Under the pieces are notes generated by a model that saw nothing but the letters and a program-made list of their open reading frames with translations, was not told the origin of the DNA and made no database searches. Positions 1 to 64,000 of a DNA stretch of 64,000 bases are shown piece by piece. How positions within the stretch are numbered: position 1 is the first letter of the stretch; each line of letters begins with the position of its first letter. Position numbers and translations under genes: made by a program. The stretch spans positions 1 through 64,000 of the forward strand of contig JARVGK010000006.1 of the NCBI GenBank assembly GCA_029762535.1, in the 5' to 3' direction. Source of the stretch: Thermoplasmatota archaeon. GTDB taxonomy: Archaea > Thermoplasmatota > Penumbrarchaeia > Penumbrarchaeales > Penumbrarchaeaceae.

Positions 1-735
1 ATATGGGCCTTCACATACCAGGGAGAGAAGAAGACCCTTGAAGGTGAAGTGGTCAGTTTCAAGTTCGATGAGGCTGGAGAATATCAAATAATACTCTCCG
101 TGTTCGATCTTGCGGACAACTACGGTGATGACAAGGTAGTGATCAATGTGGTGGATACAGGAATCTTGAAGGGAACCGTAAGGGATAAGGATGGGGATCC
201 TGTCCCGGGCGCAACCTTTGAGGTCCTAGCTTCCGATGGGAAGACATACACGGCCACAACATTGTCCGACGGCTCCTTCTCTTTGGAGATCCCTCATGGA
301 CCGTTCTCTTGGAAGATAATGAAAGACGGGTATAAACCGATAACCGGGACGGGATCCATTAATGCATTGGAGGAGAAGGATCTCGATCTGTCGGGATCCG
401 CTCTTGAGAAAGAAGAAGGAAGTTCTTTCCCGATTATGTTGGTGGTGATCCCCGCGATCATCATACTGTTACTGATAGTGGGGATCGTTCTTTTCCTGGT
501 TCTGAGGAAGAAGAAGGAAGAACCGCAAGAAGAGACCGAAAAGATAGAAGTAGAAAAAGAAGAGCCCGAGTCCTCACTCGAGGGATCGATCCCACCTGAG
601 GATTCGGAATTCACACAGCCCCCTCCTGTAATGGAAGAAGATGAGGAGGAGATCGGGGAAGAAGCGGATCCTTTCTCCGAGGAGGGATCCCGGGATCTGA
701 GGGATCTCCTTGAAGACGATTCAGTATCCGGATGA
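1..735 (+). CDS. PKD/carboxypeptidase-regulatory-like domain surface protein, C-terminal part (5'-truncated by window edge)
   Basis: Frame is open from base 1 (IWAFTYQGEKKTLEGEV...). It shows a PKD end, a GILKGTVRD..GDPVPGA Ig-like domain, a hydrophobic TM followed by RKKK, and an acidic tail. Paralogous to the C-termini of the next two genes. Confidence 0.8.
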   Translation: MWAFTYQGEKKTLEGEVVSFKFDEAGEYQIILSVFDLADNYGDDKVVINVVDTGILKGTVRDKDGDPVPGATFEVLASDGKTYTATTLSDGSFSLEIPHGPFSWKIMKDGYKPITGTGSINALEEKDLDLSGSALEKEEGSSFPIMLVVIPAIIILLLIVGIVLFLVLRKKKEEPQEETEKIEVEKEEPESSLEGSIPPEDSEFTQPPPVMEEDEEEIGEEADPFSEEGSRDLRDLLEDDSVSG

Positions 736-798
736 TAATGATCGGAAAGATCAAGACATATAATAAAGCGAAATATCATTGCACATGTACAAAATAGG

Positions 799-807
799 TT
801 TTTATAT
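799..807 (+). promoter_or_regulatory. Putative archaeal TATA box
   Basis: TTTTTATAT preceded by A-rich sequence, about 33 nt upstream of the GTG at 840. Confidence 0.4.
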
Positions 808-839
808 CATATTATGGCTGGATCGACCCAGAGACAGGT

Positions 840-3800
840 GTGGGTAGAAAGATGCCGTATAAAGGATCGAAGGGATCGTTATTCCGACATCGTCCTTGCA
901 GATACAAGCTGATATCGGTCGGATCCCTCATCGCGATCCTTCTTCTCTCATCGATCCCCCTGTCTTCTTCCGATGTCGCGGAGGCGAAGGACGGGTATTT
1001 CGCCAGCGGATCCGGCGTGAGGCTTGATCCGTACATTATCGAGGATGTGCTGGACCTTCAGGCCATGGGTCGCTTCCCGGATCTCCACTACGCCCTGCTA
1101 AACGACATAGACGCTAACATTACAAGAGAATGGAACTCCGGGGCGGGGTTCGATCCCGTGGGAACAAGAGAGAAACCGTTCACGGGATCTTTGGACGGCA
1201 GAAACATGGAGATAACGGGATTGTACATCGACCGCCCCGATAGAGGGGATGTCGGGCTCTTCGGATCCCTTGGATCCGAATCCTTCGTCAAGGGCGTTCG
1301 ACTTGAAAACGTCGAAGTAAAAGGTTATAGCTCCGTCGGTGCCCTGGCCGGGCGAAGCGATCGCGGGATGGTATCCAAGGTAAGCGCCCGGGGTTCCGTC
1401 GAGGGTGGAGGGGAGAGAATAGGCGGGATCGTCGGACTCAATCTCGGGACCGTCGCCAACTGCATAACACATATCACCATTCTATCTTCGGAGTCTGATT
1501 CGGGAGGCATCGTTGGGAAGAACGACGGGGGATCGGTCCTGTATTCGATCTCCAACGGGGACGTTGAAGGCGGCACGGCTACGGGCGGCATCGTCGGATT
1601 GAACGTCAAGGGAGAGATCTACGAGTGCGGCTCTTCATCCCAGGTGTACGGTACAATCGGCGTCGGAGGCGTGGTTGGTTGGAACGAGGAAGGTTCGATC
1701 GACCTGTGCTTCTTTCAAGACCGCGTCGAAGGCCTGCAGTACGTCGGAGGGATAACGGGATCGAACTACAGGGGAGTGGTATCCAACTCCCATTCCGACG
1801 GGAACGTATTCGGCACTAACAGGTACTGCGGCGGGATCTCAGGGCGTAACCAGGAAGGTTCTGTCGTGAACTCCCATTACAACATCGACGGAGTACTGAT
1901 CAACGGAGGCGATCACGTTACCATCGGAGGACTCTTCCAAGGCCAGTACAACGACTGGATCGAGAACGGATTCGCCCTGAACATCATCGATTATTCAGAA
2001 ACGCTCATACCTTGCGGGGGACATTTCGAAATATACAGCGTTCAGGGGTTGAAAGACCTTCTAGGGTTCTCAGACAGGAAGGGAGCAAGGTTCCTCTTGA
2101 GGTCCGACCTGGACCTCCATGATCATCCCGGATTCCATATCCCCTATCTGGGAGGGTGCGAATTCGACGGCGGGGGGAATGTTATCTCCAACCTCCGTAT
2201 CGATCTCCCCTTCTCCGAGAACGTAGGGCTGTTCGGTCACAACGACGGCGGGACGATAATGAACCTGGGGTTATATGGGTCGCGCGTCAACGGCACGTTC
2301 AGGGTTGGAGGGCTGGTCGGTAACAACAACGGAACCGTTATGAACTGCCATATAGAGGGTGAACTGACCGGAATGAACTACGTCGGAGGCCTCATCGGCG
2401 TGAACCATGCACAGGTCCGATCTTCCTGTTCTTCGGGTCAGGTTCGTGGTGAGGAGTCCGTCGGGGGTCTCTTGGGCCAGAACGTCGCGGGCTCGGTCCT
2501 GGACTGCTACTCCATTGCGGATGTTCGGGGTTTTGGAGCTAACGTCGGAGGCCTCATCGGTGCAAACTGGGCACCAGTGGAACGCGTTTACTCGACCGGA
2601 TCGGTCGAAGGCAGCGGTGTGATGACCGGGGGCCTCATAGGCCTCAACGTCAACGATCAGAACCTGAACAGCTGCTTCTGGGACATACTGACCTCCAGTA
2701 CCGACATCGGCATCGGCGGTGGATCCACCCGAGGGGCGCTGGGTTCTAGCACGCCCGTTATGAAGATGAAGGGCACTTACAGCGATTGGGACCTGACGAC
2801 TACCTGGTGCATGCTCGATCAGATAACCTATCCATATTTCAAATTCCAGGACAGGACACCTCCAAGAGCGGTTGCCGGGTCTGACCAGTTTGTTGATGAA
2901 GGCGTATACGTGGTCTTTGACGGCAGCGCAAGCGATGACAACATCGGTATCGATAACTACACATGGACCATCGATAACGAGGACGCTGTCCTTTACGGCA
3001 AGCATCCCGCTCATCGTTTTCCGATTGGGGGCGTTTACACGGTGATGCTCAACGTGAGCGATCCCTCCGGCAACCGGGATACTGATATTATGATCGTCTC
3101 GGTCAGGGACATCACGCCGCCCGTGGCGGAGGCCGGAGAGGACCTTTTAGTTGATAAGGGGGCGCATGTCGTCTTTAACGGCAGCTCGTCCAGAGATGCG
3201 CAGAAGATCGTCAATTATACCTGGACCTTCGAATACGGAAAGGCGATCGTCGTTCTCTTCGGGGTGATAAACGGGTTCACCTTCAACGTCGTGGGCATCT
3301 ATCCTGTGAGACTGAGGGTCTCCTATCCTTCCGGATCGTTCTCAGAAGATGTTATGAACCTGACGGTGAGGGATGCTTCGATCCGCCTTGCTAATGCCGG
3401 GGAGGATCTCATCGTCCCCATCGGGACCGAGGTCATCCTGAACGGGGCCTTCTCGCTCGATGATGCGCAGGTGAAAATGTTCTCATGGAGGTTCGAATAC
3501 AATGAAAGCGTCAGGACCATATACGGCCGATCGCTCGCGTTCACCTTCGATATCAGTGGAAGATACGATGCGAAGCTGAGGGTCCAAGATGTATACGGCA
3601 ATATCTTCGATGATACCGTCTCTATAACCGTCATCGACACGGGGATCGTCAAGGGGATCGTCCTTGACGAGAATGGGGATCCCGTTAAAGGGGCTCAAGT
3701 GAAGATCACGGCTTCGAACGATGAGGAATATTCCATCGAAACAGGAACGAACGGATCGTTCTCTCTTGAGATCTTCCACGGCCCCTTCTCATGGATCGTT

Positions 3801-4022
3801 GCCAAAGACGGATATGAACACATCTACGGGGATGGAGAAATAGCCCCGATGGAGGAGATGTTCCTGGACCTATCCGGGGATCCCATGGTCAGGGAGAGGG
3901 GATCCGGATCCCTTATCCTCATACTCCTCCTTATTTCGATCATGGCCCTTGCCGCGGCGGGGATCGCAATGTTCCTCCTTCGGAGGAAGAAAGGGGATAC
4001 CCTTGAAAATGTATCGAGGTGA
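840..4022 (+). CDS. GLUG-motif and PKD-domain cell-surface protein
   Basis: Signal peptide, GSG..DPYII start, many VGGLVG/GGIVG (GLUG) repeats, about 3 PKD domains (AxAG.D, NYTWTF), an Ig-like domain and a C-terminal TM followed by RRKK. Confidence 0.85.
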   Translation: MGRKMPYKGSKGSLFRHRPCRYKLISVGSLIAILLLSSIPLSSSDVAEAKDGYFASGSGVRLDPYIIEDVLDLQAMGRFPDLHYALLNDIDANITREWNSGAGFDPVGTREKPFTGSLDGRNMEITGLYIDRPDRGDVGLFGSLGSESFVKGVRLENVEVKGYSSVGALAGRSDRGMVSKVSARGSVEGGGERIGGIVGLNLGTVANCITHITILSSESDSGGIVGKNDGGSVLYSISNGDVEGGTATGGIVGLNVKGEIYECGSSSQVYGTIGVGGVVGWNEEGSIDLCFFQDRVEGLQYVGGITGSNYRGVVSNSHSDGNVFGTNRYCGGISGRNQEGSVVNSHYNIDGVLINGGDHVTIGGLFQGQYNDWIENGFALNIIDYSETLIPCGGHFEIYSVQGLKDLLGFSDRKGARFLLRSDLDLHDHPGFHIPYLGGCEFDGGGNVISNLRIDLPFSENVGLFGHNDGGTIMNLGLYGSRVNGTFRVGGLVGNNNGTVMNCHIEGELTGMNYVGGLIGVNHAQVRSSCSSGQVRGEESVGGLLGQNVAGSVLDCYSIADVRGFGANVGGLIGANWAPVERVYSTGSVEGSGVMTGGLIGLNVNDQNLNSCFWDILTSSTDIGIGGGSTRGALGSSTPVMKMKGTYSDWDLTTTWCMLDQITYPYFKFQDRTPPRAVAGSDQFVDEGVYVVFDGSASDDNIGIDNYTWTIDNEDAVLYGKHPAHRFPIGGVYTVMLNVSDPSGNRDTDIMIVSVRDITPPVAEAGEDLLVDKGAHVVFNGSSSRDAQKIVNYTWTFEYGKAIVVLFGVINGFTFNVVGIYPVRLRVSYPSGSFSEDVMNLTVRDASIRLANAGEDLIVPIGTEVILNGAFSLDDAQVKMFSWRFEYNESVRTIYGRSLAFTFDISGRYDAKLRVQDVYGNIFDDTVSITVIDTGIVKGIVLDENGDPVKGAQVKITASNDEEYSIETGTNGSFSLEIFHGPFSWIVAKDGYEHIYGDGEIAPMEEMFLDLSGDPMVRERGSGSLILILLLISIMALAAAGIAMFLLRRKKGDTLENVSR
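3610..3984 (+). repeat. Direct repeat copy 1 (~375 bp, C-terminal anchor module)
   Basis: Matches 6838-7212 with about 9 mismatches by manual comparison. Confidence 0.95.
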
Positions 4023-4028
4023 TCGTAA

Positions 4029-7000
4029 ATGATTTCGGAAAGACCGATAACTATCATAATTCTCGGGATGCTTCTGCTTTGTGTATTTCCAATAATGGAA
4101 GCGGAGAAAGCCCAAGGCAAGGACGGATCCTTCGGAGGTGGATCCGGGACGAAGGGGGATCCCTACATCATCGAAGATGTGTGGGATCTTCAGAATATTA
4201 GAGAGAATCTGACTGCTCATTACGTTCTCGGGAACGATATCGACGCTTCCGACACCATCAACTGGAACTCAGGGGCGGGGTTCGATCCCATTGGATCAAG
4301 TTGGTATACATATCCGATAATAGGAACACCTTTCACAGGAAGCTTGAATGGTCAGAACCATACTATCAGAGGATTATTTATCAACCGCTCTAGCTATGTC
4401 GGGCTCTTCGGAGAAATTGACCAAAAAGGAGTGGTTAAGGATCTTATCCTTTTGGATATCATTATATTTGGTACAAATAAGGTCGGAGGGATTGCAGGTT
4501 CTTTTGGGGGTGGTTTTTTAACAAACTGCCATGCGTATGGGAACGTTAGTGGTGGTATCAATGGAACAGGTGGCCTTATTGGATATAACGCGAGGGAAAT
4601 AACTCATTGCTCCTTTTCTGGGAAGGTGAGTGGAATCTCCGTAATTGGGGGGCTCGTAGGAATCAATAATCAGGGTCATATAGAGAACTGCCGGGCTTCA
4701 GTATCTGTTATAGAAAAAGGAGCAAACGTCGGTGGCCTCATAGGGAGAAATTATGGTTCTGTGGTTAAGTGTCAAGTCGTCGGCAGCGTCATCGGAGATA
4801 GAATTGTGGGAGGTCTCGTAGGCGAGAACTATATTGGGGTTATATCTCAAAGTTACTCCAAGGCAAACGTCAGCGGATGTCATAGGGTCGGTGGATTGGT
4901 TGGATGGGAGAGGGAGGGGTGGTTATCAAACTCCTATGCCATGGGAAGCGTTACCCGGCTTTCCGGTACGAATCAGAGCATCGGAGGGTTCGTCGGTTGG
5001 AATTCTCATAGTCAGATACTCAACTCCTATTCCACGGGCAAGGTGATCTATAATGGTTCCATCAACCCTGACAACAAGGGATTCGCAGGAATCGTATATA
5101 CAGGAAATGGGTCCTGGATGAGAGGTAACTTCTGGGATAACCAGACCAGCATGCAAAAGACCACGTCCGGAATCGCCACCGGTAAGAACACATCGGCAAT
5201 GAAGACAAGGGAAACGTTCAAACAAGCGGGATGGGATCTTAAAAGGGTCTGGTGTATGAACGATCATGTGACATATCCTCTGTTGAGATGGAATGAGAAA
5301 TTCCCCACATCGAACGCCGGACCCGATCAGACCGTTGATGAAGGGACCGTGGTGATGTTCGATGGATCGGCAAGCATCGACGATCGTGGGATCACGAACT
5401 ATACATGGATGATCACCGATGAAAAAACCGTGACTCTGTATGGCGCGACCAACTCATATAAATTCAATCGGCCTGGAATTTTCTTGGTATCCCTTTATGT
5501 AAAAAACGAATTGGGAAACATGGATGAGGATACCGTGAAGGTCATCGTATCCGATATAACCCCTCCCATTGCTGATGCGGGTCCGGATCAGATCGTGGAG
5601 AAGGGTACTTACGTACAATTTAACGGCAGCCAGAGTACGGACAATGTCGGGGTCGTTCATTATGAATGGACCTTTTTCATCGGAGAACCGATAAAGATCA
5701 ACGGTATTCTACCGACCCATCTATTCAACAGCTATGGTGTTTTCGAAGTGACATTGAACGTTACGGATGCCGCAGGGTTTTGGGATAGGGATAACATGAA
5801 GGTCATCGTATCGGACCTGACACCTCCCAAAGCGGTGGCTGGCAACGATCTAAATGTGAACGAAGGGGCCGCGGTCACTTTCGACGGCAGCCAGAGTACG
5901 GACAATGTCGGGATCGTGAACTGGACATGGACCATATATGATATTGATCCCGTCATTCTCTATGGCGTCCGGGTAACGTACCGGTTCAACAACCCAGGCC
6001 AGTTCGTCATTCACCTCAACGTATCGGACCAAAAAGGCAATTGGAACACCGATTCACTAACTGTTACAGTTAACGATATCAGCCCACCGGTAGCATCAGC
6101 GGGACAGGACCGGATAGTTGATGAAGGGACCATCGTGATATTCGATGGAAGCGGCTCTTACGATAACGTGCAAATTATAAACTACACATGGAAATTCAAC
6201 GATGGGGATATCATAACGCTCTATGGCGCCAGACCTGTCTACCGCTTCGACCATCCCGGTTCATTCACCGTGACCCTGATGGTGATCGATCCTTCGGGTC
6301 ATTGGCATTCAGATATAGTCATCATCACCGTCCGGGATACAACACTTCCCATGGCAGTTGCAGGATCGGATATATACATCGACCAGGGAATGACCGCATA
6401 TTTTAATGGCAGCGGAAGCTCTGACAACGTCGGGATCGCATACTACAACTGGACGTTCGATCACGGATCAGAGAGGGTCGCTCTATCCGGGATCTCCCCT
6501 ATCTTCAAATTCGACATACCGGGAACATATAATGTCATACTAAATGTCACCGACACCTCAGGCCTATGGCACGAAGATACCATTACCGTTTACGTAACGG
6601 ATACGATCCCTCCCGTTGCGAACGCCGGAGAGGATAGAACGTTACCCGCAGGGATCGTCGTTATCTTCAACGGTTCACTCTCAAGTGATAATCACGTAAT
6701 AAAAAGCCACATATGGACATTCTCATACGATGGCGAAGAAAAAACATTCGAGGGAGAGACATTCGAATTTACTTTTGATTCGGGAGGAGTGTACAGGATA
6801 TTGCTCACCGTCATCGACCAATTCGATAATCGGGATAATGATACCGTCTCTATAACCGTCATCGACACGGGGATCGTCAAGGGGATCGTCCTTGACGAGA
6901 AGGGGGATCCCGTCAAAGGGGCTCAAGTGAAGATCACGGCTTCGAACGATGAGGAATATTCCATCGAAACAGGAACGAACGGATCGTTCTCTCTTGAGAT

Positions 7001-7259
7001 CTTCCACGGCCCCTTCTCATGGACCGTGACCAAAGACGGATATGAACACATCTACGGGGATGGAGAAATAGCCCCGATGGAGGAGATGTTCCTGGACCTA
7101 TCCGGGGATCCCATGGTCAGGGAGAGGGGATCCGGATCCCTTATCCTCATAATCATCATTATTTCGATCATGGTCCTTGCCGCGGCGGGGATCGCAATGT
7201 TCCTCCTTCGGAAAAGGAGGGAAGATCCCGACAGCATCGAGACATCGAAGGAGGAATAA
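4029..7259 (+). CDS. GLUG-motif and PKD-domain cell-surface protein
   Basis: SD GGTGA upstream, signal peptide, GLUG repeats, about 6 PKD domains (F.GS.S.DNVGI..Y.W.F) and a C-terminal TM followed by RKRR. Confidence 0.85.
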   Translation: MISERPITIIILGMLLLCVFPIMEAEKAQGKDGSFGGGSGTKGDPYIIEDVWDLQNIRENLTAHYVLGNDIDASDTINWNSGAGFDPIGSSWYTYPIIGTPFTGSLNGQNHTIRGLFINRSSYVGLFGEIDQKGVVKDLILLDIIIFGTNKVGGIAGSFGGGFLTNCHAYGNVSGGINGTGGLIGYNAREITHCSFSGKVSGISVIGGLVGINNQGHIENCRASVSVIEKGANVGGLIGRNYGSVVKCQVVGSVIGDRIVGGLVGENYIGVISQSYSKANVSGCHRVGGLVGWEREGWLSNSYAMGSVTRLSGTNQSIGGFVGWNSHSQILNSYSTGKVIYNGSINPDNKGFAGIVYTGNGSWMRGNFWDNQTSMQKTTSGIATGKNTSAMKTRETFKQAGWDLKRVWCMNDHVTYPLLRWNEKFPTSNAGPDQTVDEGTVVMFDGSASIDDRGITNYTWMITDEKTVTLYGATNSYKFNRPGIFLVSLYVKNELGNMDEDTVKVIVSDITPPIADAGPDQIVEKGTYVQFNGSQSTDNVGVVHYEWTFFIGEPIKINGILPTHLFNSYGVFEVTLNVTDAAGFWDRDNMKVIVSDLTPPKAVAGNDLNVNEGAAVTFDGSQSTDNVGIVNWTWTIYDIDPVILYGVRVTYRFNNPGQFVIHLNVSDQKGNWNTDSLTVTVNDISPPVASAGQDRIVDEGTIVIFDGSGSYDNVQIINYTWKFNDGDIITLYGARPVYRFDHPGSFTVTLMVIDPSGHWHSDIVIITVRDTTLPMAVAGSDIYIDQGMTAYFNGSGSSDNVGIAYYNWTFDHGSERVALSGISPIFKFDIPGTYNVILNVTDTSGLWHEDTITVYVTDTIPPVANAGEDRTLPAGIVVIFNGSLSSDNHVIKSHIWTFSYDGEEKTFEGETFEFTFDSGGVYRILLTVIDQFDNRDNDTVSITVIDTGIVKGIVLDEKGDPVKGAQVKITASNDEEYSIETGTNGSFSLEIFHGPFSWTVTKDGYEHIYGDGEIAPMEEMFLDLSGDPMVRERGSGSLILIIIIISIMVLAAAGIAMFLLRKRREDPDSIETSKEE
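6838..7212 (+). repeat. Direct repeat copy 2 (~375 bp)
   Basis: Near-identical to 3610-3984. Confidence 0.95.
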
Positions 7260-7261
7260 TA

Positions 7262-7307
7262 GGATCCCTCATGATCACTCCTCGGAGGAGGGGATCCCGT
7301 TCTTTGA
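7262..7307 (+). repeat. 46-bp direct repeat, left copy (att-like)
   Basis: GGATCCCTCATGATCACTCCTCGGAGGAGGGGATCCCGTTCTTTGA matches 8192-8237 at 44/46 positions. Confidence 0.95.
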
Positions 7308-7326
7308 TTGTTCTTAACCAAATTCA

Positions 7327-7355
7327 TTTATATCAGATAGTAGCATTATACTATC
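7327..7355 (+). promoter_or_regulatory. TATA box plus inverted-repeat operator of the TA operon
   Basis: TTTATAT (7327-7333) is followed by GATAGTA-N6-TACTATC (7336-7355), just upstream of ATG 7367. Confidence 0.6.
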
Positions 7356-7366
7356 AGTTGATATAC

Positions 7367-7666
7367 ATGGCTACCCAGGTCAACGTCAGGCTCGATGACG
7401 ATCTCATACAGGAGATGGATTCCCTTGCAAGGGTAATGCGTCTTTCAAGAACGGAATACATAAGGTTGAGACTGGCCCAGGCCGTCCAGAATGATTCTTT
7501 GAACATGACCGATGTCATCGTTCTTGAATACGCCAAAGGTCGAATAGACGATGAAGAGCTAAAAGAATTGCTAGGCGATGATGCGGAGGATATCAAATTC
7601 ATCATCGAGCATATTCGAAAGGGTAAGAAAAAGATAGATGACCTCATCGAAAGGGATATTCTATGA
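7367..7666 (+). CDS. Ribbon-helix-helix (CopG-like) antitoxin
   Basis: MATQVNVRLDDDLIQEMDSLARVMRLSRTEYIR is an RHH signature. The gene overlaps the PIN gene by ATGA. Confidence 0.8.
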   Translation: MATQVNVRLDDDLIQEMDSLARVMRLSRTEYIRLRLAQAVQNDSLNMTDVIVLEYAKGRIDDEELKELLGDDAEDIKFIIEHIRKGKKKIDDLIERDIL

Positions 7667-8145
7667 GGCCGACTATCGGAATGGACACTTCGGCCATGGT
7701 ATCCTTGGGGCACACGGACATAGTTTCGGATATCGTCGATAATTATCAGATTGTCATATCCAGAGGAGTTCTATTCGAGCTAAAAGAGATAGCTAATAGA
7801 GATGATCCCGATGGCAGATCGGCGAAGAAGTGGTTGTCGTTTATGGATATGTTTTTAATCATGGAATCCACAGCCCATGATAACGCAGAGGATGATATGC
7901 AGGAGATATGCTTACGTGAAGACATCGTGTTGTTCACAGATGATGTACGCTGGTTGAAAAGATACAAAGGAAAAGTAGATTGTTTCTTCAGTGTTCATAT
8001 TCTTTATCTCCTCTATCGAAAAGGGTTAATATCCCTTGATGAAGCATTAATTTCATTATCCCTTATGAGAAATGAGAGGGACTGGAGGGACAATGTGATC
8101 ATCATATCTGCAAGAACTCTTTTTAAACATGAGTTGGAGATATGA
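7663..8145 (+). CDS. PIN-domain (VapC-like) toxin/ribonuclease
   Basis: N-terminal DTS motif, ELxE and a later LFTDD acidic motif typical of PIN domains; lies downstream of the RHH gene. Confidence 0.75.
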   Translation: MRPTIGMDTSAMVSLGHTDIVSDIVDNYQIVISRGVLFELKEIANRDDPDGRSAKKWLSFMDMFLIMESTAHDNAEDDMQEICLREDIVLFTDDVRWLKRYKGKVDCFFSVHILYLLYRKGLISLDEALISLSLMRNERDWRDNVIIISARTLFKHELEI

Positions 8146-8191
8146 TAAGACCCGCCAATGGTCAGTTACTTCGATGGATATCCTTGCTTAT

Positions 8192-8237
8192 GGATCCCTC
8201 AGGATCACTCCTCGGATGAGGGGATCCCGTTCTTTGA
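8192..8237 (+). repeat. 46-bp direct repeat, right copy (contains the DOMON gene stop codon)
   Basis: Matches 7262-7307 and encodes SKNGIPSSEE* on the minus strand. Confidence 0.95.
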
Positions 8238-11200
8238 CCCTTTTCTCATCGCTATCACGGCGATGACCGCTATCACCGCGATGACGAGGAGAATGATCGC
8301 GATCCAGATGAAGGGAAAGCCTTCCTCCTCCTCATCGTCCTGTCCGGAAGCGACCGAGAGCGTGCCCGATCCCCTTACGGAATGCGCCGATGCGGGATCG
8401 TCCTGCGATCCATACGCCCATATTATCGCGATATCATCCTTTATCTCCCTGTCGTATGAATCCGGGGTCACCTTGTTCCTCACGAACTCGATCGTGGTCC
8501 ATCCTCCCGCCTCCGATCCCCCGAACTCAAGGATGTCGTAAGTCCCGCCCAGGCTCGAATCCGGAGGATGAGGACCCGTCTCTCCTGTCGAGAAAGCGTC
8601 GATCACGTGGACATCGCCGTTTTCGTCCACCCATCCTATGATCATATCGGCATCCTTCATCCTCATCGTAGGTGAGAATCCCACCGCGACCCATCCGGTC
8701 GTTTTGGCCTTCATCGCCATTTTCACCTTCTCCCCTTCATAGGACCAATACAGGAGGTAATTCCCGCCATCGAAGGATAGCATGTTAGCGTACTCCCCTT
8801 CGGAAACGATCCCGTCTAACGTCGGTTCCGGGCCTGTTGTCGGCTCCTCCCCGAGCCGGATCGATCCCGACCCCCTATTCGTGTGCATGGCGGTGAACTC
8901 ATCCGTATCGGAGAAACCCCATATTATCGGTACAACCTCATCCGGCATCAGGTCCCTGTCGTAGAGATCCCCCGTCGATTGCTTTCTGACGAACTCGATC
9001 GTGGTCCATCCACCGCTCTCGCTCCCGCCATAAGATATGAGATCGTCCGTCCCCCCAAGCTGAGTGTCGGGAGGATGCGGCCCCGTCTCACCCGTGGAGA
9101 ACGCGTCCACCATGAACAGGTCGTCACCGACGACCCAGCCGAAGACCATGTCAGCATCCTTCATGCCGACGGTCGGCTTGAACCCTATCGATACCCAACC
9201 GGAGGCCTTCGCCATCATCGCGAGATGAATGTCATCTCCGGAAAGCTTCCAGTATAGCTTCATGTCCCCGGACGAATACTCCGCAGAATAGGCATACTCC
9301 CCATCGGTCACGATCCCGTCAAGCGTCCGCCTCGGATCGACGGGAGGGGTATGGGGCTCCTCCCACATCGAAAGGATGCCAGATCCTCTGAGTACGTGCT
9401 CGGAACTGAACTCGTCATCCGGCCCCAGGGCCCATATCACGGATACGTTGCCGTCGGTCGGGAACTCGAAATCATACTCATCATCTGTCACCAGCCTCCT
9501 CACGAACTCGATCACCGTTCTGCCATCGGCCTCCGTGCCTCCGAAAGCGAGGATATCGTCCTCACCTCCCAGCGTCGTATCGGGCGGGTGGGGGCCGTTT
9601 ATCCCTGTGGAGAACGCGTCCACGACATGGGCCCTCCCATCCTTCACCCAGCCGATGAGCATGTCAGCATCCTTCATTCCCATGGTGGGCTCGAAGCCTA
9701 TCGACACCCAACCCGTCGTGTTCCCGTCTAGCGCGATCGATAGATTGCCATCCTTCACGCTCCAGTGAACGAGCATCTCGGATCCCGAGAACGACGCCGA
9801 GAAATCGTATTCGCCTTCTGTGACGATCCCGTCGAGCAGCTCCCTGGGATCGGTCTCGTTCACGGGAGGCTCGTCCCCTATGAATATACTGCCGGAACCG
9901 CTGTGGATATGCATGGAAGTGAAATCGTCATCGGCTCCCATGGCCCATATGATGCTCAGCTCGGAGTCTAGCATTATCTCCTTGTCATAGGGATCCCCCG
10001 TTACCAGCTTCCGGCTGAACTCGATCACGGTTCCCTCCGAGGATCCCGTTCCTCCGTAGGTGAGGATGTCGTCCGTCCCTCCGAGGGTCGTGTCGGGAGG
10101 GTGAGGTCCGAAAACACCAGTGGAGTAAGCGTCGAGAACCGACGGGATACCGCCTGATACCCAGCCGAACACCATGTCGGCGTCCAGCATGACGTTCGTC
10201 GGCTCGAAGCCCACCGATATCCATCCTGATGTCCCTGCGGACATGCCCATCTTTATCTCGTCCCCGTCCACCATCCAGTGAAGTGTGAACCTGCCCCCGA
10301 ACTCCTTGGAAGCGTCGTATTCGCCGTCGGATATGACGCCGTCCTCTATCCATCTAGGATCCGTCTCATCAGGGATGAAGACCACATGGGCGCTCCCCCT
10401 CGAGGTATGAGCTGAATCGACCGCATCGGAGGATCCGATCCCCCAGATGACCGGTACAGACACCCCTTCGGGTATTGCGAAGTCGTAGGCGTCACCTGTA
10501 TCAAGAAGGCGGACGAACTCCAGAGTGGTCCAGCCGTCCTCCTCCGTGCCCCCGAACTCCATGATATCGTATGTCCCTAGAAGGTTCGTATCGGGAGGAT
10601 GCGGCCCATATACACCCGTGGAATACATGTCGAATACCATCACATCCGAGCCGGATACCCATCCGAAGAGCATGTCCGCGTCCTTCATGCCCTCGCTGGA
10701 GTTCAGACCCAGGGATATCCATCCGGTGCCCTTGCCCATGATCGCAAGGTGTATCATGTCGTCTGATACGTTCCAGTATAGGACGAACTCGTCCTCGGAG
10801 AGGACCTGCATGTGAGGATACTCGCCCTCTGAAACGATCCCGTCAAGGGTGGGGGAAGGTCCGGATATCTCGGCCTTGACCGCGATGGTATGGTTCAGAT
10901 ATCCCGGCACATATCCGGACCTGTTGGCTTTCATCCTCAGCACATCGTCCGTATCGATCTCGATATCGGGCGCTGTATAGTTGAAAGAGGCCGTTCCGTC
11001 CATGTTGTCGATGTAATTGGATATTGTACCGAGGTCCGAGGAGACCACGATATCAGCTCCGGATAACAGGTCGCTCCCCTCCATGACGCGCATGATGAAT
11101 GATACGGTGGTTTCCTCGTCGATCTCCTCCAGTTCCGGATCGATCTCTATGTATATCTGTCCCGGAGGGGGAGGGGTGGTGTCCCTGACCCTGAAGCCTA

Positions 11201-11852
11201 TGTCGAGGTATGCGTCCTCGTAACCCGTCCCGGTCGCGGTCACATTTATCTTGACATCGGTGTCCGTATCCACCTCGGGAGCGGTGTAGTCGAACGTGAA
11301 ATTGCCGTCCGAAACCTCGCTCGGGGCCCCCGCGGAGCCGTGGGTGGGAGTTAGTGTCAGCGAAGCCCCGGCAACGCTCTTCCCGTCCGAGGTCAGGTTG
11401 ATCTCGAAGGTGACGACGGAGTTCTCATCCATCGACCTCGGGCTCGGGCTGTATGATATCTTCATCGGAAGCTTTGGCTCTTTGACCTTTACCGACCCGG
11501 TGCCGCTGCCGCCAAGGTTACAGGTCGCCGTGGCGTTGAGGTATTCCCCGTCCTTGGCGCTGATGTTGTACTTGTAGGAGAACGTGTTCGTGGTCGGCTG
11601 CGAGGTGTAGGTGACGGTCCTGTTCAGAACGCTGTTGCGGTAGATCTTCACATCCTGAATGTAGTGGGTGTTCGCGTTCGTTACCGAATGGCTTATCGTC
11701 ACCGTCAGCTCCTGCTTGTCGAAATCGTATGATGCGGAAACGCTCGATGGCGCATGCCCCAATGCCGCAAAATTGAAGGCTAACCCAGCAAAGACCGCGG
11801 CTGAGATCATCATCATCGCAATGACCGTTCTATATCCGTTAGATATTTTCAT
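8205..11852 (-). CDS. Membrane-anchored protein with an N-terminal SOR-like domain, Ig-like domains and five tandem DOMON domains
   Basis: Signal peptide; five repeats of W...GW.S.GF/GL...M.DADM..GWV...GPHPPD...EF.R...IWA/G...H..xG; C-terminal TM followed by RK. Confidence 0.85.
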   Translation of the reverse strand: MKISNGYRTVIAMMMISAAVFAGLAFNFAALGHAPSSVSASYDFDKQELTVTISHSVTNANTHYIQDVKIYRNSVLNRTVTYTSQPTTNTFSYKYNISAKDGEYLNATATCNLGGSGTGSVKVKEPKLPMKISYSPSPRSMDENSVVTFEINLTSDGKSVAGASLTLTPTHGSAGAPSEVSDGNFTFDYTAPEVDTDTDVKINVTATGTGYEDAYLDIGFRVRDTTPPPPGQIYIEIDPELEEIDEETTVSFIMRVMEGSDLLSGADIVVSSDLGTISNYIDNMDGTASFNYTAPDIEIDTDDVLRMKANRSGYVPGYLNHTIAVKAEISGPSPTLDGIVSEGEYPHMQVLSEDEFVLYWNVSDDMIHLAIMGKGTGWISLGLNSSEGMKDADMLFGWVSGSDVMVFDMYSTGVYGPHPPDTNLLGTYDIMEFGGTEEDGWTTLEFVRLLDTGDAYDFAIPEGVSVPVIWGIGSSDAVDSAHTSRGSAHVVFIPDETDPRWIEDGVISDGEYDASKEFGGRFTLHWMVDGDEIKMGMSAGTSGWISVGFEPTNVMLDADMVFGWVSGGIPSVLDAYSTGVFGPHPPDTTLGGTDDILTYGGTGSSEGTVIEFSRKLVTGDPYDKEIMLDSELSIIWAMGADDDFTSMHIHSGSGSIFIGDEPPVNETDPRELLDGIVTEGEYDFSASFSGSEMLVHWSVKDGNLSIALDGNTTGWVSIGFEPTMGMKDADMLIGWVKDGRAHVVDAFSTGINGPHPPDTTLGGEDDILAFGGTEADGRTVIEFVRRLVTDDEYDFEFPTDGNVSVIWALGPDDEFSSEHVLRGSGILSMWEEPHTPPVDPRRTLDGIVTDGEYAYSAEYSSGDMKLYWKLSGDDIHLAMMAKASGWVSIGFKPTVGMKDADMVFGWVVGDDLFMVDAFSTGETGPHPPDTQLGGTDDLISYGGSESGGWTTIEFVRKQSTGDLYDRDLMPDEVVPIIWGFSDTDEFTAMHTNRGSGSIRLGEEPTTGPEPTLDGIVSEGEYANMLSFDGGNYLLYWSYEGEKVKMAMKAKTTGWVAVGFSPTMRMKDADMIIGWVDENGDVHVIDAFSTGETGPHPPDSSLGGTYDILEFGGSEAGGWTTIEFVRNKVTPDSYDREIKDDIAIIWAYGSQDDPASAHSVRGSGTLSVASGQDDEEEEGFPFIWIAIILLVIAVIAVIAVIAMRKGSKNGIPSSEE

Positions 11853-11972
11853 CTGATTGCCCCCGATTTAATGGTGTTTCAGCTTTATTTTATATCTACT
11901 TTTAGGCTTATTATTGCCGATGGAGAGTGATCTGCCGCTCTCATGATGTCAGATCTTAATAGTCGGATTACA

Positions 11973-12251
11973 CTATTCCTCTTCATCAGAACGCTTGCGC
12001 TTCAATACGAAAAAGGCCAGGACGATCAATGTCATTAGTATCATCGATCCTGCTTTGAACGTGACGGTCGCACCTATGTCGATGAACGTTGCGCCCCCGA
12101 GCTCGTAGTTCCCCGGGCCGTATTCCGTATCAGCATCGATAAGATCGGGCAGCAGTGTCCTTAAGGGGGCCGGATCTCCGGACGCATCAAGAGAAGAGAG
12201 CATCCCCGATAGGATGAAAAAAACACTCACCGCTACAATCAATGACCTCAT
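11973..12251 (-). pseudogene. Internally deleted surface-protein remnant (or very small secreted membrane protein)
   Basis: SD GAGGTG, signal peptide and the start of a beta-rich domain (GPGNYELGGATFIDIGATVTFKAGS), joined directly to a short TM plus KRKRSDEEE tail like those of neighbouring large surface proteins. Confidence 0.5.
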
Positions 12252-12443
12252 GGTCCCACCTCGTGCAAAAGGCCCTATCTTTGTGCAATAGAGAGTATTG
12301 TTCTTATGATTATTTAATCATTACCAGGGCCTTTATATGGCCTGTTCCATTTGTTGTTTCTCACCGATCCATACTATCCGGGATCGCCCGCTAACCCCGC
12401 ATGGAGAGTCTGGATGTTACAATATTTTTTTCATGGAACGAAC

Positions 12444-12698
12444 CTACCTGTATCCTCTCCCCCTTCTGAACGCCTCATCTATCCATACAGTATCATCATC
12501 GACGAAGTACTCGAACCTGTGATCACCGATCCTGAGGCGAAACATGTCTCGCTCTTTTCCCGATAGTTTCTTTATATCAGCGCCGCTCCTATTGGTGAAC
12601 GGATCATCCTCGAGAGCCTTCAAATGTTCTACGATCCTCTCTTTATCCCCGGATCCATTGATGTATTTTACCACACGGGGATGAACTGCGATCTTCAT
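12444..12698 (-). CDS. relE: RelE/ParE family toxin
   Basis: 84 aa with DIKKLSG...FRLRIGDHR and a C-terminal R..GY, typical of RelE. Confidence 0.85.
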   Translation of the reverse strand: MKIAVHPRVVKYINGSGDKERIVEHLKALEDDPFTNRSGADIKKLSGKERDMFRLRIGDHRFEYFVDDDTVWIDEAFRRGRGYR

Positions 12699-12896
12699 CT
12701 ATATCTCATCCAGTGGAATATAATCGCCCTTTTCCTTCTGAAGCCTCATCCACCTGTCCCTGATCATCTCTTCGAGGTTCATCTCCTCGCAATATGTCAG
12801 TAGCCTTTCGACTATATCGTTGTAGGTCTCACCCTTGTGTCCGAACTTCTTGAGTGACTCCCGGGTTCCTTTATCTAATTGGATGGTGGTCATCAT
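12699..12896 (-). CDS. Antitoxin (archaeal RHH-like)
   Basis: 65 aa, MTTIQLDKGTRESLKKFG.KGETYNDIVERLL...YIPLDEI, directly upstream of relE. Confidence 0.75.
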   Translation of the reverse strand: MMTTIQLDKGTRESLKKFGHKGETYNDIVERLLTYCEEMNLEEMIRDRWMRLQKEKGDYIPLDEI

Positions 12897-12907
12897 TTTA
12901 TCACTTT

Positions 12908-12938
12908 ATAATGGTTATATGATATATATAACTATTAT
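12908..12938. promoter_or_regulatory. Inverted-repeat operator/promoter of the relE TA operon
   Basis: ATAATGGTTATAT-N5-ATATAACTATTAT, 13-bp arms with 1 mismatch, directly upstream of the antitoxin start. Confidence 0.6.
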
Positions 12939-12948
12939 GTTTCTACCA

Positions 12949-15705
12949 TCACTTTTCGAAGGATCCGGGATCGAGACATTCCTTACCGAACTTTGCTATC
13001 TCCTCTCCCTTGAACTTCCTTCTGTAGATGTGATTACCCCTCAGCCAGAGGATCAAAAGGGTCGGAAGAACGAAAACGGAAGCCAGGAACGCGAACAGGA
13101 CCGATATCGCGGTGACCTGACCGAACTGAGCCAGAGGCGGTATGATGGCGAACGAGAGTATGGCAAAACCGATGACCGTCGTCATCATGGAACCGAACAG
13201 TGCGCTCCCTGTATGGCTTACCGCTGCGGATAGGGCGCATACCGGATCCGATATCCTGTCGATATCCTCCAGGAACCTCTGTGTGATGTGTATCCCGTAA
13301 TCGATCCCGAGCCCCACGGTGATCGCAGAGATCGTCACCGTCACCACGTTCAGCGGTATTCCGAAATAATGCATACCGCCAGTCGTCCATGCTATGACCA
13401 TCACGAGCGGGAGGAGGGTCATCATTCCGAGGAACAATGACCTGCGTGTGATCAGAAATATCAAAGTGAGTATTATCAAAGAGACGATGAAGGTCACGCC
13501 CACAGACCTTATCTGCCCCCCCGCGATGGACTCGAGTACCGCCTGCTGGACGAGTGGGGCGCCGGTCGGAGTGACGCTCTTAAGCGGCCCGCCTTCGAGC
13601 TCCTTCAAGGGGCCAGCTGCGAATATAACCTGGTCCCTGACCTGTTCGGACCTCGATCCACCTCTGCTGTTTACCGGGATCCTCATCACCATCCCGTTGT
13701 ATCCTTCCTCTTCCTTTATTATCAGCCTCGAGGCCCTGTCCGGGTAGGTATCGAGCATCAGATCGTAAACAGCGCTGACGTTTCCTCTGGTAATATCATC
13801 ATCAAGGACCGAATCGAAATCCCTGTCCAGATTCAGATGCCATGTCTCTGAAAAGTCCGGATCGTACGAGGGGGAGGATGGGTCTGAAAGGGATCTTCCC
13901 AATTCAAGAACGGACCCGAACTGTTGGGCCGACACAACATCCTTCCCCTGGACGGCCCTTTCTTTGACCGCCACTAAAGCGTAGAGGACCGCGGGATCCG
14001 AGACGTCTCCCTCGATCAAAATGTATGCTTCCTCCGAGGAAAAATCGAAATCGTCAACGACCGACCTCACAGCAGAGGTGATCTCAAGATCAGAAGGTAG
14101 GAAATCCCTGAAGTCGAACTGGGCCTCAAGCTGTATCCCTCCGTATATTCCCACCCCGGTCATCAGGAGCACCACGGGAAGAACGAGATAGGGTCTCATG
14201 GCGAGATATGACCCGGAAGAGAGGACCCTGATCAGCGATATAGAACCCTCAGGCTTTACAAGATGGGGGGCATCTATCCCCAATCTTCTCGCCCTATCTC
14301 CAGCCCACCCCCATATGCCGTTACCGGACCCCCTCTCCTTTACCAGTGGTCTGCCCAGCCTTTCCTTCCTCCTGTCGCGCAGGACCCGCGCTGCAGGAAC
14401 GAAGGTCATCATTATCACGAAGGCTGATAATATCCCCACCGCGTTTAGGATCCCGAAAACCCTGATGCCCGGCGAGGAGGCAGTGACGCTTGAGAGGAAC
14501 CCAACAAGGGTCGTCACCGTAGCAAGAAGAATCGCAAAACCAACCGACGCCTCCGCCGCGCTTACGGCCTCTCTCACCTTCTTACCCTTGCGCACCTCCT
14601 CGCGGTATCTTAGCGTCAGATGTATCCCGTAATCTATTCCCAAAGCGATAACAAGGACCGGAACGGTGGTCAATGAGGGGTTGTTGTCAAAACCAAGCAT
14701 ACCCCCCGCTCCGAAAACCCAGATCACCGCCATGAAGAGGGCGATCACGTTTATGGCGATCTCGAAAGCATCCCTGAACACGAAAACAAGAACGACTATG
14801 ACCATCACGAGAGCGAGCAGGAACAGTATCCCCATAGATCGCCCGGAAGCCTCGCTTATCCTCTCGCTTAAGAGCTCGTCGCCTATTGTGATGAAACTTA
14901 TGCCATCTACCTCGATATCCCCGACAATGGCATCGATCTCCTTTTCGGCCCTAAGCTTTTCGGACGGTTCGAGATCGTCCCTCAGCGATATTGAAATGAG
15001 TCCCTTCTCAGAGGAGCCGGGACCGGGATCGAAATCCTTTGAAAGAATGAATTCTAGCGACCGGGCCATGGGCGCGGATCCCATCAGATAGGATATATCC
15101 GAAGGATCGTATGGATCGAACGTCATAACAACGGGCATTGTGAAACAATCGATAACCATGAGGATCTCCCCGCCCTGGATGACGGTCCTCATCTCGTCGT
15201 GGGTGAGGGAGAATCCCTTGGAAATGAAAGCGTTCATAAGCTTCTCCTCTTCGAGGCAGGACATGTTCGAGGACATCCCCGCTATCAATTGAGGGGCGAC
15301 CTCCATCGTCTTCACGTAGAATAGGGATTGGACAAGGACGGATGCGGGGCTTAAGACAGGTGAAGTGCCGTCTGGGGGGTAGAATAAAGCCCTCTCTGCC
15401 TCTGAGGAGAATATACCCTCGGAGATATCGATCTGCGCCAGGATCGAGCCAGGATCCAAAACGTTGGTATCGGCCTTAATAAGGATGGATATCCTCCCGA
15501 TAGAGGATCCGAACTCCTCGTTCACCAACGTGTTCGCCCTGGATACCTCGTCGTCCGGAGTGAAGGCGTTCTCCTCCGTGGATTGCTCGAAGTACTGGGA
15601 GAAATATCCCATTACTATCGTTATGACCACTATGGTCGTAATGTAGGCCCATGGCCTTTTCGATATCGACCTGCCCAATATCTCAAGAATTCTCATTCGC
15701 CTCAT
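12949..15705 (-). CDS. MMPL/RND family transporter
   Basis: Two GLGIDYGIH-type motifs and two TM bundles separated by large extracytoplasmic loops. Confidence 0.9.
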   Translation of the reverse strand: MRRMRILEILGRSISKRPWAYITTIVVITIVMGYFSQYFEQSTEENAFTPDDEVSRANTLVNEEFGSSIGRISILIKADTNVLDPGSILAQIDISEGIFSSEAERALFYPPDGTSPVLSPASVLVQSLFYVKTMEVAPQLIAGMSSNMSCLEEEKLMNAFISKGFSLTHDEMRTVIQGGEILMVIDCFTMPVVMTFDPYDPSDISYLMGSAPMARSLEFILSKDFDPGPGSSEKGLISISLRDDLEPSEKLRAEKEIDAIVGDIEVDGISFITIGDELLSERISEASGRSMGILFLLALVMVIVVLVFVFRDAFEIAINVIALFMAVIWVFGAGGMLGFDNNPSLTTVPVLVIALGIDYGIHLTLRYREEVRKGKKVREAVSAAEASVGFAILLATVTTLVGFLSSVTASSPGIRVFGILNAVGILSAFVIMMTFVPAARVLRDRRKERLGRPLVKERGSGNGIWGWAGDRARRLGIDAPHLVKPEGSISLIRVLSSGSYLAMRPYLVLPVVLLMTGVGIYGGIQLEAQFDFRDFLPSDLEITSAVRSVVDDFDFSSEEAYILIEGDVSDPAVLYALVAVKERAVQGKDVVSAQQFGSVLELGRSLSDPSSPSYDPDFSETWHLNLDRDFDSVLDDDITRGNVSAVYDLMLDTYPDRASRLIIKEEEGYNGMVMRIPVNSRGGSRSEQVRDQVIFAAGPLKELEGGPLKSVTPTGAPLVQQAVLESIAGGQIRSVGVTFIVSLIILTLIFLITRRSLFLGMMTLLPLVMVIAWTTGGMHYFGIPLNVVTVTISAITVGLGIDYGIHITQRFLEDIDRISDPVCALSAAVSHTGSALFGSMMTTVIGFAILSFAIIPPLAQFGQVTAISVLFAFLASVFVLPTLLILWLRGNHIYRRKFKGEEIAKFGKECLDPGSFEK

Positions 15706-15880
15706 ACCCTTTGTCCTTTATAGATATGAACAACATAGGGAGGTATATAACTGGATTTCCATAAATGTAAGGGCAATATCGTGAATTTCCTGTGATAGTT
15801 CCCATTGTGAAATATCATGGCAGCTTTGGTGATATCGACCAAAGTTCGTTGGACCCTATCTATGCAATATTTGAGGTGGT

Positions 15881-18652
15881 TCATTCTTCATCTTTTGATC
15901 CCTTCCTCCTGCTTTTTAATATGAGAAAGAGCAGGAACCCAACAACGGCGATCAAAAAGACGGAGACCGTCAGTGAAGAGCATGCGATAAGGATTATCCC
16001 TCTGTCCCATGTCTCGGGATCCTGCGCCTCGCCATCCTCGGCCTCCACATCCAGGGTGAACTTATGCCATATGACGCTCTCCCCGTCCGTCGCCGTCAGA
16101 TCCACGATATACGTCCCGGGGGCTGGATCCTGATACCTGATGATCCCCGACACGGACATGACGGTTATTCCGGACGATGGGGTGCTGGATATGGAATAGG
16201 TGATCACATCGCCGGGATCCACGTCCAAGGCAAGGCATTCCGCCATGTAGTCCTGTCCCTCGCGAACGGTGGCATTAGCGGGCACGGTGAGCCAATACGG
16301 GGGATCGTTCACGTCGATGACATCAAGGCGGAACTCGATAATATCAAAACCCCCCTCCCCGTCCCTGACGGTGATCCTCAAATCGTATCTTCCGACATCA
16401 TCGTTGGTCGGCACACCAGAGACCAGGTCATCTTCGAGAGATAACCATTCGGCATCCGTGACGAGTTCCCAGGTCAAGACCGTCTCCACCGGATCGATGT
16501 CGTAGGCCTCAAGGCGAAGGGAATATCGCTCGTCCTGTGATACAGAAGTAATCGGAGTGGTCGTTATCACAGGGGGATCGTTCACGTTCATCGCCTCCAG
16601 GGTGAAGTTCAGATGATCGTACCCTTCGTTACCGTCCTCAACTGTGACATTGACACAAAATATTCCGACATCGTCGTTCGTGGGAGTCCCGTTCAGGTAA
16701 TCACCTTCCAATGAGAGCCAGCCCGCATCCGTGGACACCGAGAACGACAGAATATCCCCGGTGGGATCCATGTCGTACGCCTCGAGATGAAGGGAATACA
16801 TCTCGTCTTGAAGAACGCTCGTTATCGGTATGGTCGTTATCACCGGGGGATCGTTGACGTTCAATACATCCAATGTGAAGTTGAGGTTGTCCCATCCCCC
16901 GTTCCCGTCTTCCACGGTGATGTTCACCCAATAGGAACCGACATCTTCGTTCGAGGGAGTCCCGTTCAGGTAATTACCTTCCATTGAGAGCCAGTCGGCA
17001 TCGGTGGATACCGAGAACGCCAGTACATCCCCGGTGGGATCTATATCGTAGGCCTCCAGATGCAGGGAGTACTCCTCATCCTGAAGAACACTAGTAACCG
17101 GTACGGTCGTTATGACCGGAGGATCGTTGACGTTCACCACTTCCAGTACGAACGTCTTTGTGGTAACTCTTCCACCTGAGTCCTGTGCGTTGATGTTGAT
17201 GTGGAAGGAGCCTACTTGTTCGTTCTCCGGGATGGCGCTCAGCGACCCTCCAGGCGAGATCGATATCCAATCGATTCCCGGATCCATCGACATGGTGAAG
17301 TTATCGATCATTCCGGGGGTGTCGAATATTCGGACATGGGGAGACAGATCGAAAGAATAGGGTTCGTCCTCAAAGGCCGGGGGGATCCTCCCGATCGTGA
17401 ATACGGGCGCATGCTCCGTCTCCCTCAGGAAGGGATAGCTTTCACCCTCAATGATATTCCATGTATCCACCATGTCCCAGGTGGATGAGGCGAACGTGGC
17501 AGAGCTTTTCATCAGGTACGTGCTCCTCCCGGCCCCCGAAGCGCTGGTGGTCCATCCGGATGTCTCGTTGTCGAAGAAGGAGTAAGGTGCGCCACCTCCG
17601 GAACCGATCAGGCCTCCAGTGTGAGATCCGCCCGTTACCTTACCAACGCTGTAGCAGCGTGTCACGGTACTGCTTGTACCTACCAAACCTCCGACAAGAT
17701 AGGTGCCAGTGACGTTCCCGGAGGCGTAGCAGTCGAAAACGGAGGAAGAGCTGAAGCCTATGAGACCGCCGATATCCGTTTTGGTCGAATAAACCTCCGA
17801 GGTCGAATAGCTCTTCCTGACCTGACTTGAATAAGAATAACCTATCAAGCCCCCGGTGAACGTTCCACCCTCCGCCTTTCCGGATGAACTGCAGAGCATA
17901 ACCTGACCGCTGGTGAGCTTCCCGATCAATCCTCCGACGTGATCGCCTGCGCTCCTGACGTCCGATCGGGAGTACGAACCCTCTATGATCCCGCCGGAGC
18001 CCTCCCCGATCAATCCTCCGATCGATGAACCGCCCGAACCATCCACCGTGCCCATCGCCGAGCATCCTTTCATACTTCCGGTGTTTAAGCCTACCAATCC
18101 ACCGCAGCGGGTCCTGCCCTTGACATCACCTATAAAATGAACGTTTACAAGCGTCCCCCTGTTGGTTCCGGTCAAGCCCCCTGCCGTGTTTTCACCCTCC
18201 ACGTAGGATACCTCCATCCTGAGGTTGGAGACCCTTCCGGAATCATCCACGTAAGCGAACATGCCCACATTGACAATGGATGAATCGTTGATGTAGAGTC
18301 CATACACCGTATGGTTCCTGCCGTTTAGGGATCCCTCAAAAGGGTCCGTGGAGGACCCGATCGGCCTGAACCCCTTACCAGACCGCCATGCGACGGTCTC
18401 AGCGGCTTCGATGTCGTTCGCGAGAGCGTAATGGCCATCCAGGTCCTCCGAGATCATCTGAAGATGGGTCGCGTTCATAATTAGGTATGGATCTTCCATC
18501 GTCCCGGATCCCGATAGAGAGGACCATGCAATCGGTGCTAACTCATCAGGCGTATCGGCAGCTTGCAGGTTCGCCGATAGAAAAACCGTTCCAATTAACA
18601 TAACGAGCAATATACACATCGGCCTCATGGAAACGACCCGGCCTATTAGCAT
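15881..18652 (-). CDS. GLUG-motif and cadherin/putative-Ig repeat surface protein
   Basis: GSGT.EDPYLI start, GLUG repeats, NVNDPP...WLS...GTP.N.DVG repeats and a C-terminal TM. The start may be at 18628. Confidence 0.85.
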   Translation of the reverse strand: MLIGRVVSMRPMCILLVMLIGTVFLSANLQAADTPDELAPIAWSSLSGSGTMEDPYLIMNATHLQMISEDLDGHYALANDIEAAETVAWRSGKGFRPIGSSTDPFEGSLNGRNHTVYGLYINDSSIVNVGMFAYVDDSGRVSNLRMEVSYVEGENTAGGLTGTNRGTLVNVHFIGDVKGRTRCGGLVGLNTGSMKGCSAMGTVDGSGGSSIGGLIGEGSGGIIEGSYSRSDVRSAGDHVGGLIGKLTSGQVMLCSSSGKAEGGTFTGGLIGYSYSSQVRKSYSTSEVYSTKTDIGGLIGFSSSSVFDCYASGNVTGTYLVGGLVGTSSTVTRCYSVGKVTGGSHTGGLIGSGGGAPYSFFDNETSGWTTSASGAGRSTYLMKSSATFASSTWDMVDTWNIIEGESYPFLRETEHAPVFTIGRIPPAFEDEPYSFDLSPHVRIFDTPGMIDNFTMSMDPGIDWISISPGGSLSAIPENEQVGSFHININAQDSGGRVTTKTFVLEVVNVNDPPVITTVPVTSVLQDEEYSLHLEAYDIDPTGDVLAFSVSTDADWLSMEGNYLNGTPSNEDVGSYWVNITVEDGNGGWDNLNFTLDVLNVNDPPVITTIPITSVLQDEMYSLHLEAYDMDPTGDILSFSVSTDAGWLSLEGDYLNGTPTNDDVGIFCVNVTVEDGNEGYDHLNFTLEAMNVNDPPVITTTPITSVSQDERYSLRLEAYDIDPVETVLTWELVTDAEWLSLEDDLVSGVPTNDDVGRYDLRITVRDGEGGFDIIEFRLDVIDVNDPPYWLTVPANATVREGQDYMAECLALDVDPGDVITYSISSTPSSGITVMSVSGIIRYQDPAPGTYIVDLTATDGESVIWHKFTLDVEAEDGEAQDPETWDRGIILIACSSLTVSVFLIAVVGFLLFLILKSRRKGSKDEE
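16299..17135 (-). repeat. Intragenic tandem repeats, 273-bp (91-aa) period
   Basis: NDPP-coding motifs recur at about 16299, 16572, 16845 and 17118. Confidence 0.85.
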
Positions 18653-18882
18653 ACGATCGATATTTAATCGTTTCCGACACAGATCAATATCATCACGACC
18701 GAGGAGTTCTCATTAAGGCGGAGGGGAAAAAATCAATTCCATCCTATTTTTGTTTAGATAATACTTATTTATATTTCAACGAATAACCTCTAATAATATA
18801 AGTAAATTATATATAGCTTAAATAACAACTATATATGGTCTTAGCGGATCGTAGGTCCAAGGGTCATCACCAGGAGATAAAG

Positions 18883-21090
18883 ATGTTAAAACTCATAGTC
18901 GTATCGAACCGGCTGCCCGTGAAGGTCAGGAAAAAGAAAAGCGGGATGGTCTTCGAGAAGGCGGTCGGAGGTCTCGCCTCTGGGCTGGGATCTTTCAGAG
19001 ATGCACATAAAATGCACTGGATCGGTTGGCCAGGGATCGCCAGGGAAAGATCGAATCGCTCAGAAAGGCATCATATAATCTCCGAACTTGCGAAGAAGAG
19101 AATGACACCCGTATTCCTGACCAAGAAGGAGGTCGACGATCACTATCACGGCTTTTGCAACAAGACCATATGGCCTCTCTTCCACTATTTCACGCAGTAT
19201 GCCGAATACGAACGCAGCTTCTACGATTCGTACAGGTCCGTTAACCGCTCCTTTATGGATGCTCTGAAAGAGGTATACAATAAAGGCGATCTTATCTGGG
19301 TACATGACTACCATCTCATGCTCCTGCCCCGAATGATAAGGGAGGAGTTAGATGACCCGAACATCGGATTCTTCCTACACATTCCCTTTCCCTCATACGA
19401 AGTGTTCCGACTCTTTCCATGGAAAAAGGACCTCATGAACGGACTGCTTGGTTCGGACCTGATAGGTTTCCACACGTACGATTATGTGAACCATTTCCTA
19501 AAGAGCGCAAGGCGCATATTGGGGAACGAACACGAACTTGGCATGATCGAATGTCGTTCACATTACTGCAAGGTCGATGCCTTTCCGATGGGAATAGACT
19601 TCCAAAGGTTCACAACCGCCTCGAAAAGTCCATCCGTAAAACGCGAACAAAAGATCGTTCGTAATTCTGTCGGTGACAGAAGGATCATATTATCCATCGA
19701 TAGGCTGGATTATACCAAAGGAATACTCTCAAGGCTCGAGTCCTATGACAGGTTCCTTGAGACCCATCCGGAATTCCAGGAAAAGGTCGCAATGATCCTG
19801 ATCGCTGTACCTTCAAGAGCTGAGGTGGATAGATACGAGCAGTTGAAATGTGAACTTGACATGAAGGTGGGGAATGTCCAAGGCAAATACGCAAGAATAG
19901 GATGGGACCCCGTCTCTTACATTAACCGGTTTATTACGTACGACAGGCTCATGGCCTTGTACACCTCCGCTGACATTTGCCTTGTGACCCCACTTAGAGA
20001 CGGCATGAACCTGATAGCGAAGGAATATGTGGCATCCAGAAATGATGAAAAAGGTATGTTGGTCCTTAGTGAAATGGCGGGCTCCGCACAGGAGATGGGC
20101 GAGGCCCTCATCGTCAACCCGAACGATCATGATGAGGTGGCCAATGCGATCTTTGTTGCGCTCACAATGTCTGAAGATGAGATGAGGGATCGCAACAGGT
20201 CAATGCGCCGCAGGTTGATGAGATACGATATCAGGAAATGGGGAGAGGACTTCATCAGAGAAATGGAAGTTGTAAAGAAACATAACAAGGTAGCCCTCTC
20301 AAAAAGATTGTCACCAGAGATAAGAGATGGGATCATCGACGAATTCCGAAAAAAGGACAGAAGGCTGATACTACTTGATTATGACGGGACGCTCCTTCCC
20401 TTGCATCCCAGGCCTGATCAGGCAGGTCCCGATGATGAGATACTTGGAATACTTGGATCATTGACCTCGGACATCAGGAACAGGGTAGTCATCGTTTCCG
20501 GCAGGGACCGCAAGACCATGGATGATTGGCTTGGACATCTGGATTTGGGGATATGTGCGGAACATGGTGTGTGGTCAAGGGAGCATGGAATGGATTGGAC
20601 AATGCTTGAACCCATAGATTCACCCTGGAAGGATACTGTTCGCAGCCTACTTGAAGTATACTCCGACCGGACCCCAGGCTCGATCTTGGAGGAGAAGGAC
20701 CATTCCATCGCCTGGCATTACCGAAACTCGAATCCCGAGATCGCTTCGCTGAGGACGAAAGAGCTTATCGGCGATCTCTTCGAACTGACCACCAATCAGG
20801 ATGTTGCGATATTGGAAGGAGACAAGGTCATAGAGGTGAAGAGCCGCGGTATCAACAAAGGGAGAGGAGTGTTGAGATTTCTCAATGAAGAACAATGGAA
20901 ATACATCATCGCTTTGGGCGATGATGTCACTGACGAGGATGTCTTCCAGGTTCTTCCCGAAGGGGCCTGCTCTATAAAAGTGGGTCTCAAGCCCAGCCGA
21001 GCGAGATATTCTATCGATTCGGTCAATGAGGTCAGGGAACTTCTAAAATGTTTCGTGGATGCCCCCAAAGACAACGAAAAGGTGTTATGA
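18883..21090 (+). CDS. Bifunctional trehalose-6-phosphate synthase/phosphatase (TPSP, OtsA-OtsB fusion)
   Basis: VSNRLP, WVHDYHL, FFLHIPFP, DRLDYTKG and DGMNL in the GT20 domain; DYDGTL and GDDVTDED in the HAD domain. SD AGGAG precedes ATG 18883. Confidence 0.95.
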   Translation: MLKLIVVSNRLPVKVRKKKSGMVFEKAVGGLASGLGSFRDAHKMHWIGWPGIARERSNRSERHHIISELAKKRMTPVFLTKKEVDDHYHGFCNKTIWPLFHYFTQYAEYERSFYDSYRSVNRSFMDALKEVYNKGDLIWVHDYHLMLLPRMIREELDDPNIGFFLHIPFPSYEVFRLFPWKKDLMNGLLGSDLIGFHTYDYVNHFLKSARRILGNEHELGMIECRSHYCKVDAFPMGIDFQRFTTASKSPSVKREQKIVRNSVGDRRIILSIDRLDYTKGILSRLESYDRFLETHPEFQEKVAMILIAVPSRAEVDRYEQLKCELDMKVGNVQGKYARIGWDPVSYINRFITYDRLMALYTSADICLVTPLRDGMNLIAKEYVASRNDEKGMLVLSEMAGSAQEMGEALIVNPNDHDEVANAIFVALTMSEDEMRDRNRSMRRRLMRYDIRKWGEDFIREMEVVKKHNKVALSKRLSPEIRDGIIDEFRKKDRRLILLDYDGTLLPLHPRPDQAGPDDEILGILGSLTSDIRNRVVIVSGRDRKTMDDWLGHLDLGICAEHGVWSREHGMDWTMLEPIDSPWKDTVRSLLEVYSDRTPGSILEEKDHSIAWHYRNSNPEIASLRTKELIGDLFELTTNQDVAILEGDKVIEVKSRGINKGRGVLRFLNEEQWKYIIALGDDVTDEDVFQVLPEGACSIKVGLKPSRARYSIDSVNEVRELLKCFVDAPKDNEKVL

Positions 21091-22307
21091 TGGTAAGATT
21101 GGATGATTATATGGATATAGTTGATGATAGAACGATCGCCGAGATCTATCAAAAGGCGATGCCATTGATCGGAACGGACCTGGTTCACATAAATTCCACC
21201 TATTATGGTGGAGGGGTGGCGGAGATATTGAAGGCTCTCGTTCCTTTAATGAACGATGTCGGTCTGGATGCTGGTTGGAGGGTCCTTCACGGTTATCCGG
21301 AGTTCTTCGGCATTACAAAATCGTTCCACAATGCCCTTCAGGGGGAGGCGGATATAGATCTATCCCCTGTTACAACTACCATTTATTCGGAGACGAATAA
21401 GGAATTCTCGATCTACACACATCTCAACCACGACTTCGTGATTATCCATGACCCGCAGCCTTTGCCTTTGATCAAGTACAACAGGAAAAAACAGCCCTGG
21501 TTCTGGAGATGCCATATAGACCTCTCGAACCCACACGATGGACTATGGAGAATGCTTCGAAGATATATCATCAGATATGATGAGGTCATAGTCTCGAATG
21601 ACTCCTACAAGAATCCGGACCTTCCCATCTCACAGACGATCATCTTCCCGGCGATAGATCCCCTTTCCCCAAAGAACATAGATCTGACGGATGACGAGGT
21701 GGATTCCGAGATGGATAGGATGGGGATTGGAATGGATAAACCTATCGTAACACAAATTTCTAGGTTCGATAAATGGAAAGACCCTTTAGGGGTGATCGAC
21801 ATTTACCTGAAGGTCAAACAAAGGGTGGACTGCAGGCTCATACTGTGTGGTTCGATGGCCTCCGACGATCCGGAAGGATACCGAATATACGATGCGGTCA
21901 AGGAAAAGGCCGCACAGCATATCGAGAGAGGGGACATATCCATAATCGTCAATGAGAAGGCCACTGCGGTCAACGCCCTTCAAAGAAGGTCCGACGTTGT
22001 GCTGCAGAAATCCCTCAAGGAAGGGTTCGGCCTCACCGCGACCGAGGCCATGTGGAAAGGTACTCCTGTGATCGCTTCGAAGGTCGGAGGTCTATCCATT
22101 CAGATCGAGGACGGGGAGAACGGGTGTCTTCTGGCCCCGCACGATATGGACGGTTTCGTGGACCGGACCGTGAAGCTTTTGAGGGACGATGAAATTCGAA
22201 GCCGTATGGGTGAGAAAGCCAGGGAGACGGTCCGAAAAAGATTCCTGATACCCCGTCTTCTCCTTGATTATCTGAACCTGTTGGGTAAGCATGTGAACAA
22301 AGGTTGA
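21087..22307 (+). CDS. treT: TreT-like trehalose glycosyltransferring synthase (GT4)
   Basis: HINST..GGGVAEIL, HDPQP, WRCHID, SRFDKWKD and EGFGLT..EAMWK. Overlaps the TPSP stop. Confidence 0.8.
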   Translation: MMVRLDDYMDIVDDRTIAEIYQKAMPLIGTDLVHINSTYYGGGVAEILKALVPLMNDVGLDAGWRVLHGYPEFFGITKSFHNALQGEADIDLSPVTTTIYSETNKEFSIYTHLNHDFVIIHDPQPLPLIKYNRKKQPWFWRCHIDLSNPHDGLWRMLRRYIIRYDEVIVSNDSYKNPDLPISQTIIFPAIDPLSPKNIDLTDDEVDSEMDRMGIGMDKPIVTQISRFDKWKDPLGVIDIYLKVKQRVDCRLILCGSMASDDPEGYRIYDAVKEKAAQHIERGDISIIVNEKATAVNALQRRSDVVLQKSLKEGFGLTATEAMWKGTPVIASKVGGLSIQIEDGENGCLLAPHDMDGFVDRTVKLLRDDEIRSRMGEKARETVRKRFLIPRLLLDYLNLLGKHVNKG

Positions 22308-23279
22308 TCATTTGTTGTCCTTCGCCCTTTCGAGGTCGGTAAGTATAGTATTCAATTTTTCCAGGAAACGCCATGCGATGATAAGTGTCGCTACTTCGGT
22401 TGGGGTAACGTGACCCCCTTTTCTCTTATTGCTTTCATCCTTTTCGATCCCGGTAAAATCCGATATTCGGTCCCTTATCGCGAATAAGCTGGCCTGGCTC
22501 ATCAGACCGTCCACCGTCAATACGTTGCATGGTTTTCCATAGTAATGGTCCGTCCCGAACTCCAGGGAGAAGTATCCTGTGGAGTTCGTGATCAGATCCG
22601 ACATGTCGAAATTGAGGTCGATGTGCTCAACGGGCATGTCCGTCGATCTCATGATGAGCTTGACCTGCGGTCGAATAATATTATCATCGGAGTATCTCGA
22701 AGGCATTATGCGAACGACGATCTCCGCCCATATCTTTTGAATATCAATGAACTGCTTGAACAACGGTTCTCTGTCCAGTATCTCATTGAAGGCGTCCGAG
22801 CTGTCATGTCCGCGCTTCTCTACGTCCCTTTTCATCTTCCATTTCCATTTCACATCCCTTACAGGGTCGACGAATATCGAGAAATCCATCAGTTCCCTCA
22901 GCTCCTTAGTGTAGAGGGGATGGAGCCCTTCGACTATGATGACCCTCGTTGGTGAGAATACCTCTCTCGGTGCGAACCTGCCGGTGGAATGATCGTATAT
23001 GGGTTTTATGATCTCCTTTCCAGACCTCAACTCGGATATGTGCTCCGCCATCAATTCGAGATCATTGTATCTAGGGTCCAACGGAAGATGGCCGGTTCTT
23101 TTTCGCGTCTCCCGGTCCTCGATGTGATAGTCGTCAAGGGATATGCTGGATACCATGTCCTGGCCAAGAATTTCCGTTATCCCTTTGGAGAATGTCGTCT
23201 TACCGGAGCCGGAATCCCCTCCTATACCTACAATAATATGTGCATCGAGCTTATCGAGCCTTTCTTTTATGCTTTCCAT
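22308..23279 (-). CDS. prk: Phosphoribulokinase
   Basis: GIGGDSGSGKTT P-loop, LDDYH..DR..R, KPIYDHSTG, EGLHPLY and RD...RGH; 323 aa with a PRK-length C-terminus. Confidence 0.8.
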   Translation of the reverse strand: MESIKERLDKLDAHIIVGIGGDSGSGKTTFSKGITEILGQDMVSSISLDDYHIEDRETRKRTGHLPLDPRYNDLELMAEHISELRSGKEIIKPIYDHSTGRFAPREVFSPTRVIIVEGLHPLYTKELRELMDFSIFVDPVRDVKWKWKMKRDVEKRGHDSSDAFNEILDREPLFKQFIDIQKIWAEIVVRIMPSRYSDDNIIRPQVKLIMRSTDMPVEHIDLNFDMSDLITNSTGYFSLEFGTDHYYGKPCNVLTVDGLMSQASLFAIRDRISDFTGIEKDESNKRKGGHVTPTEVATLIIAWRFLEKLNTILTDLERAKDNK

Positions 23280-23435
23280 TTTATCACCTATATATTCTAT
23301 CCTCTATCATTCATATAGGTTTCTATAGGATCGAATATGCCAAGCGAACTCCAGGTACAAATCTCAATATAAGTAGATCGCAATACCATGACGTTTAAAT
23401 ATTCATGGGGCCTCTATGTGTCCCGGGGCACTTCC

Positions 23436-24164
23436 ATGAAGGACGCGATCTACCGCGGATACGCGGGACTGTTCATCGCCATGGCGCTTATCGCCCTGTG
23501 GTCGGCGAGCCTTGTCCTTCTTCTTCTGTGGGATCTCAAGGACGGCCCCTACTATCTCATACCCGTTGCGATGGCGTGGATGACCTTCCTGTATACCGGG
23601 CTCTTCATAACCGCCCACGATGCCATGCACAACAACGTCGTCCATGGGAAAAGGAAGCTCAACGATATCGTGGGCGGGATCTCCCTTTTCCTCTACGCGG
23701 CATTCGATATGTCCCATCTCAAGGACAAGCACATGGCCCACCACCGATCCCCGGCGACAGAGGACGATCCCGACTATTATAAAGGCGGCAGGTCGGATCC
23801 CTTCAGATGGTATATTAAGTTCATGGGCAATTACCTCTCCTTCTTCCAGCTTTTCAGGATGTCGATCATATTCATCCTGCTCCTGCTCGTTCTTAGGGTC
23901 CACATAGCCAACATCCTGCTCTTCTGGATCGCTCCGGCGTTCTTGAGCACGTTCCAGCTCTTCTACTTCGGGACCTACCTCCCCCATAAAGAACCTAAAG
24001 GAGGGTATGATAACGAACACAGGGCATCCAGCTCGAAGCTTCCGACTTTTTTGACCTTTCTCGCGTGCTACAACTTCGGGATCCACCGCGAGCATCACGA
24101 GATGCCATACGTCCCCTGGTGGAGGCTTCCCCGCTTCAGATACGGGAAAGAGGCGAAAAGTTAA
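23436..24164 (+). CDS. crtW: CrtW-like beta-carotene ketolase / membrane di-iron desaturase family
   Basis: TGLFITAHDAMH, H.AHH..P....DPDY, QLFYFGTYLPH and CY.FG.H.EHH..P..PWW.LP. Confidence 0.75.
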   Translation: MKDAIYRGYAGLFIAMALIALWSASLVLLLLWDLKDGPYYLIPVAMAWMTFLYTGLFITAHDAMHNNVVHGKRKLNDIVGGISLFLYAAFDMSHLKDKHMAHHRSPATEDDPDYYKGGRSDPFRWYIKFMGNYLSFFQLFRMSIIFILLLLVLRVHIANILLFWIAPAFLSTFQLFYFGTYLPHKEPKGGYDNEHRASSSKLPTFLTFLACYNFGIHREHHEMPYVPWWRLPRFRYGKEAKS

Positions 24165-24202
24165 AACTATGTAATGTGCAATATACTTTCGGGGGTGCTA
24201 GA

Positions 24203-24619
24203 ACGGGTTCCATCGAGGAGATCGCCGAGAAGGTCGAGAAGATAAACGTTCCCAGGATCATGAGGAGGCGCTACGGGGACAGGGAAAAGTCCCTCAAGCA
24301 GAAAAAGGAGATCCAGACCGCTATAAAGCGCCTCAGGTTACTGAGAAAAAAAGCGCATGCCATCCACAAGGAACTGGTGCGATCCTACAAGCACAAGGTG
24401 GATAACCCCGAGTTCAAGGAGAAGCTCTTGGGAGGTATAACGGACAAGTTCTTCACGCCCGAGGGATCCCCCAAATTCGAGAAGAGGAGGGAGGATAAGC
24501 TCATGTCCGAGAAGAAGGAGCGGATCGATGCGATATACAAATTGAAGGCGTCGATCGATAAGGACATTGAGAAGCTGATCCTGAAGAGAAAGAGGATCGA
24601 AGCCTCGCTGAAGGATTGA
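24203..24619 (+). CDS. Lys-rich coiled-coil hypothetical protein (start uncertain)
   Basis: Fills the intergenic space with host-like codon usage. The best SD (GGGGTG) precedes an ACG at 24203; alternative GTG at 24176. Confidence 0.6.
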   Translation, partial: TGSIEEIAEKVEKINVPRIMRRRYGDREKSLKQKKEIQTAIKRLRLLRKKAHAIHKELVRSYKHKVDNPEFKEKLLGGITDKFFTPEGSPKFEKRREDKLMSEKKERIDAIYKLKASIDKDIEKLILKRKRIEASLKD

Positions 24620-24671
24620 GCGTTCACCATTCAGGTCCAACCATTTTATATGGGCCGATCCTTCAAGGCAC

Positions 24672-25136
24672 ATGGACCAAAGCAGGTTTTTCCCAAAGAT
24701 CGCTGCCAGGACGCTTTCGGGCAGGGAGATATCCTTCCCCGATGAGGCCTCGGGCAAGCTATCCCTTATCGCGGTCGCATTCGTGAGGGGGGCTCAAAGC
24801 CAGCTTGATTCCTGGACCGAGCCGTTCGAGAGGGCGTGTAGTGAGGATGGAGTATATGAAATACCTATGATACAGGGAAAAGTATGGAGCGTCCTATCAG
24901 GCTTCATCGACGGCGGCATGAGATCGGGGATCCCCGAATGGAAGCACGACAGCGTCGCCACCTATTACGGGGACACCTCCTCCTTCCGAAAGGAAATGGG
25001 AATAGAAGACATGAGCAAGGGATACGTCTTTTTGCTGGATCACGAGGGCAATATCATCTACCGGGGCAGCGGGACGGCAGATGAGGAGGGGATTAAACAA
25101 ATGCTCGAGGCGGCAGGGAACAGCTGCGATCCGTGA
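24672..25136 (+). CDS. ATP10-like / thioredoxin-fold protein
   Basis: FP.I.ARTLSG.EI.FP....GK..LI.VAF....Q..LDSW and YVFLLD.EG.I.Y.G.G.A; no CxxC. Confidence 0.6.
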   Translation: MDQSRFFPKIAARTLSGREISFPDEASGKLSLIAVAFVRGAQSQLDSWTEPFERACSEDGVYEIPMIQGKVWSVLSGFIDGGMRSGIPEWKHDSVATYYGDTSSFRKEMGIEDMSKGYVFLLDHEGNIIYRGSGTADEEGIKQMLEAAGNSCDP

Positions 25137-25176
25137 TCGAACCATGTTCTAGCAATGATTATTATCCGGTCGGGAC

Positions 25177-27918
25177 ATGACCTGGATAATAAAAGTGATC
25201 CCCTTGAAGTCTGCATCGAGATGGAGTTCGCCACTTGTAGATGAAGTGATGAAGGACCTCGCCTCCTCCCGCGAAGGCCTCTCATCAGAAGAGGCCTCCG
25301 GCAGACTGAAGAAGCACGGCCACAATGAGATCAAGTTCAAAAGGAGGGGGCCTGTACTACGCCTCCTCGCCCAGTTCAACAACCCGCTCCTTATAGTGCT
25401 CATCATAGCCGCTCTCGCCTGCCTTATCCTCTGGCTGTTCATGGGCGAGGAGGAGATCGTCCTTGACATGTGGGTCATCATAGGCGTGGTGATCGCAACC
25501 GCCATCATAGGATTCGTCCAGGAGGGCAAGGCCGAATCGGCGATCAACGCTCTCAGGGACATGATGGTCCACAAATGCAGCGTTAGAAGAGAAGGGTCGC
25601 GCAAGGAGATCCCCGCCAGGGACCTGGTCCCCGGGGACATCGTACTTTTGGAGACCGGGGACAAGGTACCCTCCGACCTCAGGCTCTTGTCCTCGAGCAA
25701 CCTCTACGTCGACGAATCCATGCTCACGGGGGAATCCATGCCCGTACCCAAGGACATAAAGGAGACCGGGGACGAGCTTTTCAACATCGCCTTCAGCGGC
25801 ACCTTCGTGACGGGGGGCAGGGGCGAGGGCGTGGTCTTCGCCACAGGTGAGGATACCGAACTGGGAAAGATAGCGGGCATGATCAAGTCATCCGCACACA
25901 CCAAACCGCCGATAATGAAGAAGATCTCCTCCTTCGTCAAGGTCCTCATCGCTACGATCATAGCCTTCGGACTCCTCATGTTCCTCTTCGGCGTGTTCCT
26001 CTGGAACTATGACGCGGTCTACATGTTCCTTGCCATGATAGGCATCATGGTGGCGATGATGCCCGAGGGGCTCGCTGGCGCCGTTATCGCGGCCTTCGCC
26101 ATGGGATCGACCTTCATGGCCAGGAAGAACGCCATAGTCAGGAACCTTCCCGCCGCCGAGACGTTGGGCTCCGTCACCGTGATATGCTCGGACAAGACAG
26201 GAACGCTCACCCGCAACGAGATGACGGTGCAGAGGATCTATTCCGGCATGAGGAACTATACTGTGGAGGGGATCGGTTACGAACCAAGCGGAAATATACT
26301 GGATGAGAACAATGCCGAGGTAAAGGAGCCCGCACCTGAGCTGGAAAGAACGCTTCTAACAGGATATCTATGCAACAACGCGGGGATAGAGAAGGATGGG
26401 GACAGGTACGTCGCCAAGGGGAGCAATACCGAGGCGGCCCTGATCGTCTCGGCCATAAAGGGAGGCTGTAAAGGCGATCACGAACGAATAAAGGAGATCC
26501 CGTTCGAGGCGAAATATCAATACATGGCGACCCTGAACGATGTGGATGATGGAAAAGTCCTTCTGGTCAAGGGATCCCCCGAGAGGGTGATAGAGGCATG
26601 CGATTCCATGATGGTCGAAGGAAGGATCGTCCCCTTGGAAAAGGATGCGATCGTCCATGCAATGGGGAAAATGGCCTCCGATGCATTGAGGGTCCTGGCC
26701 TTCGCTTACAAGGAGATGCCCAAGGACAGGAAGGACATCGGCAGGGAGGATGTTTCTGGATTGGTCTTCATCGGAATGCAGGGCATGATAGACCCCCCCA
26801 GACAGGAGGCACTGGAGGCGATCACCAAATGCGGCACCGCCGGGATCCGGACCGTGATGATCACGGGTGACCATGCTCTCACCGCGAGCGCCATCGCTCG
26901 AAAGCTCTCCATTCTGGATGATTCCGGCAAGGTCCTCACAGGTAGGGACCTCTCCGAGATGACGGATGACGAACTCCACGACGTTGTGGACGAGGTCAGC
27001 GTCTATGCCCGGGTGGAGCCTGAGCACAAGTTCAGGATCACCAAACAGCTTCAGAGGAAGGGGCACATCGTCGCAATGACGGGGGACGGCGTCAACGACG
27101 CCCCGGCTCTAAAAGCGGCGGACATAGGGGTCGCCATGGGCAGGTCGGGGACCGAGGTGACCAAGGAGGCTTCCGACATCATCCTGACCGACGACAACTT
27201 CGCGACCATCGTCGATGCGGTGAAGGAGGGCAGGCACGTATACGACATGATCTGGAGGGTGATACTCTACCTGCTTCCAACGAACGGAGGACAGGGTTTC
27301 GCCATCGCAGGGGCGCTCCTTCTATCCTCTTTTATACCTGTCTTCAAGGAAAGCCTTCCCATCGAGCCCGTGCAGATACTCTGGGTCAACCTGGTCATCG
27401 CCATCGCCTGCGCAATACCTCTGATATGGGAGCCTCCGGAAAAAGGGCTTCTAAATAGGCCCCCGAGGGATCCCAAGGAGAGGCTGTTCAACAGGTTCTT
27501 CATGATCAGGGTGGGCATGGTGTCCCTCATCGAGGTCGTCATGATATTCATTATGTTCCTGACCTTCTACAGGATGAACGGAAACGAATCGTCTCTTCTC
27601 CCGCAGGCCCAGACCCTGGCCTTCACAACCATAATCATGATCGAGGTGGGATATCTCTTCACGGCGAGATCCCTCAAGGACAGCGCCTTCAGGATCAACC
27701 CTTTCCGCAACAGATGGTTGATACTTGGCGCGGCCTTGACCATCGCCCTACAGCTGCTCCTTGTCTATTCCGGACCGTTATTCGGTATCAGCCCCTTCAG
27801 GACGGAGCCTTTCCCGGCGATATGGTGGATCCCACTTGTTGTGGTATCGACGTCGAGCTTCTTCGCCGTAGAAGCGGAGAAGTTGATCAGAAGGAGGTTG
27901 GCCAGGAAGGGAGAATGA
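25177..27918 (+). CDS. P-type cation-transporting ATPase (type II-like)
   Basis: TGES, PEGL, CSDKTGTLT, MITGD and MTGDGVNDAP motifs. The start may be the TTG at 25204. Confidence 0.95.
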   Translation: MTWIIKVIPLKSASRWSSPLVDEVMKDLASSREGLSSEEASGRLKKHGHNEIKFKRRGPVLRLLAQFNNPLLIVLIIAALACLILWLFMGEEEIVLDMWVIIGVVIATAIIGFVQEGKAESAINALRDMMVHKCSVRREGSRKEIPARDLVPGDIVLLETGDKVPSDLRLLSSSNLYVDESMLTGESMPVPKDIKETGDELFNIAFSGTFVTGGRGEGVVFATGEDTELGKIAGMIKSSAHTKPPIMKKISSFVKVLIATIIAFGLLMFLFGVFLWNYDAVYMFLAMIGIMVAMMPEGLAGAVIAAFAMGSTFMARKNAIVRNLPAAETLGSVTVICSDKTGTLTRNEMTVQRIYSGMRNYTVEGIGYEPSGNILDENNAEVKEPAPELERTLLTGYLCNNAGIEKDGDRYVAKGSNTEAALIVSAIKGGCKGDHERIKEIPFEAKYQYMATLNDVDDGKVLLVKGSPERVIEACDSMMVEGRIVPLEKDAIVHAMGKMASDALRVLAFAYKEMPKDRKDIGREDVSGLVFIGMQGMIDPPRQEALEAITKCGTAGIRTVMITGDHALTASAIARKLSILDDSGKVLTGRDLSEMTDDELHDVVDEVSVYARVEPEHKFRITKQLQRKGHIVAMTGDGVNDAPALKAADIGVAMGRSGTEVTKEASDIILTDDNFATIVDAVKEGRHVYDMIWRVILYLLPTNGGQGFAIAGALLLSSFIPVFKESLPIEPVQILWVNLVIAIACAIPLIWEPPEKGLLNRPPRDPKERLFNRFFMIRVGMVSLIEVVMIFIMFLTFYRMNGNESSLLPQAQTLAFTTIIMIEVGYLFTARSLKDSAFRINPFRNRWLILGAALTIALQLLLVYSGPLFGISPFRTEPFPAIWWIPLVVVSTSSFFAVEAEKLIRRRLARKGE

Positions 27919-27919
27919 T

Positions 27920-30853
27920 TCATTCTTCGGACCATTCCGAGGCGCCACCATTTGCCAATCTCTGCTTGACCCATCTCGCGAAACCGAATATGACCAGACA
28001 GATGATGAGAAGCGCTATCAGATAGACCGCCAAACGGTATGCGTTCCATCCGGGCTCCTCTCGGGGTTCGGGAAAATCCTCGGGTGGTTCCTCATCCTGC
28101 TCTTCCTGCTCCAATTCGTTCTTTATCGAGAAGGAACCGCTCTCGTCCATCTCGCTGTCGTAGCCGTCATCGATCATAATCTCGATCCAGTACGACCCGT
28201 CCTGATGCATGCTCGTGTCCCATACGAAAATCTGATCGGTCGGCATCGGCCCCGCAAAGAGCATCGTACGCGTCCCCGATACGTTCCTCGACCTTATCTC
28301 GATATATAGGGGATCCATGTCCGGATCGAAAGCGCTCCAGCTTATGTTGACCGTCCCCGACAATACCATTCCACTCGCAGGATAGAGCACCGTAACCCTT
28401 GGCGGCAGGTTCTCCACGGGCACCGTGATGTTCTCGGACTCCTCGATAACGGTCACCCTGACCCTCGATGGAGCGGACCAAAGGCCCTTATCGTCCATGA
28501 CCTTGAGTAAGAAGATATACATACCGGTCTCACCAGCAAAGAATTGAGGGTTGAAGCTATCCCTGCCGATCAAAATTAGTTCAGGATGCGTCACGGAGGT
28601 CCAATTCCATGCCACTATCTGCCCATCCGCATCGGAGGAGAGCGAACCGTTGAGGACCACGGTGGTATTCCTGTGTACGGTCCGGTTCTTGCCGGCATTT
28701 GCGATGGGATGATAGTTATCGGTCAGCACCACCACGTTCACATAATCTGGGTCCGACCATTCCGATCGGTCGTCCTGCACCGTCAGCGTGAAGGGATAGG
28801 TCCCGATCCTGTTCGGAACGAAATATGGATACGGCCCGCTGCTATCGTTGAGCTCTATCGAGGGATGCGAGCTGCAGGCCCAGGACCATTCGATTATATC
28901 CCCGTCAGGATCAAAGGACAGGGAGCCGTTGAGACGGACCGTGGTATTCGCCACCGCTTCGATATCCGTCCCCGCATGGCTCGTCGGACGGATGTTAGGC
29001 CTCAGCGTGACATTGATGATAACGCTGTCCGGGGCCGATATCTCCAAGAGCGTATCGGTGACCAACAGGTCGAAAGTGTAACTCCCCGTCTCCTCCGGGG
29101 CCGTGAAATACGGGTTCTGGGCCGAGGCATCCGAAAGTTCGACCTGAACAGGGTTGGATGAGTTCTGCAACCATTCGAATCCAAGCAGTTCCAATTCGTC
29201 CTCGACGTCGTAAGAACCGGACCCGTTGAGGTGGACTATGGATCCGGCGAACACGCTTTGGTCCTCTCCGGCATTCGATACTGGAGGGGTGTTCGCTATT
29301 ATGACCTGGACATTCACATCGTCATCGAGAAGGGATCCGAACCCGTCCGTGTCCGTGACGCTCAATGAGATGGTGTAATTGCCCTCATGCGTGGGTGTGA
29401 AGTTGACCTTCGCCGATCTGTCCGACGGCGAAAGGTCCGCATCGGTCATGATCGAGCCCGGGGGTTGGGATGTTATCGCCCAATCGTAGGTGAGGATCGT
29501 CCCGGTGGGATCGCCATCAGGGCAGTCCTGAGCGTCGTAGGATGAGGTTCCGTCGAGGAGGACGCTATCCCCCAGGAACACGGTCCTATCCCTTCCGGCC
29601 CTCGCGACCGGGTTCGGCGGCTGGGTGATGTTGTTACGGAACACCATGGCGCCGTTGCCCCAGGTGCAACCCGCCACATCGAGGTCCCCGTCGTTGTCGA
29701 GATCTATGAAATTGGCCCCGTAGAACTTCATCGTCCCAGGGAGGCCTTTGTCAACGACCCTCGTCCATGTGAAAGCGTTGCCGGGCTCATCCGACCCGTC
29801 ACCCAGGTAGAGGTGAATTCCCGAACTCTCGGTGGCCGCCAACAGGTCGAGATCGCCGTCGTTATCGACATCCGATAGGTGCATCTGATAGAACGTAGAG
29901 GTCGGGCGCGGGCTCCATGAGCCGTTAAGATAGGTCCATTTCAGATCGTCTCCGGAGGGGCCGCCTCCGTTTCCGAGCAGGAGGAAAAGCCCGTCCGGAT
30001 GAGTCCTTCTGCCGTAAACGATGTCGATATACCCGTCGTCGTTAACGTCCCCGGTCACGAGGCCCATCATCCTACCCGACCTCTCGACCTCCGGAAGCGT
30101 TCCGGACACATCAGTCCAGGACCTCCCCGATGATGACTGCTGGAATATGAACATGCCGTCGCCGTACTGTCCGACGACCATGTCAAGAAGCCCGTCTCCG
30201 TTCAGATCGTTAACGTCTATGGCCGTGCACATACCCCTGTTTCGAAGTCCGGAGGAGTATTCGGTCCAGGTTATCGGCGATGTCCCGCTCCCCTCGAAAT
30301 ACCTGACCCCGTACTGCGCCCCTATGGCCATGTCGAGCCCTGGCCCTCCTGTGATGTTCTCTATGCGAAGATAGCTCACGGCCCCCGACGTCATAGGCGA
30401 TGTTATGCCTGATTTAGAGAACCCGGTCCCGTTCCATTCCCATGCCCCCACCCCGAAGGTGTTCTCCTGATAACATGCGTAGACCTCCTGGTACCCGTCG
30501 TTATCACAGTCTTTGATCTCGATGTAAGCGAATGAGCCTGTATCGGATATGGTGTGCTGCGTCCAGGTTCCGTCCCCGCTGCCGAAGAAAGCGTACAACC
30601 CCTTGGTCCCAAGAGTTCCGTAGTTCTCCTCCGCACCGATCACCAGGTCCTGATGACCATTGCCATCTATATCGCCCACACCCACGCAGTTGAAATCTCC
30701 GACCGTCGGAAGTCCGGTAGATACTCCCCCTCCGAAGCTTTCAATCGTGTTCCTGGATTCCTCAACATCGATCTTGGCGGACCCTCCCAACGGAAATGTA
30801 AATAATATGATCAGGACAAAGCTGGCAAGTACGATATTTACCCTTATCGTCAT
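27920..30853 (-). CDS. FG-GAP/VCBS repeat and PKD-domain surface protein
   Basis: Repeated D.D.DG..D motifs, about 4 PKD-like domains, an acidic linker and a C-terminal TM. Confidence 0.85.
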   Translation of the reverse strand: MTIRVNIVLASFVLIILFTFPLGGSAKIDVEESRNTIESFGGGVSTGLPTVGDFNCVGVGDIDGNGHQDLVIGAEENYGTLGTKGLYAFFGSGDGTWTQHTISDTGSFAYIEIKDCDNDGYQEVYACYQENTFGVGAWEWNGTGFSKSGITSPMTSGAVSYLRIENITGGPGLDMAIGAQYGVRYFEGSGTSPITWTEYSSGLRNRGMCTAIDVNDLNGDGLLDMVVGQYGDGMFIFQQSSSGRSWTDVSGTLPEVERSGRMMGLVTGDVNDDGYIDIVYGRRTHPDGLFLLLGNGGGPSGDDLKWTYLNGSWSPRPTSTFYQMHLSDVDNDGDLDLLAATESSGIHLYLGDGSDEPGNAFTWTRVVDKGLPGTMKFYGANFIDLDNDGDLDVAGCTWGNGAMVFRNNITQPPNPVARAGRDRTVFLGDSVLLDGTSSYDAQDCPDGDPTGTILTYDWAITSQPPGSIMTDADLSPSDRSAKVNFTPTHEGNYTISLSVTDTDGFGSLLDDDVNVQVIIANTPPVSNAGEDQSVFAGSIVHLNGSGSYDVEDELELLGFEWLQNSSNPVQVELSDASAQNPYFTAPEETGSYTFDLLVTDTLLEISAPDSVIINVTLRPNIRPTSHAGTDIEAVANTTVRLNGSLSFDPDGDIIEWSWACSSHPSIELNDSSGPYPYFVPNRIGTYPFTLTVQDDRSEWSDPDYVNVVVLTDNYHPIANAGKNRTVHRNTTVVLNGSLSSDADGQIVAWNWTSVTHPELILIGRDSFNPQFFAGETGMYIFLLKVMDDKGLWSAPSRVRVTVIEESENITVPVENLPPRVTVLYPASGMVLSGTVNISWSAFDPDMDPLYIEIRSRNVSGTRTMLFAGPMPTDQIFVWDTSMHQDGSYWIEIMIDDGYDSEMDESGSFSIKNELEQEEQDEEPPEDFPEPREEPGWNAYRLAVYLIALLIICLVIFGFARWVKQRLANGGASEWSEE

Positions 30854-30968
30854 ACGATCTCCCGGAGGATGCATCACATGTATCCAGCCTGTGATGCGAC
30901 ATATATTATTTTCGTCATGATTGTTTCCTCATATGAACAGAGGCTCGGATCGATGATGTTCGAGGGAC

Positions 30969-31715
30969 CTATTCCACGACCAGACGCAGCCCGAAATTGA
31001 ACTGGATAGTCCCCGGATCGCTCTTGATGCGATGCGATGAGGTGCAATGCTGGGGATGATTACCCCAGCTGCCCCCCCTCAGCACCTTCTCTTCCCCATC
31101 AGCGGGGCCTTTGGGATCGGTCGAAGCTTCGTCCCCCAAAGGAGCGTACCAGTCGCTACACCACTCGAACACGTTGCCGTACATGTCGTACAGCCCCCAA
31201 CCGTTCGGATCCTTCCTCCCAACGGGATGGGTCGTCTTATCGCTGTTCTTGGAATACCATGCATGGTAACCCAGTTCCAGCGGGTTGTCGCCATAATGAT
31301 AGACCGTGTCCGATCCCGCTCTGCATGCATATTCCCATTCGGCCTCGGTCGGCAGCCTGAATATTTGATCGGTCTGAAATGTGTTCAGCTTATCGATGAA
31401 TTCCATGCAGTCGAACCAGCTGACGCTCTCCACGGGCAGGTCGGATCCCTTGAAATAACTGGGGTTCTCCCCCATGACCGCTTCCCACTGTTCCTGAGTC
31501 ACCTCGTATCTCGTCATGAGGAAGGATCTCGAGATCTCCACTTCGGAGTTGTTTGCGTCCCCGGACATGAGAAAGCGCCCGGAGGGGATCTCGACGATAT
31601 CGAAACGCGCACCCCCCGCCATGATGAACGAACCATCGTGTACCTCCTCCTTATCGAGACATCCGGATATGTTCGCGATCAACATTGCGATGATAAGAGT
31701 CCATTGTATCTTCAG
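30969..31715 (-). CDS. Formylglycine-generating-enzyme (SUMF1/FGE-sulfatase) family putative lipoprotein
   Basis: EVTQ.QW, FRLPTEAEWEYACRAG, GLYDMYGNV.EWC and RGGSW. A lipobox ISGC follows a full signal peptide if translation starts at CTG 31715 (first ATG is 31685). Confidence 0.85.
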   Translation of the reverse strand: MKIQWTLIIAMLIANISGCLDKEEVHDGSFIMAGGARFDIVEIPSGRFLMSGDANNSEVEISRSFLMTRYEVTQEQWEAVMGENPSYFKGSDLPVESVSWFDCMEFIDKLNTFQTDQIFRLPTEAEWEYACRAGSDTVYHYGDNPLELGYHAWYSKNSDKTTHPVGRKDPNGWGLYDMYGNVFEWCSDWYAPLGDEASTDPKGPADGEEKVLRGGSWGNHPQHCTSSHRIKSDPGTIQFNFGLRLVVE

Positions 31716-31774
31716 CCTATCACCGTTTTTTCAAACGGTCGAGGATATAAGTCTTTTTCGCCCATTCTAGCACA

Positions 31775-32380
31775 TCAATCCAGGTGCGGGATCAGGACCA
31801 GCGTCCATGTCATCGAACCTCCCTCCGTAGAGACGCTGATGACCGCTCCCGAGGAAAGGGCCTCGTTGAAGCTGAATAAAAGATCGGAGCTCGGGGTCTC
31901 GCTAAAGGGCATCTCGTTCACCAACTGCCATTCACCGTGCTGGTCCTTGGCGTAGATCCTCTGCACATCGTTTACGACGGTTATACCGGCATCCACGCTC
32001 AAACTCGGCGTCTTCGTATCCCCTTCGAAAAATGCACTGGGACCGATATTCCAGCTCCCGCTCCTCTCGATCTTCGAATCGGGGCTTACCAGGGTCTCGC
32101 CGGAATACGTTAGAGTGGCGGAGTCGATCTCTATAGTGCCGAACTCCTTTTCGATCTCGACCTTCATGCTCGTTGACACGTCCCACTCCGGATAGACGTT
32201 CGTATACCTCACAGTAAGAGTGCCCGAGTAGCTCCTGTCAAGCCAATTGTCCGGCGCCATATCAGAACCGTCGTCCTTGGATCCTAGGTCTATGCATCCT
32301 GAAAATGCCGCAAATATGGCAATGGTCATGCACAGGATCACTGGAAAAGCAGGGTTTATCCCCTTGTTTAAAGATGACAT
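31775..32380 (-). CDS. Putative lipoprotein
   Basis: Signal peptide with lipobox FSGC; beta-rich mature part. Confidence 0.7.
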   Translation of the reverse strand: MSSLNKGINPAFPVILCMTIAIFAAFSGCIDLGSKDDGSDMAPDNWLDRSYSGTLTVRYTNVYPEWDVSTSMKVEIEKEFGTIEIDSATLTYSGETLVSPDSKIERSGSWNIGPSAFFEGDTKTPSLSVDAGITVVNDVQRIYAKDQHGEWQLVNEMPFSETPSSDLLFSFNEALSSGAVISVSTEGGSMTWTLVLIPHLD

Positions 32381-32435
32381 TTTGACCCCCTTAATACATG
32401 GGAGCCATCATACTTTTAATTTTCCCGGGATGAAA

Positions 32436-33404
32436 TCATACCGTTCCGTAATGCTCCAGATACCAATTGAGGAACCGTTTCACGCCCTCCTCTATCGTAA
32501 CTGCCGGATCGTATCCCAGCATTTCCTTCGCATGCTCTATATCGGCGCATGTCCTTGGCACATCGCCGTCCTGCATGGGCAGGAGCAGCCTTTTGGCCTT
32601 CTTACCAAGCTCTTCCTCGATAAGCTCTATGAAATACGTCAGCTTCACGGGCCTGTTGTTCCCCAGATTGAAAACCTCGTACCTGAAGGGCCGATCAATG
32701 GCGGCGACCGTTCCCTTGACGATATCATCGACATAAGTGAAGTCCCTCTCCATATTCCCGTGATTGTAAACCTCTATCGGCTCGTCCGAGAGTATGTTCT
32801 TCGTGAACTTGAACAGGGCCATGTCAGGGCGCCCGTAGGGCCCGTAGACCGTGAAGAACCTTAACCCGGTCGTGTTGATGCCGAACAGATGTGAATACAC
32901 GTGCGCCATCAGCTCGTTCGATTTCTTCGTGGCGGCATAAAGGGAGATGGGGTTGTCCACCACATCCGATTCGGAGAAGGGAACCTTTTCATTGCCCCCG
33001 TAAACCGAGGAGGAGGATGCATAGACGAGATCCTTAATGCCGTATCTCCTGCAGCCCTCGAGCACGTTCATCGTACCCGCGATGTTCGAATCGATATAGA
33101 CATGTGGGTTCTCTATGGAATACCTGACGCCCGCCTGGGCCCCCAGATGGCAGATGGTATCGGGAGATCCCTTCTCAATCACCGAGAAAAGACCCTCTCT
33201 ATCGACCAGGTCCAAATGATGGAAGGTGAACCCTTCGTATCCTCCAAGGACCTTCAGACGGGACCTCTTTAGGGAGGGATCGTAGTACTCATTGAGGTTA
33301 TCGTATCCTATGACCCGATCCCCTCTCTTGAGAAGATATCTAGAAACGTGGAACCCTATGAACCCTGCCGATCCCGTAACAAGTATGGTCCTCATTGTCA
33401 TCAC
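32436..33404 (-). CDS. NAD-dependent epimerase (UDP-glucuronate 4-epimerase-like)
   Basis: TGSAGFIG, AQAGVRYS, YASSSSVYG, YAATK and GRPDMA. Confidence 0.9.
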   Translation of the reverse strand: MMTMRTILVTGSAGFIGFHVSRYLLKRGDRVIGYDNLNEYYDPSLKRSRLKVLGGYEGFTFHHLDLVDREGLFSVIEKGSPDTICHLGAQAGVRYSIENPHVYIDSNIAGTMNVLEGCRRYGIKDLVYASSSSVYGGNEKVPFSESDVVDNPISLYAATKKSNELMAHVYSHLFGINTTGLRFFTVYGPYGRPDMALFKFTKNILSDEPIEVYNHGNMERDFTYVDDIVKGTVAAIDRPFRYEVFNLGNNRPVKLTYFIELIEEELGKKAKRLLLPMQDGDVPRTCADIEHAKEMLGYDPAVTIEEGVKRFLNWYLEHYGTV

Positions 33405-33410
33405 ATCGAT

Positions 33411-33965
33411 CTAATCCAATTTGATCTCTTTTTCGCAATTATCACAAAAGAAGACATCTCCTTCTCTTTCTTTGAGCTTCCTTCCGCAAACGCAAACATA
33501 TCCTTTTATCTTTGCCGGATTTCCGTAAACGAGCGCATGGTCTGGGACATCCCTGGTAACGACAGAACCGGCTCCTATCATCGCATGTTTCCCTATTCTC
33601 GTTCCACAGACTATGGTCGCGTTCGTCCCGATGGATGCCCCGTCATCGACATAGGTCTCGCCGACCTTGAAGTCCGATATATGCGACCGGGGATAGAGGT
33701 CGTTGGTGAACACGCAATGCGGACCCAGGAATACATCGTTACCTATCTTGACGCCATGATAGATAGAGACATAGTTCTGAATCTTTACGCGATCCCCTAT
33801 CACAACATCGAAATCGATGTATACGCCTTTGCCAATATTGCATCCTTGGCCAATCGTTGCCCTCTCCCTTATCTGGGCCTGATGCCATATGCTGGTGCCT
33901 TCTCCGATCACGGCCTCATCCGACACCTCGGCCGTGGGATGTATCCTGACGTTCTTGCGGTCCAT
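33411..33965 (-). CDS. wbpD: WbpD-like hexapeptide N-acetyltransferase
   Basis: IWH, KIQN.VSIY.GV, VFTND..PR, GNPA...G.VC.CG and a C-terminal CxxC. Confidence 0.8.
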   Translation of the reverse strand: MDRKNVRIHPTAEVSDEAVIGEGTSIWHQAQIRERATIGQGCNIGKGVYIDFDVVIGDRVKIQNYVSIYHGVKIGNDVFLGPHCVFTNDLYPRSHISDFKVGETYVDDGASIGTNATIVCGTRIGKHAMIGAGSVVTRDVPDHALVYGNPAKIKGYVCVCGRKLKEREGDVFFCDNCEKEIKLD

Positions 33966-33969
33966 ATTC

Positions 33970-34953
33970 TCACTCCAGCGTTATCTTGCTTCCAGTCACT
34001 ATCGATCTCTCCGCAGCCTTGGCGATCTCGAGGTTCTTCAAACCGTCCAATCCGGTGACAAGTGGAGCCCTGCCTTCCACGATCGCTCCCAGGAAATCCG
34101 CTATCTCCTTCCTCAGAGGTTCCTCGGGAGAAATGCGCATCCTGTTTATTCCGTAATTTATCGGGATCCTCCAGAGATTGTCATAATCTATCCTTCCGAA
34201 CTCGGCCTTTGAGACCTTGACCTCCTGGTCCATGTAATCCATATCGGCTATGCCATCGGTGCCGGTTATCGATATCTCCCTCAGTTTCATTGGGGTCAGC
34301 CAGGATACCTCGAGCGATCCCTGCATTCCCCTCTCGAGCTCGAGCAGGATAGTGGCGTGATCTATCAGTGACCTTGTCCTGACGGAACCCCCGAGGGCAT
34401 ATACGGATACTACCTCGCTCCCTGAGAGGTATCTGACCGCATCGATATCATGGACCGCTATGTCGGTCACTACTCCCACATCGGTGATCCTTGCCGGGTA
34501 GCTTGAAACGCGCTTTGTGGAAATGTTTATCACATCTCCTATGGTCCCATTTTCCACAATCTCCTTTGTGAACTTCACGATGGGGTTGTGCCTCTCTATC
34601 ATACCGACTGATAGGGTCCTGCCGCTCCTATCGGCCGCTGATATTATTTCCTGTGCGTTCTCTACCGTGTCGCTGATCGGTTTCTCGATGAGAACGTCCA
34701 TGCCCAACTCCAACGCCTTTATCACCGGAACTTTGTGATGTATGGTGGGAGTGGCAACGGTAAGGGCCTCAACGCCGGACCGATCTAGGAACTCATCCAC
34801 ATCGGAATACGCATCGCACCCGAGCCTGTCGGCGACTTCCTTGGCCCTTGCGGGATCCGAGTCGCATACGGCCACAAGATCACTGAGCTCAGAATAGACC
34901 CTCGCATGGTTCCGTCCCATGTTCCCGACGCCGATGACTCCTGTTTTTATCAT
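33970..34953 (-). CDS. Gfo/Idh/MocA oxidoreductase (WbpB-like UDP-GlcNAcA 3-dehydrogenase)
   Basis: GVIGVGNMG..HAR, EKP and D.AVHDID; lies between wbpE-like and wbpD-like genes. Confidence 0.8.
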   Translation of the reverse strand: MIKTGVIGVGNMGRNHARVYSELSDLVAVCDSDPARAKEVADRLGCDAYSDVDEFLDRSGVEALTVATPTIHHKVPVIKALELGMDVLIEKPISDTVENAQEIISAADRSGRTLSVGMIERHNPIVKFTKEIVENGTIGDVINISTKRVSSYPARITDVGVVTDIAVHDIDAVRYLSGSEVVSVYALGGSVRTRSLIDHATILLELERGMQGSLEVSWLTPMKLREISITGTDGIADMDYMDQEVKVSKAEFGRIDYDNLWRIPINYGINRMRISPEEPLRKEIADFLGAIVEGRAPLVTGLDGLKNLEIAKAAERSIVTGSKITLE

Positions 34954-34963
34954 CTTCAGAATA

Positions 34964-36037
34964 TCACCCCAAGATCCCTTTTACCGCTTCTACTATCTTC
35001 AAAGCATCGTCCTCCGTCACCAAAGGATGCACCGGCAGGGAGAGCACCTTCACCGCCATCTCTTCGGCGACGGGGTATTCCTTGACCCTATGTTCCCTCA
35101 TCGCGGGGGATGATGGGATGATGCTCGGATAGAACACTTTATTTCCAATTCCCCTTTCGTTCAATCCATCGATAAGGAGCTTTCGATCCTTTTCCACCTT
35201 GACCGTGTATTGATGATAGACGTGATCGTTGAAATCCTCCACGAATGGGATCACTATCCCATCGATGGGTGACAGTCCTTCGTTGAGGTGGCGAGCGTTC
35301 CTCTTCCTGGTCCCGTTCCTGCGATCCAGCTTCTTAAGTTGTTCCCGACCTATCGCGGCGGCTATGGATGTCATCCTCAGATTGTAACCCACAGTATGAT
35401 GATCATATCTTGCGACCTGGCCGTGGTTCCGAAGCATTCTGATCCTATCGATGAATCCACTGTCGTCCGATACCACCATGCCCCCCTCGCCCGTGGTCAT
35501 GTTCTTGGTGGGATAGAACGAGAACATCCCGGCGTAACCCATGGACCCAGCCTTCTTTTTTTTATACATGGAACCGTGTGATTGGGCACAATCCTCGAGA
35601 ACAGGTATGTCTCCAGCGGATTCAAGGATGCGGTCCATATCAGCGCACTGTCCGTAGAGGTGAACGGGGATGATCGCTTTTGTCCGTTCGGTGATCGCCT
35701 CCCTCAAGCTCTCCGGGTCCATGTTGAACGTCCTCGGGTCTATGTCCACGAAGACAGGGGTAGCTCCCAGAAACAATATTGGCGTAGCGCTCGCAATAAA
35801 GCTGAAAGATGTGGTTATCACCTCGTCCCCTGGCTTCACTCCCAGAGCTGCGAGAGCGAGATGTATGGCAGAGGTCCCGGAGGAGCAGCTCGCTCCCCCT
35901 CTAACGCCGCAATATTCAGCGAATTCTGCCTCGAAGGATTCTACCTCGGGTCCGTGAGCCAGCATTCCACTGTCCATCACTCTCATTACGGCATCCTTCT
36001 CTTCCTGCTCCATCACCGGTTTGGCCAAAGGTATCAT
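34964..36037 (-). CDS. DegT/DnrJ/EryC1/StrS aminotransferase (WbpE-like)
   Basis: SGT.A, PVHLYG, EDCAQSHG and SFYPTKNMTTGEGG. Confidence 0.9.
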   Translation of the reverse strand: MIPLAKPVMEQEEKDAVMRVMDSGMLAHGPEVESFEAEFAEYCGVRGGASCSSGTSAIHLALAALGVKPGDEVITTSFSFIASATPILFLGATPVFVDIDPRTFNMDPESLREAITERTKAIIPVHLYGQCADMDRILESAGDIPVLEDCAQSHGSMYKKKKAGSMGYAGMFSFYPTKNMTTGEGGMVVSDDSGFIDRIRMLRNHGQVARYDHHTVGYNLRMTSIAAAIGREQLKKLDRRNGTRKRNARHLNEGLSPIDGIVIPFVEDFNDHVYHQYTVKVEKDRKLLIDGLNERGIGNKVFYPSIIPSSPAMREHRVKEYPVAEEMAVKVLSLPVHPLVTEDDALKIVEAVKGILG

Positions 36038-36147
36038 GGATCTTCCTCCGAATTGGTCCGAACATATCGAATCGACTATGAGGAAGGGAAGGTATGGTCC
36101 TATTTATTCTTACGCAGATGACCACATCGATACATTATCTGCCCTCC

Positions 36148-37656
36148 TCATGAGAAGAACAGCTTCTTCGATGCAAAATGGGGATCGCATGTCAAATTGA
36201 CCCCAAGCTGGCGCAATCCTTTCTCGTCACCTGGGCTCGGTATATGCGTGAGATGTACCTCGCATCCGGACAACGATTTGAGCTTCTCCATGGCTAGACG
36301 TGCCGTCGGATTGGTCGTTGCGCTCGTGCTTAAAGCTATGAGCGTCTCCTCCAGGTCCAGGCTTATCGCGGGCTGGCCGAGTATGTCCTTCTTCAAGCTC
36401 GCAACGGATCCGATCGTGTTCGGGCTCAAGAGATAGATATGTTTGGGTATACCCGCGAGATGCTTTATGGCGTTCAGCACCAGGCTCGAGGAGGCGTGCA
36501 TTAGGGGCGAGTTCTTTCCCTTTATAATGCTGCCGTCCTCGAGTTCCATAGCCGCACCGCAGAATATGCCTCTGTTACCCTCGTTCTTCTCCGCCATAAC
36601 AGCGGCTTCCCTTGCCGGGAGGACCACGGATCTGTCCTCCGGCCTGAGATCGAACTCCTCCAGGATGGATGCTGTTCGATCCACCGGTTCTTGATCCCCC
36701 GTACCCATCGCCGCCTCCGCCGCGTAGCGGAAATACCTCCGCAGGATCTCCTCCTTCGATGCGATCGATGCCGCCCCATCGTCCATTATCGCATACCCGG
36801 CCCTGTTGACCCCCATATCTGTCGGCGATCGGTAGTCGATGTCCTTTTCGGATATGCGCGAGAGTATCCGACGCAGCAGAGGGAACACTTCGACGTCCCT
36901 GTTGTAGCTCACGGCCTTCTCGTTGTATGCCTCGAGGTGGAACGGATCTATCATGTTGACGTCTTTAAGATCCGCGGTCGCAGCCTCATAAGCGATGTTC
37001 ACCGGGTGGCGCAGCGGCAGGTTCCATATGGGGAAGGTCTCGAACTTTGCATATCCTGCTTCGTATCCTCTCTCATGCTCGTGATATATCTGAGACAGGC
37101 AGGTAGCAAGCTTTCCGCTGTTTGGCCCGGGCGCTGTGACCACCACCAGGGGATTGAAGGTCTCGATGTAGGGATTCGCGCCGTAACCATCTTCGCTAAC
37201 GATCCGATTCACATCGGTCGGATAGCCGGGGATCGGGGCGTGGGTGTAAACGTTTATCCCCTGCCTCTCAAGCTTTCTTTTGAACGTGAGGGCGCTCATT
37301 TGCCCCTTGAACCTCGTTATCACCACAGCTGTGATCTCAAGGCCTCTCTCCCGAAGGTCATCGATCATCTTCATAGCGTCGGAGTCGTACGTGATCCCGA
37401 AATCCGATCGGATCTTCCTGCGCTCTATGTCATCGGCGTATATGCACAGGATGATATCAGCCTCATCCTTAAGCTGCTTGAGAAGACGCACCTTGACGTT
37501 GGGATCGAACCCGGGAAGCACCCTGGACGCATGATAATCGTATAGGAGCTTGCCACCGAATTCGAGATAGAGCTTGTTGTCGAAGCGTTTTGCGCGCTCG
37601 ATGATGGCGGACGATTGCTCTGCGAGGTATTTCTCGTTGTCGAACGCTATTCCCAG
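36148..37656 (-). CDS. DUF1846 family protein
   Basis: FDNEKYL..QS..I.ER...F..KLYLEFGGKL..D.HA.RVLPGF, APGPNSGK and AKFETFPIWNLPL.HPVN. The conserved N-terminus extends 45 codons upstream of the ORF-track start, to CTG 37656. Confidence 0.85.
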   Translation of the reverse strand: MGIAFDNEKYLAEQSSAIIERAKRFDNKLYLEFGGKLLYDYHASRVLPGFDPNVKVRLLKQLKDEADIILCIYADDIERRKIRSDFGITYDSDAMKMIDDLRERGLEITAVVITRFKGQMSALTFKRKLERQGINVYTHAPIPGYPTDVNRIVSEDGYGANPYIETFNPLVVVTAPGPNSGKLATCLSQIYHEHERGYEAGYAKFETFPIWNLPLRHPVNIAYEAATADLKDVNMIDPFHLEAYNEKAVSYNRDVEVFPLLRRILSRISEKDIDYRSPTDMGVNRAGYAIMDDGAASIASKEEILRRYFRYAAEAAMGTGDQEPVDRTASILEEFDLRPEDRSVVLPAREAAVMAEKNEGNRGIFCGAAMELEDGSIIKGKNSPLMHASSSLVLNAIKHLAGIPKHIYLLSPNTIGSVASLKKDILGQPAISLDLEETLIALSTSATTNPTARLAMEKLKSLSGCEVHLTHIPSPGDEKGLRQLGVNLTCDPHFASKKLFFS

Positions 37657-37727
37657 TATATGCCCCCGGTACCTCCGTCAGAAAGGACTTGATGGGAGAT
37701 AACTTTTCCTTAAACCACAGTATCATA

Positions 37728-38519
37728 CTAACAGTAAGACATGGAAATTATCATCAGGACCATGCCCAAGATCGATGGCATCGTTCCAGTGACCGCCAAC
37801 GAAAGTCGCTTGAAGAACACGTGGTTGTTCATCACGCTGCCCTTTATGAGTAGGGGAAGGAATGAACCAGGAAGCGAGAGCGATGAGAGGGCGACGAACG
37901 CCCATGAGGCGATCCTCACCATACCTATGTTCCCCTCGTCTATGGAAATTGATCGATCTCCTCCTTCGGCGCTTTTGCCTTGTATGATACCGCTCGAGAC
38001 CAGAAGGAATATCGCCATCAACATGGCATAGGTCGATATGGTCTGAGGAATGGATACCATTATCGTGCTCCTTGAGAATTCACTCCTTTCATGGACCATC
38101 TCAATATATGGCCCAACTTGTTTTTCCGGTTGCGCATGTTCAGGGCGGGGTCCGCTGATATGTTCATTCATGAACGATGAGGCGGATATGGCCATCGAGA
38201 CCATGGAAACGCTGACCGGAACGCATATGACATACCCTACAAGGCTCATGACGGTCTCCTGATAGGGATGGATTACCTCACCATCGATCGCAAGCATGAG
38301 AAGTGGAACGACCCCCAGAAAGAAGGGGACCAATGCAAGGGAATTTAGAACGATGACATGGGACCTCTTCATTCCCATCTTTTGAGATACGTCTATCCTC
38401 CTCTCCCTGAAATGATCGAGGGCCTTGTGGTAGGAGATCCATATTATGCAGCTCGCCAGTAATCCGACGATGATAGGAACCCCTATCGACAGGACCCATA
38501 TCATGATCGGTATATCCAT
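37728..38519 (-). CDS. Integral membrane protein, possibly a divergent A/V-ATPase subunit K-like proteolipid
   Basis: About 6 TM helices. FSRSTIMVSIPQTISTYAMLMAIFLL and FFKRLSLAVTGTMPSILGMVLMI resemble c/K-subunit hairpins. Confidence 0.5.
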   Translation of the reverse strand: MDIPIMIWVLSIGVPIIVGLLASCIIWISYHKALDHFRERRIDVSQKMGMKRSHVIVLNSLALVPFFLGVVPLLMLAIDGEVIHPYQETVMSLVGYVICVPVSVSMVSMAISASSFMNEHISGPRPEHAQPEKQVGPYIEMVHERSEFSRSTIMVSIPQTISTYAMLMAIFLLVSSGIIQGKSAEGGDRSISIDEGNIGMVRIASWAFVALSSLSLPGSFLPLLIKGSVMNNHVFFKRLSLAVTGTMPSILGMVLMIISMSYC

Positions 38520-38648
38520 TCGTCGACTTCCTCAGGGATCATTTTCCAAGAATTTCGATACGGTCATCCATATCTTCGCGTATTGTTCGTCCGAAAAAAC
38601 GGTCCGGACCATTTTCGGGGGTCCGATCCGAATATGTTCACGATCCCA

Positions 38649-39101
38649 TTATCTCCTTTTCCTCAGATAGAGCGCGAGCGTCACGAAAGATAGCAGGACC
38701 AGGGCGAGCAATATATAGGACCCGCAACCCGTGCCATTCTCTCCATCTTCCCCGTCCCCCTCACCTCCGAGAGAATAAGATAGCCTCACCTCGCCCATGG
38801 GATCCGTCGTCGATTTGCTTACTCTGACATTCCCGTCAACGAGAATGGATACCTTCATCTCCTGGTTGTCCTCGCCCATCTTGTTCATTATGACATAGAT
38901 CACATCCCCACTGGTCTGGAAATCCATCGTTCCTTCCCCTTCGATCTCCTGCAGACCATCGCCTTTTATCGACCCGTAGTAATAACCGGCGTATTCCACT
39001 CGCACGGTCGCGGTCTTGCCGGATGCGATGGATCCCGAAGGGATCAGGGCAAGAGATATCAATATCAACGCCAGAGCGGCGATCGCTATAGTTCGTCTCA
39101 T
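38649..39101 (-). CDS. Exported protein with a C-terminal membrane anchor
   Basis: SD GAGGTGA, signal peptide, Gly/acidic linker, TM followed by RKRR. Confidence 0.7.
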   Translation of the reverse strand: MRRTIAIAALALILISLALIPSGSIASGKTATVRVEYAGYYYGSIKGDGLQEIEGEGTMDFQTSGDVIYVIMNKMGEDNQEMKVSILVDGNVRVSKSTTDPMGEVRLSYSLGGEGDGEDGENGTGCGSYILLALVLLSFVTLALYLRKRR

Positions 39102-39370
39102 CTTGATCACCTCAAATTTCTCCCATGACGATATTTATATCGACTTTGATATAAGTATATATCGATAACTCGACAATAAGGATCCCAACATATATTGGAA
39201 GACAGAGCGGATCGTGGAAAGAATGTGGGACCCCTCCGAATAGAACGATACCGTTATTCAGGTCGCACCTGACGGGTCTTCTTGTCTTTAAAGGCCTCGA
39301 GGCAAAATGTATCACTTCCGCATAACCCCCCCGATCCTCACCTTAATAACCAAAAGATCGGATCCTTCCC

Positions 39371-41599
39371 GTGGAAGGCTGGGTCCTGGACGTCGCAGCG
39401 GATCCCATGAGGGACCTCATGGAGGTCCACCTCCTCACGAAGGATGGACACGTCATGCTCAGCGACAGGTATCGCCCATGCATAACGGTATCAGGGGGCG
39501 GGAGAAGGCTCGATGCCCTCTCCGAGGTCCTCTCGGGCATTGAAGGGGTAAGCGTCCATCCGAAAAGGAGATCTTTGGACCTCGATCACGAGGGCGCCAC
39601 CCCCTGCCTCGAGGTCGGGATCTCCTCCTATTCCAAGGTGGCCGAGATCTCTAAAGAGATCGAAAGGATCGGAAGATACAGACATTTCTCACTCTACGAC
39701 GTGGATATGAGGCTTTCGAGCCGATACATGCTCGAGAAGGACATATACCCCCTCGCCCATGTGCGGGTCTCGAACGGTTTCGAGGTCATTGACGATCCAG
39801 ACTGGGGATCCTCTCCCCTACCTCCTTTGACGTTTTCCAGGCTTCATGTCTTTCCCAAGAGGGGATCGTCCACCCCGCTCCTTTCAGACCCGATAGAGGG
39901 AATCAGAATGGACGACGTTCATTTCAGGGACATGGACGAGGCCGAACTGATAGAGGCAATGGTCGATGGGATCAAAGAGAAGGACCCGAACGTGATCCTC
40001 ACCTCCGGAGGGGACTCCTTCGTCCTCCCATATCTCTACCATAGGGCTGTGATGAACGGGATCGAAGGTTCACTGATCCTCGACAGGGGGCTCGATCCCT
40101 ACCGGGCACCGGTCAGGAACGGGCGGTCTTACCTCAGTTACGGCACCGTGATGTTCAAACCCCATCCGCACATGATGAGAGGGAGACTGCACCTGGACCT
40201 TGAGAACTCATTCATACTCAGGGAAGGGGGCTTCATAGGGCTCGCGCAGCTTTCCAGGATGTCCCTTCTTCCTATCCAGGAGATGGCCAGGATGTCCCCT
40301 GGTTCGGCAATATCCTATATGGAATGCATGGAAGCCCTAAGAAGGGGATACAGCATACGATGGAAGAAGAACCGCCCCGAGGAATGGAAGACGGCAGTGG
40401 ACCTGTCCCTTTCGGATAGAGGAGGGCATATATTCGACCCGGTCGTGGGGTCCTTCTCTAACGTGGTCGAGATGGATTTCTCGAGCTTCTATCCCCACAT
40501 TATGTGGAGAAGGAACATATCCGTAGAGACCATCAACTGCGCCTGCTGCAGGGATAATCGTGTGCCAGGCCTGAAATACAACATATGTGCGAAAAGGGAC
40601 GGATTGATATCGTATGTGGTCGGAGACATACTCAAAAAAAGAATGGAGGCTAAGCGCCTCTCTAGGGTCTCCAGATCGGCGGTGGAGGGCGATCCCGGCC
40701 CTGTGTCGTCGAAGGAGAGGTACGCCTGCATCTCGGGCATATTGAAATGGGTGCTCGTCACATGTTTCGGATATACCGGTTACAAGAACGCCAGGTTCGG
40801 ACGTATCGAGGCGCACGAAGCCATAACGGCATACGCGAGGGAGTATCTATTGTGCGCCAAGGAGATCGTTGAAGGATACGGCTTCGATCTCCTCCATGGG
40901 ATCGTGGACTCACTGTGGATGAGAGGGTCAGTTGAGATGGCCCAAGCGGCCGCTGACGAGATAGAGAAAGAGACCGGGATCCCCATAGAGATCGAAACGA
41001 TATACCGCTGGATAGTGTTCCTGCCCAACAAGAGCAACGGCGCCGGGGCCCTCACGAAGTACTACGGGCTCAAGGAGAACGGTGAGGTCAAGATGAGGGG
41101 AATAGAATCCAGGCAGCATTCGACCCCTCCCTTCATAAAGGGGCTACAGGACGAGTGCATCGGCGCACTGACCATGGCCATGGCCGCCGAGGAGCTGCCG
41201 TCGATGAGGGGCGATGTGATATCTATACTCAACAGGTGGGGATCGGACCTTATGAACAACGAGGTCGATCCGAAGGACCTGGTCATCACCACCAGGGTCT
41301 CAAAGGAGCTCGGATCCTACTCCACAAGGTCGGAGCATGTCTCCGCGCTGCACCTGATGAGGGATGCGGGAGCGGAGGTTCCCCCCGGGCAGAAAGTGCG
41401 ATACGTCGTACTGGACCACGATGCGAGGACACACGAAAAGAGGGTGGCGCTCATGGGATCGGAAACGCCATCCCACTACGATGTGGACAGGTACCTGCGG
41501 CTGAGCGCGAGGGCGGTATCCAACATCATGCACCCCATCGGCCTGGACGAGAGGGGTGCCCTCGAAGCTCTCAAAGGGATCGTTCAGAGCCGTCTATAA
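39371..41599 (+). CDS. polB2: Family B DNA polymerase, PolB2 group
   Basis: DRGG.IF.P, motif A DFSSFYP.IM, motif B KWVLVTCFGY.GY and motif C HGIVDS (instead of YGDTDS); degenerate exonuclease region. Confidence 0.85.
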   Translation: MEGWVLDVAADPMRDLMEVHLLTKDGHVMLSDRYRPCITVSGGGRRLDALSEVLSGIEGVSVHPKRRSLDLDHEGATPCLEVGISSYSKVAEISKEIERIGRYRHFSLYDVDMRLSSRYMLEKDIYPLAHVRVSNGFEVIDDPDWGSSPLPPLTFSRLHVFPKRGSSTPLLSDPIEGIRMDDVHFRDMDEAELIEAMVDGIKEKDPNVILTSGGDSFVLPYLYHRAVMNGIEGSLILDRGLDPYRAPVRNGRSYLSYGTVMFKPHPHMMRGRLHLDLENSFILREGGFIGLAQLSRMSLLPIQEMARMSPGSAISYMECMEALRRGYSIRWKKNRPEEWKTAVDLSLSDRGGHIFDPVVGSFSNVVEMDFSSFYPHIMWRRNISVETINCACCRDNRVPGLKYNICAKRDGLISYVVGDILKKRMEAKRLSRVSRSAVEGDPGPVSSKERYACISGILKWVLVTCFGYTGYKNARFGRIEAHEAITAYAREYLLCAKEIVEGYGFDLLHGIVDSLWMRGSVEMAQAAADEIEKETGIPIEIETIYRWIVFLPNKSNGAGALTKYYGLKENGEVKMRGIESRQHSTPPFIKGLQDECIGALTMAMAAEELPSMRGDVISILNRWGSDLMNNEVDPKDLVITTRVSKELGSYSTRSEHVSALHLMRDAGAEVPPGQKVRYVVLDHDARTHEKRVALMGSETPSHYDVDRYLRLSARAVSNIMHPIGLDERGALEALKGIVQSRL

Positions 41600-41644
41600 C
41601 AGTGAGGGAGCATCTTTAAAAGGATGCCGGGAGTTTGCTCGTAC

Positions 41645-42097
41645 ATGAAGTCCCTTGTAGTATACACATCCGTCTCGGGTGGCACCAGGACCATAGCGAA
41701 CGAGATAGCCTCGGAGATAGGAGCCTCACTGGTCGAGGTCAAGGGGGACCATCTCCATACTGGAGTGGAAGATGTGAGGATAAGGACCGAACCGGGATCC
41801 GTTGATATGGAACAATTCGATCTCTTATTCCTCGGTACGCCCATCTGGATGTGGAACCCTTCGCCCGTTCTGATGACCTATTTGAAAAAACTGAACGTCA
41901 AGGGAAAAAGACTCGCCCTTTTCTCCACCTCGGAAGGTGATGTCAGAGGTGCCATGGAAAAGTTGAAGAGCGAGCTAGAGGACAATGAAGTGATATCGAT
42001 CGAGGATTTCCTGAACCCCAAGTTAAAAGAAGAGGAAATGAACAGATCGAGGACCTGGGCGAAAAAGGTCGTGGACATAGCCTTAAAGCAAAGATGA
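41645..42097 (+). CDS. Flavodoxin family protein
   Basis: VVYTSVSGGT, LGTPIW and ALFST. Confidence 0.85.
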   Translation: MKSLVVYTSVSGGTRTIANEIASEIGASLVEVKGDHLHTGVEDVRIRTEPGSVDMEQFDLLFLGTPIWMWNPSPVLMTYLKKLNVKGKRLALFSTSEGDVRGAMEKLKSELEDNEVISIEDFLNPKLKEEEMNRSRTWAKKVVDIALKQR

Positions 42098-42133
42098 TAT
42101 TGCAGAAATAACATATCCCTTCAGGGAAGAAAA

Positions 42134-42646
42134 ATGAAGGTCCTTGTCGTTTACTATTCTTCAGAGGGGAACACCAGGCTTATAGCTAGACATATGGCCA
42201 AGACCGTGAACGCGGATCTTCTGGAGATCAAGCCTCTGAAGGAGGCGAAGAGGAGGGGACTGGCGAAGTTCATAGTCGGAGGGGGCCAAGCGATGATGAA
42301 CAAGCGTCCCGAGATACAACCTCCCGAGAAGGACTTCGAGGATTACGACATGATATTCATCGGAACCCCGGTTTGGGCCTGGACGGCGGCCCCTCCTGTG
42401 ATCAGCTACCTGGAGAAGGCGAACATCGAAGGCAAGAGGATCGCATTGTTCTCCTCGAACGAAGGGCAGAACGGCACCACGTTCGAGAAGATGAGAAGGT
42501 ATATCCCAGAAAACGAGATCGTGGGGGAGGAGGAATTCTACGCCCCGCTTAAGAAGGACAAGGAGGGCACCCTGGTCAAGGCTGTTTCCTTCGCTTACAG
42601 GATGATCAATCAGCCACCAGCTGCTCCGAGAAGGGATGAGGAATGA
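42134..42646 (+). CDS. Flavodoxin family protein
   Basis: VVYYSSEGNT and IGTPVWA. Confidence 0.9.
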   Translation: MKVLVVYYSSEGNTRLIARHMAKTVNADLLEIKPLKEAKRRGLAKFIVGGGQAMMNKRPEIQPPEKDFEDYDMIFIGTPVWAWTAAPPVISYLEKANIEGKRIALFSSNEGQNGTTFEKMRRYIPENEIVGEEEFYAPLKKDKEGTLVKAVSFAYRMINQPPAAPRRDEE

Positions 42647-43191
42647 GCGTAAGGGACGTCATAAATGAGCGCAGGGCATACAGGGCGCTCGACCCTGTGG
42701 ATATCACACGGGATACGATCGAGGAGCTCATGGAGGCTGTCTCTCTCACCCCCTCGTGCTTCAACAACCAGCCCTGGAGATTCATATTCAGCAGAGATTC
42801 GATAGAGGAAGTGAAGGAGGCCTTGAGCTCCGGCAACGCGTGGGCCAAGAGCTCTTCTCTTATTGTAGCGGTCACCTCTAGGAAGGAGGACGACTGCATC
42901 ATCAAGGACAGGGAATATCATCATTTCGACGTCGGGATGGCCGCTTACGCACTCATACTCCGCGCAACGGAACTGGGCCTTGTGGCCCATCCCATCGCCG
43001 GATACGATCCGGAGATCGTAAGGGAGAAGCTCGGGATCCCGGATGAGTTCAGCATAATAACGCTGATCATAATCGGAAAACATTCGAATGACACGTCTCT
43101 CCTCAGCGAGAAGCAGGCTGAAACGGAGAAACGGAGGCCCGAGAGAAAACCCTTCTCCGATCTGTTCTTCATCGACGGGTGGGGAATTTGA
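42643..43191 (+). CDS. Nitroreductase family protein
   Basis: RRA.R, PSCFNNQPWRF and D.G.A...L.L.ATELGL..HPIAG. Confidence 0.9.
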   Translation: MSVRDVINERRAYRALDPVDITRDTIEELMEAVSLTPSCFNNQPWRFIFSRDSIEEVKEALSSGNAWAKSSSLIVAVTSRKEDDCIIKDREYHHFDVGMAAYALILRATELGLVAHPIAGYDPEIVREKLGIPDEFSIITLIIIGKHSNDTSLLSEKQAETEKRRPERKPFSDLFFIDGWGI

Positions 43192-44042
43192 ACATACCCT
43201 TTCCCTACCAGAGGGTCGTGGATCTGATAAAGGAGCGGTACGCTGACCTTGGGATCCTGGCTCTCATGAACATCCTGGTCATGATCGTCTTCCAGGGGGT
43301 CATGTTCTTAATCAACATCGTACTTCAGTTTCTGGGCAATTTCCTCTACATAATGATGATGATCGGCGTGTTCCTCATCATGGTCTCTCCGATATTCGGA
43401 GGGATATTGATCATAGTGTCCATTCTTCTTATGATCATGCTCTTCATCGTGATATTTGCAGTATTCTTCCTACTTATAAGCATGGTCCTTGGATGGAACA
43501 TAGTTATATCAAGGGTGGTGATCGATATAAGGGATGGGAATAAATGCGATCTCGGACCCATCTTCGACCATGTGAAGGTAAACTGGAGGCATTACCTCAA
43601 GAGAGGGATGGGGGTCGCATCCTTTCAACTGCTGATATTGACCCCGATAATGACAACTCTGATCATGGCCCCTTTTATCGTATCGATTGTCATCGGTGCG
43701 ACCTTGACCTACCTAAATCCGGATATCGGACCGATGTTCATTGTGGTTTTCTTTTTTATCGGTTATCTTCTATTGATCATCATTGCTGTCTTTTTTTCCC
43801 CGATCATGCAGTTCGTTCTCGATAACGGGAGCGTGCGGATAGCCAACGGTCAGGGGTCCTGGGAGGGAATGATCGATTCCATTATCGACATGTTCAGAAG
43901 GAGAAGGCTCTTCGGGTACTACTATATCGGATCGCTCCTGATACAGATGCTCGTTTTCTTCGTTTTCCCACTGGCAATTATCATATCATTCGTGCTCCCG
44001 ATAGTGACCAGGGCGTATATAGTGGTCAACGACGACCTTTAG
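43188..44042 (+). CDS. Hypothetical integral membrane protein
   Basis: Multiple long hydrophobic segments; the TTG start overlaps the upstream stop. Confidence 0.7.
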   Translation: MNIPFPYQRVVDLIKERYADLGILALMNILVMIVFQGVMFLINIVLQFLGNFLYIMMMIGVFLIMVSPIFGGILIIVSILLMIMLFIVIFAVFFLLISMVLGWNIVISRVVIDIRDGNKCDLGPIFDHVKVNWRHYLKRGMGVASFQLLILTPIMTTLIMAPFIVSIVIGATLTYLNPDIGPMFIVVFFFIGYLLLIIIAVFFSPIMQFVLDNGSVRIANGQGSWEGMIDSIIDMFRRRRLFGYYYIGSLLIQMLVFFVFPLAIIISFVLPIVTRAYIVVNDDL

Positions 44043-45195
44043 GAAGGGACAGGTCCTCGGCCACCCCGGATCTGACCATGTATCGGTTAATGAATATCCT
44101 GTTCTTGAGATAGACCAGATATCCCCCTCCCCCATGAGGCTTGAACATGACCTCCCTGCCGAGTATATGTTCGTTCAGATATGATATGGCCCTTTCTTCA
44201 TGAAGGATACGGATCCCTCCAAGCTCCAGATCGTTCCCGTCCGAAAGCACAAGGGTTAATGGGTCCAGTATCTGCTCCACCTTGTTCAATTTATTTTTTT
44301 TGTATCGGTCCTTTTTAGAGGGTTCCATGTTGTTTATCGAGGGGAGGTATCCTTCATCGTAACATGGAATTGTGGAGGGAGGTCTCTCGAATATCGATAC
44401 TTCCCCGCTGAGGAACCTGTCCTGACCCACTTTTTCCTTGATGATGGGGATATAGGTCATGTTCAATTCGTATCCCGTGCAGGACCTGTCAAGGTCCAGA
44501 GAGGCCTTCATCGTGGTCCCGCTGCCGAGGAATGGATCCAAAACCTCTTCCCCGACGAACGAGAACATGCGTATCAGCCTCCTCGGTAGTTCCTCGGGGA
44601 ACACCGCCTCATGGTCCGCCTGTCTTGCGCCTTTGAACGTCCAATGCCCCGAGAAGTATTCCTTCCACTCCTCCTTGGATAGCTTGGACCCTTCCTTATC
44701 GAACTTCTTCGGTCCTTCCTTGCCGGGTTTCTTGAATATCATTATATGTTCATGGTCCAGTTCGACGATGCCGTTCGGTGGATATGGGTACGAACCCATG
44801 ACCGGCGCGCCTCCAGTGGTGTTCAACGTGGTCCTCTTCTGCCATATTATGGATCCGATGAAATCGAATCCGAGCCTCTCGCATTGTATTATCATCTCGG
44901 CATGGAGGGGCACCACCTTGTATCGCCCGTAATCCCTCGTGCGGGTGAACTGATCCCCTATGTTTATTACGAGCCTCCGACCCGGCACCAAGACTCTGAA
45001 GCATTCCTCCCAGACGAGGTAGAGGTCCTTCAGGTACGTGTGAAGGTCCGATCCCCTGCCTATCTGGCCGTTTATCATGTAATCCTTGATGTCCCAGTAA
45101 GGGGGAGAGGTGATGATGAGATGTTTGGATCCCTCATCTATCTCGTTCATCTTCCTTGAATCGCCTATTATGAGCCTTCCCTTCATCCCGTCCAT
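44026..45195 (-). CDS. Orphan amino-DNA methyltransferase (beta class, N4mC/N6mA) with a C-terminal SNase-like extension
   Basis: Motif IV TSPPY precedes motif I DPFLGSGTT. The C-terminal V..I.D..T..L.....L.GI...IN..MVRSG.A pattern resembles a thermonuclease fold. Confidence 0.85.
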   Translation of the reverse strand: MDGMKGRLIIGDSRKMNEIDEGSKHLIITSPPYWDIKDYMINGQIGRGSDLHTYLKDLYLVWEECFRVLVPGRRLVINIGDQFTRTRDYGRYKVVPLHAEMIIQCERLGFDFIGSIIWQKRTTLNTTGGAPVMGSYPYPPNGIVELDHEHIMIFKKPGKEGPKKFDKEGSKLSKEEWKEYFSGHWTFKGARQADHEAVFPEELPRRLIRMFSFVGEEVLDPFLGSGTTMKASLDLDRSCTGYELNMTYIPIIKEKVGQDRFLSGEVSIFERPPSTIPCYDEGYLPSINNMEPSKKDRYKKNKLNKVEQILDPLTLVLSDGNDLELGGIRILHEERAISYLNEHILGREVMFKPHGGGGYLVYLKNRIFINRYMVRSGVAEDLSLPKGRR

Positions 45196-45301
45196 ATATT
45201 AGTATGACACTGATGGACTATAATCGTTTTCTAAATATGACCAATGCACGCTATCGATATGAATGCAAGGTAGCGATCACCCTTTTGATAATGCATCGGT
45301 T

Positions 45302-47542
45302 CTATATCGAGTCAATAATGGCATTGTAGGTCTGGCTAGGCCTCATGGCCCTGGATGCCATATCGTCATCCGGCTTGTAGTAGCCGCCTATGTCCACGGG
45401 ATGTCCTTGGGCCGCGTTAAGCTCCTGCAATATCTTATCCTCGTTCCCCTCGAGCTGTTCTGCCACGGGTGTGAATATACTCTTCAGCTCGGGATCGTCA
45501 TTCTGATCCGCAAGCTCCCTTGCCCAGAACATGGTCAGGTAGAAATGGCTGCCCCTGTTGTCTATCTCGTTGACGTCTCTACCGGGCGACCTATTGCTCT
45601 CGAGGAACCGACCGTTGGCCCTATCCAGGGTTTGGGACAGAACTCTAGCCTTTTCGTTCCCGGTCCTGTTGGCCAGGTGCTCGAGCGATGCCGATATGGC
45701 AAGGAACTCACCCAAAGAGTCCCATCTGAGATGACCCTCATTGAGGAACTGCTCGACGTGTTTGGGAGCGGAACCTCCCGCACCCGTCTCGAATAGACCT
45801 CCGCCGTTCATCAACGGCACGATCGAGAGCATCTTTGCGCTTGTGCCCACCTCTAGTATCGGGAAAAGGTCCGTGAGATAGTCCCTAAGGACGTTCCCAG
45901 TCACGGAAATAGTGTCCTTTCCCTCCTTTATGTACTGGCATGAGAACCTGGTGGCCTCGTCCGGAGACATTATCCTTATATCGAGCCCTGTCAGATCGTA
46001 TTCTTTCAGATATTCGTTCACTTTTTTGATCAATTCCGCATCGTGGGGCCTTTTCTCGTCAAGCCAGAACACGACAGGGAGCTTCGTATCGATGGCCCTG
46101 CCCACAGCTAATTTCACCCAGTCCTTGATCGCCGGGTCCTTGACCTCGCACATCCGGAAGATATCGCCCTTCTCCACATCCTGCTCCATCAGGACCTCGC
46201 CAGAGGAGGCGACTAGCCTCATCTTTCCGTCGCCTGGTGCCGAGAAGGTCTTATCATGGGACCCGTACTCCTCGGCCTTCTGGGCCATGAGGCCGACGTT
46301 CTGGACAGACCCCATGGACCTGGGGTCGAAAGCACCGTTCTGCCTGCAGAAATCGACGACGGCCCTGTACACCCCGGAATAGCTGCTGTCAGGGATCACG
46401 AACTTTGCCTCTTTAAGTGTCCCATCCTTTCCGTACATCCTACCACCTGCCCTGATGGCTGCGGGCATGGAGGCATCGATTATGACATCGCTCGGGACGT
46501 GGAGATTGGTTAGGCCCTTATCCGAGTTCACCATGGCCAGCTCTGGACCTTTGGCATACACCGCCTCGATGTCCTTCACTATCTCCAACCTCTTCTCCTC
46601 AGGTAGCGATGCGATCTTTGTGTATAGGTCTCCTAGTCCGTTGTTGGGGTTGATCCCAAGCTCCTTGAATATCACTTCATGCTTCTCGAATACGTCTGCG
46701 AAGAAAACGGAGACAACGTGTCCGAATATAATAGGGTCGGACACCTTCATCATCGTCGCCTTCAGATGGATAGAGAACAGTACCCCCATCTCTTTAGAGT
46801 GCTCTATCTGCCCCCTTATGAAATCCCTGAGGGATCTCACGCTCATGTGAGATGTATCGACGATCTCCAGGGCAGGCAGCTTCATATTATCCTTGAGGAC
46901 CTTGACATCGCCGTTATCTCCAGTATATTCTATCCTTGCCTCCATGTCCGAGTCTATCGTCAAAGACCTCTCGTTCGACCTGAGATCCCCGGATGCCATG
47001 CTGGATACATGCGCCCTGTTATCGGGTTTCCATTCAGCCATGGAATGCGGGTGCTTCCTCGCATAGTTCTTTACGGATGCCGGGGCTCTCCTATCTGAAT
47101 TCCCTTCTCTCAGGACGGGATTGACCGCGCTGCCTTTTATCTTATCATAGACGGTCTTTATCGTCCTTTCCTCATCGTTCTTGGGTTCATCTGGATAATC
47201 CGGCAGGGCGTACCCTTTGCCCTGCAGCTCCTTTATCGTCGCTTTTAGCTGTGGTATCGACGCGCTTATACACGGGAGCTTGATAACGTTCGCTTCGGGC
47301 ATTTTGACAAGCTTCCCCAGCTCTTCCAGGTCATCGTTGATCCTCTTGTCCTCGCTCAGATGGTCGGGGAACTTGGCTATCGTCCTGCCGGAGAGCGATA
47401 TGTCCCTGGTCTCCACCTTCACTCCCGCGGCTCCCGTGAACGCTTTGATCACGGGAAGCAGCGAATAGGTCGCAAGCGCCGGGGCCTCATCGACCCTGGT
47501 GTATATTATCCTGTTTCCATCAATTCTCTCTTCGTTCGACAT
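45302..47542 (-). CDS. icd: Monomeric NADP-dependent isocitrate dehydrogenase
   Basis: [39 protein letters not shown] and [13 protein letters not shown]; about 746 aa; SD AGGAG. Confidence 0.95.
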
Positions 47543-49172
47543 CCTTTTCCTCCTTTTCAGCGAATACCGCATCATCGTAGTATCTTGGTTCGACGTTCCT
47601 TACCACATCTATGATGGTCCCGTCCCTGTATTCGATCAAAGCAACGATCTCATCTCCCCAGTTAGGTTCGACCTTGGTCTGGGTTATCTCGTAGGCCTGC
47701 CTTTGAAGGTCCTCTATGGTCGTTATCTTCATGTCCCGGGGTATCTTGACCGAAGCGAGCTTTTCAAGAAGGTCGATCCTTCGCGGGTTCATCGCTATGC
47801 CCCGCTCTGTCACGACGACGTCAATGTTCTCTCCAGGGGTCACCACGGTGTTGACCCTGTCGACCACGACCGGATACCTTCCTCTGAAAAGAGGGACGGT
47901 CAATATCGTCAGGCTAGCTCCGGCCGCGGTGTCCGAGTGCCCTCCGACGGGCTCGGCTATGATGCCGTTGGACATCGTGACCGAATTAACGTTATAATCC
48001 AGATCCACCTCGGTCGCGCCCAGGACGACTATGTCCAGCTTGTTGACGGTACATCCTCTCCCATGTATGTTGGCGTATGCTCCGATAGGCAGGTCAACGT
48101 GGATCTTGGGGTTCTCCTTCATGTTATGTATGGCGGCCACATCGAATGCCTGGCCCGTGATGAGTTTCTTCACTGTCCCATCGAGGAGCATCTCGACAAG
48201 GAATTTCGTGGTCCCGCCCTGGGCCCAGGCGGCCTTCACCCCCTTTTCCTTCATCCTCTGATGAAGGAATTCCGTGAAAGCAAGCGAGATCCCCCCGGCC
48301 CCCGCTTGAAAGCTCATCCCCTCCTTGACGTAACCCAATAGGTCCGCGATCCTCATCGCGTCCTTGGCTATCTTGAGCCTGGTGGGCGAGTTGGTTATCC
48401 TGAGTTCGCCTGAGGCGATCTTGTTCGGATCCCCTATCTTGTCCACGACGACCACGTAATCTACCAGCTCCTGGCCGATGGACATGGGGAAGTTGGGATA
48501 TTCCACAAGATGGTCCGTCACTGCGATAACATGGTCGGCGAAGTGAGCATCGGCATAGGCGAAATTGATCGTACCGCAAGCTGATGGGCCGTTGATCGCG
48601 TTGAGATTTCCCAGTTCATCTGCGGATGGTGCTCCTATGAAGGCCACATCCACGTGTATGTCACCGGCCTCGATCGCCCGGACCCTTCCCCCATGGGACC
48701 GGATCCTCATAGGTTGGTTGAGATATCTTCCTGAGCTTACGAGCCTCCCGAACTCGCCCCTTGCGGAACCGCCTTCGACCTTTTTGATCGTCCCGTTCAT
48801 TATACATCGGATTATTGCCTCCTCCTGGCAGGGGAATGTGGATGAGGGGGCAAGGATGAGGTCCTTTATTCCCTTCCTCTCGATCTCCGCAAGGACCATG
48901 TTCATCACATGGTCCCCGTTCCTGAAATGGTGGTGGAAGGATATGGTCATGCCGTCCTTCAACCCGATCTTTTCCATTGCCTCGCCAAGTGTTTTCACAA
49001 CCTCGTTCTCCTCGGAGGCAACATATCCGAGCTTGGGTCCGTACTTATGGTCCTTGACCGGCCTGTGGGCGAAGGGACCTTTGTAAGGTATCAGCTCCAC
49101 ACCATCGATGGACCTCGGGACCTTTCTACCCAGGGAGTTCTCCACCCACTCCACATCCGAGATCTTCACCAT
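47520..49172 (-). CDS. citF: Citrate lyase alpha subunit (citrate CoA-transferase)
   Basis: [35 protein letters not shown]...NVN, GGHSDTA and EYRDGT.ID. Confidence 0.9.
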
Positions 49173-50116
49173 CAGTCATCGCCTCCACCGCTTTTTTTTG
49201 CCTTCTGCTGCATCATCTCCGTCACTTCCTCGGGAGATGGTATGTCAAGGTCCGCCATCTTGGCGATCTCGAGCACCCTCTCGGCCTTGAGCACTATTGG
49301 TCTGTCTATCATCTTCGCCCCTAGGGCGACCGCTCCTGAGCCCTTCTTTTTCGCTTCCTCGATAGCCATCTTCACCCTAACGGCGTAGAGGATCTGCTCT
49401 GGGGTTGGATCGAAAACCGAATGTATTATCTCGACCTGGCTGGGATGGATGCATGCCTTTCCATCGTAACCCATTGTCTTTATCATCTCGGTCTCCTTTC
49501 TCAAACCTTCGGGGTCGCCGAAATCAGAATAGACAGTATCTATTGCTTGTATCCCGGCGGCCTTGGCCGCGAGAAGTACCATCGACCTAGCCGTGTTTAT
49601 CGCCGTTCCTGTGCTGGACCTCTCACCCCCGAGATCCGCTGTAAGGTCCTCTCCGCCTATGGTAAGCGCCTCGAGTCTTTTGGAGCATCTTGCGATATCA
49701 TATGCGTTGATGATGCCCTTTGCCGTCTCCAATGTCGCGAACAGCTTTATCCTGCCTATTGGGAGGCCTTTCTTCTCCTCCAGGTCGGTCACGATATCAT
49801 CCACCTGTATGACGTCCTCCCTGGACTCGACCTTCGGAATGTATATGCCGTGCAGTTTCTCCGAGACTATCTGTTTGATGTCCCATTTCCCGTAGGGCGT
49901 GCTCATCGGATTGATCCTCACGGTGACCTCGGTCGCTGGGCCGAAATCGATGACCTTCAATGCCTCGGAGACGAGCATCCTGGCATCGGTCTTGTATTCG
50001 AGGGGAACGGAGTCCTCAAGGTCTAATGATATTACATCGGCGCCGTATAGACCTGCTGGGGGTATCATCTTCGGGTTGTTCCCTGGGACGTATAGCCTGG
50101 AACGTCTGAGCCTCAT
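49172..50116 (-). CDS. citE: Citrate lyase beta subunit (citryl-CoA lyase)
   Basis: RRS.LYVPGN, DLEDSV, VRIN, ETA.G, G.EDL and GK..IHP.Q. Confidence 0.9.
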   Translation of the reverse strand: MRLRRSRLYVPGNNPKMIPPAGLYGADVISLDLEDSVPLEYKTDARMLVSEALKVIDFGPATEVTVRINPMSTPYGKWDIKQIVSEKLHGIYIPKVESREDVIQVDDIVTDLEEKKGLPIGRIKLFATLETAKGIINAYDIARCSKRLEALTIGGEDLTADLGGERSSTGTAINTARSMVLLAAKAAGIQAIDTVYSDFGDPEGLRKETEMIKTMGYDGKACIHPSQVEIIHSVFDPTPEQILYAVRVKMAIEEAKKKGSGAVALGAKMIDRPIVLKAERVLEIAKMADLDIPSPEEVTEMMQQKAKKSGGGDD

Positions 50117-50397
50117 TCAAAAGCGCCCCCTTTTATCGCAGCGGCCTTGGTGCGCGCCACTATGGTGAAGTTCAGAGGGCTCTTACCAGAGCTCCAAACG
50201 ATGGCGTCCTCTATGCCCATACCGTGAAGCGTATTATCAAAGATCCGGAAGACCTCATCCCTGAAGACATCTCGGGATTTCCCCACTATTTCTATCTTTA
50301 TACCAGTCCCGGGCTCTGCGGGCGAGAGCTTTACTATGCAGTCCTCTCTCTCCTCGGTGCCGGCCTGGGCCTCCCTTAGCAGCTTTCTTGCGGCCAT
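50113..50397 (-). CDS. citD: Citrate lyase gamma subunit (ACP)-like protein lacking the attachment serine
   Basis: 94 aa directly upstream of citE. AQAGTEERED aligns with the canonical AVAGTLESxD. Confidence 0.75.
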   Translation of the reverse strand: MAARKLLREAQAGTEEREDCIVKLSPAEPGTGIKIEIVGKSRDVFRDEVFRIFDNTLHGMGIEDAIVWSSGKSPLNFTIVARTKAAAIKGGAFE

Positions 50398-50409
50398 GAC
50401 ATCACAACC

Positions 50410-52332
50410 TCATGAAAGCTGGCTCTTGGTATAATTGAGGGTTCCGCCGAGCCTGATGGTCTCCAGCTCCCTATCGGAGAGATCGTGGACGAGCTTTATC
50501 TTCGATCCCTTGTTCACTACCTCAATGATCAACTCACCCTTGAGATCGCCCACTTCCAGCTTCAGCTGGTCACCCTTCTCTATCTTGTCGTAATCGGAAG
50601 GGTCATTGAAGGTCAAGGGTGGGATCCCGAAGTTAATTAGGTTCGCCCTGTGTATCCTTGCGAAGGACTTGACGATAACAGCTTTGACACCAAGGTATTT
50701 CGGTGCCAGTGCTGCGTGCTCTCTGGATGATCCCTGACCGTAATTGTCCCCGCCGATGACGAAACCACCTTTCTTCTCGAGCGCCCTCTGCGGGAAGGTG
50801 TTGTCCACCTGACTGAAGACGAATTCGGATATGGCCGGGACGTTGGACCTGAGAGGCAGGATCTTCGCTCCTGCGGGCATGATGTGGTCCGTCGTTATGT
50901 TGTCTCCGACCTTTATAAGGACCTCCCCATTAAGCTCCGGCGATAGCGGTTGGAAGTCCGGCAGCGGTTTTATGTTAGGACCTCTCAGGATCTCCACCTT
51001 TCCCGCCTCATCAGGGGGCAGCGGATACACTATTAAGCTGTCGTCGTAGTCGTAAACCTCAGGTTCATCGATCATGTGCATTTGACCGATCTCCCTCGGG
51101 TCCGCGAACTCTCCCTTTATCGCCGTATAGGCAGCTATCTCTGGGGAGACCAGATAGACCTGGGCATCCTTTGTACCTGACCGGCCTTCGAAGTTGCGGT
51201 TGAATGTCCTCACTGATATCGCTCCCGTGTTCGGAGCGAGACCCATTCCAATGCATGGTCCACAGGCGTTCTCGAGCATCCTGAAACCCGCTCCGACGAT
51301 ATCCGCCAGCGCGCCGTTCTTGGTTATCATCTTCACAATGGCCCTCGATCCGGGGGATACGGTAGCGGATACATCCTGATGGACCTTCTTCCCCTTCATT
51401 ATCTGGGCGACAACCATAAGGTCCCTGTATGATGAATTCGTGCAGGAACCCACGCATACCTGGTCCACTTTCATACCCAGAAGCTCTTTGAGGGTGACCA
51501 CCGCCCCTGGGGAATGAGGTTTTGCCACCATCGGCTCCAAGGATGAGAGGTCTATCTCCATGACCGTATCGTAAGCTGCGTCATCGTCAGCTTTCAGTTC
51601 GATCCATTGGTCCTCCCTGCCCTGTGCCTTGAGGAACTGCCTGGTGATCTCGTCCGAGGGAAATATGGAGGTCGTGGCTCCCGTTTCCGTCCCCATATTT
51701 GTGATCGTGGCCCTGTCCGGGACGCTCAAACTCTTAATGCCTGGGCCGAAATACTCAAGTATGAATCCCCTGCCTCCCTTTACATCGAGCCTTCTTAGGA
51801 CCTCGAGTATCACGTCCTTGCCGGATACCCAATCAGGAAGCTCACCCTTCAGATGGACCCCCATGATCTTCGGGTACTTCAGACCGAAGGCCCCACCTCC
51901 CATGGATACTGCGACATCGAGACCGCCTGCACCTATGGCGAGGGATGCCACGCCACCAGCAGTTGGTGTGTGGGAGTCCGATCCGATCAGGGTCTTTCCC
52001 GGCCTTGCGAAGCGTTCGAGCATTACCTGATGGCAGATCCCGTTGCCGGCCTTGGACAGCGTAATGCCATATCTCCTCGCGATGGATTGGAGATACCTGT
52101 GATCGTCAGCGTTCTTGAAATCGCTCTGCAGCGTGTTATGGTCTATGAATGATACGCTCAATTCGGTCTTTACCCGGTCAAGGCCCATTGCCTCGAACTG
52201 AAGGTATGCCATGGTCCCAGTAGCATCTTGGGTGAGCGTCTGGTCCATCTTGATCCCTATATCGGATCCTTTCTCTTCATCTCCTGATACGATATGTTCT
52301 CTGATGATCTTCTCCGAAAGGGTTAGTCCCAT
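50410..52332 (-). CDS. acn: Aconitate hydratase (short, ~640 aa type)
   Basis: QDATGTMA, DHN, GSDSHT, GSCTN, CGPCIG, NRNF, TTDHI and GSSREHA; SD AGGAGG. Confidence 0.9.
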   Translation of the reverse strand: MGLTLSEKIIREHIVSGDEEKGSDIGIKMDQTLTQDATGTMAYLQFEAMGLDRVKTELSVSFIDHNTLQSDFKNADDHRYLQSIARRYGITLSKAGNGICHQVMLERFARPGKTLIGSDSHTPTAGGVASLAIGAGGLDVAVSMGGGAFGLKYPKIMGVHLKGELPDWVSGKDVILEVLRRLDVKGGRGFILEYFGPGIKSLSVPDRATITNMGTETGATTSIFPSDEITRQFLKAQGREDQWIELKADDDAAYDTVMEIDLSSLEPMVAKPHSPGAVVTLKELLGMKVDQVCVGSCTNSSYRDLMVVAQIMKGKKVHQDVSATVSPGSRAIVKMITKNGALADIVGAGFRMLENACGPCIGMGLAPNTGAISVRTFNRNFEGRSGTKDAQVYLVSPEIAAYTAIKGEFADPREIGQMHMIDEPEVYDYDDSLIVYPLPPDEAGKVEILRGPNIKPLPDFQPLSPELNGEVLIKVGDNITTDHIMPAGAKILPLRSNVPAISEFVFSQVDNTFPQRALEKKGGFVIGGDNYGQGSSREHAALAPKYLGVKAVIVKSFARIHRANLINFGIPPLTFNDPSDYDKIEKGDQLKLEVGDLKGELIIEVVNKGSKIKLVHDLSDRELETIRLGGTLNYTKSQLS

Positions 52333-52509
52333 TTTATTCCTCCTTATCACCTGCCCATCGGGGCGATTGCCATAAGTCGAACCGATATATATATGTTACT
52401 GAATTATAATTATAGAAAATCTTTTTTATATTATTGTAGATGATTTCTTAAATTAATTTCCATTATAACGATGAATATATATATGATCGGGTGCATCATG
52501 TAAGCCAAT
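52333..52509. promoter_or_regulatory. AT-rich divergent promoter region (acn operon / regulator)
   Basis: Very AT-rich. ATATATATATG occurs twice (~52386 and ~52475), and several TTTATA/TTAAA boxes are present. Confidence 0.55.
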
Positions 52510-53664
52510 ATGAAGAACTTGAACGATGCTGAGAGAACGGCCCTGTTCGGTCTCGTGACATTTCCCGATCTCAACGACATGGACCTCTCACAACGTTTCT
52601 CAATGAAGTATTCCACATTCGCCTCGGCCAAGAGTCGCGTGATCGCAAAGGGATTCGTCGATGAGTACTATCTGCCCGTATTCCCTAGGCTTGGCTTCGA
52701 GCTATTGGCGACCGTATATACGGATTTCAACCCTGCTGTGACTGTGGAGGAACGCGTCAAGAACACGATAAAGCATGTAGAGGTCTATCCCGAGATGGTT
52801 TTTTCCCTCGGAGAGTCACACAGGGGTTTCTCGATATCGATCGCTGAGAACGTCACCCGCGTCATGAGGATATCACTCGAGAGGATCAAGTTGTTCGCTG
52901 AGCTGAACCTTCTGGAGATCGAGCTTCCCACGGAGATAATGCTTCCGTTCGAACTCTCGAACATTCATAGGTACTTCAACCTCTCACCACTGATCAATCT
53001 TACTTACTCCACCACGGGCAAGAGCGGGTCGGAGCTTTCCAAGGAATTCTCCATCCCCCGAAGCGATCTTCTTTTTGGGGATTCGATTATGCAGGTCAAT
53101 CCTAAAAACGAAAGATCGCAAGAGGACGATCTCTCCAGGGTGGAAAAGGAGCTGATGTACTATATAGTGAAGTACCCTCAACTATCGGCGGCAAAGCTCG
53201 CGAACATCGCCCCCTATTCTAGGCATACGATATCAAAGGTGAGGGAGGACATGCTGTATCGGGGTCTTCTAACCAAGCAGGTCATTCCGAACCTCAATGT
53301 ACTAGGATATTCCATACTCTCCCTGTTCCATGCCCGGATCGATCCAAGCAAACCCATAGATCCATCGACATGCAACCGGAGAGAGATCCTCCAGGATGAG
53401 ACCGTGTTCCTTGTCAGTAGGCCGACCGAGCTTTTGATGCTCGCCGTTTACGAGGATTACGTACATTACAACAAAGGCATGGGTGCTTTCATCCAGTTCC
53501 TCAAGTCAGGGAACTACATAACCAAGATCCCGACGATAAGGAACCACTCCCTCAAAGAGGCGATCATGATCAAGAGGTTCCAGTACCATGAGCTCCTGAG
53601 ACAGAGGTTCTCGCTCAATATCAAAGATGGTCGAGATACCAATATCGATGATCATCTCTCGTGA
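52510..53664 (+). CDS. Tandem-duplicated Lrp/AsnC-like winged-HTH transcriptional regulator
   Basis: Two homologous halves (L...E...L..LV.FP.L....L......ST.......GF......P....LG and LS..EK..M..IVKYP.LS...LA....SRHT.S......GL.....P....LGY). Confidence 0.65.
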   Translation: MKNLNDAERTALFGLVTFPDLNDMDLSQRFSMKYSTFASAKSRVIAKGFVDEYYLPVFPRLGFELLATVYTDFNPAVTVEERVKNTIKHVEVYPEMVFSLGESHRGFSISIAENVTRVMRISLERIKLFAELNLLEIELPTEIMLPFELSNIHRYFNLSPLINLTYSTTGKSGSELSKEFSIPRSDLLFGDSIMQVNPKNERSQEDDLSRVEKELMYYIVKYPQLSAAKLANIAPYSRHTISKVREDMLYRGLLTKQVIPNLNVLGYSILSLFHARIDPSKPIDPSTCNRREILQDETVFLVSRPTELLMLAVYEDYVHYNKGMGAFIQFLKSGNYITKIPTIRNHSLKEAIMIKRFQYHELLRQRFSLNIKDGRDTNIDDHLS

Positions 53665-53700
53665 TCATCAAACACTCTTAACAGATATCATTTGGTATTA

Positions 53701-53935
53701 AAATCACAGCAGAGTTTGGCATATTGATTTACATACCTCTGCCCAACGGTGACGTGAATTTGACGCTCCGTTGGGCTTAGAACATGCCAATGTAATTGGC
53801 AGGTTAGGTGAAATAACATCAGTTATTTTACGACTATTTCGAAGTCCCGTATCATATCGATCTTGACGCAAGGGACTTACGAAAAAACCCGATTTTCATT
53901 ATTTGTTGTGAGCCTCTGGCTCATGAGGGTTTTTT
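53701..53935. ncRNA. Candidate structured RNA or compound terminator between convergent genes
   Basis: At least six stem-loops in about 235 nt (see findings). Confidence 0.3.
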
Positions 53936-53936
53936 A

Positions 53937-54698
53937 TCAAACATCGAGCTCGATCCCGACCGGGCAATGATCGGAACCCGTTACTTCTTTTAATATGAAC
54001 GCGTCATTCAACTTTGGCAGCAACACCTCATCTAAGAAGAAATAATCTATCCTCCAGCCGATGTCGCGCTCTCTGGCCCTGGTCTTGTAATCCCACCAGG
54101 AATATGATACCTCTTCGGGATGCGTATGCCTGAAGGAATCAAAAAAACCCGAACCTATGACCTTGTCTATCCACTTCCTCTCGATGGGGAGGAATCCGGA
54201 TATCTTTTCGTTCTCCTTCGGCCTGGCCAGATCGATCTCGTTATGGGCAGTGTTCACATCGCCGCAGAACACCACTGCCCTACTCTTCCTGTATTCCAAT
54301 ATCCTCTCCAGGAAAGCCTCGTAGAAATCCAACTTGAACCTCAATCTCTCATCGCCCTGTTTACCATTGGGGAAGTATGCATTGAAGAGTATGAATTTCT
54401 CGTGATGGGAGATCACAAGCCTTCCCTCCCGATCTAAACTCTCGATCCCCAATCCGTATTCCACCTCTAAGGGTTCGTCCCTGGACCATGTGCTGACGCC
54501 TGAATATCCCTTCTTTTCTGCGGATGTAAAATACTTTTCAAAACCTTCAAAGTCAAGTATCACCGGGTCCAGCTGCTCAGGACGGGCCTTGGTCTCTTGT
54601 ATGCAGAATATGTCCGGTCCGTCCTCTTTGATGAATTCGAGCATGCCCTTGGATGCCGCGGACCTGATCCCGTTGACGTTCCACGATAAGAGCCTGAT
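53937..54698 (-). CDS. xth: Exodeoxyribonuclease III / AP endonuclease
   Basis: LSWNVNGIR, QETK, EGR, YFPN, GD.N.AH, WRIDY and SDHCP. The likely start is ATC 54698 after GAGGTGAT. Confidence 0.95.
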   Translation of the reverse strand: MRLLSWNVNGIRSAASKGMLEFIKEDGPDIFCIQETKARPEQLDPVILDFEGFEKYFTSAEKKGYSGVSTWSRDEPLEVEYGLGIESLDREGRLVISHHEKFILFNAYFPNGKQGDERLRFKLDFYEAFLERILEYRKSRAVVFCGDVNTAHNEIDLARPKENEKISGFLPIERKWIDKVIGSGFFDSFRHTHPEEVSYSWWDYKTRARERDIGWRIDYFFLDEVLLPKLNDAFILKEVTGSDHCPVGIELDV

Positions 54699-54702
54699 CG
54701 GA

Positions 54703-55956
54703 TCACCTCTTCTTGCGGGCCTTGATCTCGACGCTCGGGCTGAGATCGACAACGCTCTGACCCCTTACCAGGTCGTCGGGTATGGGCTTCTCCTTCTCGG
54801 ATACGAGATCTGGAAAGAGGGTGTTCAATTTCTTTGTTTCGAAGGGGCCCGAACGTAACAGCTTCGGAGGGTCCGTGCTCATATCGAGCACCGTATGGCC
54901 TATGCCGTAATGGGTAGGCCCTCCATCAACGGCTATTGTCACGGTTTCCCCCAGTTGCTTGAGCGCCTCCTGCATTGTAGAGGGTGGAGGCTGCCCATGG
55001 ATGTTCGCAGAAGTGCCACATATCTCTATCCTCTCCATCACCGCTTTCATGAAGATGTTCTCACCGTCGGCTAGAGAGACGGTCTTCAGATTGGATGTAA
55101 CATAGTCGGGCACCCGTTCCTTCTTCTTTATGAATATAATGGATATCGGCCCGTCCAATTCGTTCTCCAGCAATGCCATGGTTCTGTCATCGATCTTCGC
55201 GTAATCCGTGAAACGGCTTCTCGGGACTATCATGGTCAGAGGCATGTCCTCTCCGCGTTTCTTCATCGCGTAGATCCTCTTGATGGCCTCCGGACGTTTT
55301 ATTGAGGCGAAAAGCCCATAGGTTGTATCGAAGGGACCTAAAAGGACCTCCCCTCGATTCAACATCTCGACCACGGTATCGACATATTTTTCCTTTGCCG
55401 GAAATATCTTCACCTTTTCAACCTCCTTCATTCTATCATTGTCCTTGAAAGGTCTGCTCATCTCCGATATACCGCCCTTCTCTATAAGAAGGGGAAATAG
55501 TCCGCCTTTTTCGATAATATCCATTATGAAACCTTGAAGCGGGGGCAGCGGCGAATCCCAACCCTTGGTGATATTATGTAACCTGTTATCCTCTATCAGG
55601 ACGCTGTCACCGTCAGAGCAAGCATCGGGAAGGTCGGGGTCCTCGTAAAGCGGTATGCCGAGATTTATCAGGTTCCTCTTCATTATAGGGGCTATTGACT
55701 TGGCAATGACCGCTTTTATTCCCAGGAACCTCATGGCGTTTGAGGCATGCTCTCTTGAGGACCCCTTGCCGAAGTCCTCACCGGCGACGATCACATCGCC
55801 TTCTCTGACCCCGGAGGCGAACCCAGGATAATCCTGCTCAAGGCAATGAAGGGAATAATCCTCCTGTGGAAGATGCAGATACCTCGTAGGGGCCAGCGCA
55901 TCGGTATCGATATTATCCCCCAAAAGCCATATCCTTCCCTTTGCGATCTGTTTCAA
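54703..55956 (-). CDS. Fusion of a LeuD/HacB-type isomerase small subunit and a YrdC/Sua5 (TsaC) domain
   Basis: N-terminal GDNIDTD, FG.GSSREHA and RN.IN.G motifs; C-terminal P.DT.YGL, K.R, TSAN, DGG and LLR.G motifs; one continuous frame. Confidence 0.85.
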   Translation of the reverse strand: MKQIAKGRIWLLGDNIDTDALAPTRYLHLPQEDYSLHCLEQDYPGFASGVREGDVIVAGEDFGKGSSREHASNAMRFLGIKAVIAKSIAPIMKRNLINLGIPLYEDPDLPDACSDGDSVLIEDNRLHNITKGWDSPLPPLQGFIMDIIEKGGLFPLLIEKGGISEMSRPFKDNDRMKEVEKVKIFPAKEKYVDTVVEMLNRGEVLLGPFDTTYGLFASIKRPEAIKRIYAMKKRGEDMPLTMIVPRSRFTDYAKIDDRTMALLENELDGPISIIFIKKKERVPDYVTSNLKTVSLADGENIFMKAVMERIEICGTSANIHGQPPPSTMQEALKQLGETVTIAVDGGPTHYGIGHTVLDMSTDPPKLLRSGPFETKKLNTLFPDLVSEKEKPIPDDLVRGQSVVDLSPSVEIKARKKR

Positions 55957-57182
55957 GGCACCACCTCTGAAGGATGGGCTATAACGCCTTTTAGCGCGGA
56001 TGCCGCCGCGACGGCGACACCGCTTAGGTATATCTTGCTCGTGGGATCTCCCATTCTACCCTTGAAGTTTCGATTGGTGGTAGAGATCGCCACCTCTCCT
56101 GCGGGGAGGACTCCGAGGAAACCTCCTGCACAAGGGCCACAAGTAGGCATCGATATTATCCCCCCAGCATCCATAATGGTCTTAACGTATCCCGCCCTGG
56201 CCGCCCGGGTGTATACCGATCTCGACCCGGGAACGACGAGCATCTTGACCTCTGGGTGGATCTTCTTTCCCTTCAGGATGTCCGCCAGGACCCTGAGATC
56301 GTCCATTCTTCCATTTGTGCATGAGCCAATGAAGACCTGATCTATCCTCTTTCCGGTATGATTGTAGACATCGTCCACTCGATCCGGGGAACCTGGCAAG
56401 GATATCTGAGGTCCTCTGTCGGTCACATCGATATGCTCGGTCTCCCAGTCCCAATCCTTCGATCCTGGCCCTTCATCATCGCTTTCGTTCGTCAGCGCTG
56501 ATATACAATCTATCTCCGATGCCATATTGGTGAGTGTCATCCTGGAATCGTTTCCGATCCAATTCAATATATCCCCCTTCATCTCGAGCGTTCTGCCGTT
56601 CGCCCCGCCCGGTCCGAGGTGCTTGATCATCATAAGCGCCAGGTCCTTTCCCTCGCACCATACGTCCGGGGTACCCTCGAAGTATATGCCAAGGGGTTTA
56701 GGAACCTGCAGCCAGAACTCCCCGGAGGCCATGGCGACGGCCAGGTCCGTGGACCCTATGGCCGTGCAGAACGCACCCAAAGCACCTCCGGTCGTTATAT
56801 GGGAATCGGCGCCTATGACGAGATCACCCTTCTTGACCCGATCCCCCTCGAAGAGATGCACGTGACATATGCCCTCGCCCCATCCGATCAGGTTCGCTAT
56901 TCCGTGACGGGATGAGAATTCTGTCATGGCCCGGCAGCTTTCGGCTGATTCAAGGTCCTTCGGCGGAGTGAAATGGTCCAGATAAAGGTATATCTTCTTG
57001 GCCGCCCTTAGATACGGGACACCTTTGGAGTCCAACATCCTCATCGCAGGTGGGGTTGTAACATCATGTCCCATTATATGGTCCGGGAAGAAAACACCGT
57101 AATCCCCCGGGACGAGATCCCCTTCGATCATATGATCTGAGAGTATGGACAACGCCAATGAACCAAGTACATCCCCGTTCAT
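55953..57182 (-). CDS. leuC: 3-isopropylmalate/homoaconitate-type isomerase large subunit (LeuC/HacA)
   Basis: DH, GICH, GADSH, GSCTNGR, PTCGPC and STTNRNF.GRMG. Confidence 0.85.
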   Translation of the reverse strand: MNGDVLGSLALSILSDHMIEGDLVPGDYGVFFPDHIMGHDVTTPPAMRMLDSKGVPYLRAAKKIYLYLDHFTPPKDLESAESCRAMTEFSSRHGIANLIGWGEGICHVHLFEGDRVKKGDLVIGADSHITTGGALGAFCTAIGSTDLAVAMASGEFWLQVPKPLGIYFEGTPDVWCEGKDLALMMIKHLGPGGANGRTLEMKGDILNWIGNDSRMTLTNMASEIDCISALTNESDDEGPGSKDWDWETEHIDVTDRGPQISLPGSPDRVDDVYNHTGKRIDQVFIGSCTNGRMDDLRVLADILKGKKIHPEVKMLVVPGSRSVYTRAARAGYVKTIMDAGGIISMPTCGPCAGGFLGVLPAGEVAISTTNRNFKGRMGDPTSKIYLSGVAVAAASALKGVIAHPSEVVP

Positions 57183-58360
57183 TGGCAGTGCCTCCTCAGG
57201 GATTTCAATTCGAAACCGTTGGCCCTTGCGAATTGTATAAGATCGTCCTCAGTATCGAACGGGCCTTTGTATGTGGTCGTCTCTTTTACCAGGTCCGTGA
57301 GCTTTATCAATTTCTCATCGTCCAATGTCAGATTGTTCTTCTCGAGGAAATGTCTCAGTGCCGCCTTTCCGGTATGCTTTCCGATCACGAACTGACCTTT
57401 ATGCAGTCCCATCTCCTCCGGGTCGATGATCTCGTAGGTCAGGGGGTTCTTTAGTACGCCATGAACGTGTATACCGGACTCGTGCTTGAAAGCGTTCTCT
57501 CCTATGAGAGGCTGCCATATCTGTATGTTCAGACCCATCTCGTTCTTCACGGTGTCGCATAGGTTGCCAAGTCTGTCCATCTTCAAATTGGTTTCCACGC
57601 CCAGATGCCTGATGTTGAACTTCAATACGACCGCTATCTGTTCTAGAGGGCAGTTCCCGGCCCTCTCTCCGATCCCGGTCACCGTGCAGTCTATCTGTCC
57701 CGCACCGGCCCTGACCGCCGATAAGGTGTTGGCAGTTGCCAATCCTAGATCGTTGTGGCAGTGTATGCCCACCGGAACCCTGTCCCCAACACACGAGCGG
57801 ACATGCTGGATCATGAGAGAAATATGCTCGGGCATTGCACATCCGACCGTATCCGCGAGATTGACCACATCGGCTCCAGCTCTGACCCCTTCCTTCATAA
57901 TGTTCCCCAGAAAGAACAGGTCGGACCTTGTCGCGTCCTCCGAGCTGAACTGAATGGAATCGAACTTACCCTTGGCGTACCTTATCGCGTTGATCATCTT
58001 GTTTATGACATCCAGGGGTTCCATCCTGAGTTTGTCCCTCATGTGTATCGGAGAGGTGGATACCCAGAGGTGGAGCCTTGACCTTCCCGCTCTGGAAAGG
58101 ACCTCCTGGCACATGTCGATCTCGGTCGTTATCGGCCTGCATAGAACAGCTACTGTGGAGTTCTCCACCTCCTTGGAGATCATCCTTATCGCATTTCTCT
58201 CTGATCCTCCGTTGGCCGGAAAACCTGCCTCAAGTACGTCCACTCCGGCCGAGTCCAAAGCACGGGCTATGTTCACCTTCTTTTCTGGGGTGAGGTGTAT
58301 CCCTGGCGCCTGCTCACCATCCCTCAGAGTGGTATCGAATACCCTTAAATTCCTGACCAC
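57179..58360 (-). CDS. DRE-TIM 2-isopropylmalate/homocitrate/citramalate synthase family enzyme without a regulatory domain
   Basis: DTTLRDGEQ, EDATR, DTVG, HCHNDLG, GIGERAGN and HESGIH; 393 aa. Confidence 0.9.
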   Translation of the reverse strand: MVRNLRVFDTTLRDGEQAPGIHLTPEKKVNIARALDSAGVDVLEAGFPANGGSERNAIRMISKEVENSTVAVLCRPITTEIDMCQEVLSRAGRSRLHLWVSTSPIHMRDKLRMEPLDVINKMINAIRYAKGKFDSIQFSSEDATRSDLFFLGNIMKEGVRAGADVVNLADTVGCAMPEHISLMIQHVRSCVGDRVPVGIHCHNDLGLATANTLSAVRAGAGQIDCTVTGIGERAGNCPLEQIAVVLKFNIRHLGVETNLKMDRLGNLCDTVKNEMGLNIQIWQPLIGENAFKHESGIHVHGVLKNPLTYEIIDPEEMGLHKGQFVIGKHTGKAALRHFLEKNNLTLDDEKLIKLTDLVKETTTYKGPFDTEDDLIQFARANGFELKSLRRHCQ

Positions 58361-58537
58361 GTATGGAACCCGCCGTTTCCTTGAAGCTCTTTAAACAATA
58401 TAATCCTGATGTTTAAGGCGGTGCCAGAGGTGGGCGAAAGTGAAAGTATTCCTCTTTCGCCGTTCCCTCCCCAATCCTTATTAACCATACGCTCATCAAT
58501 GAACAGATCCGAAGGTGCCTCGCCCCGGAGGTAGTAT

Positions 58538-59215
58538 ATGATAACGGAATATCAATTGGAAGAGGCCCTTCTCAACGGGTTCGAATATCCGGTAGCGCTC
58601 GTGGTCGAAGTGACGAAGCAGGGGATAGTCCTTTCGAAGATGCGCTATCTGAAAGCCGTTGGGGATGTGGTCAACGAAACGGTCAGATGTCCGTCGATGG
58701 TCATGTATTGTCACATGGGCAAATTCATCGATCCTCATCTCATTGGACAGAGGACTGGACCTATGGGTATCGACCTCCTATACCTTATGGAGCTGAACAA
58801 GGGTCTCTTCAACGAGTCCGTCGATGCGATAAGGAGGGGGAGGTCGATGGTCAATACCAACAATCCAAGCACGAAGAACATTGCATCGGCCCTATTGGAG
58901 AAGATCAACACCAGGGACAGGATCAACTTCAACAGATTGACAGCTCAGGAACAAGGGCTGATACTCGAACCGTATGTCCATTACCTACTGAAAAGAGCCG
59001 GTTCCGGCAAGAGGAAATTGTTCCAGAACGTGGAACTGGTCGAAAGGGGCGGTCTGATAAAATGCCGTTCAGGCGATGAGATAATAAGGTTCAGGCCCAC
59101 TCCCGCTCCGATGATGGAGCTTGATATACTCCTTGTTACCAATATGAACACGATGTCATCCATACTCAAGGACCTCGAGATGATGGGTTTCAAGAAGGAA
59201 ACCCTACAGTTCTAG
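58538..59215 (+). CDS. Hypothetical protein
   Basis: SD GGAGGT, 225-aa ORF with host-like codon usage; no motif recognised. Confidence 0.65.
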   Translation: MITEYQLEEALLNGFEYPVALVVEVTKQGIVLSKMRYLKAVGDVVNETVRCPSMVMYCHMGKFIDPHLIGQRTGPMGIDLLYLMELNKGLFNESVDAIRRGRSMVNTNNPSTKNIASALLEKINTRDRINFNRLTAQEQGLILEPYVHYLLKRAGSGKRKLFQNVELVERGGLIKCRSGDEIIRFRPTPAPMMELDILLVTNMNTMSSILKDLEMMGFKKETLQF

Positions 59216-61644
59216 GTGTCCATATCGTTGCTGTAAAGCTTGGTGAACTTCCCGTCCTTCTTCATGTAGACCAGTCTCTTGTCCTTTATCGCCTTGATGT
59301 TATAATTGACGGTGGATGTGCTGATCTCCATCTCCTCGGATAGCTCCTTCTGGCTGATCCCGGGCATGTTGATTATTCTCTCTAGCATCTTTCTTTGGAG
59401 AGGGGTTAGGTCCATCGGGCTCTCATCTATCTTGAACCCTGCCGGATAGAACCTTCTATAAAGGCCCTCCCTATGGCTCCTTACCAGGTTCTCCTTCTCC
59501 AGTGTGTAGAGATGGTGGGCTAGAGTACCGTTCTTAAGGTTGAGGTTCACCAGTATGGAGCGGAAGTGCTCACCTGGATGGTTCTGGACATATACGTATA
59601 TCCTCCTTCTGAGCTTGTTGCCCAATAGATGTTCGGGTTTAAGTTTGCTGTACAACGGTATCATCATCGTAAAGAAGGAATACCTGAATGTATCGGAGGA
59701 TACCACCACCACGGCCAGTCCGGCGAATATGATGCTTAGGGCTATTCCAGATGCCATTATTCCAGGTCGTATGCCATCCATACCGACGGGTTCGGACGGG
59801 ACCTTAAGGGAGTCCACGTGTATCTCCTCAGACAGCTCGTTGTCGAGTATGGAGTCCTCCTTTACCCCGAATAGCAGCACCACGGCGCTTATGGACCTTG
59901 TCGATGGCCTTGCGGTCCAGTTGAACCAGAAGCTTGACACCTCGCCGCTCTGTAGTTTGGCGTCCATCCTTCCTATCTCGACCCTGGAATTGCTGAAGGT
60001 CACCTCGTAAAGCACGATCATGAAGTTATCGACATCTATTGGACCGGTATTGGCCAATGTGACGTTCATCGGCACCGACTCGCCCTCCTGCAGGATCCTG
60101 TTTGGGATATCCAAGGATAGAATGGCGATGTTCGGAAGTTCCCTTATGAGCACATCACCGATGATGGAATCCACCATTACCCAGGAAGTGTCGTCAGCCG
60201 AGGGGGTAAGCAGTTCCAGGTCCATTTGGAAAGAGGCGGGCTGCAGGTTCTCCTTCAGTTCCAGTGAAATGATGACGGTTTGGGTCATACCGGCAGCTAT
60301 GACGAAATTCGAAGGAGTGATGTTCAACCTGTAGCATGATGGTATCCGTGATCCCTCGACCATGGCCATCTGTGATACGTATCCGGAGTTCTCTACTATA
60401 AGAAGCAGCTTGACCTCCTCATCCTTGTCGAAGGGGCCGCCTTCGACCGATCGTATGCTCATGTTCGTCAGGGGCTTGATCCGGACAAGTGTCTCGGAAT
60501 CGATCACCAGACCGTTGACGTTCATTCCACCGATGACCATGCTGAAGAAACCATTGGCTCCCAATGGCGGTGTGACCTTTACCTTGAACTCCATTCTTTC
60601 GTTGGCGGGGATCAGCTGAGGGGTGTCTGGGTTGAAAATGGAGACCCAACCCATCTGAGGCGAACCGTCCAGGACGGTCAGCCGCGGGGTGTAAACAGCG
60701 GATTCCTGTCCGGTATTAATTGCATCGAAATCCAGAAGGAAGTCCCTGCCTTCCCTGACCTCGAGATATGGAACTCTCGCCTTTATCGTTACCGCTGAGG
60801 ATTGGATCACGTGAAAATGCACGGTCACGGATCCAGAACGTGTTCCGGTATCGAAAAGATCGGCGCCGTACGATCCTGAATAGATAGTAACGCTCAAGAG
60901 CGAGCCGACCACTGCTTTGGGGGATACGCCCACCAGAACCCTTATGAGCGCGTCCGTTCCGAATTTTCCGTGATCTAGCTGGTATTGGACGTATTCACCC
61001 TCCGGAAAGGAGATCTCCCATTCGCTCCTGTGCTCGGCGATCATAATCTCATACGAGTCCTTCATTGACCCCTTGTTCCTCAGGTCGAGGTCGAAGTAGA
61101 GTTTCTGCCCGGGATAGACGTCCATATTCTTCTCGGGGACGAATTCAGGCAGGATCATCAATTCATGGTCGAGGACCGAATCGATCCGGATGATGAGGAT
61201 GATGAAGCTCTTATCCCCTGAAGGGGATCCCATCCCTTCAACGCGTATCATGTGGTCCGCGTTCGGATCGAGACCTGGATATGGCAATACGTCCGGAACC
61301 TCTACGACCACTTTCGCATCCATCGTACCGTTGGCCGGTACTTCCACCGAGCTTGTCACATATGCGAGATATCCGGTGGGGATGTCCGTAAGTTTGAGCA
61401 TCACCGTCTGGTTCTCGGGGGAGAAGTTCTGCACCCAGATGGTGAAGGTGGTTATCTCCCCAGGGATCACCCTGTGCACTGGAAATCGATTCGGCGATGA
61501 AGTGGTCGGATCCCCGGGATCGGCATCTAACCTGATGCTACCCTCGTTGAACTCGCCCGAAGCGCTGGTCGTTCCGGAAATTAGGATGACCTGAACGAGC
61601 AACAGGGTCAGTAACATCGCCGAACACTTGAGACGTTGGCCCAT
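59212..61644 (-). CDS. Membrane-anchored sensor-like protein: extracellular Ig-like (NEW3/CARDB-like) domains, TM and tandem winged HTH
   Basis: Signal peptide, beta-sandwich repeats and a TM, then R.RIY.YV..HPG.HF...L.L..GTL.HHL..LE and PGISQKELS......STVNY. Confidence 0.8.
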   Translation of the reverse strand: MGQRLKCSAMLLTLLLVQVILISGTTSASGEFNEGSIRLDADPGDPTTSSPNRFPVHRVIPGEITTFTIWVQNFSPENQTVMLKLTDIPTGYLAYVTSSVEVPANGTMDAKVVVEVPDVLPYPGLDPNADHMIRVEGMGSPSGDKSFIILIIRIDSVLDHELMILPEFVPEKNMDVYPGQKLYFDLDLRNKGSMKDSYEIMIAEHRSEWEISFPEGEYVQYQLDHGKFGTDALIRVLVGVSPKAVVGSLLSVTIYSGSYGADLFDTGTRSGSVTVHFHVIQSSAVTIKARVPYLEVREGRDFLLDFDAINTGQESAVYTPRLTVLDGSPQMGWVSIFNPDTPQLIPANERMEFKVKVTPPLGANGFFSMVIGGMNVNGLVIDSETLVRIKPLTNMSIRSVEGGPFDKDEEVKLLLIVENSGYVSQMAMVEGSRIPSCYRLNITPSNFVIAAGMTQTVIISLELKENLQPASFQMDLELLTPSADDTSWVMVDSIIGDVLIRELPNIAILSLDIPNRILQEGESVPMNVTLANTGPIDVDNFMIVLYEVTFSNSRVEIGRMDAKLQSGEVSSFWFNWTARPSTRSISAVVLLFGVKEDSILDNELSEEIHVDSLKVPSEPVGMDGIRPGIMASGIALSIIFAGLAVVVVSSDTFRYSFFTMMIPLYSKLKPEHLLGNKLRRRIYVYVQNHPGEHFRSILVNLNLKNGTLAHHLYTLEKENLVRSHREGLYRRFYPAGFKIDESPMDLTPLQRKMLERIINMPGISQKELSEEMEISTSTVNYNIKAIKDKRLVYMKKDGKFTKLYSNDMDT

Positions 61645-61755
61645 GGATGTAAAACCCCTTATGAACTATATAAAAGGTATAGTACACTTTAGTATTGATT
61701 AGCAACTGCTCTGGTTGAAATATAATGAGGGCATATCCATCCATGAGGGCTTGAA

Positions 61756-62325
61756 ATGGGCGACCCCTACGACATACTGGGCGTCAAGAAGGACGCAACG
61801 TTACCAGAGATCAAGAGCGCCTACAAGAACCTGGCAAAGAAACTGCATCCGGACAAGACCGGGGCGAACCCAAGGGCGCTCGAGCAGATGAAGCTCGTGA
61901 ACGAGGCATATGCTTCGTTATGCTCCAACCTGCAAAGGGGATCCTCAATGACGGAGGATGAGCAGAAATATAACGAGGAGGTATGGAGGTCATATTCCAA
62001 ACAGGTAGAGGATTACTACAACCAGGTCCAGGAGTACATGGAGGCTCAGATGAAGGTGATCCGTTCAGAGAAGGAGAAACTGGATATTTACGAGAGACAG
62101 GTCAGATCCAGGGAGCAGGACCTGGATAGGACCAGGAAGGACCTGGAAACCCAAAGGGCCAGATACGGATCCATGCTTTCACGGGAGAAAGAGCTCAGGC
62201 GCAGGGAAGAATATATCGAAAAACGCGAGAACGAGCTCGATGAGCTGATGCTGTGCATATCGAGGTCCAATTCGATAGTGGTCGATCTGGTCCAGTCCTC
62301 CAAGTCTTTGAGGAACAGAAAATAA
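61756..62325 (+). CDS. J-domain (DnaJ class C) protein with a coiled coil
   Basis: DPYDILGV...EIKSAYK.LAKKLHPD. Confidence 0.85.
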   Translation: MGDPYDILGVKKDATLPEIKSAYKNLAKKLHPDKTGANPRALEQMKLVNEAYASLCSNLQRGSSMTEDEQKYNEEVWRSYSKQVEDYYNQVQEYMEAQMKVIRSEKEKLDIYERQVRSREQDLDRTRKDLETQRARYGSMLSREKELRRREEYIEKRENELDELMLCISRSNSIVVDLVQSSKSLRNRK

Positions 62326-62330
62326 TGAGA

Positions 62331-63665
62331 TCATGTCCAATGTACGGTCGTGAGGAACTCGTCCCAGCTGGTGTCCCTGGAGAACATTATGTCCTCGTAC
62401 TGCGGATTGTAGCTTGCGGACCTGTAGGGAATGTATATGGACACCCCATGAGCATCGGGATGTCCCCCGTTCTCGACATTCCTGAGTAGCAGGACGAGAT
62501 CGTCTATACCCCTCATGATATCGCTTGCGATAGTGGTCCGAAGAGTACCGGCGCTGGGCTTGGAGAGCATATAGGCGAGGTCGTATAGGTCGTAATTTGT
62601 GTAAACGGCGATCCCGATCCAGTCCATCTGCCCCGAGAAGGATTCAGTATGCATGTCATCGGGCAGCTCAGGATGACCGATGACGGTGTTTATCAACAGC
62701 GCCTGGTTCAAGAGCTTCCCCGGTCCGGAGACCTTGCTCAGCAGATGCTTCGCCAGCGCATCGACGGATGCCGCTAGCTGTTCTACGTATGAGAGGTTGT
62801 ATACGGCCATGACGTCGGAGTAATCCTCTTTGGGGATGAACGGAGGGGCCCTCCAGGGACCGAATGGCATGAACGTCTCACCCATCACTATGGCGAACTC
62901 TTCAGCGGACATGCCCGGATCCTCTGCCAAACGCCCCCAGCAAGCATCGTACTGCCAGTTGCCAGCCTCCCAAACTCCATTATCAGGGTCCGCTTCGGCC
63001 CCCCAGCCATAGGTCGAACCGCCAACGAAGTACTGGCACGTGTCCTTTAATTCGTAGGCGAACTCGATCATACCCACAAGGCAGCCCTCGGTTGAGAATA
63101 TGTCCACTTTCCTTCCGGTGTGCTCCATGAATACCTCGCACACCCCCCTTATCTCCGGAAGGGATAGATGATCGTTCGATGACTCGTCCCAGCACATCCC
63201 TCTCCATCCCCCACCGTGGTTGGATAGGTGGATGTTGTACCTCCTCGCCGGATAGTTGTCAGCGCCCCACAACAGGAACTTGAGCAGATGTTCGGGATCG
63301 CCCATGTTCAATTCGTAGTGGGACCATTCGGGATCCACATCGGTCAGGTTCAGCTCGGTCGAGCCTCCTTTGCCTATCAAGAGGAGCTGAGTGTCGCCAT
63401 CGTGTATGTTGTCGTTGACGCACAGCATGTTGACATCGGAGGAGTTCTCCACCATCTCTAGGTAGTGGATGTTGGTCTCCATCATGTAGAACTCGCCCAG
63501 ATTCCCGTCCCCGCACATCCAGAAGAAGGACGTCCACTCCTTCACAGCAGGTATTTCGTCCTCTTCTTCGGGCATATGCGCCCCCTGCCGTATCAAGAGA
63601 AAAAGCGCCCCCGATAGGATAAGAAGGGCCAAAGCCCCGGTAATGAGGAATCTCCTTTTATCCAT
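62331..63665 (-). CDS. Clostripain (C11) family cysteine peptidase, membrane-anchored
   Basis: WT...M.GD.NL, ELNMGDP..L, YPA..Y, NHGGGW (His) and TEGCL.G..E (Cys); N-terminal TM. Confidence 0.85.
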   Translation of the reverse strand: MDKRRFLITGALALLILSGALFLLIRQGAHMPEEEDEIPAVKEWTSFFWMCGDGNLGEFYMMETNIHYLEMVENSSDVNMLCVNDNIHDGDTQLLLIGKGGSTELNLTDVDPEWSHYELNMGDPEHLLKFLLWGADNYPARRYNIHLSNHGGGWRGMCWDESSNDHLSLPEIRGVCEVFMEHTGRKVDIFSTEGCLVGMIEFAYELKDTCQYFVGGSTYGWGAEADPDNGVWEAGNWQYDACWGRLAEDPGMSAEEFAIVMGETFMPFGPWRAPPFIPKEDYSDVMAVYNLSYVEQLAASVDALAKHLLSKVSGPGKLLNQALLINTVIGHPELPDDMHTESFSGQMDWIGIAVYTNYDLYDLAYMLSKPSAGTLRTTIASDIMRGIDDLVLLLRNVENGGHPDAHGVSIYIPYRSASYNPQYEDIMFSRDTSWDEFLTTVHWT

Positions 63666-63727
63666 AGTTACCGCACCGAGGATGTACGATAATAGTTTTT
63701 TCGTCATCTGTCGCAACGTTTCCCATA

Positions 63728-64000
63728 TTAGACCCCCCTACGTCCATACCTTCCGACAAGGTATATACCAGAGAGCGCCAGGGGTGCCCCTATGTAAAAG
63801 CCCGCCCAGGGTAGTTCACCCAGGAACAATATCGCAAGCAGCGTGGATCCGATAGGTTCCCCGAGAAGGGATACCGAGACGAAAGTGGGTGAGATGTACT
63901 TCAATGCCCAGTTGTATATTGTGTGGCCAAGTATCATGGGACCTATCGCCAGAGCAGCGAATATAATGTATTCGACCGGCTCACCCGGGACGAAATCTAT
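63728..64000 (-). CDS. EamA/DMT family transporter (5'-truncated by window edge)
   Basis: GHT.YNWALKY and S.LGEPIGST.LA..FLGE; frame is open to base 64000. Confidence 0.85.
   Translation of the reverse strand: MDFVPGEPVEYIIFAALAIGPMILGHTIYNWALKYISPTFVSVSLLGEPIGSTLLAILFLGELPWAGFYIGAPLALSGIYLVGRYGRRGV

Follow-up and report, generated by a model that had tools for sequence, protein, structure and literature searches.

The DNA analysed here (the window) is a 64,000-nucleotide stretch from a Ca. Penumbrarchaeia (Thermoplasmatota) genome that is 93.4% complete. It carries the genes acn–citD–citE–citF–icd beside a divergent regulator, arranged as follows.

50410..52332, minus strand: aconitase of the PRK07229 type, 640 aa (PRK07229, 969 bits, cut-off 612), with intact Fe-S cysteine motifs
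50113..50397, minus strand: CitD*, gamma subunit of citrate lyase, Arg17 standing at the Ser14 position (PF06857, E value 1.6e-10; below the TIGR01608 cut-off)
49172..50116, minus strand: CitE, citryl-thioester lyase (best match TIGR01588, 322 bits, below the cut-off of 443)
47520..49172, minus strand: CitF, family II CoA/ACP transferase (TIGR01584, 587 bits, cut-off 501)
45302..47539, minus strand: monomeric NADP-dependent isocitrate dehydrogenase, IDH (TIGR00178, 1239 bits, cut-off 950)
52333..52509, no strand: AT-rich spacer separating acn from the regulator, candidate divergent promoter region
52510..53664, plus strand: winged-helix regulator of 384 aa, divergent from the operon; by eye, tandem Lrp/AsnC-like

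The five co-oriented reading frames bear the domain matches under which a preliminary description of this DNA had named them. From acn to icd they are separated by a 12-nt gap and then overlap by 4, 1, and 20 nt. The stretch upstream of acn is likely a divergent promoter region, and relatives of the regulator have two HTH regions. The operon hydratase is a true aconitase rather than a LeuCD-type enzyme, and the dehydrogenase is isocitrate-specific rather than LeuB-type; its His594, Arg605, and Arg654 align to His589, Arg600, and Arg649 of 1ITW. CitE residues Arg67, Glu130, and Asp157 are invariant across 26 homologs. Values of pN/pS are 0.17 to 0.24 over all five genes (citF, 0.18), and the value of 0.20 for CitD indicates purifying selection despite the arginine at its serine site.

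The gene order, including the regulator, is kept in 11/11 mapped loci of the family, so the arrangement is not a chance one. It also occurs in other Thermoplasmatota, which answers the question of recurrence raised in the preliminary description, and the regulator adjoins the operon throughout the taxonomic order. Three different IDH types fill the IDH slot in relatives, so the monomeric type, which the preliminary description linked to reductive carboxylation in Chlorobium, is not diagnostic. PrpD was not found in the mapped loci, and CitD* is frequently fused to CitE in homologs. Operon-type CitF sequences of three families form one supported clade in a tree read with the citF row of one genome (G008) ignored. 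The cultured Aciduliprofundum boonei T469 likewise has a serine-less CitD (enzyme genes ADD08777-ADD08779). One further family (f21) has no CitD (0/36), and its CitF is paired with a citryl-CoA lyase of the CoA type; the idea that its members are methanogens, which would have favoured synthesis, was dropped as mcrA was absent in 5/5. CitD and CitF are both absent from five other families of the class (f5-f9, 9 genomes), all of which have a stand-alone carboxyltransferase and most of which have Sdh. The leuA/hacAB genes at 54703-58360 lie near the operon and are not retained beside it in relatives.

In canonical citrate lyase, Ser14 of CitD is the site that carries the phosphoribosyl-dephospho-CoA group. 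Arg17 of the archaeal protein falls in the Ser14 column, in a motif that is ungapped between invariant Gly13 and Asp19 and reads GTEERED against the canonical GTLESGD/GTQESSD; the asterisk placed on citD in the preliminary description was apt. This mapping is based on multiple alignments and on matches to the Klebsiella and Streptococcus proteins, while pairwise BLASTP against E. coli CitD gave no match. Arginine or lysine occupies the site in 70 of the 71 top CitD homologs, the remaining one being truncated, whereas canonical CitD has serine; wider homologs have Arg, Lys, or Glu. As a control, a serine-bearing homolog was found clustered with citX, citG, citC, and a Tct transporter. The lack of citC, citG, and citX, first reported for the window, extends to the rest of the genome as searched by HMM and by tblastn using as many as four canonical sets. 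Beyond this genome, citX was found in 0/37 genomes of the class and 0/301 of the phylum, and citG in 0/5 selected genomes, a set that includes two closed ones. A complex prediction of CitD*, CitE, CitF, and CoA scored 0.86, and a control with CitF replaced scored 0.82, so the prediction was given no weight on either side. Our searches found no solved CitD structure and no paper on a serine-less CitD or on this five-gene operon, and the accessible supplement files of PMC12220078 do not mention citD, citE, or citF.

The loss of the CitD serine, the missing loading genes, and the conserved order together make it highly probable that CitEF uses free CoA esters rather than a carrier-bound cofactor. 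With the absence of Si-citrate synthase, the same observations support the earlier proposal of ACP independence, and none of the three counter-findings listed in the preliminary description was observed. Citrate is very probably the substrate, as two isocitrate-specific IDH families occupy the operon slot. CitF and CitE would then form a citrate lyase with free acetyl-CoA as catalytic carrier. CitF would transfer CoA from acetyl-CoA onto citrate, freeing acetate, and CitE would split citryl-CoA into oxaloacetate and acetyl-CoA; the net conversion of citrate to acetate and oxaloacetate would require no ATP, prosthetic group, or CitC/G/X. CitF-family enzymes do take CoA esters in vitro (PMC9813914). 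CitD* is probably retained as a non-carrier subunit, and one may speculate that the Arg or Lys at the old serine site contacts a CoA phosphate. It is very unlikely that CitD* continues to carry a covalent group, attached by unrelated enzymes at some other residue. Its conservation, its fusions to CitE, and the five other serines of the window protein would fit such a role; however, Ser73, the only well-conserved serine, is lost outside the taxonomic order, the variable residue at the old site offers no common chemistry, and no candidate loader is linked.

The genome also encodes an ATP-citrate lyase (ACL), which the preliminary description had proposed to look for. The aclB-aclA genes lie at a separate locus (contig C5) with intact catalytic motifs. 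Si-citrate synthase, sought for the same reason, was found in none of 37 class genomes. Of three HMGL-family genes, two were assigned by family and context as homocitrate synthase and pyruvate carboxylase B; the third, LeuA-like (57179-58360), could still have Re-citrate synthase activity. A KorAB-like pair on contig C49 is by homology a candidate 2-oxoglutarate:ferredoxin oxidoreductase. Genes for POR, pyruvate carboxylase, two Acd paralogs, two glutamate dehydrogenases (GDHs), aspartase, and malic enzyme are present, while class I fumarase, class II fumarase, and malate dehydrogenase were not identified in the genome. A role for ACL plus CitEF as an Acd replacement was rejected, since Acd is present.

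Together with aconitase and NADP-IDH, CitEF would make the operon a linear branch joining 2-oxoglutarate to acetate and oxaloacetate. We lean slightly towards the catabolic direction, and give roughly even chances to a catabolic outlet from glutamate to acetate and oxaloacetate. Glutamate would yield 2-oxoglutarate through GDH or transamination; reductive carboxylation would give isocitrate, isomerisation citrate, and cleavage the two products. Oxaloacetate could leave through aspartate, aspartase, or malic enzyme to pyruvate, and ACL would serve synthesis or acetyl-CoA supply. Known routes of glutamate fermentation appear to be lacking in the family. Glutamate mutase was found in 0/37 class genomes, a stand-alone carboxyltransferase for glutaconyl- or methylmalonyl-CoA was absent in the taxonomic order, the Na-pump beta subunit (OadB) was not found in this genome, and a single query detected KorA-like sequences in only 4/23 family genomes; the carboxyltransferase does occur in families f5-f9, which lack CitD and CitF. 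In PMC12220078 the lineage is characterised as degrading protein. More tentatively, these protein-degrading Thermoplasmatota may ferment glutamate by an undescribed route that adds CO2 to 2-oxoglutarate, splits citrate with a free-CoA lyase, and draws NADPH from oxaloacetate recycling (aspartate, malic enzyme), giving acetate, pyruvate, and ammonia without B12 or radical chemistry.

Several observations count against the glutamate outlet. This genome has the KorAB-like pair and two HgdD-family genes, GltB, class I and class II fumarase, and malate dehydrogenase were not found, and one GDH is of the NADP type, which usually serves synthesis. In one relative (G024), pyruvate carboxylase comes next and is co-oriented, which fits synthesis. 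CitEF looks redundant, since ACL and ADP-forming acetyl-CoA synthetase give the same net reaction, and the anti-correlation of CitEF with the carboxyltransferase represents few independent events, as the family is one clade. On the supporting side, the cleavage route had a modelled driving force of +5.7 to +9.1 kJ/mol when the second GDH was assumed to draw on its own NAD pool. The value is marginal (-0.9 to +1.9 kJ/mol), with about 10 mM CO2 needed, if NADP-GDH and IDH share one pool; two inputs (the GDH and acetyl-CoA synthetase energies) are assumed values.

Run in reverse, CitE and CitF would make citrate from acetate and oxaloacetate for 2-oxoglutarate and glutamate, pulled by IDH and NADP-GDH. 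The encoded NADP enzymes, the missing Si-citrate synthase, and the pyruvate carboxylase of G024 agree with this use, but we consider it unlikely. In the model, oxaloacetate at or below 0.1 mM leaves citrate formation by CitEF with a negative driving force. A positive one requires about 1 mM oxaloacetate together with about 10 mM acetate, and is reached if oxaloacetate may rise to 1-10 mM. Reverse ACL, by contrast, was positive in every case modelled. With an intact ACL at hand, the citrate synthase substitute suggested in the preliminary description gains little support. In 9/20 genomes, citF and ACL are no more than 10 kb apart, A. boonei has CitD*EF alongside a full citrate synthase, and a protein eater has ample glutamate. 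Somewhat less probable again is fermentation of citrate, aconitate, or isocitrate taken up from outside, with aconitase and IDH funnelling isomers in or diverting some to 2-oxoglutarate. All characterised CitEF enzymes ferment citrate (PMC10798043), and a DASS-family transporter gene lies on another contig; however, no mapped locus has a transporter gene within or beside the operon, CitM, 2-HCT, and TctA/C were unmatched with the queries used, and the Na-pumping oxaloacetate decarboxylase is absent.

Scarcely different in likelihood is a reversible loop of CitEF, ACL, and ADP-forming acetyl-CoA synthetase that keeps citrate, acetyl-CoA, and acetate in balance; reverse ACL together with CitEF would yield ATP from acetyl-CoA. 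Several relatives have aclB-aclA convergent with the operon, frequently with acd behind them, and all steps are near equilibrium according to Table 1 of PMC13147460. Two Acd paralogs would do the same in one step, however, and this reading leaves the constant association with aconitase and IDH unexplained. An autotrophic or complete reverse tricarboxylic acid (TCA) cycle with ATP-free citrate cleavage, one of the earlier proposals, is largely refuted by gene content and now seems hardly credible. ACL, aconitase, IDH, the KorAB-like pair, POR, and pyruvate carboxylase are encoded, and the supplement of PMC12220078 proposes complete cycles for other families of the class. Despite the intact ACL, the cycle fails for want of fumarate reductase (SdhA/FrdA in 0/26 genomes of the taxonomic order) and succinyl-CoA synthetase (SucCD not found in this genome); moreover, free-CoA CitEF would yield acetate rather than net acetyl-CoA, and that acetate needs ATP to be reactivated.

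The proposed enzyme points to a natural citrate lyase of two or three genes, with no ATP or post-translational loading, that would lend itself to simple assays and to pathway engineering; A. boonei T469, as a cultured carrier, makes the enzyme claim testable. Glutamate is the commonest residue pool in protein, and the glutamate outlet suggests how widespread sediment archaea may shed it without textbook routes. Caution is also due where the aclAB, aconitase, and IDH genes of these archaea are taken for part of a reverse TCA cycle, since they may be catabolic rather than carbon-fixing.

The closest known system is bacterial CitDEF with CitC, CitG, and CitX (EC 4.1.3.6; Klebsiella, E. coli, lactic acid bacteria), which has homologous D, E, and F subunits in the same gene order and the same predicted net reaction. 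CitF is 43-46% and CitE 41-42% identical to the Klebsiella and Streptococcus proteins. The archaeal operon differs in lacking the attachment serine and citC/G/X, in its union with aconitase and IDH, and in having no linked transporter or oxaloacetate decarboxylase. The CoA activity of family II transferases in vitro (EC 2.8.3.10 plus EC 4.1.3.34; PMC9813914) is the chemistry proposed here, but it is known from enzymes that depend on ACP, as a side reaction, whereas in the archaeon it would be the sole mode. ACL and the CCS/CCL enzymes of the reverse TCA cycle likewise pass through free citryl-CoA and cluster with aconitase and IDH; unlike CitEF, they use ATP, give net acetyl-CoA, and have an unrelated lyase fold, and the ACL of this genome is a separate system. 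In methylaspartate glutamate fermentation, a CitDEF-type citramalate lyase frees acetate in the carbon-cleaving step. That pathway needs B12-dependent glutamate mutase and acts on citramalate, whereas the archaeal route would fix CO2 on 2-oxoglutarate. Animal reductive glutamine metabolism (IDH in reverse, aconitase, ACLY) takes carbon along the same path, from 2-oxoglutarate to the cleavage of citrate, but it is ATP-dependent and biosynthetic, whereas the proposed archaeal outlet would be a fermentation.

The five-gene operon and divergent regulator of the preliminary description are all present, as follows:

50410-52332, minus strand, aconitase (acn)
50113-50397, minus strand, citD
49172-50116, minus strand, citE
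47520-49172, minus strand, citF
45302-47539, minus strand, monomeric NADP-isocitrate dehydrogenase (IDH; icd)
52510-53664, winged-helix regulator, divergent from the acn operon

From acn onward, a 12-nt gap is followed by overlaps of 4, 1, and 20 nt. Also in the window (54703-58360, minus strand) are a LeuA/homocitrate-synthase-like gene, HacA/LeuC, and a HacB/LeuD subunit fused to Sua5/TsaC. The host is a member of class EX4484-6 (Ca. Penumbrarchaeia) of the Thermoplasmatota, described as anaerobic protein degraders in the study that yielded the same-family relative MAG Protein_d157_A_EX4484-6 (PMC12220078).

The column of Ser14, the attachment residue of canonical CitD, holds Ser in E. coli, Klebsiella, and Streptococcus CitD but Arg17 in the window protein (CitD*). 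Among 120 homologs compared, this column is Arg or Lys in 70 of the top 71 and Ser in nearly all those ranked lower; every inspected CitD domain in the phylum lacks the serine. CitD* is not decaying, as its pN/pS (0.20) is similar to that of its operon neighbors (0.17 to 0.24). On the canonical protein sits a phosphoribosyl-dephospho-CoA group, which CitG and CitX produce and CitC acetylates (PMC10798043). HMM and tblastn searches of the host genome (2.96 Mb, 93.4% complete) found no citX, citG, or citC, extending an absence previously noted for the window, and surveys of 37 genomes of the class and 301 of the phylum turned up no citX. As a control, a Ser-bearing CitD homolog has citX, citG, citC, and a Tct transporter alongside.

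Recurrence of the gene order, which the preliminary description had left to be checked, was found in all 11 mapped family loci (regulator included), in the sister family, and outside the class, where G067 has the complete order and three genomes (G207, G258, and G291) at least acn-citD-citE-citF. Operon CitF sequences from three families form one supported clade. Phylum-wide, a CitD domain occurs in 54 and a CitF match in 96 of 301 genomes. Variants include a citD*EF cluster in Aciduliprofundum boonei T469 and MAR08-339. Serine-less CitD-CitE fusions of ~375 aa lie mostly behind a small HD-domain gene (L133-L137, L140, L143, L147, L149, L150), and a HacA-type hydratase often adjoins citF there. 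Loci of family f21 (L153-L158) carry an HD-domain gene, citF, and a citryl-CoA lyase of citrate-synthase fold, some with an aconitase-family gene; CitD was found in 0 of 36 f21 genomes and mcrA in 0 of 5 tested. One genome only, G020, has citF split by a frameshift (L055:9987-11643), which may be either a real break or an assembly error. A second host citF (C58:81406-83052; L038:9407-11053), 41% identical, stands alone at a housekeeping locus, flanked by ksgA and a TPR gene, and is conserved in the family without citD or citE.

Pairing CitF with a citrate-synthase-fold citryl-CoA lyase and no CitD makes sense only with free citryl-CoA, and CitF-family enzymes accept CoA esters in vitro (PMC9813914). 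We consider it very probable that CitEF operates on free CoA; the ACP independence proposed earlier is well supported by the lost serine, the missing loading genes, and the CitD-less CitF family. With acetate as partner and free CoA, acetyl-CoA would act only catalytically, so the net reaction would be citrate = acetate + oxaloacetate. Judging from sequence, the substrate is likely citrate; the monomeric and PRK08299 families are isocitrate enzymes, and the operon hydratase is a true aconitase. The IDH slot holds the monomeric type in the window genome; in its place G004 and G005 have the PRK08299 NADP type, and G024 and G067 an enzyme of the LeuB/IDH family. Because these types are swapped among relatives, the monomeric enzyme, noted earlier as the type that Chlorobium uses for reductive carboxylation, has no bearing on direction.

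Cleavage within a reductive TCA variant, one of two directions suggested earlier, is not supported: SdhA/FrdA is absent from the taxonomic order and SucCD from the host genome, so the operon genes amount to a linear branch rather than a cycle. The host encodes two glutamate dehydrogenases (GDHs), aspartase, malic enzyme, POR, pyruvate carboxylase, and two paralogs of ADP-forming acetyl-CoA synthetase (Acd). The known glutamate exits appear to be missing by gene content, as neither glutamate mutase nor a Na-pump beta subunit was found, the order has no stand-alone acyl-CoA carboxyltransferase, and the query used for KorA-like genes matched just 4 of the 23 family genomes. Class families f5-f9 keep more of the succinate/methylmalonyl-CoA route and lack CitD and CitF, although this represents few independent events.

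In the host, a tandem GDH pair (C27:30270-33119; L092) comprises an NADP-specific and an archaeal GdhA-like type, and a LarA-family nickel malate-racemase-like gene directly precedes malic enzyme (C9:58975-61582; L179). An intact aclB-aclA ATP-citrate lyase (ACL) lies at C5:952-4073 (L005); fumarate reductase and succinyl-CoA synthetase are both missing from this genome. At C17:819-17261, a 3,308-aa ORF (PKS-like by eye) precedes an acetyl-CoA carboxylase of the single-chain, eukaryote type (2,142 aa; L169:2834-9262), matched in ~10 of 23 family genomes and a possible consumer of ACL-made acetyl-CoA.

The max-min driving-force model used +17 kJ/mol for GDH and +4 kJ/mol for Acd. Its remaining energies came from Table 1 of PMC13147460. 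Glutamate breakdown via CitEF was marginal with GDH and IDH on shared NADP (-0.9 to +1.9) and clearly positive with GDH on a separate NAD pool (+5.7 to +9.1). In our best model, held with about even confidence, glutamate breakdown would run by reductive carboxylation and end in free-CoA citrate lyase. The other direction suggested earlier, CitEF as a citrate-synthase substitute feeding 2-oxoglutarate, survives as an improbable minority option: its modeled force was positive only near 1 mM oxaloacetate with 10 mM acetate and negative at ≤0.1 mM, while synthesis via reverse ACL was positive throughout (+1.2 to +6.3). The simplest division of labor would assign cleavage to CitEF and synthesis or acetyl-CoA supply to ACL, which fits A. 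boonei, where CitD*EF occurs alongside a full citrate synthase. Against this split stand the pyruvate carboxylase in the single co-oriented run of G024 (acn-citDEF-icd-aclB-aclA-pycB-pycA), the redundancy of CitEF with ACL plus Acd, and the fact that no fumarase or MDH was identified.

We found no paper describing a serine-less-CitD operon in the literature searched, and A. boonei offers a cultured organism in which carrier-less CitEF could be tested. Compared with canonical CitDEF, the operon would work like a citrate lyase but falls outside the canonical system by the features that define membership in it.

Follow-up and report, generated by a model that had tools for sequence, protein, structure and literature searches.

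Our findings suggest that the citrate lyase genes in the window, by which we mean the whole 64,000-nucleotide stretch of DNA analyzed, from an archaeon of sediments, probably encode an enzyme that has no covalent arm, runs on free acetyl-CoA and citryl-CoA, and keeps its CitD as a non-covalent subunit. Citrate lyase is a textbook enzyme with a covalently attached CoA-like arm: the serine of canonical CitD carries 2'-(5''-phosphoribosyl)-3'-dephospho-CoA, linked through a phosphodiester. In the window's CitD this serine is replaced by arginine. From comparative evidence on the protein, its relatives, its operon and its genome, we infer the use of free CoA, the role of the substituted residue and the direction of flux.

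The citD gene occupies positions 50113..50397 on the minus strand, and its 94-residue translation, whose N-terminal start reads MAARKLLREAQAGTEEREDC, is a CitD/MdcC-fold protein with arginine at the position of the prosthetic-group serine. Alignment with canonical CitD sets the motif AGTEEREDC at the site of AGTLES[GSN]D, with Arg17, encoded by AGA at 50347..50349 (minus strand), in the column of canonical Ser14. The same alignment places GKSPLN (G71-N76, 50170..50187, minus strand) opposite the canonical DKGALD motif; translation and alignment thus confirm both sequence changes described in an earlier note on this DNA. The GKSPLN change is not tied to the loss of the serine, since it is restricted to this archaeal clade and many other CitD proteins with lysine or arginine at the serine site (hereafter Lys/Arg-type) keep D-x-G-A-L-D.

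By sequence and predicted fold, the protein is a member of the CitD/MdcC carrier family. It scores 41.6 bits against Pfam PF06857 (ACP), above the cut-off of 25.1, and falls below the cut-offs of the citD equivalog NCBIfam TIGR01608 (50.1 bits, cut-off 63.5) and of NF009726 (41.1 bits, cut-off 65); the column of the CitD attachment serine is occupied by Arg17 here and by Arg or Lys throughout its clade. The AlphaFold (AF2) model, built from an input alignment of 58 sequences, has a pLDDT of 91.8 and places residues 14-19 in a loop joining the first two strands, which is acidic and exposed around Arg17. The top fold match of this model in the PDB is MdcC (5vit_C, TM 0.71). The GSGDLE serine motif of MdcC is absent from the window's protein and MdcG was not found in the genome, so that it does not qualify as an MdcC.

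The substitution is shared across the lineage. When about 5.8 billion proteins were searched, 52 close homologues (69-86% identity) were recovered, the named ones being Thermoplasmatota MAGs from many separate studies, and position 17 is Arg or Lys in all 29 of these 52 that were aligned. The Ser column likewise holds Arg or Lys in 17 of 17 related species-level genome (MAG) loci. In 18 clade members the site is encoded by AGG (7), AGA (5), CGT (3), CGG (1) or AAA (2), and in none of the 18 by the serine codons AGT or AGC, though AGA lies one step from either. Purifying selection on this CitD is strong, with a median pairwise dN/dS in the clade of 0.094 (dS about 1.6, synonymous sites near saturation). 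Because the same Arg/Lys recurs in independent assemblies from many studies, sequencing error is excluded, and the broader reading of the gene as an error or a decaying pseudogene, to which we assign a negligible probability, is refuted by the conservation among homologues, the 17 loci, and the codon and dN/dS data; the frame is moreover intact and translationally coupled to citE. The earlier note had read the intact, coupled gene as something other than simple decay and had proposed a check for a serine codon at this site; the first view stands, and the check found no such codon in the relatives.

Lysine and arginine replace each other at the site among close relatives, which points to selection for positive charge and speaks against a lysine-linked cofactor. 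The neighboring positions behave differently from each other: Glu16, beside the serine, is invariant in 122 canonical proteins and variable in the Lys/Arg type, whereas Asp19 is invariant in both types. The free variation of Glu16 would fit the loss of a CitX recognition site.

The operon surrounding citD begins with acn, encoding aconitate hydratase (50410..52350, minus strand; NF005558, 969 bits), whose end lies 12 nt from the citD start. The stop codon of citD and the start codon of citE overlap as ATGA at 50113-50116, which confirms the coupling that the earlier note had described. The product of citE (49172..50116, minus strand), citryl-CoA/ACP lyase (beta subunit), matches PF03328 over its full length with 216 bits. 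Its best curated match, TIGR01588, reaches 322 bits against a cut-off of 443, and family motifs are conserved in alignments; given this score below the citE equivalog cut-off, the substrate of this CitE could differ. The protein also aligns over its full length, with conserved motifs, with the free-CoA lyases 5ugr, 1sgj and 5vxc. Overlapping citE by 1 nt is the adjacent citF (47520..49172, minus strand), encoding citrate CoA/ACP-transferase (alpha subunit), with 521 bits against PF04223, 587 bits against TIGR01584 (above the equivalog cut-off of 501) and an E-value of 1e-142 against PDB 2hj0. The last gene is icd (45302..47575, minus strand), encoding a monomeric NADP isocitrate dehydrogenase (PF03971, 1253 bits; TIGR00178, 1239 bits), whose true start is probably Met12 at 47542. 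Divergent from the operon, at 52510..53664 on the plus strand, lies a gene for a putative regulator of 384 aa with a weak TrmB-like HTH match (PF01978, E = 0.0038, below the cut-off), and comparable divergent HTH genes are present in the related loci L003 and L036.

The gene order acn-citD-citE-citF-icd is kept in every related locus that extends far enough to reveal it, in agreement with the co-occurrence with acn and icd that the earlier note had suggested looking for, and acn occupies this leading place not only in 17 related loci but also in archaeal loci that are more distant. In L036, from a sister order, and in L024, from a MAG labeled Thermococci, the icd slot is taken by a non-homologous enzyme of the Iso_dh type (PF00180). 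This non-orthologous replacement in the same slot indicates that the citrate lyase genes are functionally tied to aconitase and isocitrate dehydrogenase. Other neighbors in related loci include PEPCK, which adjoins citF in L022, and ATP-citrate lyase genes, which adjoin the operon in L003 and L036. The window's genome also encodes ATP-citrate lyase, with AclB and AclA on contig 5; a second citrate-cleaving enzyme therefore looks redundant, which weighs against the free-CoA reading. A true citrate synthase was not found in the genome, where the sole Citrate_synt match is the C-terminal domain of AclA.

The distribution of the genes that load and re-prime the arm follows that of the serine closely. 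The window's genome is 93% complete, and searches of it detected no CitG, CitX, CitC or MdcG. A CitD-like gene is present in 23 of the 37 genomes of the class; none of these 23 has CitX, CitC or CitG, and neither CitX nor CitC (PF08218) was found in any of the 37, most genomes searched for loading genes being incomplete MAGs. CitG occurs in one of the 37, a genome that has no citD. Across 401 evenly sampled Thermoplasmatota genomes, a CitD-like domain was found in 62 and CitX in none. The co-occurrence with loss of citC, citG and citX, which the earlier note had put forward for checking, thus holds in the class (0/23) and, for CitX, in the phylum sample (0/401). Serine is also absent from the site in all of the approximately 40 Thermoplasmatota CitD-like sequences inspected, both stand-alone and fused, where the residue is Lys or Arg or, in a few, Glu or Asn with a neighboring Arg or Lys.

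The searches recovered the loading genes in Ser-type controls. Ser-type loci carry loading genes next to the lyase genes: citC and a citX-citG fusion stand directly behind citF in Ammoniphilus (L020), and citC follows citF in the citramalate-lyase locus of a Tissierellaceae member (L027). CitX is present in the Ser-type genomes G401-G403 and not in the Lys-type genomes G404 and G405. Of 201 Bacillota genomes sampled as a control, 15 contain a CitD-like domain. CitX occurs in 10 of these 15, all 10 with Ser-type CitD; among Ser-type Bacillota genomes, CitX is present in 12 of 14. Two of the 15 (G426 and G498) are of the MdcC type, with CitG, MdcG and the GSGDLE motif, and one genome (G454) has one Ser-type and one Lys-type copy. 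G597 has only a Lys-type CitD, and CitX, CitG and MdcG were not found in it. Those three genes were likewise not found in G409 and G542, possibly incomplete genomes that nevertheless have a Ser-type CitD, and because of these exceptions the match between residue and loading genes is strong but imperfect. The conserved Arg/Lys and the missing loading genes support the view, already expressed in the earlier note, that this CitD probably has no carrier function at the serine site.

Lys/Arg-type CitD is widespread, occurring in many bacterial phyla and frequently as a fusion with CitE. A profile search with a mixed Ser and Lys/Arg alignment gave only Ser-type gut Clostridia among its best 120 matches, and an exhaustive search of representative sequences recovered Lys/Arg-type proteins among distant CitD homologues. 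CitD-CitE fusions make up more than 110 of the clusters among the best 120 matches to the natural fusion P0081; tallied over 119 clusters among these best matches, the site residue is Lys 89 times, Arg 17 times and never Ser. Named sources of fusions are Bipolaricaulota, KSB1, Thermotogota, Wallbacteria and Thermoplasmata. Such frequent fusion implies that the domain is a working partner of the lyase, and some fusions have no citF nearby. An HD-domain gene that precedes citD-citE fusions was considered as a further component of the system and rejected, its homologue in the window's genome lying on contig 12 in an unrelated context. Two genomes, both complete and about 1.44 and 1.49 Mb in size, have stand-alone Lys-type citDEF genes. 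One Lys/Arg-type cluster of 29 members includes a sequence from a Deltaproteobacteria MAG, and Deltaproteobacteria-like metagenomic contigs, which are short and end within or just past citE/citF, show the order tctC-tctA-citD(Arg)-citE-citF, with a tricarboxylate transporter upstream. This order links the Arg-type enzyme to tricarboxylate uptake.

The two types are phylogenetically structured. When the Ser versus Lys/Arg label is mapped onto a carrier-domain tree, 5 changes are required, compared with about 29 for shuffled labels. A single cluster with weak support takes in 29 of the 34 Ser-type rows, amid a more diverse Lys/Arg-type background (root not fixed). On the CitF tree, the archaeal enzymes group into a single clade, and the Lys-type CitF of Bacillota is placed among Ser-type enzymes from the same phylum. 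These placements indicate at least two switches between Ser and Lys/Arg, the position of the Bacillota Lys-type CitF carrying a long-branch warning.

In the mechanism that we propose, CitF would move the CoA of free acetyl-CoA onto citrate, forming citryl-CoA and releasing acetate, and CitE would split citryl-CoA into oxaloacetate and acetyl-CoA. Free acetyl-CoA would thus be catalytic and recycled, with re-priming from the cellular acetyl-CoA pool, so that CitC would not be needed; the loading enzymes CitG and CitX would be dispensable, and CitD would be retained as a non-covalent subunit of the CitDEF complex. In favor of this cycle, CitE and CitF are both intact here. Many CitE-family lyases act on free CoA esters, and the isolated alpha and beta subunits of citrate lyase reportedly accept acetyl-CoA and citryl-CoA (work attributed to Dimroth and Eggerer, 1975, and to Dimroth, Loyal and Eggerer, 1977). 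At its place on the tip of the beta1-beta2 loop, the conserved Lys/Arg would most likely hold a phosphate of free CoA or touch the entrance to a partner's active site. Our preferred guess is the former, in which the residue would grip the CoA phosphate as a non-covalent version of the arm, because its positive charge occupies the site of the canonical phosphodiester and because free CoA, unlike the canonical arm, bears a 3'-phosphate. The contact itself is a guess because the PDB holds no coordinates for a CitD-CitE-CitF complex.

The main rival to a grip on the CoA phosphate is a purely architectural CitD, which would join CitE to CitF, with the Lys/Arg forming a protein-protein salt bridge and free CoA esters binding only to CitF and CitE. 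The frequent fusion of the domain to CitE would suit such a part, as would the fusions that have no citF in their vicinity and the CitE-family lyases, represented by PDB entries, that use free CoA esters with no CitD at all. We nevertheless judge this reading unlikely: Lys/Arg has been selected specifically where the phosphoserine used to be, and this in at least two independent switches, a pattern more readily explained by the binding of an anionic ligand that lies as the missing phosphodiester did. In the model, moreover, the loop around the residue is acidic and exposed. A covalent cofactor on another residue of the window's CitD (S69, S73 or C20), installed by unknown enzymes, is more improbable still. 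All three residues are invariant in the close clade, and 63 of 114 fused Lys/Arg-type domains have a Cys at +3, compared with 0 of 122 gut Ser-type proteins. Across the Lys/Arg-type proteins, however, none of the three is conserved: the S73 position is N in P0057 and R in P0059, and roughly half of the proteins carry A, I, V or L at position 20, for which reason Cys20 was rejected as a universal replacement thiol. No candidate transferase conserved in the operons was found. The possibility raised in the earlier note that another serine takes over attachment is accordingly not borne out, no other serine being conserved across Lys/Arg-type proteins.

The direction in which the module runs separates a further reading, in which it is synthetic and replaces citrate synthase, CitE condensing acetyl-CoA and oxaloacetate to citryl-CoA, CitF passing CoA to acetate or another acid, and the citrate feeding aconitase and isocitrate dehydrogenase to give 2-oxoglutarate. 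This arrangement would agree with the single Citrate_synt match in the genome, the AclA C-terminal domain, and with acn-citDEF-icd forming the oxidative branch from citrate to 2-oxoglutarate. The missing citrate synthase leaves a synthetic role possible, less likely than cleavage, and we regard the complete synthetic scheme as improbable, though not as much so as covalent attachment at another residue. The equilibrium of citrate = acetate + oxaloacetate, with K near 1 M, strongly favors cleavage at millimolar concentrations, and the genomic context, namely the acn and icd flanks together with the PEPCK and tricarboxylate transporter genes that adjoin related clusters, favors the same direction. 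ATP-citrate lyase could itself make citrate. Members of the class are reported to be protein degraders that ferment protein with ample glutamate, and a partial reverse TCA cycle from glutamate to acetyl-CoA has been proposed for them (PMC12220078).

Most likely, CitDEF in this organism cleaves citrate made from 2-oxoglutarate by reductive carboxylation: isocitrate dehydrogenase would reductively carboxylate 2-oxoglutarate derived from glutamate, aconitase would convert the product to citrate, and CitDEF would yield acetate and oxaloacetate. Such a route from glutamate to acetate would be redox-balanced and would need no ATP. Going further, we tentatively offer a wider hypothesis, one more likely to be wrong than right in its full extent, in which Lys/Arg-type CitD is a non-covalent CoA holder that passes acetyl-CoA and citryl-CoA between CitF and CitE, an ionic grip on the CoA phosphate replacing the swinging arm. 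This type may be as old as the Ser type or older, the Ser type forming one cluster inside a more diverse Lys/Arg family, and in these archaea it might provide ligase- and ATP-free citrate cleavage that closes a redox-balanced fermentation from glutamate through 2-oxoglutarate, isocitrate and citrate to acetate and oxaloacetate.

A full-text literature search, with most subscription journals outside its scope, found no paper describing a serine-less CitD. New here are the stand-alone archaeal serine-less CitD encoded between acn and icd, the lack of any CitX match across the class and phylum samples, the codon and dN/dS data, the replacement of isocitrate dehydrogenase, and the Bacillota controls with their exceptions. 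Should a large, widespread part of the family prove to function without the arm, the name “citrate lyase acyl carrier protein” would be a misdescription in thousands of database entries, and metabolic reconstructions that require citC, citG and citX would wrongly call citrate lyase inactive, with consequences for reverse-TCA and fermentation models of Thermoplasmatota, Bipolaricaulota, KSB1 and others. The Ser and Lys/Arg forms would then represent a natural experiment on why enzymes tether their cofactors. The operon link to aconitase and isocitrate dehydrogenase makes the proposed route of reductive carboxylation from glutamate to acetate testable.

Among known systems, the closest in composition is the canonical CitDEF of Klebsiella pneumoniae, E. 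coli and lactic acid bacteria (EC 4.1.3.6), which works with CitC, CitX and CitG. Both consist of subunits from these three families, encoded in the order citD-citE-citF with translational coupling, and CitF here passes the equivalog threshold. The window's system differs in the Arg/Lys that stands for the attachment serine, in CitX, CitG and CitC not being found, in the scores of CitD and CitE below the equivalog cut-offs, and in its flanks, which are acn and icd instead of a citrate carrier, oxaloacetate decarboxylase and citC/X/G (compare the Ammoniphilus locus). MdcC (5vit chain C) is the best structural match, at TM 0.71, and belongs to the same Pfam family, but it has the GSGDLE serine and depends on MdcB (of the CitG family) and MdcG, and neither the motif nor the genes were found here.

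Systems that handle free CoA esters resemble the window's enzyme in other respects. Malyl-CoA lyase, CLYBL and M. tuberculosis CitE share the CitE family motifs, and the chemistry proposed here would likewise be cleavage of a free acyl-CoA. The citryl-CoA lyase Ccl of Hydrogenobacter catalyzes a like reaction with a citrate synthase fold, and all four of these enzymes differ from the window's system in having neither a CitD-like partner nor CitF. The systems found here that combine a CitD-CitE fusion with CitF share the same Lys/Arg carrier type. A CitE-CitD fusion has also been described in Ignavibacterium album, in a paper that says nothing about the serine (PMC3362086), and our comparison with it follows the published description. 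The CitE part of the fusion P0081 is very like the window's CitE, and the main difference from the fused systems is that CitD here is a separate protein of 94 aa.

Related loci vary in the gene that follows citF, the place held in the window's operon by monomeric NADP isocitrate dehydrogenase. In a MAG labelled Thermococci (L024:12714-13922) and in the sister-order locus (L036:5002-6222), this operon position is instead taken by a gene for an Iso_dh-type dehydrogenase (PF00180), a case of non-orthologous replacement; in the sister-order locus a gene for the ATP-citrate lyase beta subunit comes after it. In the related MAG L009, citF is represented by two overlapping match pieces in different frames (L009:11205-12858), a split due either to a frameshift or to faulty assembly.

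The window's genome also carries, outside the window, a second CitF-family gene on the plus strand of contig C58 (81406-83052, equivalent to L088:7406-9052; PF04223, 477 bits). Its 548-aa product shares 41% identity with the operon's CitF. This orphan is surrounded by housekeeping genes, including those for a KsgA-type rRNA dimethylase and TruD, with neither CitE nor CitD in its neighbourhood, and its product is presumably a CoA-transferase using free CoA esters. Within the window itself, the minus strand at 54703-58360 carries genes for an HMGL-like synthase and for a large subunit of the aconitase family, together with an ORF of 417 aa in which an aconitase small-subunit domain is joined to a Sua5/YciO/YrdC domain.

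In Thermoplasmatota families with small genomes, four loci have a citD*-citE fusion gene whose start is overlapped by a preceding HD-domain gene (L054:4009-4512; L056:7389-7955; L058:7766-8410; L061:5753-6256). An HD homologue also occurs in the window's genome (contig C12, 42231-42785), in unrelated surroundings. The L061 fusion is triple, joining a Lys/Arg-type CitD, CitE and a short-chain dehydrogenase in 657 aa (L061:3783-5756, minus strand), and no citF was found within the 14 kb fetched.

Among Bacillota, Ser-type CitD accompanies citE and citF in G409 (L071, motif AGALESSD) and G542 (L074, AGAVESSD), where searches for CitX, CitG and MdcG found none and CitE is short (about 240 aa). These assemblies may be incomplete, or their Ser-bearing CitD forms may likewise be left unloaded. 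Both types coexist in a single Bacillota genome, G454 (L080, L081), which encodes one CitD of the Ser type (AGTLESSD) and one of the Lys type (AGTEEKND), both followed by a citE of their own.

Three residues past the Lys/Arg site lies Cys20 (codon at window positions 50338-50340), a cysteine invariant in the window's CitD* clade. The equivalent residue is present in 63 of 114 fused Lys/Arg-type domains, versus 0/122 gut Ser-type CitD and 3/19 diverse Ser-type proteins.

Follow-up and report, generated by a model that had tools for sequence, protein, structure and literature searches.

A LeuD::YrdC fusion in a LeuA-like/LeuC operon of Thermoplasmatota archaea points to a possible module for hydroxy-acid activation

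Gene content of the operon and conservation of the fusion

The window analyzed here is the 64,000-nucleotide stretch JARVGK010000006.1:1-64000 of the Thermoplasmatota archaeon GCA_029762535.1, and it contains a three-gene operon on the minus strand at 54703-58360 with a 4-nt overlap at each junction. Read directly from the sequence, the junction between P0001 and P0002 (...CAATGAACGGG) is an ATGA overlap, and that between P0002 and P0003 (...CCTTGAAACAG) is a TTGA overlap. The original prediction had described an overlapping operon of three genes, and the open reading frames lie exactly at the positions it gave. The features of the locus are listed below with the evidence used to assign them.

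57179..58360, minus strand: P0001, short LeuA-type 2-alkylmalate synthase, 393 aa, GTG start (profile and solved-structure matches)
55953..57182, minus strand: P0002, LeuC-type large subunit of an aconitase-family hydro-lyase, 409 aa (profiles, motifs)
54703..55956, minus strand: P0003, LeuD::YrdC fusion, 417 aa, TTG start (LEUD_arch and Sua5_yciO_yrdC profiles)
55477..55956, minus strand: P0003 residues 1-160, LeuD-type small-subunit domain (profile, 3VBA match, model)
55387..55476, minus strand: P0003 residues 161-190, interdomain linker (model confidence, homologue alignment)
54841..55386, minus strand: P0003 residues 191-372, non-canonical YrdC/TsaC-like domain, putatively adenylating (residues, clade, model)
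54703..54840, minus strand: P0003 residues 373-417, conserved C-terminal tail and stop codon (homologue alignment, model)
53937..54752, minus strand: xth, exodeoxyribonuclease III (TIGR00633, 290.7 bits)
58538..59215, plus strand: P0125, 225 aa, unassigned family, divergently transcribed (conserved synteny)

The xth gene immediately follows the fusion gene in every case. Its start codon is not certain and may be either a TTG at 54752, which would give an overlap of 50 nt, or a non-canonical codon close to 54698. P0125 matched no Pfam family in the profile search, with DUF169 as a weak lead only, and its orthologues, which are 60% identical and found in the same position, form part of a conserved synteny block. 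No LeuB-type dehydrogenase (Iso_dh) was detected within the operon by profile search, as originally predicted, and the genome's single PF00180 gene adjoins LysRS on a different contig.

The in-frame joining of LeuD and YrdC domains proved to be real and conserved. A domain-architecture search recovered ∼30 protein clusters carrying both domains (398-425 aa, 59-90% identity), drawn from independent JGI, ENA, NCBI, and Logan assemblies, and the fusion is present in 18 of the 24 genomes of one GTDB Thermoplasmatota family, counting that of the window, and in 0 of 17 outgroup genomes. We therefore rejected an assembly artifact or a lost stop codon as its origin. The synteny is the same throughout these occurrences, with identical gene order on two long contigs, and none of 18 aligned homologues has a stop codon within the linker, which has a mean pairwise identity of 62% within the family and low model confidence at residues 163-172.

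Synthase and isomerase in their genomic context

P0001 matches PF00682 (HMGL-like; 1.8e-79) and PF22617 (HCS_D2; 1.9e-25), and the profile search of its 393 residues found no LeuA_dimer domain, bearing out the suggestion that the synthase lacks a regulatory region. It scores below all equivalog cutoffs (best NF002086, 426 bits against a cutoff of 532), and among solved structures it comes closest to bacterial isopropylmalate synthases, in their catalytic domains (3RMJ, 2.1e-81). Homocitrate synthases use a His and an Arg (H72 and R133 in Thermus thermophilus) to bind the distal carboxylate of 2-oxoglutarate. At these positions P0001 has Leu and Gln (...VLCR..., ...IQFS...), like Neisseria meningitidis LeuA, while in the genome's lysine-cluster synthase and in solved homocitrate synthases they read ...AHSR... 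and ...VRY/F... P0001 thus lacks the residue pair expected of a homocitrate synthase.

P0002 belongs to the aconitase family (NF001614, 417 bits; cutoff 385), and its translation contains three Fe-S cysteines (GSCTNGR, CGPC), a DSH triad, and an NRNFKGR motif. Residues 7-155 of P0003 match LEUD_arch (TIGR02087; 128.1 bits, cutoff 108.95), contain the catalytic motif GKGSSREHA, and are nearest to the small subunit of the Methanocaldococcus jannaschii isopropylmalate/citramalate isomerase (3VBA, 1.7e-33, ∼40% identity), with the modeled domain reaching TM scores of 0.87-0.90 to 3VBA and 1V7L. With the Fe-S cysteines and catalytic motifs of P0002 and the GSSRE residues of P0003 in place, the isomerase looks active from its sequence. 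Like the archaeal LeuC/LeuD (MJ0499/MJ1277) and HacA/HacB (MJ1003/MJ1271; 2PKP) enzymes, it is a two-subunit aconitase-family hydro-lyase with all catalytic motifs, encoded in the same large-then-small order with overlapping stop and start codons, but P0003 adds a 257-residue C-terminal extension, and its operon encodes no LeuB partner. The specificity loop also differs. Reference loops taken from the structure-match alignments read YLVY in the isopropylmalate type and YLRT in the homoaconitase type, whereas P0003 has YLHL and its homologues have YLN-Q, YLT-L, YLS-S, and others. A homoaconitase-type loop is unlikely because the conserved Arg is missing. The mean pairwise identity of the LeuD domain within the family is 59%.

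These three proteins could be read as ordinary leucine (or citramalate/isoleucine) enzymes joined by a neutral gene fusion to a second threonine-specific TC-AMP synthase. In keeping with that reading, the nearest solved small subunit is an isopropylmalate/citramalate isomerase, and P0001 is the only LeuA-like synthase of the genome apart from the homocitrate synthase of its LysX/ArgC lysine cluster. However, ilvC was above cutoff in 0 of the 24 family genomes and ilvD was not found in the genome of the window; with ilvC and ilvD lacking and no leuB in the operon, the operon is not a branched-chain amino acid pathway. The genome also encodes additional LeuCD pairs and, on contig C28, a separate canonical TsaC of 201 aa with all threonine-pocket residues; almost every genome of the family has such a TsaC, whether or not it carries the fusion. 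The original prediction might have fallen had the fusion been peculiar to this genome or had the operon held its only Sua5 and LeuCD, and neither is the case, since a separate TsaC, other LeuCD pairs, and a homocitrate synthase exist.

A non-canonical YrdC domain and its clade

Residues 197-370 of P0003 match Sua5_yciO_yrdC (PF01300) with 119 bits (1.9e-34), and the modeled domain superposes on TmTsaC2 and StSua5. It shares the fold of TsaC/Sua5 (EC 2.7.7.87; Thermotoga maritima TsaC2 9D3H, Sulfolobus tokodaii Sua5 3AJE, Pyrococcus abyssi Sua5 6F87), with a Foldseek E value of 5e-17 and a sequence E value of 2.7e-30. The similarity is far weaker to HypF (5e-10) and to YciO (1K7J, 2e-9). YciO is a TsaC paralogue with a largely retained active site that does not function in making t6A in vivo (bioRxiv 10.1101/2024.07.01.601547), and its connections are with RNase AM and rRNA rather than with hydroxy-acid genes.

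The roles of the residues that bind ATP/PPi, bicarbonate, and threonine are known from Pa-Sua5 structures (PMC6004061, PMC10321239). The KxR/SxN tetrad that contacts ATP and pyrophosphate is kept in P0003 as K232, R234, S316, and N318 (Pa-Sua5 K56, R58, S143, and N145) and is invariant in 18 homologues, as are T211 (T35) and R368, the equivalent of R195, which holds the bicarbonate or carbamoyl group in Sua5 (PMC6004061). The threonine pocket, in contrast, is changed at three positions, F209 (T33F), A296 (R121A), and H354 (S181H), each invariant in the 18 sequences. Among the 149 nearest representatives drawn from 1.84 billion proteins, the canonical state dominates, with T33 being Thr in 138, R121 being Arg in 134, and S181 being Ser in 136. 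In Sua5, S181 and R121 are polar and hydrogen bond the bound threonine (PMC6004061, PMC10321239), and we infer that R121 contacts its α-carboxylate. The domain thus keeps the ATP motifs and not the threonine pocket, which makes a non-threonine substrate likely and supports the original prediction on this point. The tail begins like a Sua5 linker (LFPDLV) but has neither the PGM and HY motifs nor a SUA5 domain; it has a mean pairwise identity of 67%, with D394, L396, S401, P407, and V409 invariant, and is modeled as disordered from residue 388.

We generated a tree that places the fused domain and 15 non-canonical representatives together in one clade (support of 0.996-0.997), from which canonical TsaC/Sua5 and the TsaC of the family itself are excluded. 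The separate canonical TsaC, the changed pocket, and this separate clade indicate that the fused domain is not the t6A enzyme of the genome. It is also the best-conserved part of P0003, with a mean pairwise identity of 78% against 43% for stand-alone TsaC in the same family, evolving more slowly than this housekeeping protein, and is under strong purifying selection. Together with the invariant pocket changes, these results largely refute a second threonine-specific synthase added by neutral fusion, even with a TIGR00057 score of 124.7 bits that passes the cutoff of 123.2 by only 1.5 bits, and we consider that reading very improbable.

The domain might instead be a ligand-sensing (ATP/AMP or metabolite) or RNA-binding module that replaces the regulatory domain of the synthase, or a structural appendage. 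The missing LeuA_dimer feedback domain, the nucleotide and RNA binding known for YrdC-fold proteins, the lack of an acceptor enzyme in the operon, and an FHA::YrdC fusion within the same clade that suggests signaling contexts all agree with such a role. The ATP/PPi tetrad and R195, however, do not vary across the fusion family or among the non-canonical clade members that were inspected, and such constraint on the most conserved portion of P0003 leaves a purely regulatory or structural role improbable.

The neighborhoods of the clade fall into about seven independent cluster types, and t6A genes adjoin no clade member in those examined. Several of these neighborhoods hold genes of hydroxy-acid or thioester metabolism. 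One cluster has the order LeuB/LeuA-like/LeuC/LeuD/YrdC/YrdC/citrate-synthase-like and is an independent association, because its LeuCD is of bacterial type. Another, ACP/CitE-like/CitX/YrdC::SDR/CitG, occurs in Streptomyces, Propionibacterium, and two metagenome contigs, and CitC and CitF are absent from it; a third is HgdA/YrdC/HgdB/activator/PrpD. Three of the cluster types have no hydroxy-acid genes and show instead radical-SAM/PqqD genes, a B12-binding neighbor, or the FHA fusion. All clade members found are automatically annotated as L-threonylcarbamoyladenylate synthase.

Candidate roles in hydroxy-acid activation

We propose, as a tentative reading of the sequence evidence to which we give a probability of roughly 0.4, that the operon is a lineage-specific module that makes and activates a hydroxy-dicarboxylic acid and is neither a leucine pathway nor a t6A enzyme. 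The short LeuA-type synthase would condense acetyl-CoA with a 2-oxo acid lacking a distal carboxylate to a 2-alkylmalate, which the LeuC/LeuD hydro-lyase would convert to a 3-alkylmalate. The YrdC domain appears to retain the machinery for turning a carboxy group and ATP into an adenylate and pyrophosphate, and it could adenylate a carboxy group of the isomerase product; the adenylate might then react with a thiol, for example that of CoA, or with a different nucleophile, replacing the missing LeuB step. Catalytic activity, substrate, and adenylate fate are all inferred here. A 3-alkylmalate is nearly isosteric with N-carboxy-threonine, which TsaC adenylates.

Several observations count against this proposal. 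Loss of R121 argues against a simple isosteric fit, because a 3-alkylmalate keeps the matching carboxylate, and the variation of the LeuD loop within the family would be unexpected for a tightly defined substrate. The operon has no conserved acceptor enzyme of the CoA-transferase, lyase, or amide synthase kind, and the citD/E/F operon that neighbors it in the window does not lie beside it in two other genera. The TIGR00057 score just above cutoff and the three clade cluster types without hydroxy-acid genes also weigh against it.

A carbamoyl-type chemistry would be another use of the same active site. The domain could form carbamoyl-AMP, as HypF and TobZ do, and so provide the carbamoyl group for an intermediate of the pathway. 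Alternatively, it could form an N-carboxy-adenylate from a non-standard amino acid that originates in the LeuA/LeuCD steps, to be used in an hn6A-like modification of tRNA or in a small metabolite. Every characterized member of the fold adenylates carbamates (PMC10321239). The YrdC-like domains of HypF and TobZ, which also belong to multidomain enzymes, make carbamoyl-AMP without binding threonine and have no equivalents of R121 and S181, a lack shared by the domain of the genome's single HypF, so carbamoyl-AMP chemistry fits the residue pattern, including the invariant tetrad and R195, equally well. Known carbamoyl-AMP-forming YrdC domains are nevertheless all coupled to a fused or partner Kae1-like transferase, and P0003 has none fused or adjacent; a search of the genome found one Kae1 and no NodU-type enzyme besides the one HypF. 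An amino acid product would also need LeuB and an aminotransferase, both absent from the operon. The original prediction's suggested link to hn6A is unsupported, as hn6A is made from hydroxynorvaline by ordinary TsaC/TsaC2 and TsaD and needs the β-hydroxyl of the amino acid (PMC7430679), while several polar pocket residues are replaced here (S181H, R121A, T33F), only one Kae1 is encoded, and no t6A genes neighbor the clade. We regard a carbamoyl-type role as unlikely.

Returning to activation of a hydroxy acid, we speculate more broadly that the clade comprises unrecognized ATP-dependent ligases that adenylate 2-hydroxy di- or tricarboxylic acids for transfer to CoA or to citrate-lyase-type carriers, with the fusion channeling LeuCD-made 3-alkylmalate to a 3-alkylmalyl thioester, an extension that is rather unlikely. 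A functional analogy is offered by CitC, the acetate:SH-citrate lyase ligase, which uses ATP to activate a carboxylic acid as an adenylate and attaches it to a citrate-lyase-type carrier thiol; the likeness comes from gene context, non-canonical YrdC genes occurring in CitC-less clusters with CitD-, CitE-, CitX-, and CitG-like genes, and there is no sequence or fold relation between CitC and YrdC. If the clade did comprise such ligases, a pyruvate start would lead to β-methylmalyl-CoA, which a CitE/malyl-CoA-lyase-type enzyme could split to glyoxylate and propionyl-CoA. Acetyl-CoA and 2-oxo acids would then be connected with acyl-CoAs by a new route, and a fold that is conserved universally would gain a new chemistry.

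The YrdC/TsaC fold is among the few universal protein families, and to our knowledge its chemistry is confined to carbamoyl-adenylates (t6A, HypF, and TobZ). The fusion and the lost threonine pocket suggest, at the level of sequence, that hydroxy-acid metabolism includes an ATP-dependent activation step not described before, and the LeuD fusion together with the independent clustering with LeuABCD-like, citrate-lyase-like, and 2-hydroxyacyl-CoA-dehydratase genes is a testable lead to a new activity of the fold. The clade further hints at the activation step that is missing from several orphan clusters, one of them in cultivable Streptomyces. For this uncultured, protein-degrading sediment archaeon, the metabolic reading is corrected in two respects: its "leuACD" genes are no sign that it makes leucine, and its second "TsaC" is not a spare copy of the t6A machinery.

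Organization and spread of the LeuD::YrdC operon

The three open reading frames of the operon lie exactly where the original prediction had placed them, and the features of the region that matter here are as follows:

58360..57179, minus strand: P0001, a LeuA-type synthase of 393 aa with an HMGL-like domain and an HCS_D2 subdomain
57182..55953, minus strand: P0002, a LeuC/HacA-type large subunit of 409 aa
55956..54703, minus strand: P0003, the LeuD::YrdC fusion of 417 aa, with LEUD_arch (residues 7-155) and Sua5_yciO_yrdC (residues 197-370) in one frame
58538-59215, plus strand: P0125, a conserved protein of 225 aa, divergent from the operon and sharing 60% identity with its counterparts at this position in other genera
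52510-53664, plus strand: a regulator gene between xth and the aconitase-citDEF-IDH operon
45302-52350, minus strand: an aconitase/citD/citE/citF/IDH operon, ∼1.6 kb downstream of xth and on the same strand

Consecutive genes of the operon share stop/start overlaps (ATGA and TTGA), and both the synthase and the Fe-S hydro-lyase are apparently intact; binding of LeuC to LeuD is textbook. As predicted, P0001 lacks the regulatory LeuA_dimer domain and the operon has no LeuB-type dehydrogenase, with no Iso_dh gene present there and the sole PF00180 gene of the genome on a different contig.

The in-frame fusion is real and conserved. Both domains occur in ∼30 protein clusters of 398 to 425 residues that are 59 to 90% identical and derive from JGI, ENA, NCBI, and Logan assemblies; the names among them include several Thermoplasmatota and one "Thermoplasmatales archaeon ex4484_6." The fusion is present in 18 of the 24 genomes of the family (Penumbrarchaeaceae), counting the window genome; all 17 outgroup genomes, which come from the same order, class, or phylum, lack it. 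The gene order (divergent 225-aa unknown, synthase, LeuC, LeuD::YrdC, xth) is identical on contigs of 430 kb and 192 kb from other genera. Together, the many independent assemblies, the distribution within the family, and the conserved order rule out an assembly artifact or a lost stop codon. Among 1.84 billion representatives the fusion family forms a single 50% cluster whose next relative is only 41% identical, indicating that the fusion arose once.

Directly downstream of the P0003 gene is a bona fide exodeoxyribonuclease III gene (xth). We note that window positions 54687-54752 contain no ATG, GTG, or TTG near the expected xth start, where the sequence reads GAT CCG ATC AGG CTC TTA TCG TGG AAC (D P I R L L S W N); the start is either a TTG at 54752, which gives a 50-nt overlap with the fusion gene, or a noncanonical codon just past the upstream stop. 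In relatives, xth starts 4 to 5 nt past the stop of the upstream gene. P0125 matched no Pfam family and yielded just a weak language-model (Atlas) lead to DUF169/COG2043. The aconitase-citDEF-IDH operon and the fusion operon do not lie side by side in two other genera.

Active site and phylogeny of the fused YrdC domain

The YrdC domain of P0003 aligns best with Thermotoga maritima TsaC2, S. tokodaii Sua5, and P. abyssi Sua5 (Pa-Sua5). In Pa-Sua5, ATP and PPi are bound by the tetrad K56, R58, S143, and N145, while R195 also holds the bicarbonate or carbamoyl carbon (PMC6004061, PMC10321239). P0003 retains the tetrad (as K232, R234, S316, and N318) together with R195 (R368) and T35 (T211), and three pocket residues are exchanged: T33 for F209, R121 for A296, and S181 for H354. 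All of these positions, kept and changed, are invariant across 18 homologs of the fusion; among the 149 nearest representatives in a global library, the same three pocket positions carry T in 138, R in 134, and S in 136. Pairwise identity averages 78% for the fused YrdC domain, compared with 59% for the LeuD domain and 43% for the housekeeping TsaC of the family; by this measure the fused domain is more constrained than anything around it and under strong purifying selection. The start of its C-terminal tail resembles the Sua5 linker; the tail continues without the PGM or HY motifs and without a SUA5 domain, and it is conserved and disordered in the model. Judged from these residues, the YrdC-fold domain joined covalently to the LeuD subunit has everything needed to bind ATP/PPi and a carboxy group, and its acceptor pocket has been rebuilt.

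Some 15 of the nearest representatives show covarying changes at the same three positions and keep the tetrad. The fused domain and these representatives form a clade with support of 0.996 to 0.997, first recognized from the residues themselves, which make up 3 of the 182 columns of the tree. The clade contains neither any canonical TsaC/Sua5 nor the Thermoplasmatota stand-alone proteins, and the TsaCs of the family fall into a clade of their own (support, 0.987), so that the tree contradicts a recent origin of the fused domain from a duplicated copy of that TsaC. Genome contigs searched for clade relatives yielded one locus with a clade alignment and no match with protein P0132 as the query. 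Where source names are given for clade proteins, nearly all are L-threonylcarbamoyladenylate synthase. Full-text literature searches returned no paper tying YrdC to isopropylmalate enzymes or to CitX/CitG.

YrdC, Leu, and branched-chain genes elsewhere in the genome

The window genome (2.96 Mb, 93% complete) encodes three YrdC domains: that of P0003, a HypF, and a stand-alone 201-aa TsaC on contig C28. The last has the canonical motifs PT[DE]T.YG, K.RP, (A/G)(V/F)R.P.H, TSAN, PS(T/A)..D, and (L/I)R.G, as do its orthologs in nearly every genome of the family and the stand-alone YrdC proteins of the outgroups. The genome has one Kae1, and no NodU-type carbamoyltransferase was found in it. Two further LeuCD pairs are also present, one high scoring and a third described below, so the fused domain is not the only TsaC of the genome, nor is the operon its only leuCD pair. 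The third pair (431 and 173 aa; contig C17 of the window genome, G000:C17:32886-34699, L029:4887-6700) scores low against all subfamily models and is followed by a 199-aa protein without known identity and a PrsW-family protease.

Ketol-acid reductoisomerase (ilvC) did not score above the cutoff in any of the 24 genomes of the family, and the window genome has no ilvD, which means that the classical branched-chain pathway feeding a LeuA is missing; an ilvD-like dehydratase is above the cutoff in 11 of the 24. The genome's single Iso_dh adjoins a class-I LysRS, and the closest LeuCD pairs of outgroup genomes show the classical arrangement, with an Iso_dh gene coming after them. The LeuC/LeuD part of the operon is a member of the archaeal isopropylmalate/citramalate isomerases by profile and motifs, but the pathway context of those enzymes is missing around it.

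Orthologs of P0001 at 57 to 69% identity are confined to the family, with the next best at ∼40%. P0001 has Leu and Gln where the homocitrate synthase of the lysine cluster and solved homocitrate synthases carry His and Arg, by which it resembles LeuA-type enzymes, and its 2-oxo-acid substrate is predicted to be "not 2-oxoglutarate-like." A homocitrate synthase/homoaconitase function in a lysine or coenzyme-B-like pathway is made unlikely by the carboxylate-binding residues missing from P0001 and the LeuD loop, and also by the genome's second HMGL synthase, a homocitrate synthase within the LysX/ArgC lysine cluster. We also considered that the operon encodes a Re-citrate synthase with an aconitase. 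The only Citrate_synt match in the genome is ATP-citrate-lyase-like (C5:994-1593), and the search turned up no citrate synthase of the classical type, which would favor this function, but the operon has a full aconitase-citDEF-IDH operon as its neighbor and there is no distinguishing evidence.

A proposed role for the fused domain and its clade

In fold and ATP site the fused domain is expected to work as TsaC does, but it departs from TsaC in threonine binding, phylogenetic placement, and genomic role, and neither t6A nor leucine synthesis leaves a role open to it. TsaC adenylates N-carboxy-threonine (O2C-NH-CH(CO2)-CH(OH)CH3). The LeuCD product would be a 3-alkylmalate (O2C-CH(OH)-CH(CO2)-R), which should be almost isosteric with it, and this similarity could be the chemical reason for recruiting such a domain to LeuD. 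We infer that adenylation by the fused domain acts on a carboxy group of some intermediate in the pathway; CoA or a different nucleophile would then take the acyl-adenylate, in a step that would stand in for the absent LeuB reaction. It is conceivable that the CitE-type lyase of the neighboring operon serves as acceptor for an activated alkylmalate. A missing β-hydroxyl would agree with the exchange of polar pocket residues for Phe and His. Counting against adenylation of a 3-alkylmalate, the lost R121 is at odds with a second carboxylate being retained, the specificity loop of LeuD differs among family members, and the operon has no conserved acceptor enzyme. Formation of carbamoyl-AMP by the fused domain is a serious rival, since in a profile-guided alignment with TsaC the HypF domain of the window genome likewise lacks the equivalents of R121 and S181. 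The hn6A-like tRNA modification originally suggested is a weak candidate, as hn6A is already made by ordinary TsaC/TsaC2 with TsaD, enzymes that require a β-hydroxy amino acid (PMC7430679).

None of the clade genes examined adjoins Kae1, TsaD, TsaB, or TsaE. A bacterial locus (L069:110-7678; JGI metagenome 3300079876) encodes Iso_dh, a 394-aa LeuA-like synthase, a TenA/heme-oxygenase-like protein, Amidohydro_2, bacterial-type LeuC and LeuD, two tandem YrdC paralogs, and a citrate-synthase-like gene. This association of the clade with LeuACD is independent of the archaeal one, and the cluster is probably biosynthetic for some metabolite.

In a second context, found in Streptomyces, a Propionibacterium MAG, and two metagenome contigs, a YrdC fused to or adjoining an SDR is encoded with a CitD-like ACP, a CitE-like protein, CitX, and CitG, and both CitC and CitF are absent. 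The conserved actinobacterial form (L072:8397-13868, Propionibacterium sp. MAG; L073:6028-12921, Streptomyces; also L066 and L071) has the order 396-aa unknown, CitD-like ACP, CitE-like lyase, CitX, YrdC::SDR, and CitG, and the next gene encodes UbiD or an MFS transporter. The cluster appears to be a hydroxy-acid system of an undescribed, carrier-dependent type, and its YrdC domain may be the ligase that does the loading.

The order HgdA-like, YrdC, HgdB-like, activator, PrpD occurs on an 18-kb Logan contig of SRR26090898 (genes at 4456-11133). There the noncanonical YrdC gene sits between both subunits of a 2-hydroxyacyl-CoA-dehydratase-like enzyme, with the activator and a PrpD/MmgE-family dehydratase downstream and a radical-SAM/SPASM protein upstream. 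Less informative contexts of the clade include radical-SAM/PqqD, a B12-binding neighbor, and an FHA fusion.

That clade members recur in clusters whose enzymes need thioester-activated hydroxy acids but which lack a ligase supports a ligase-like role for the clade. The LeuD::YrdC fusion is new, and it points to an uncharacterized functional clade of a universal fold.
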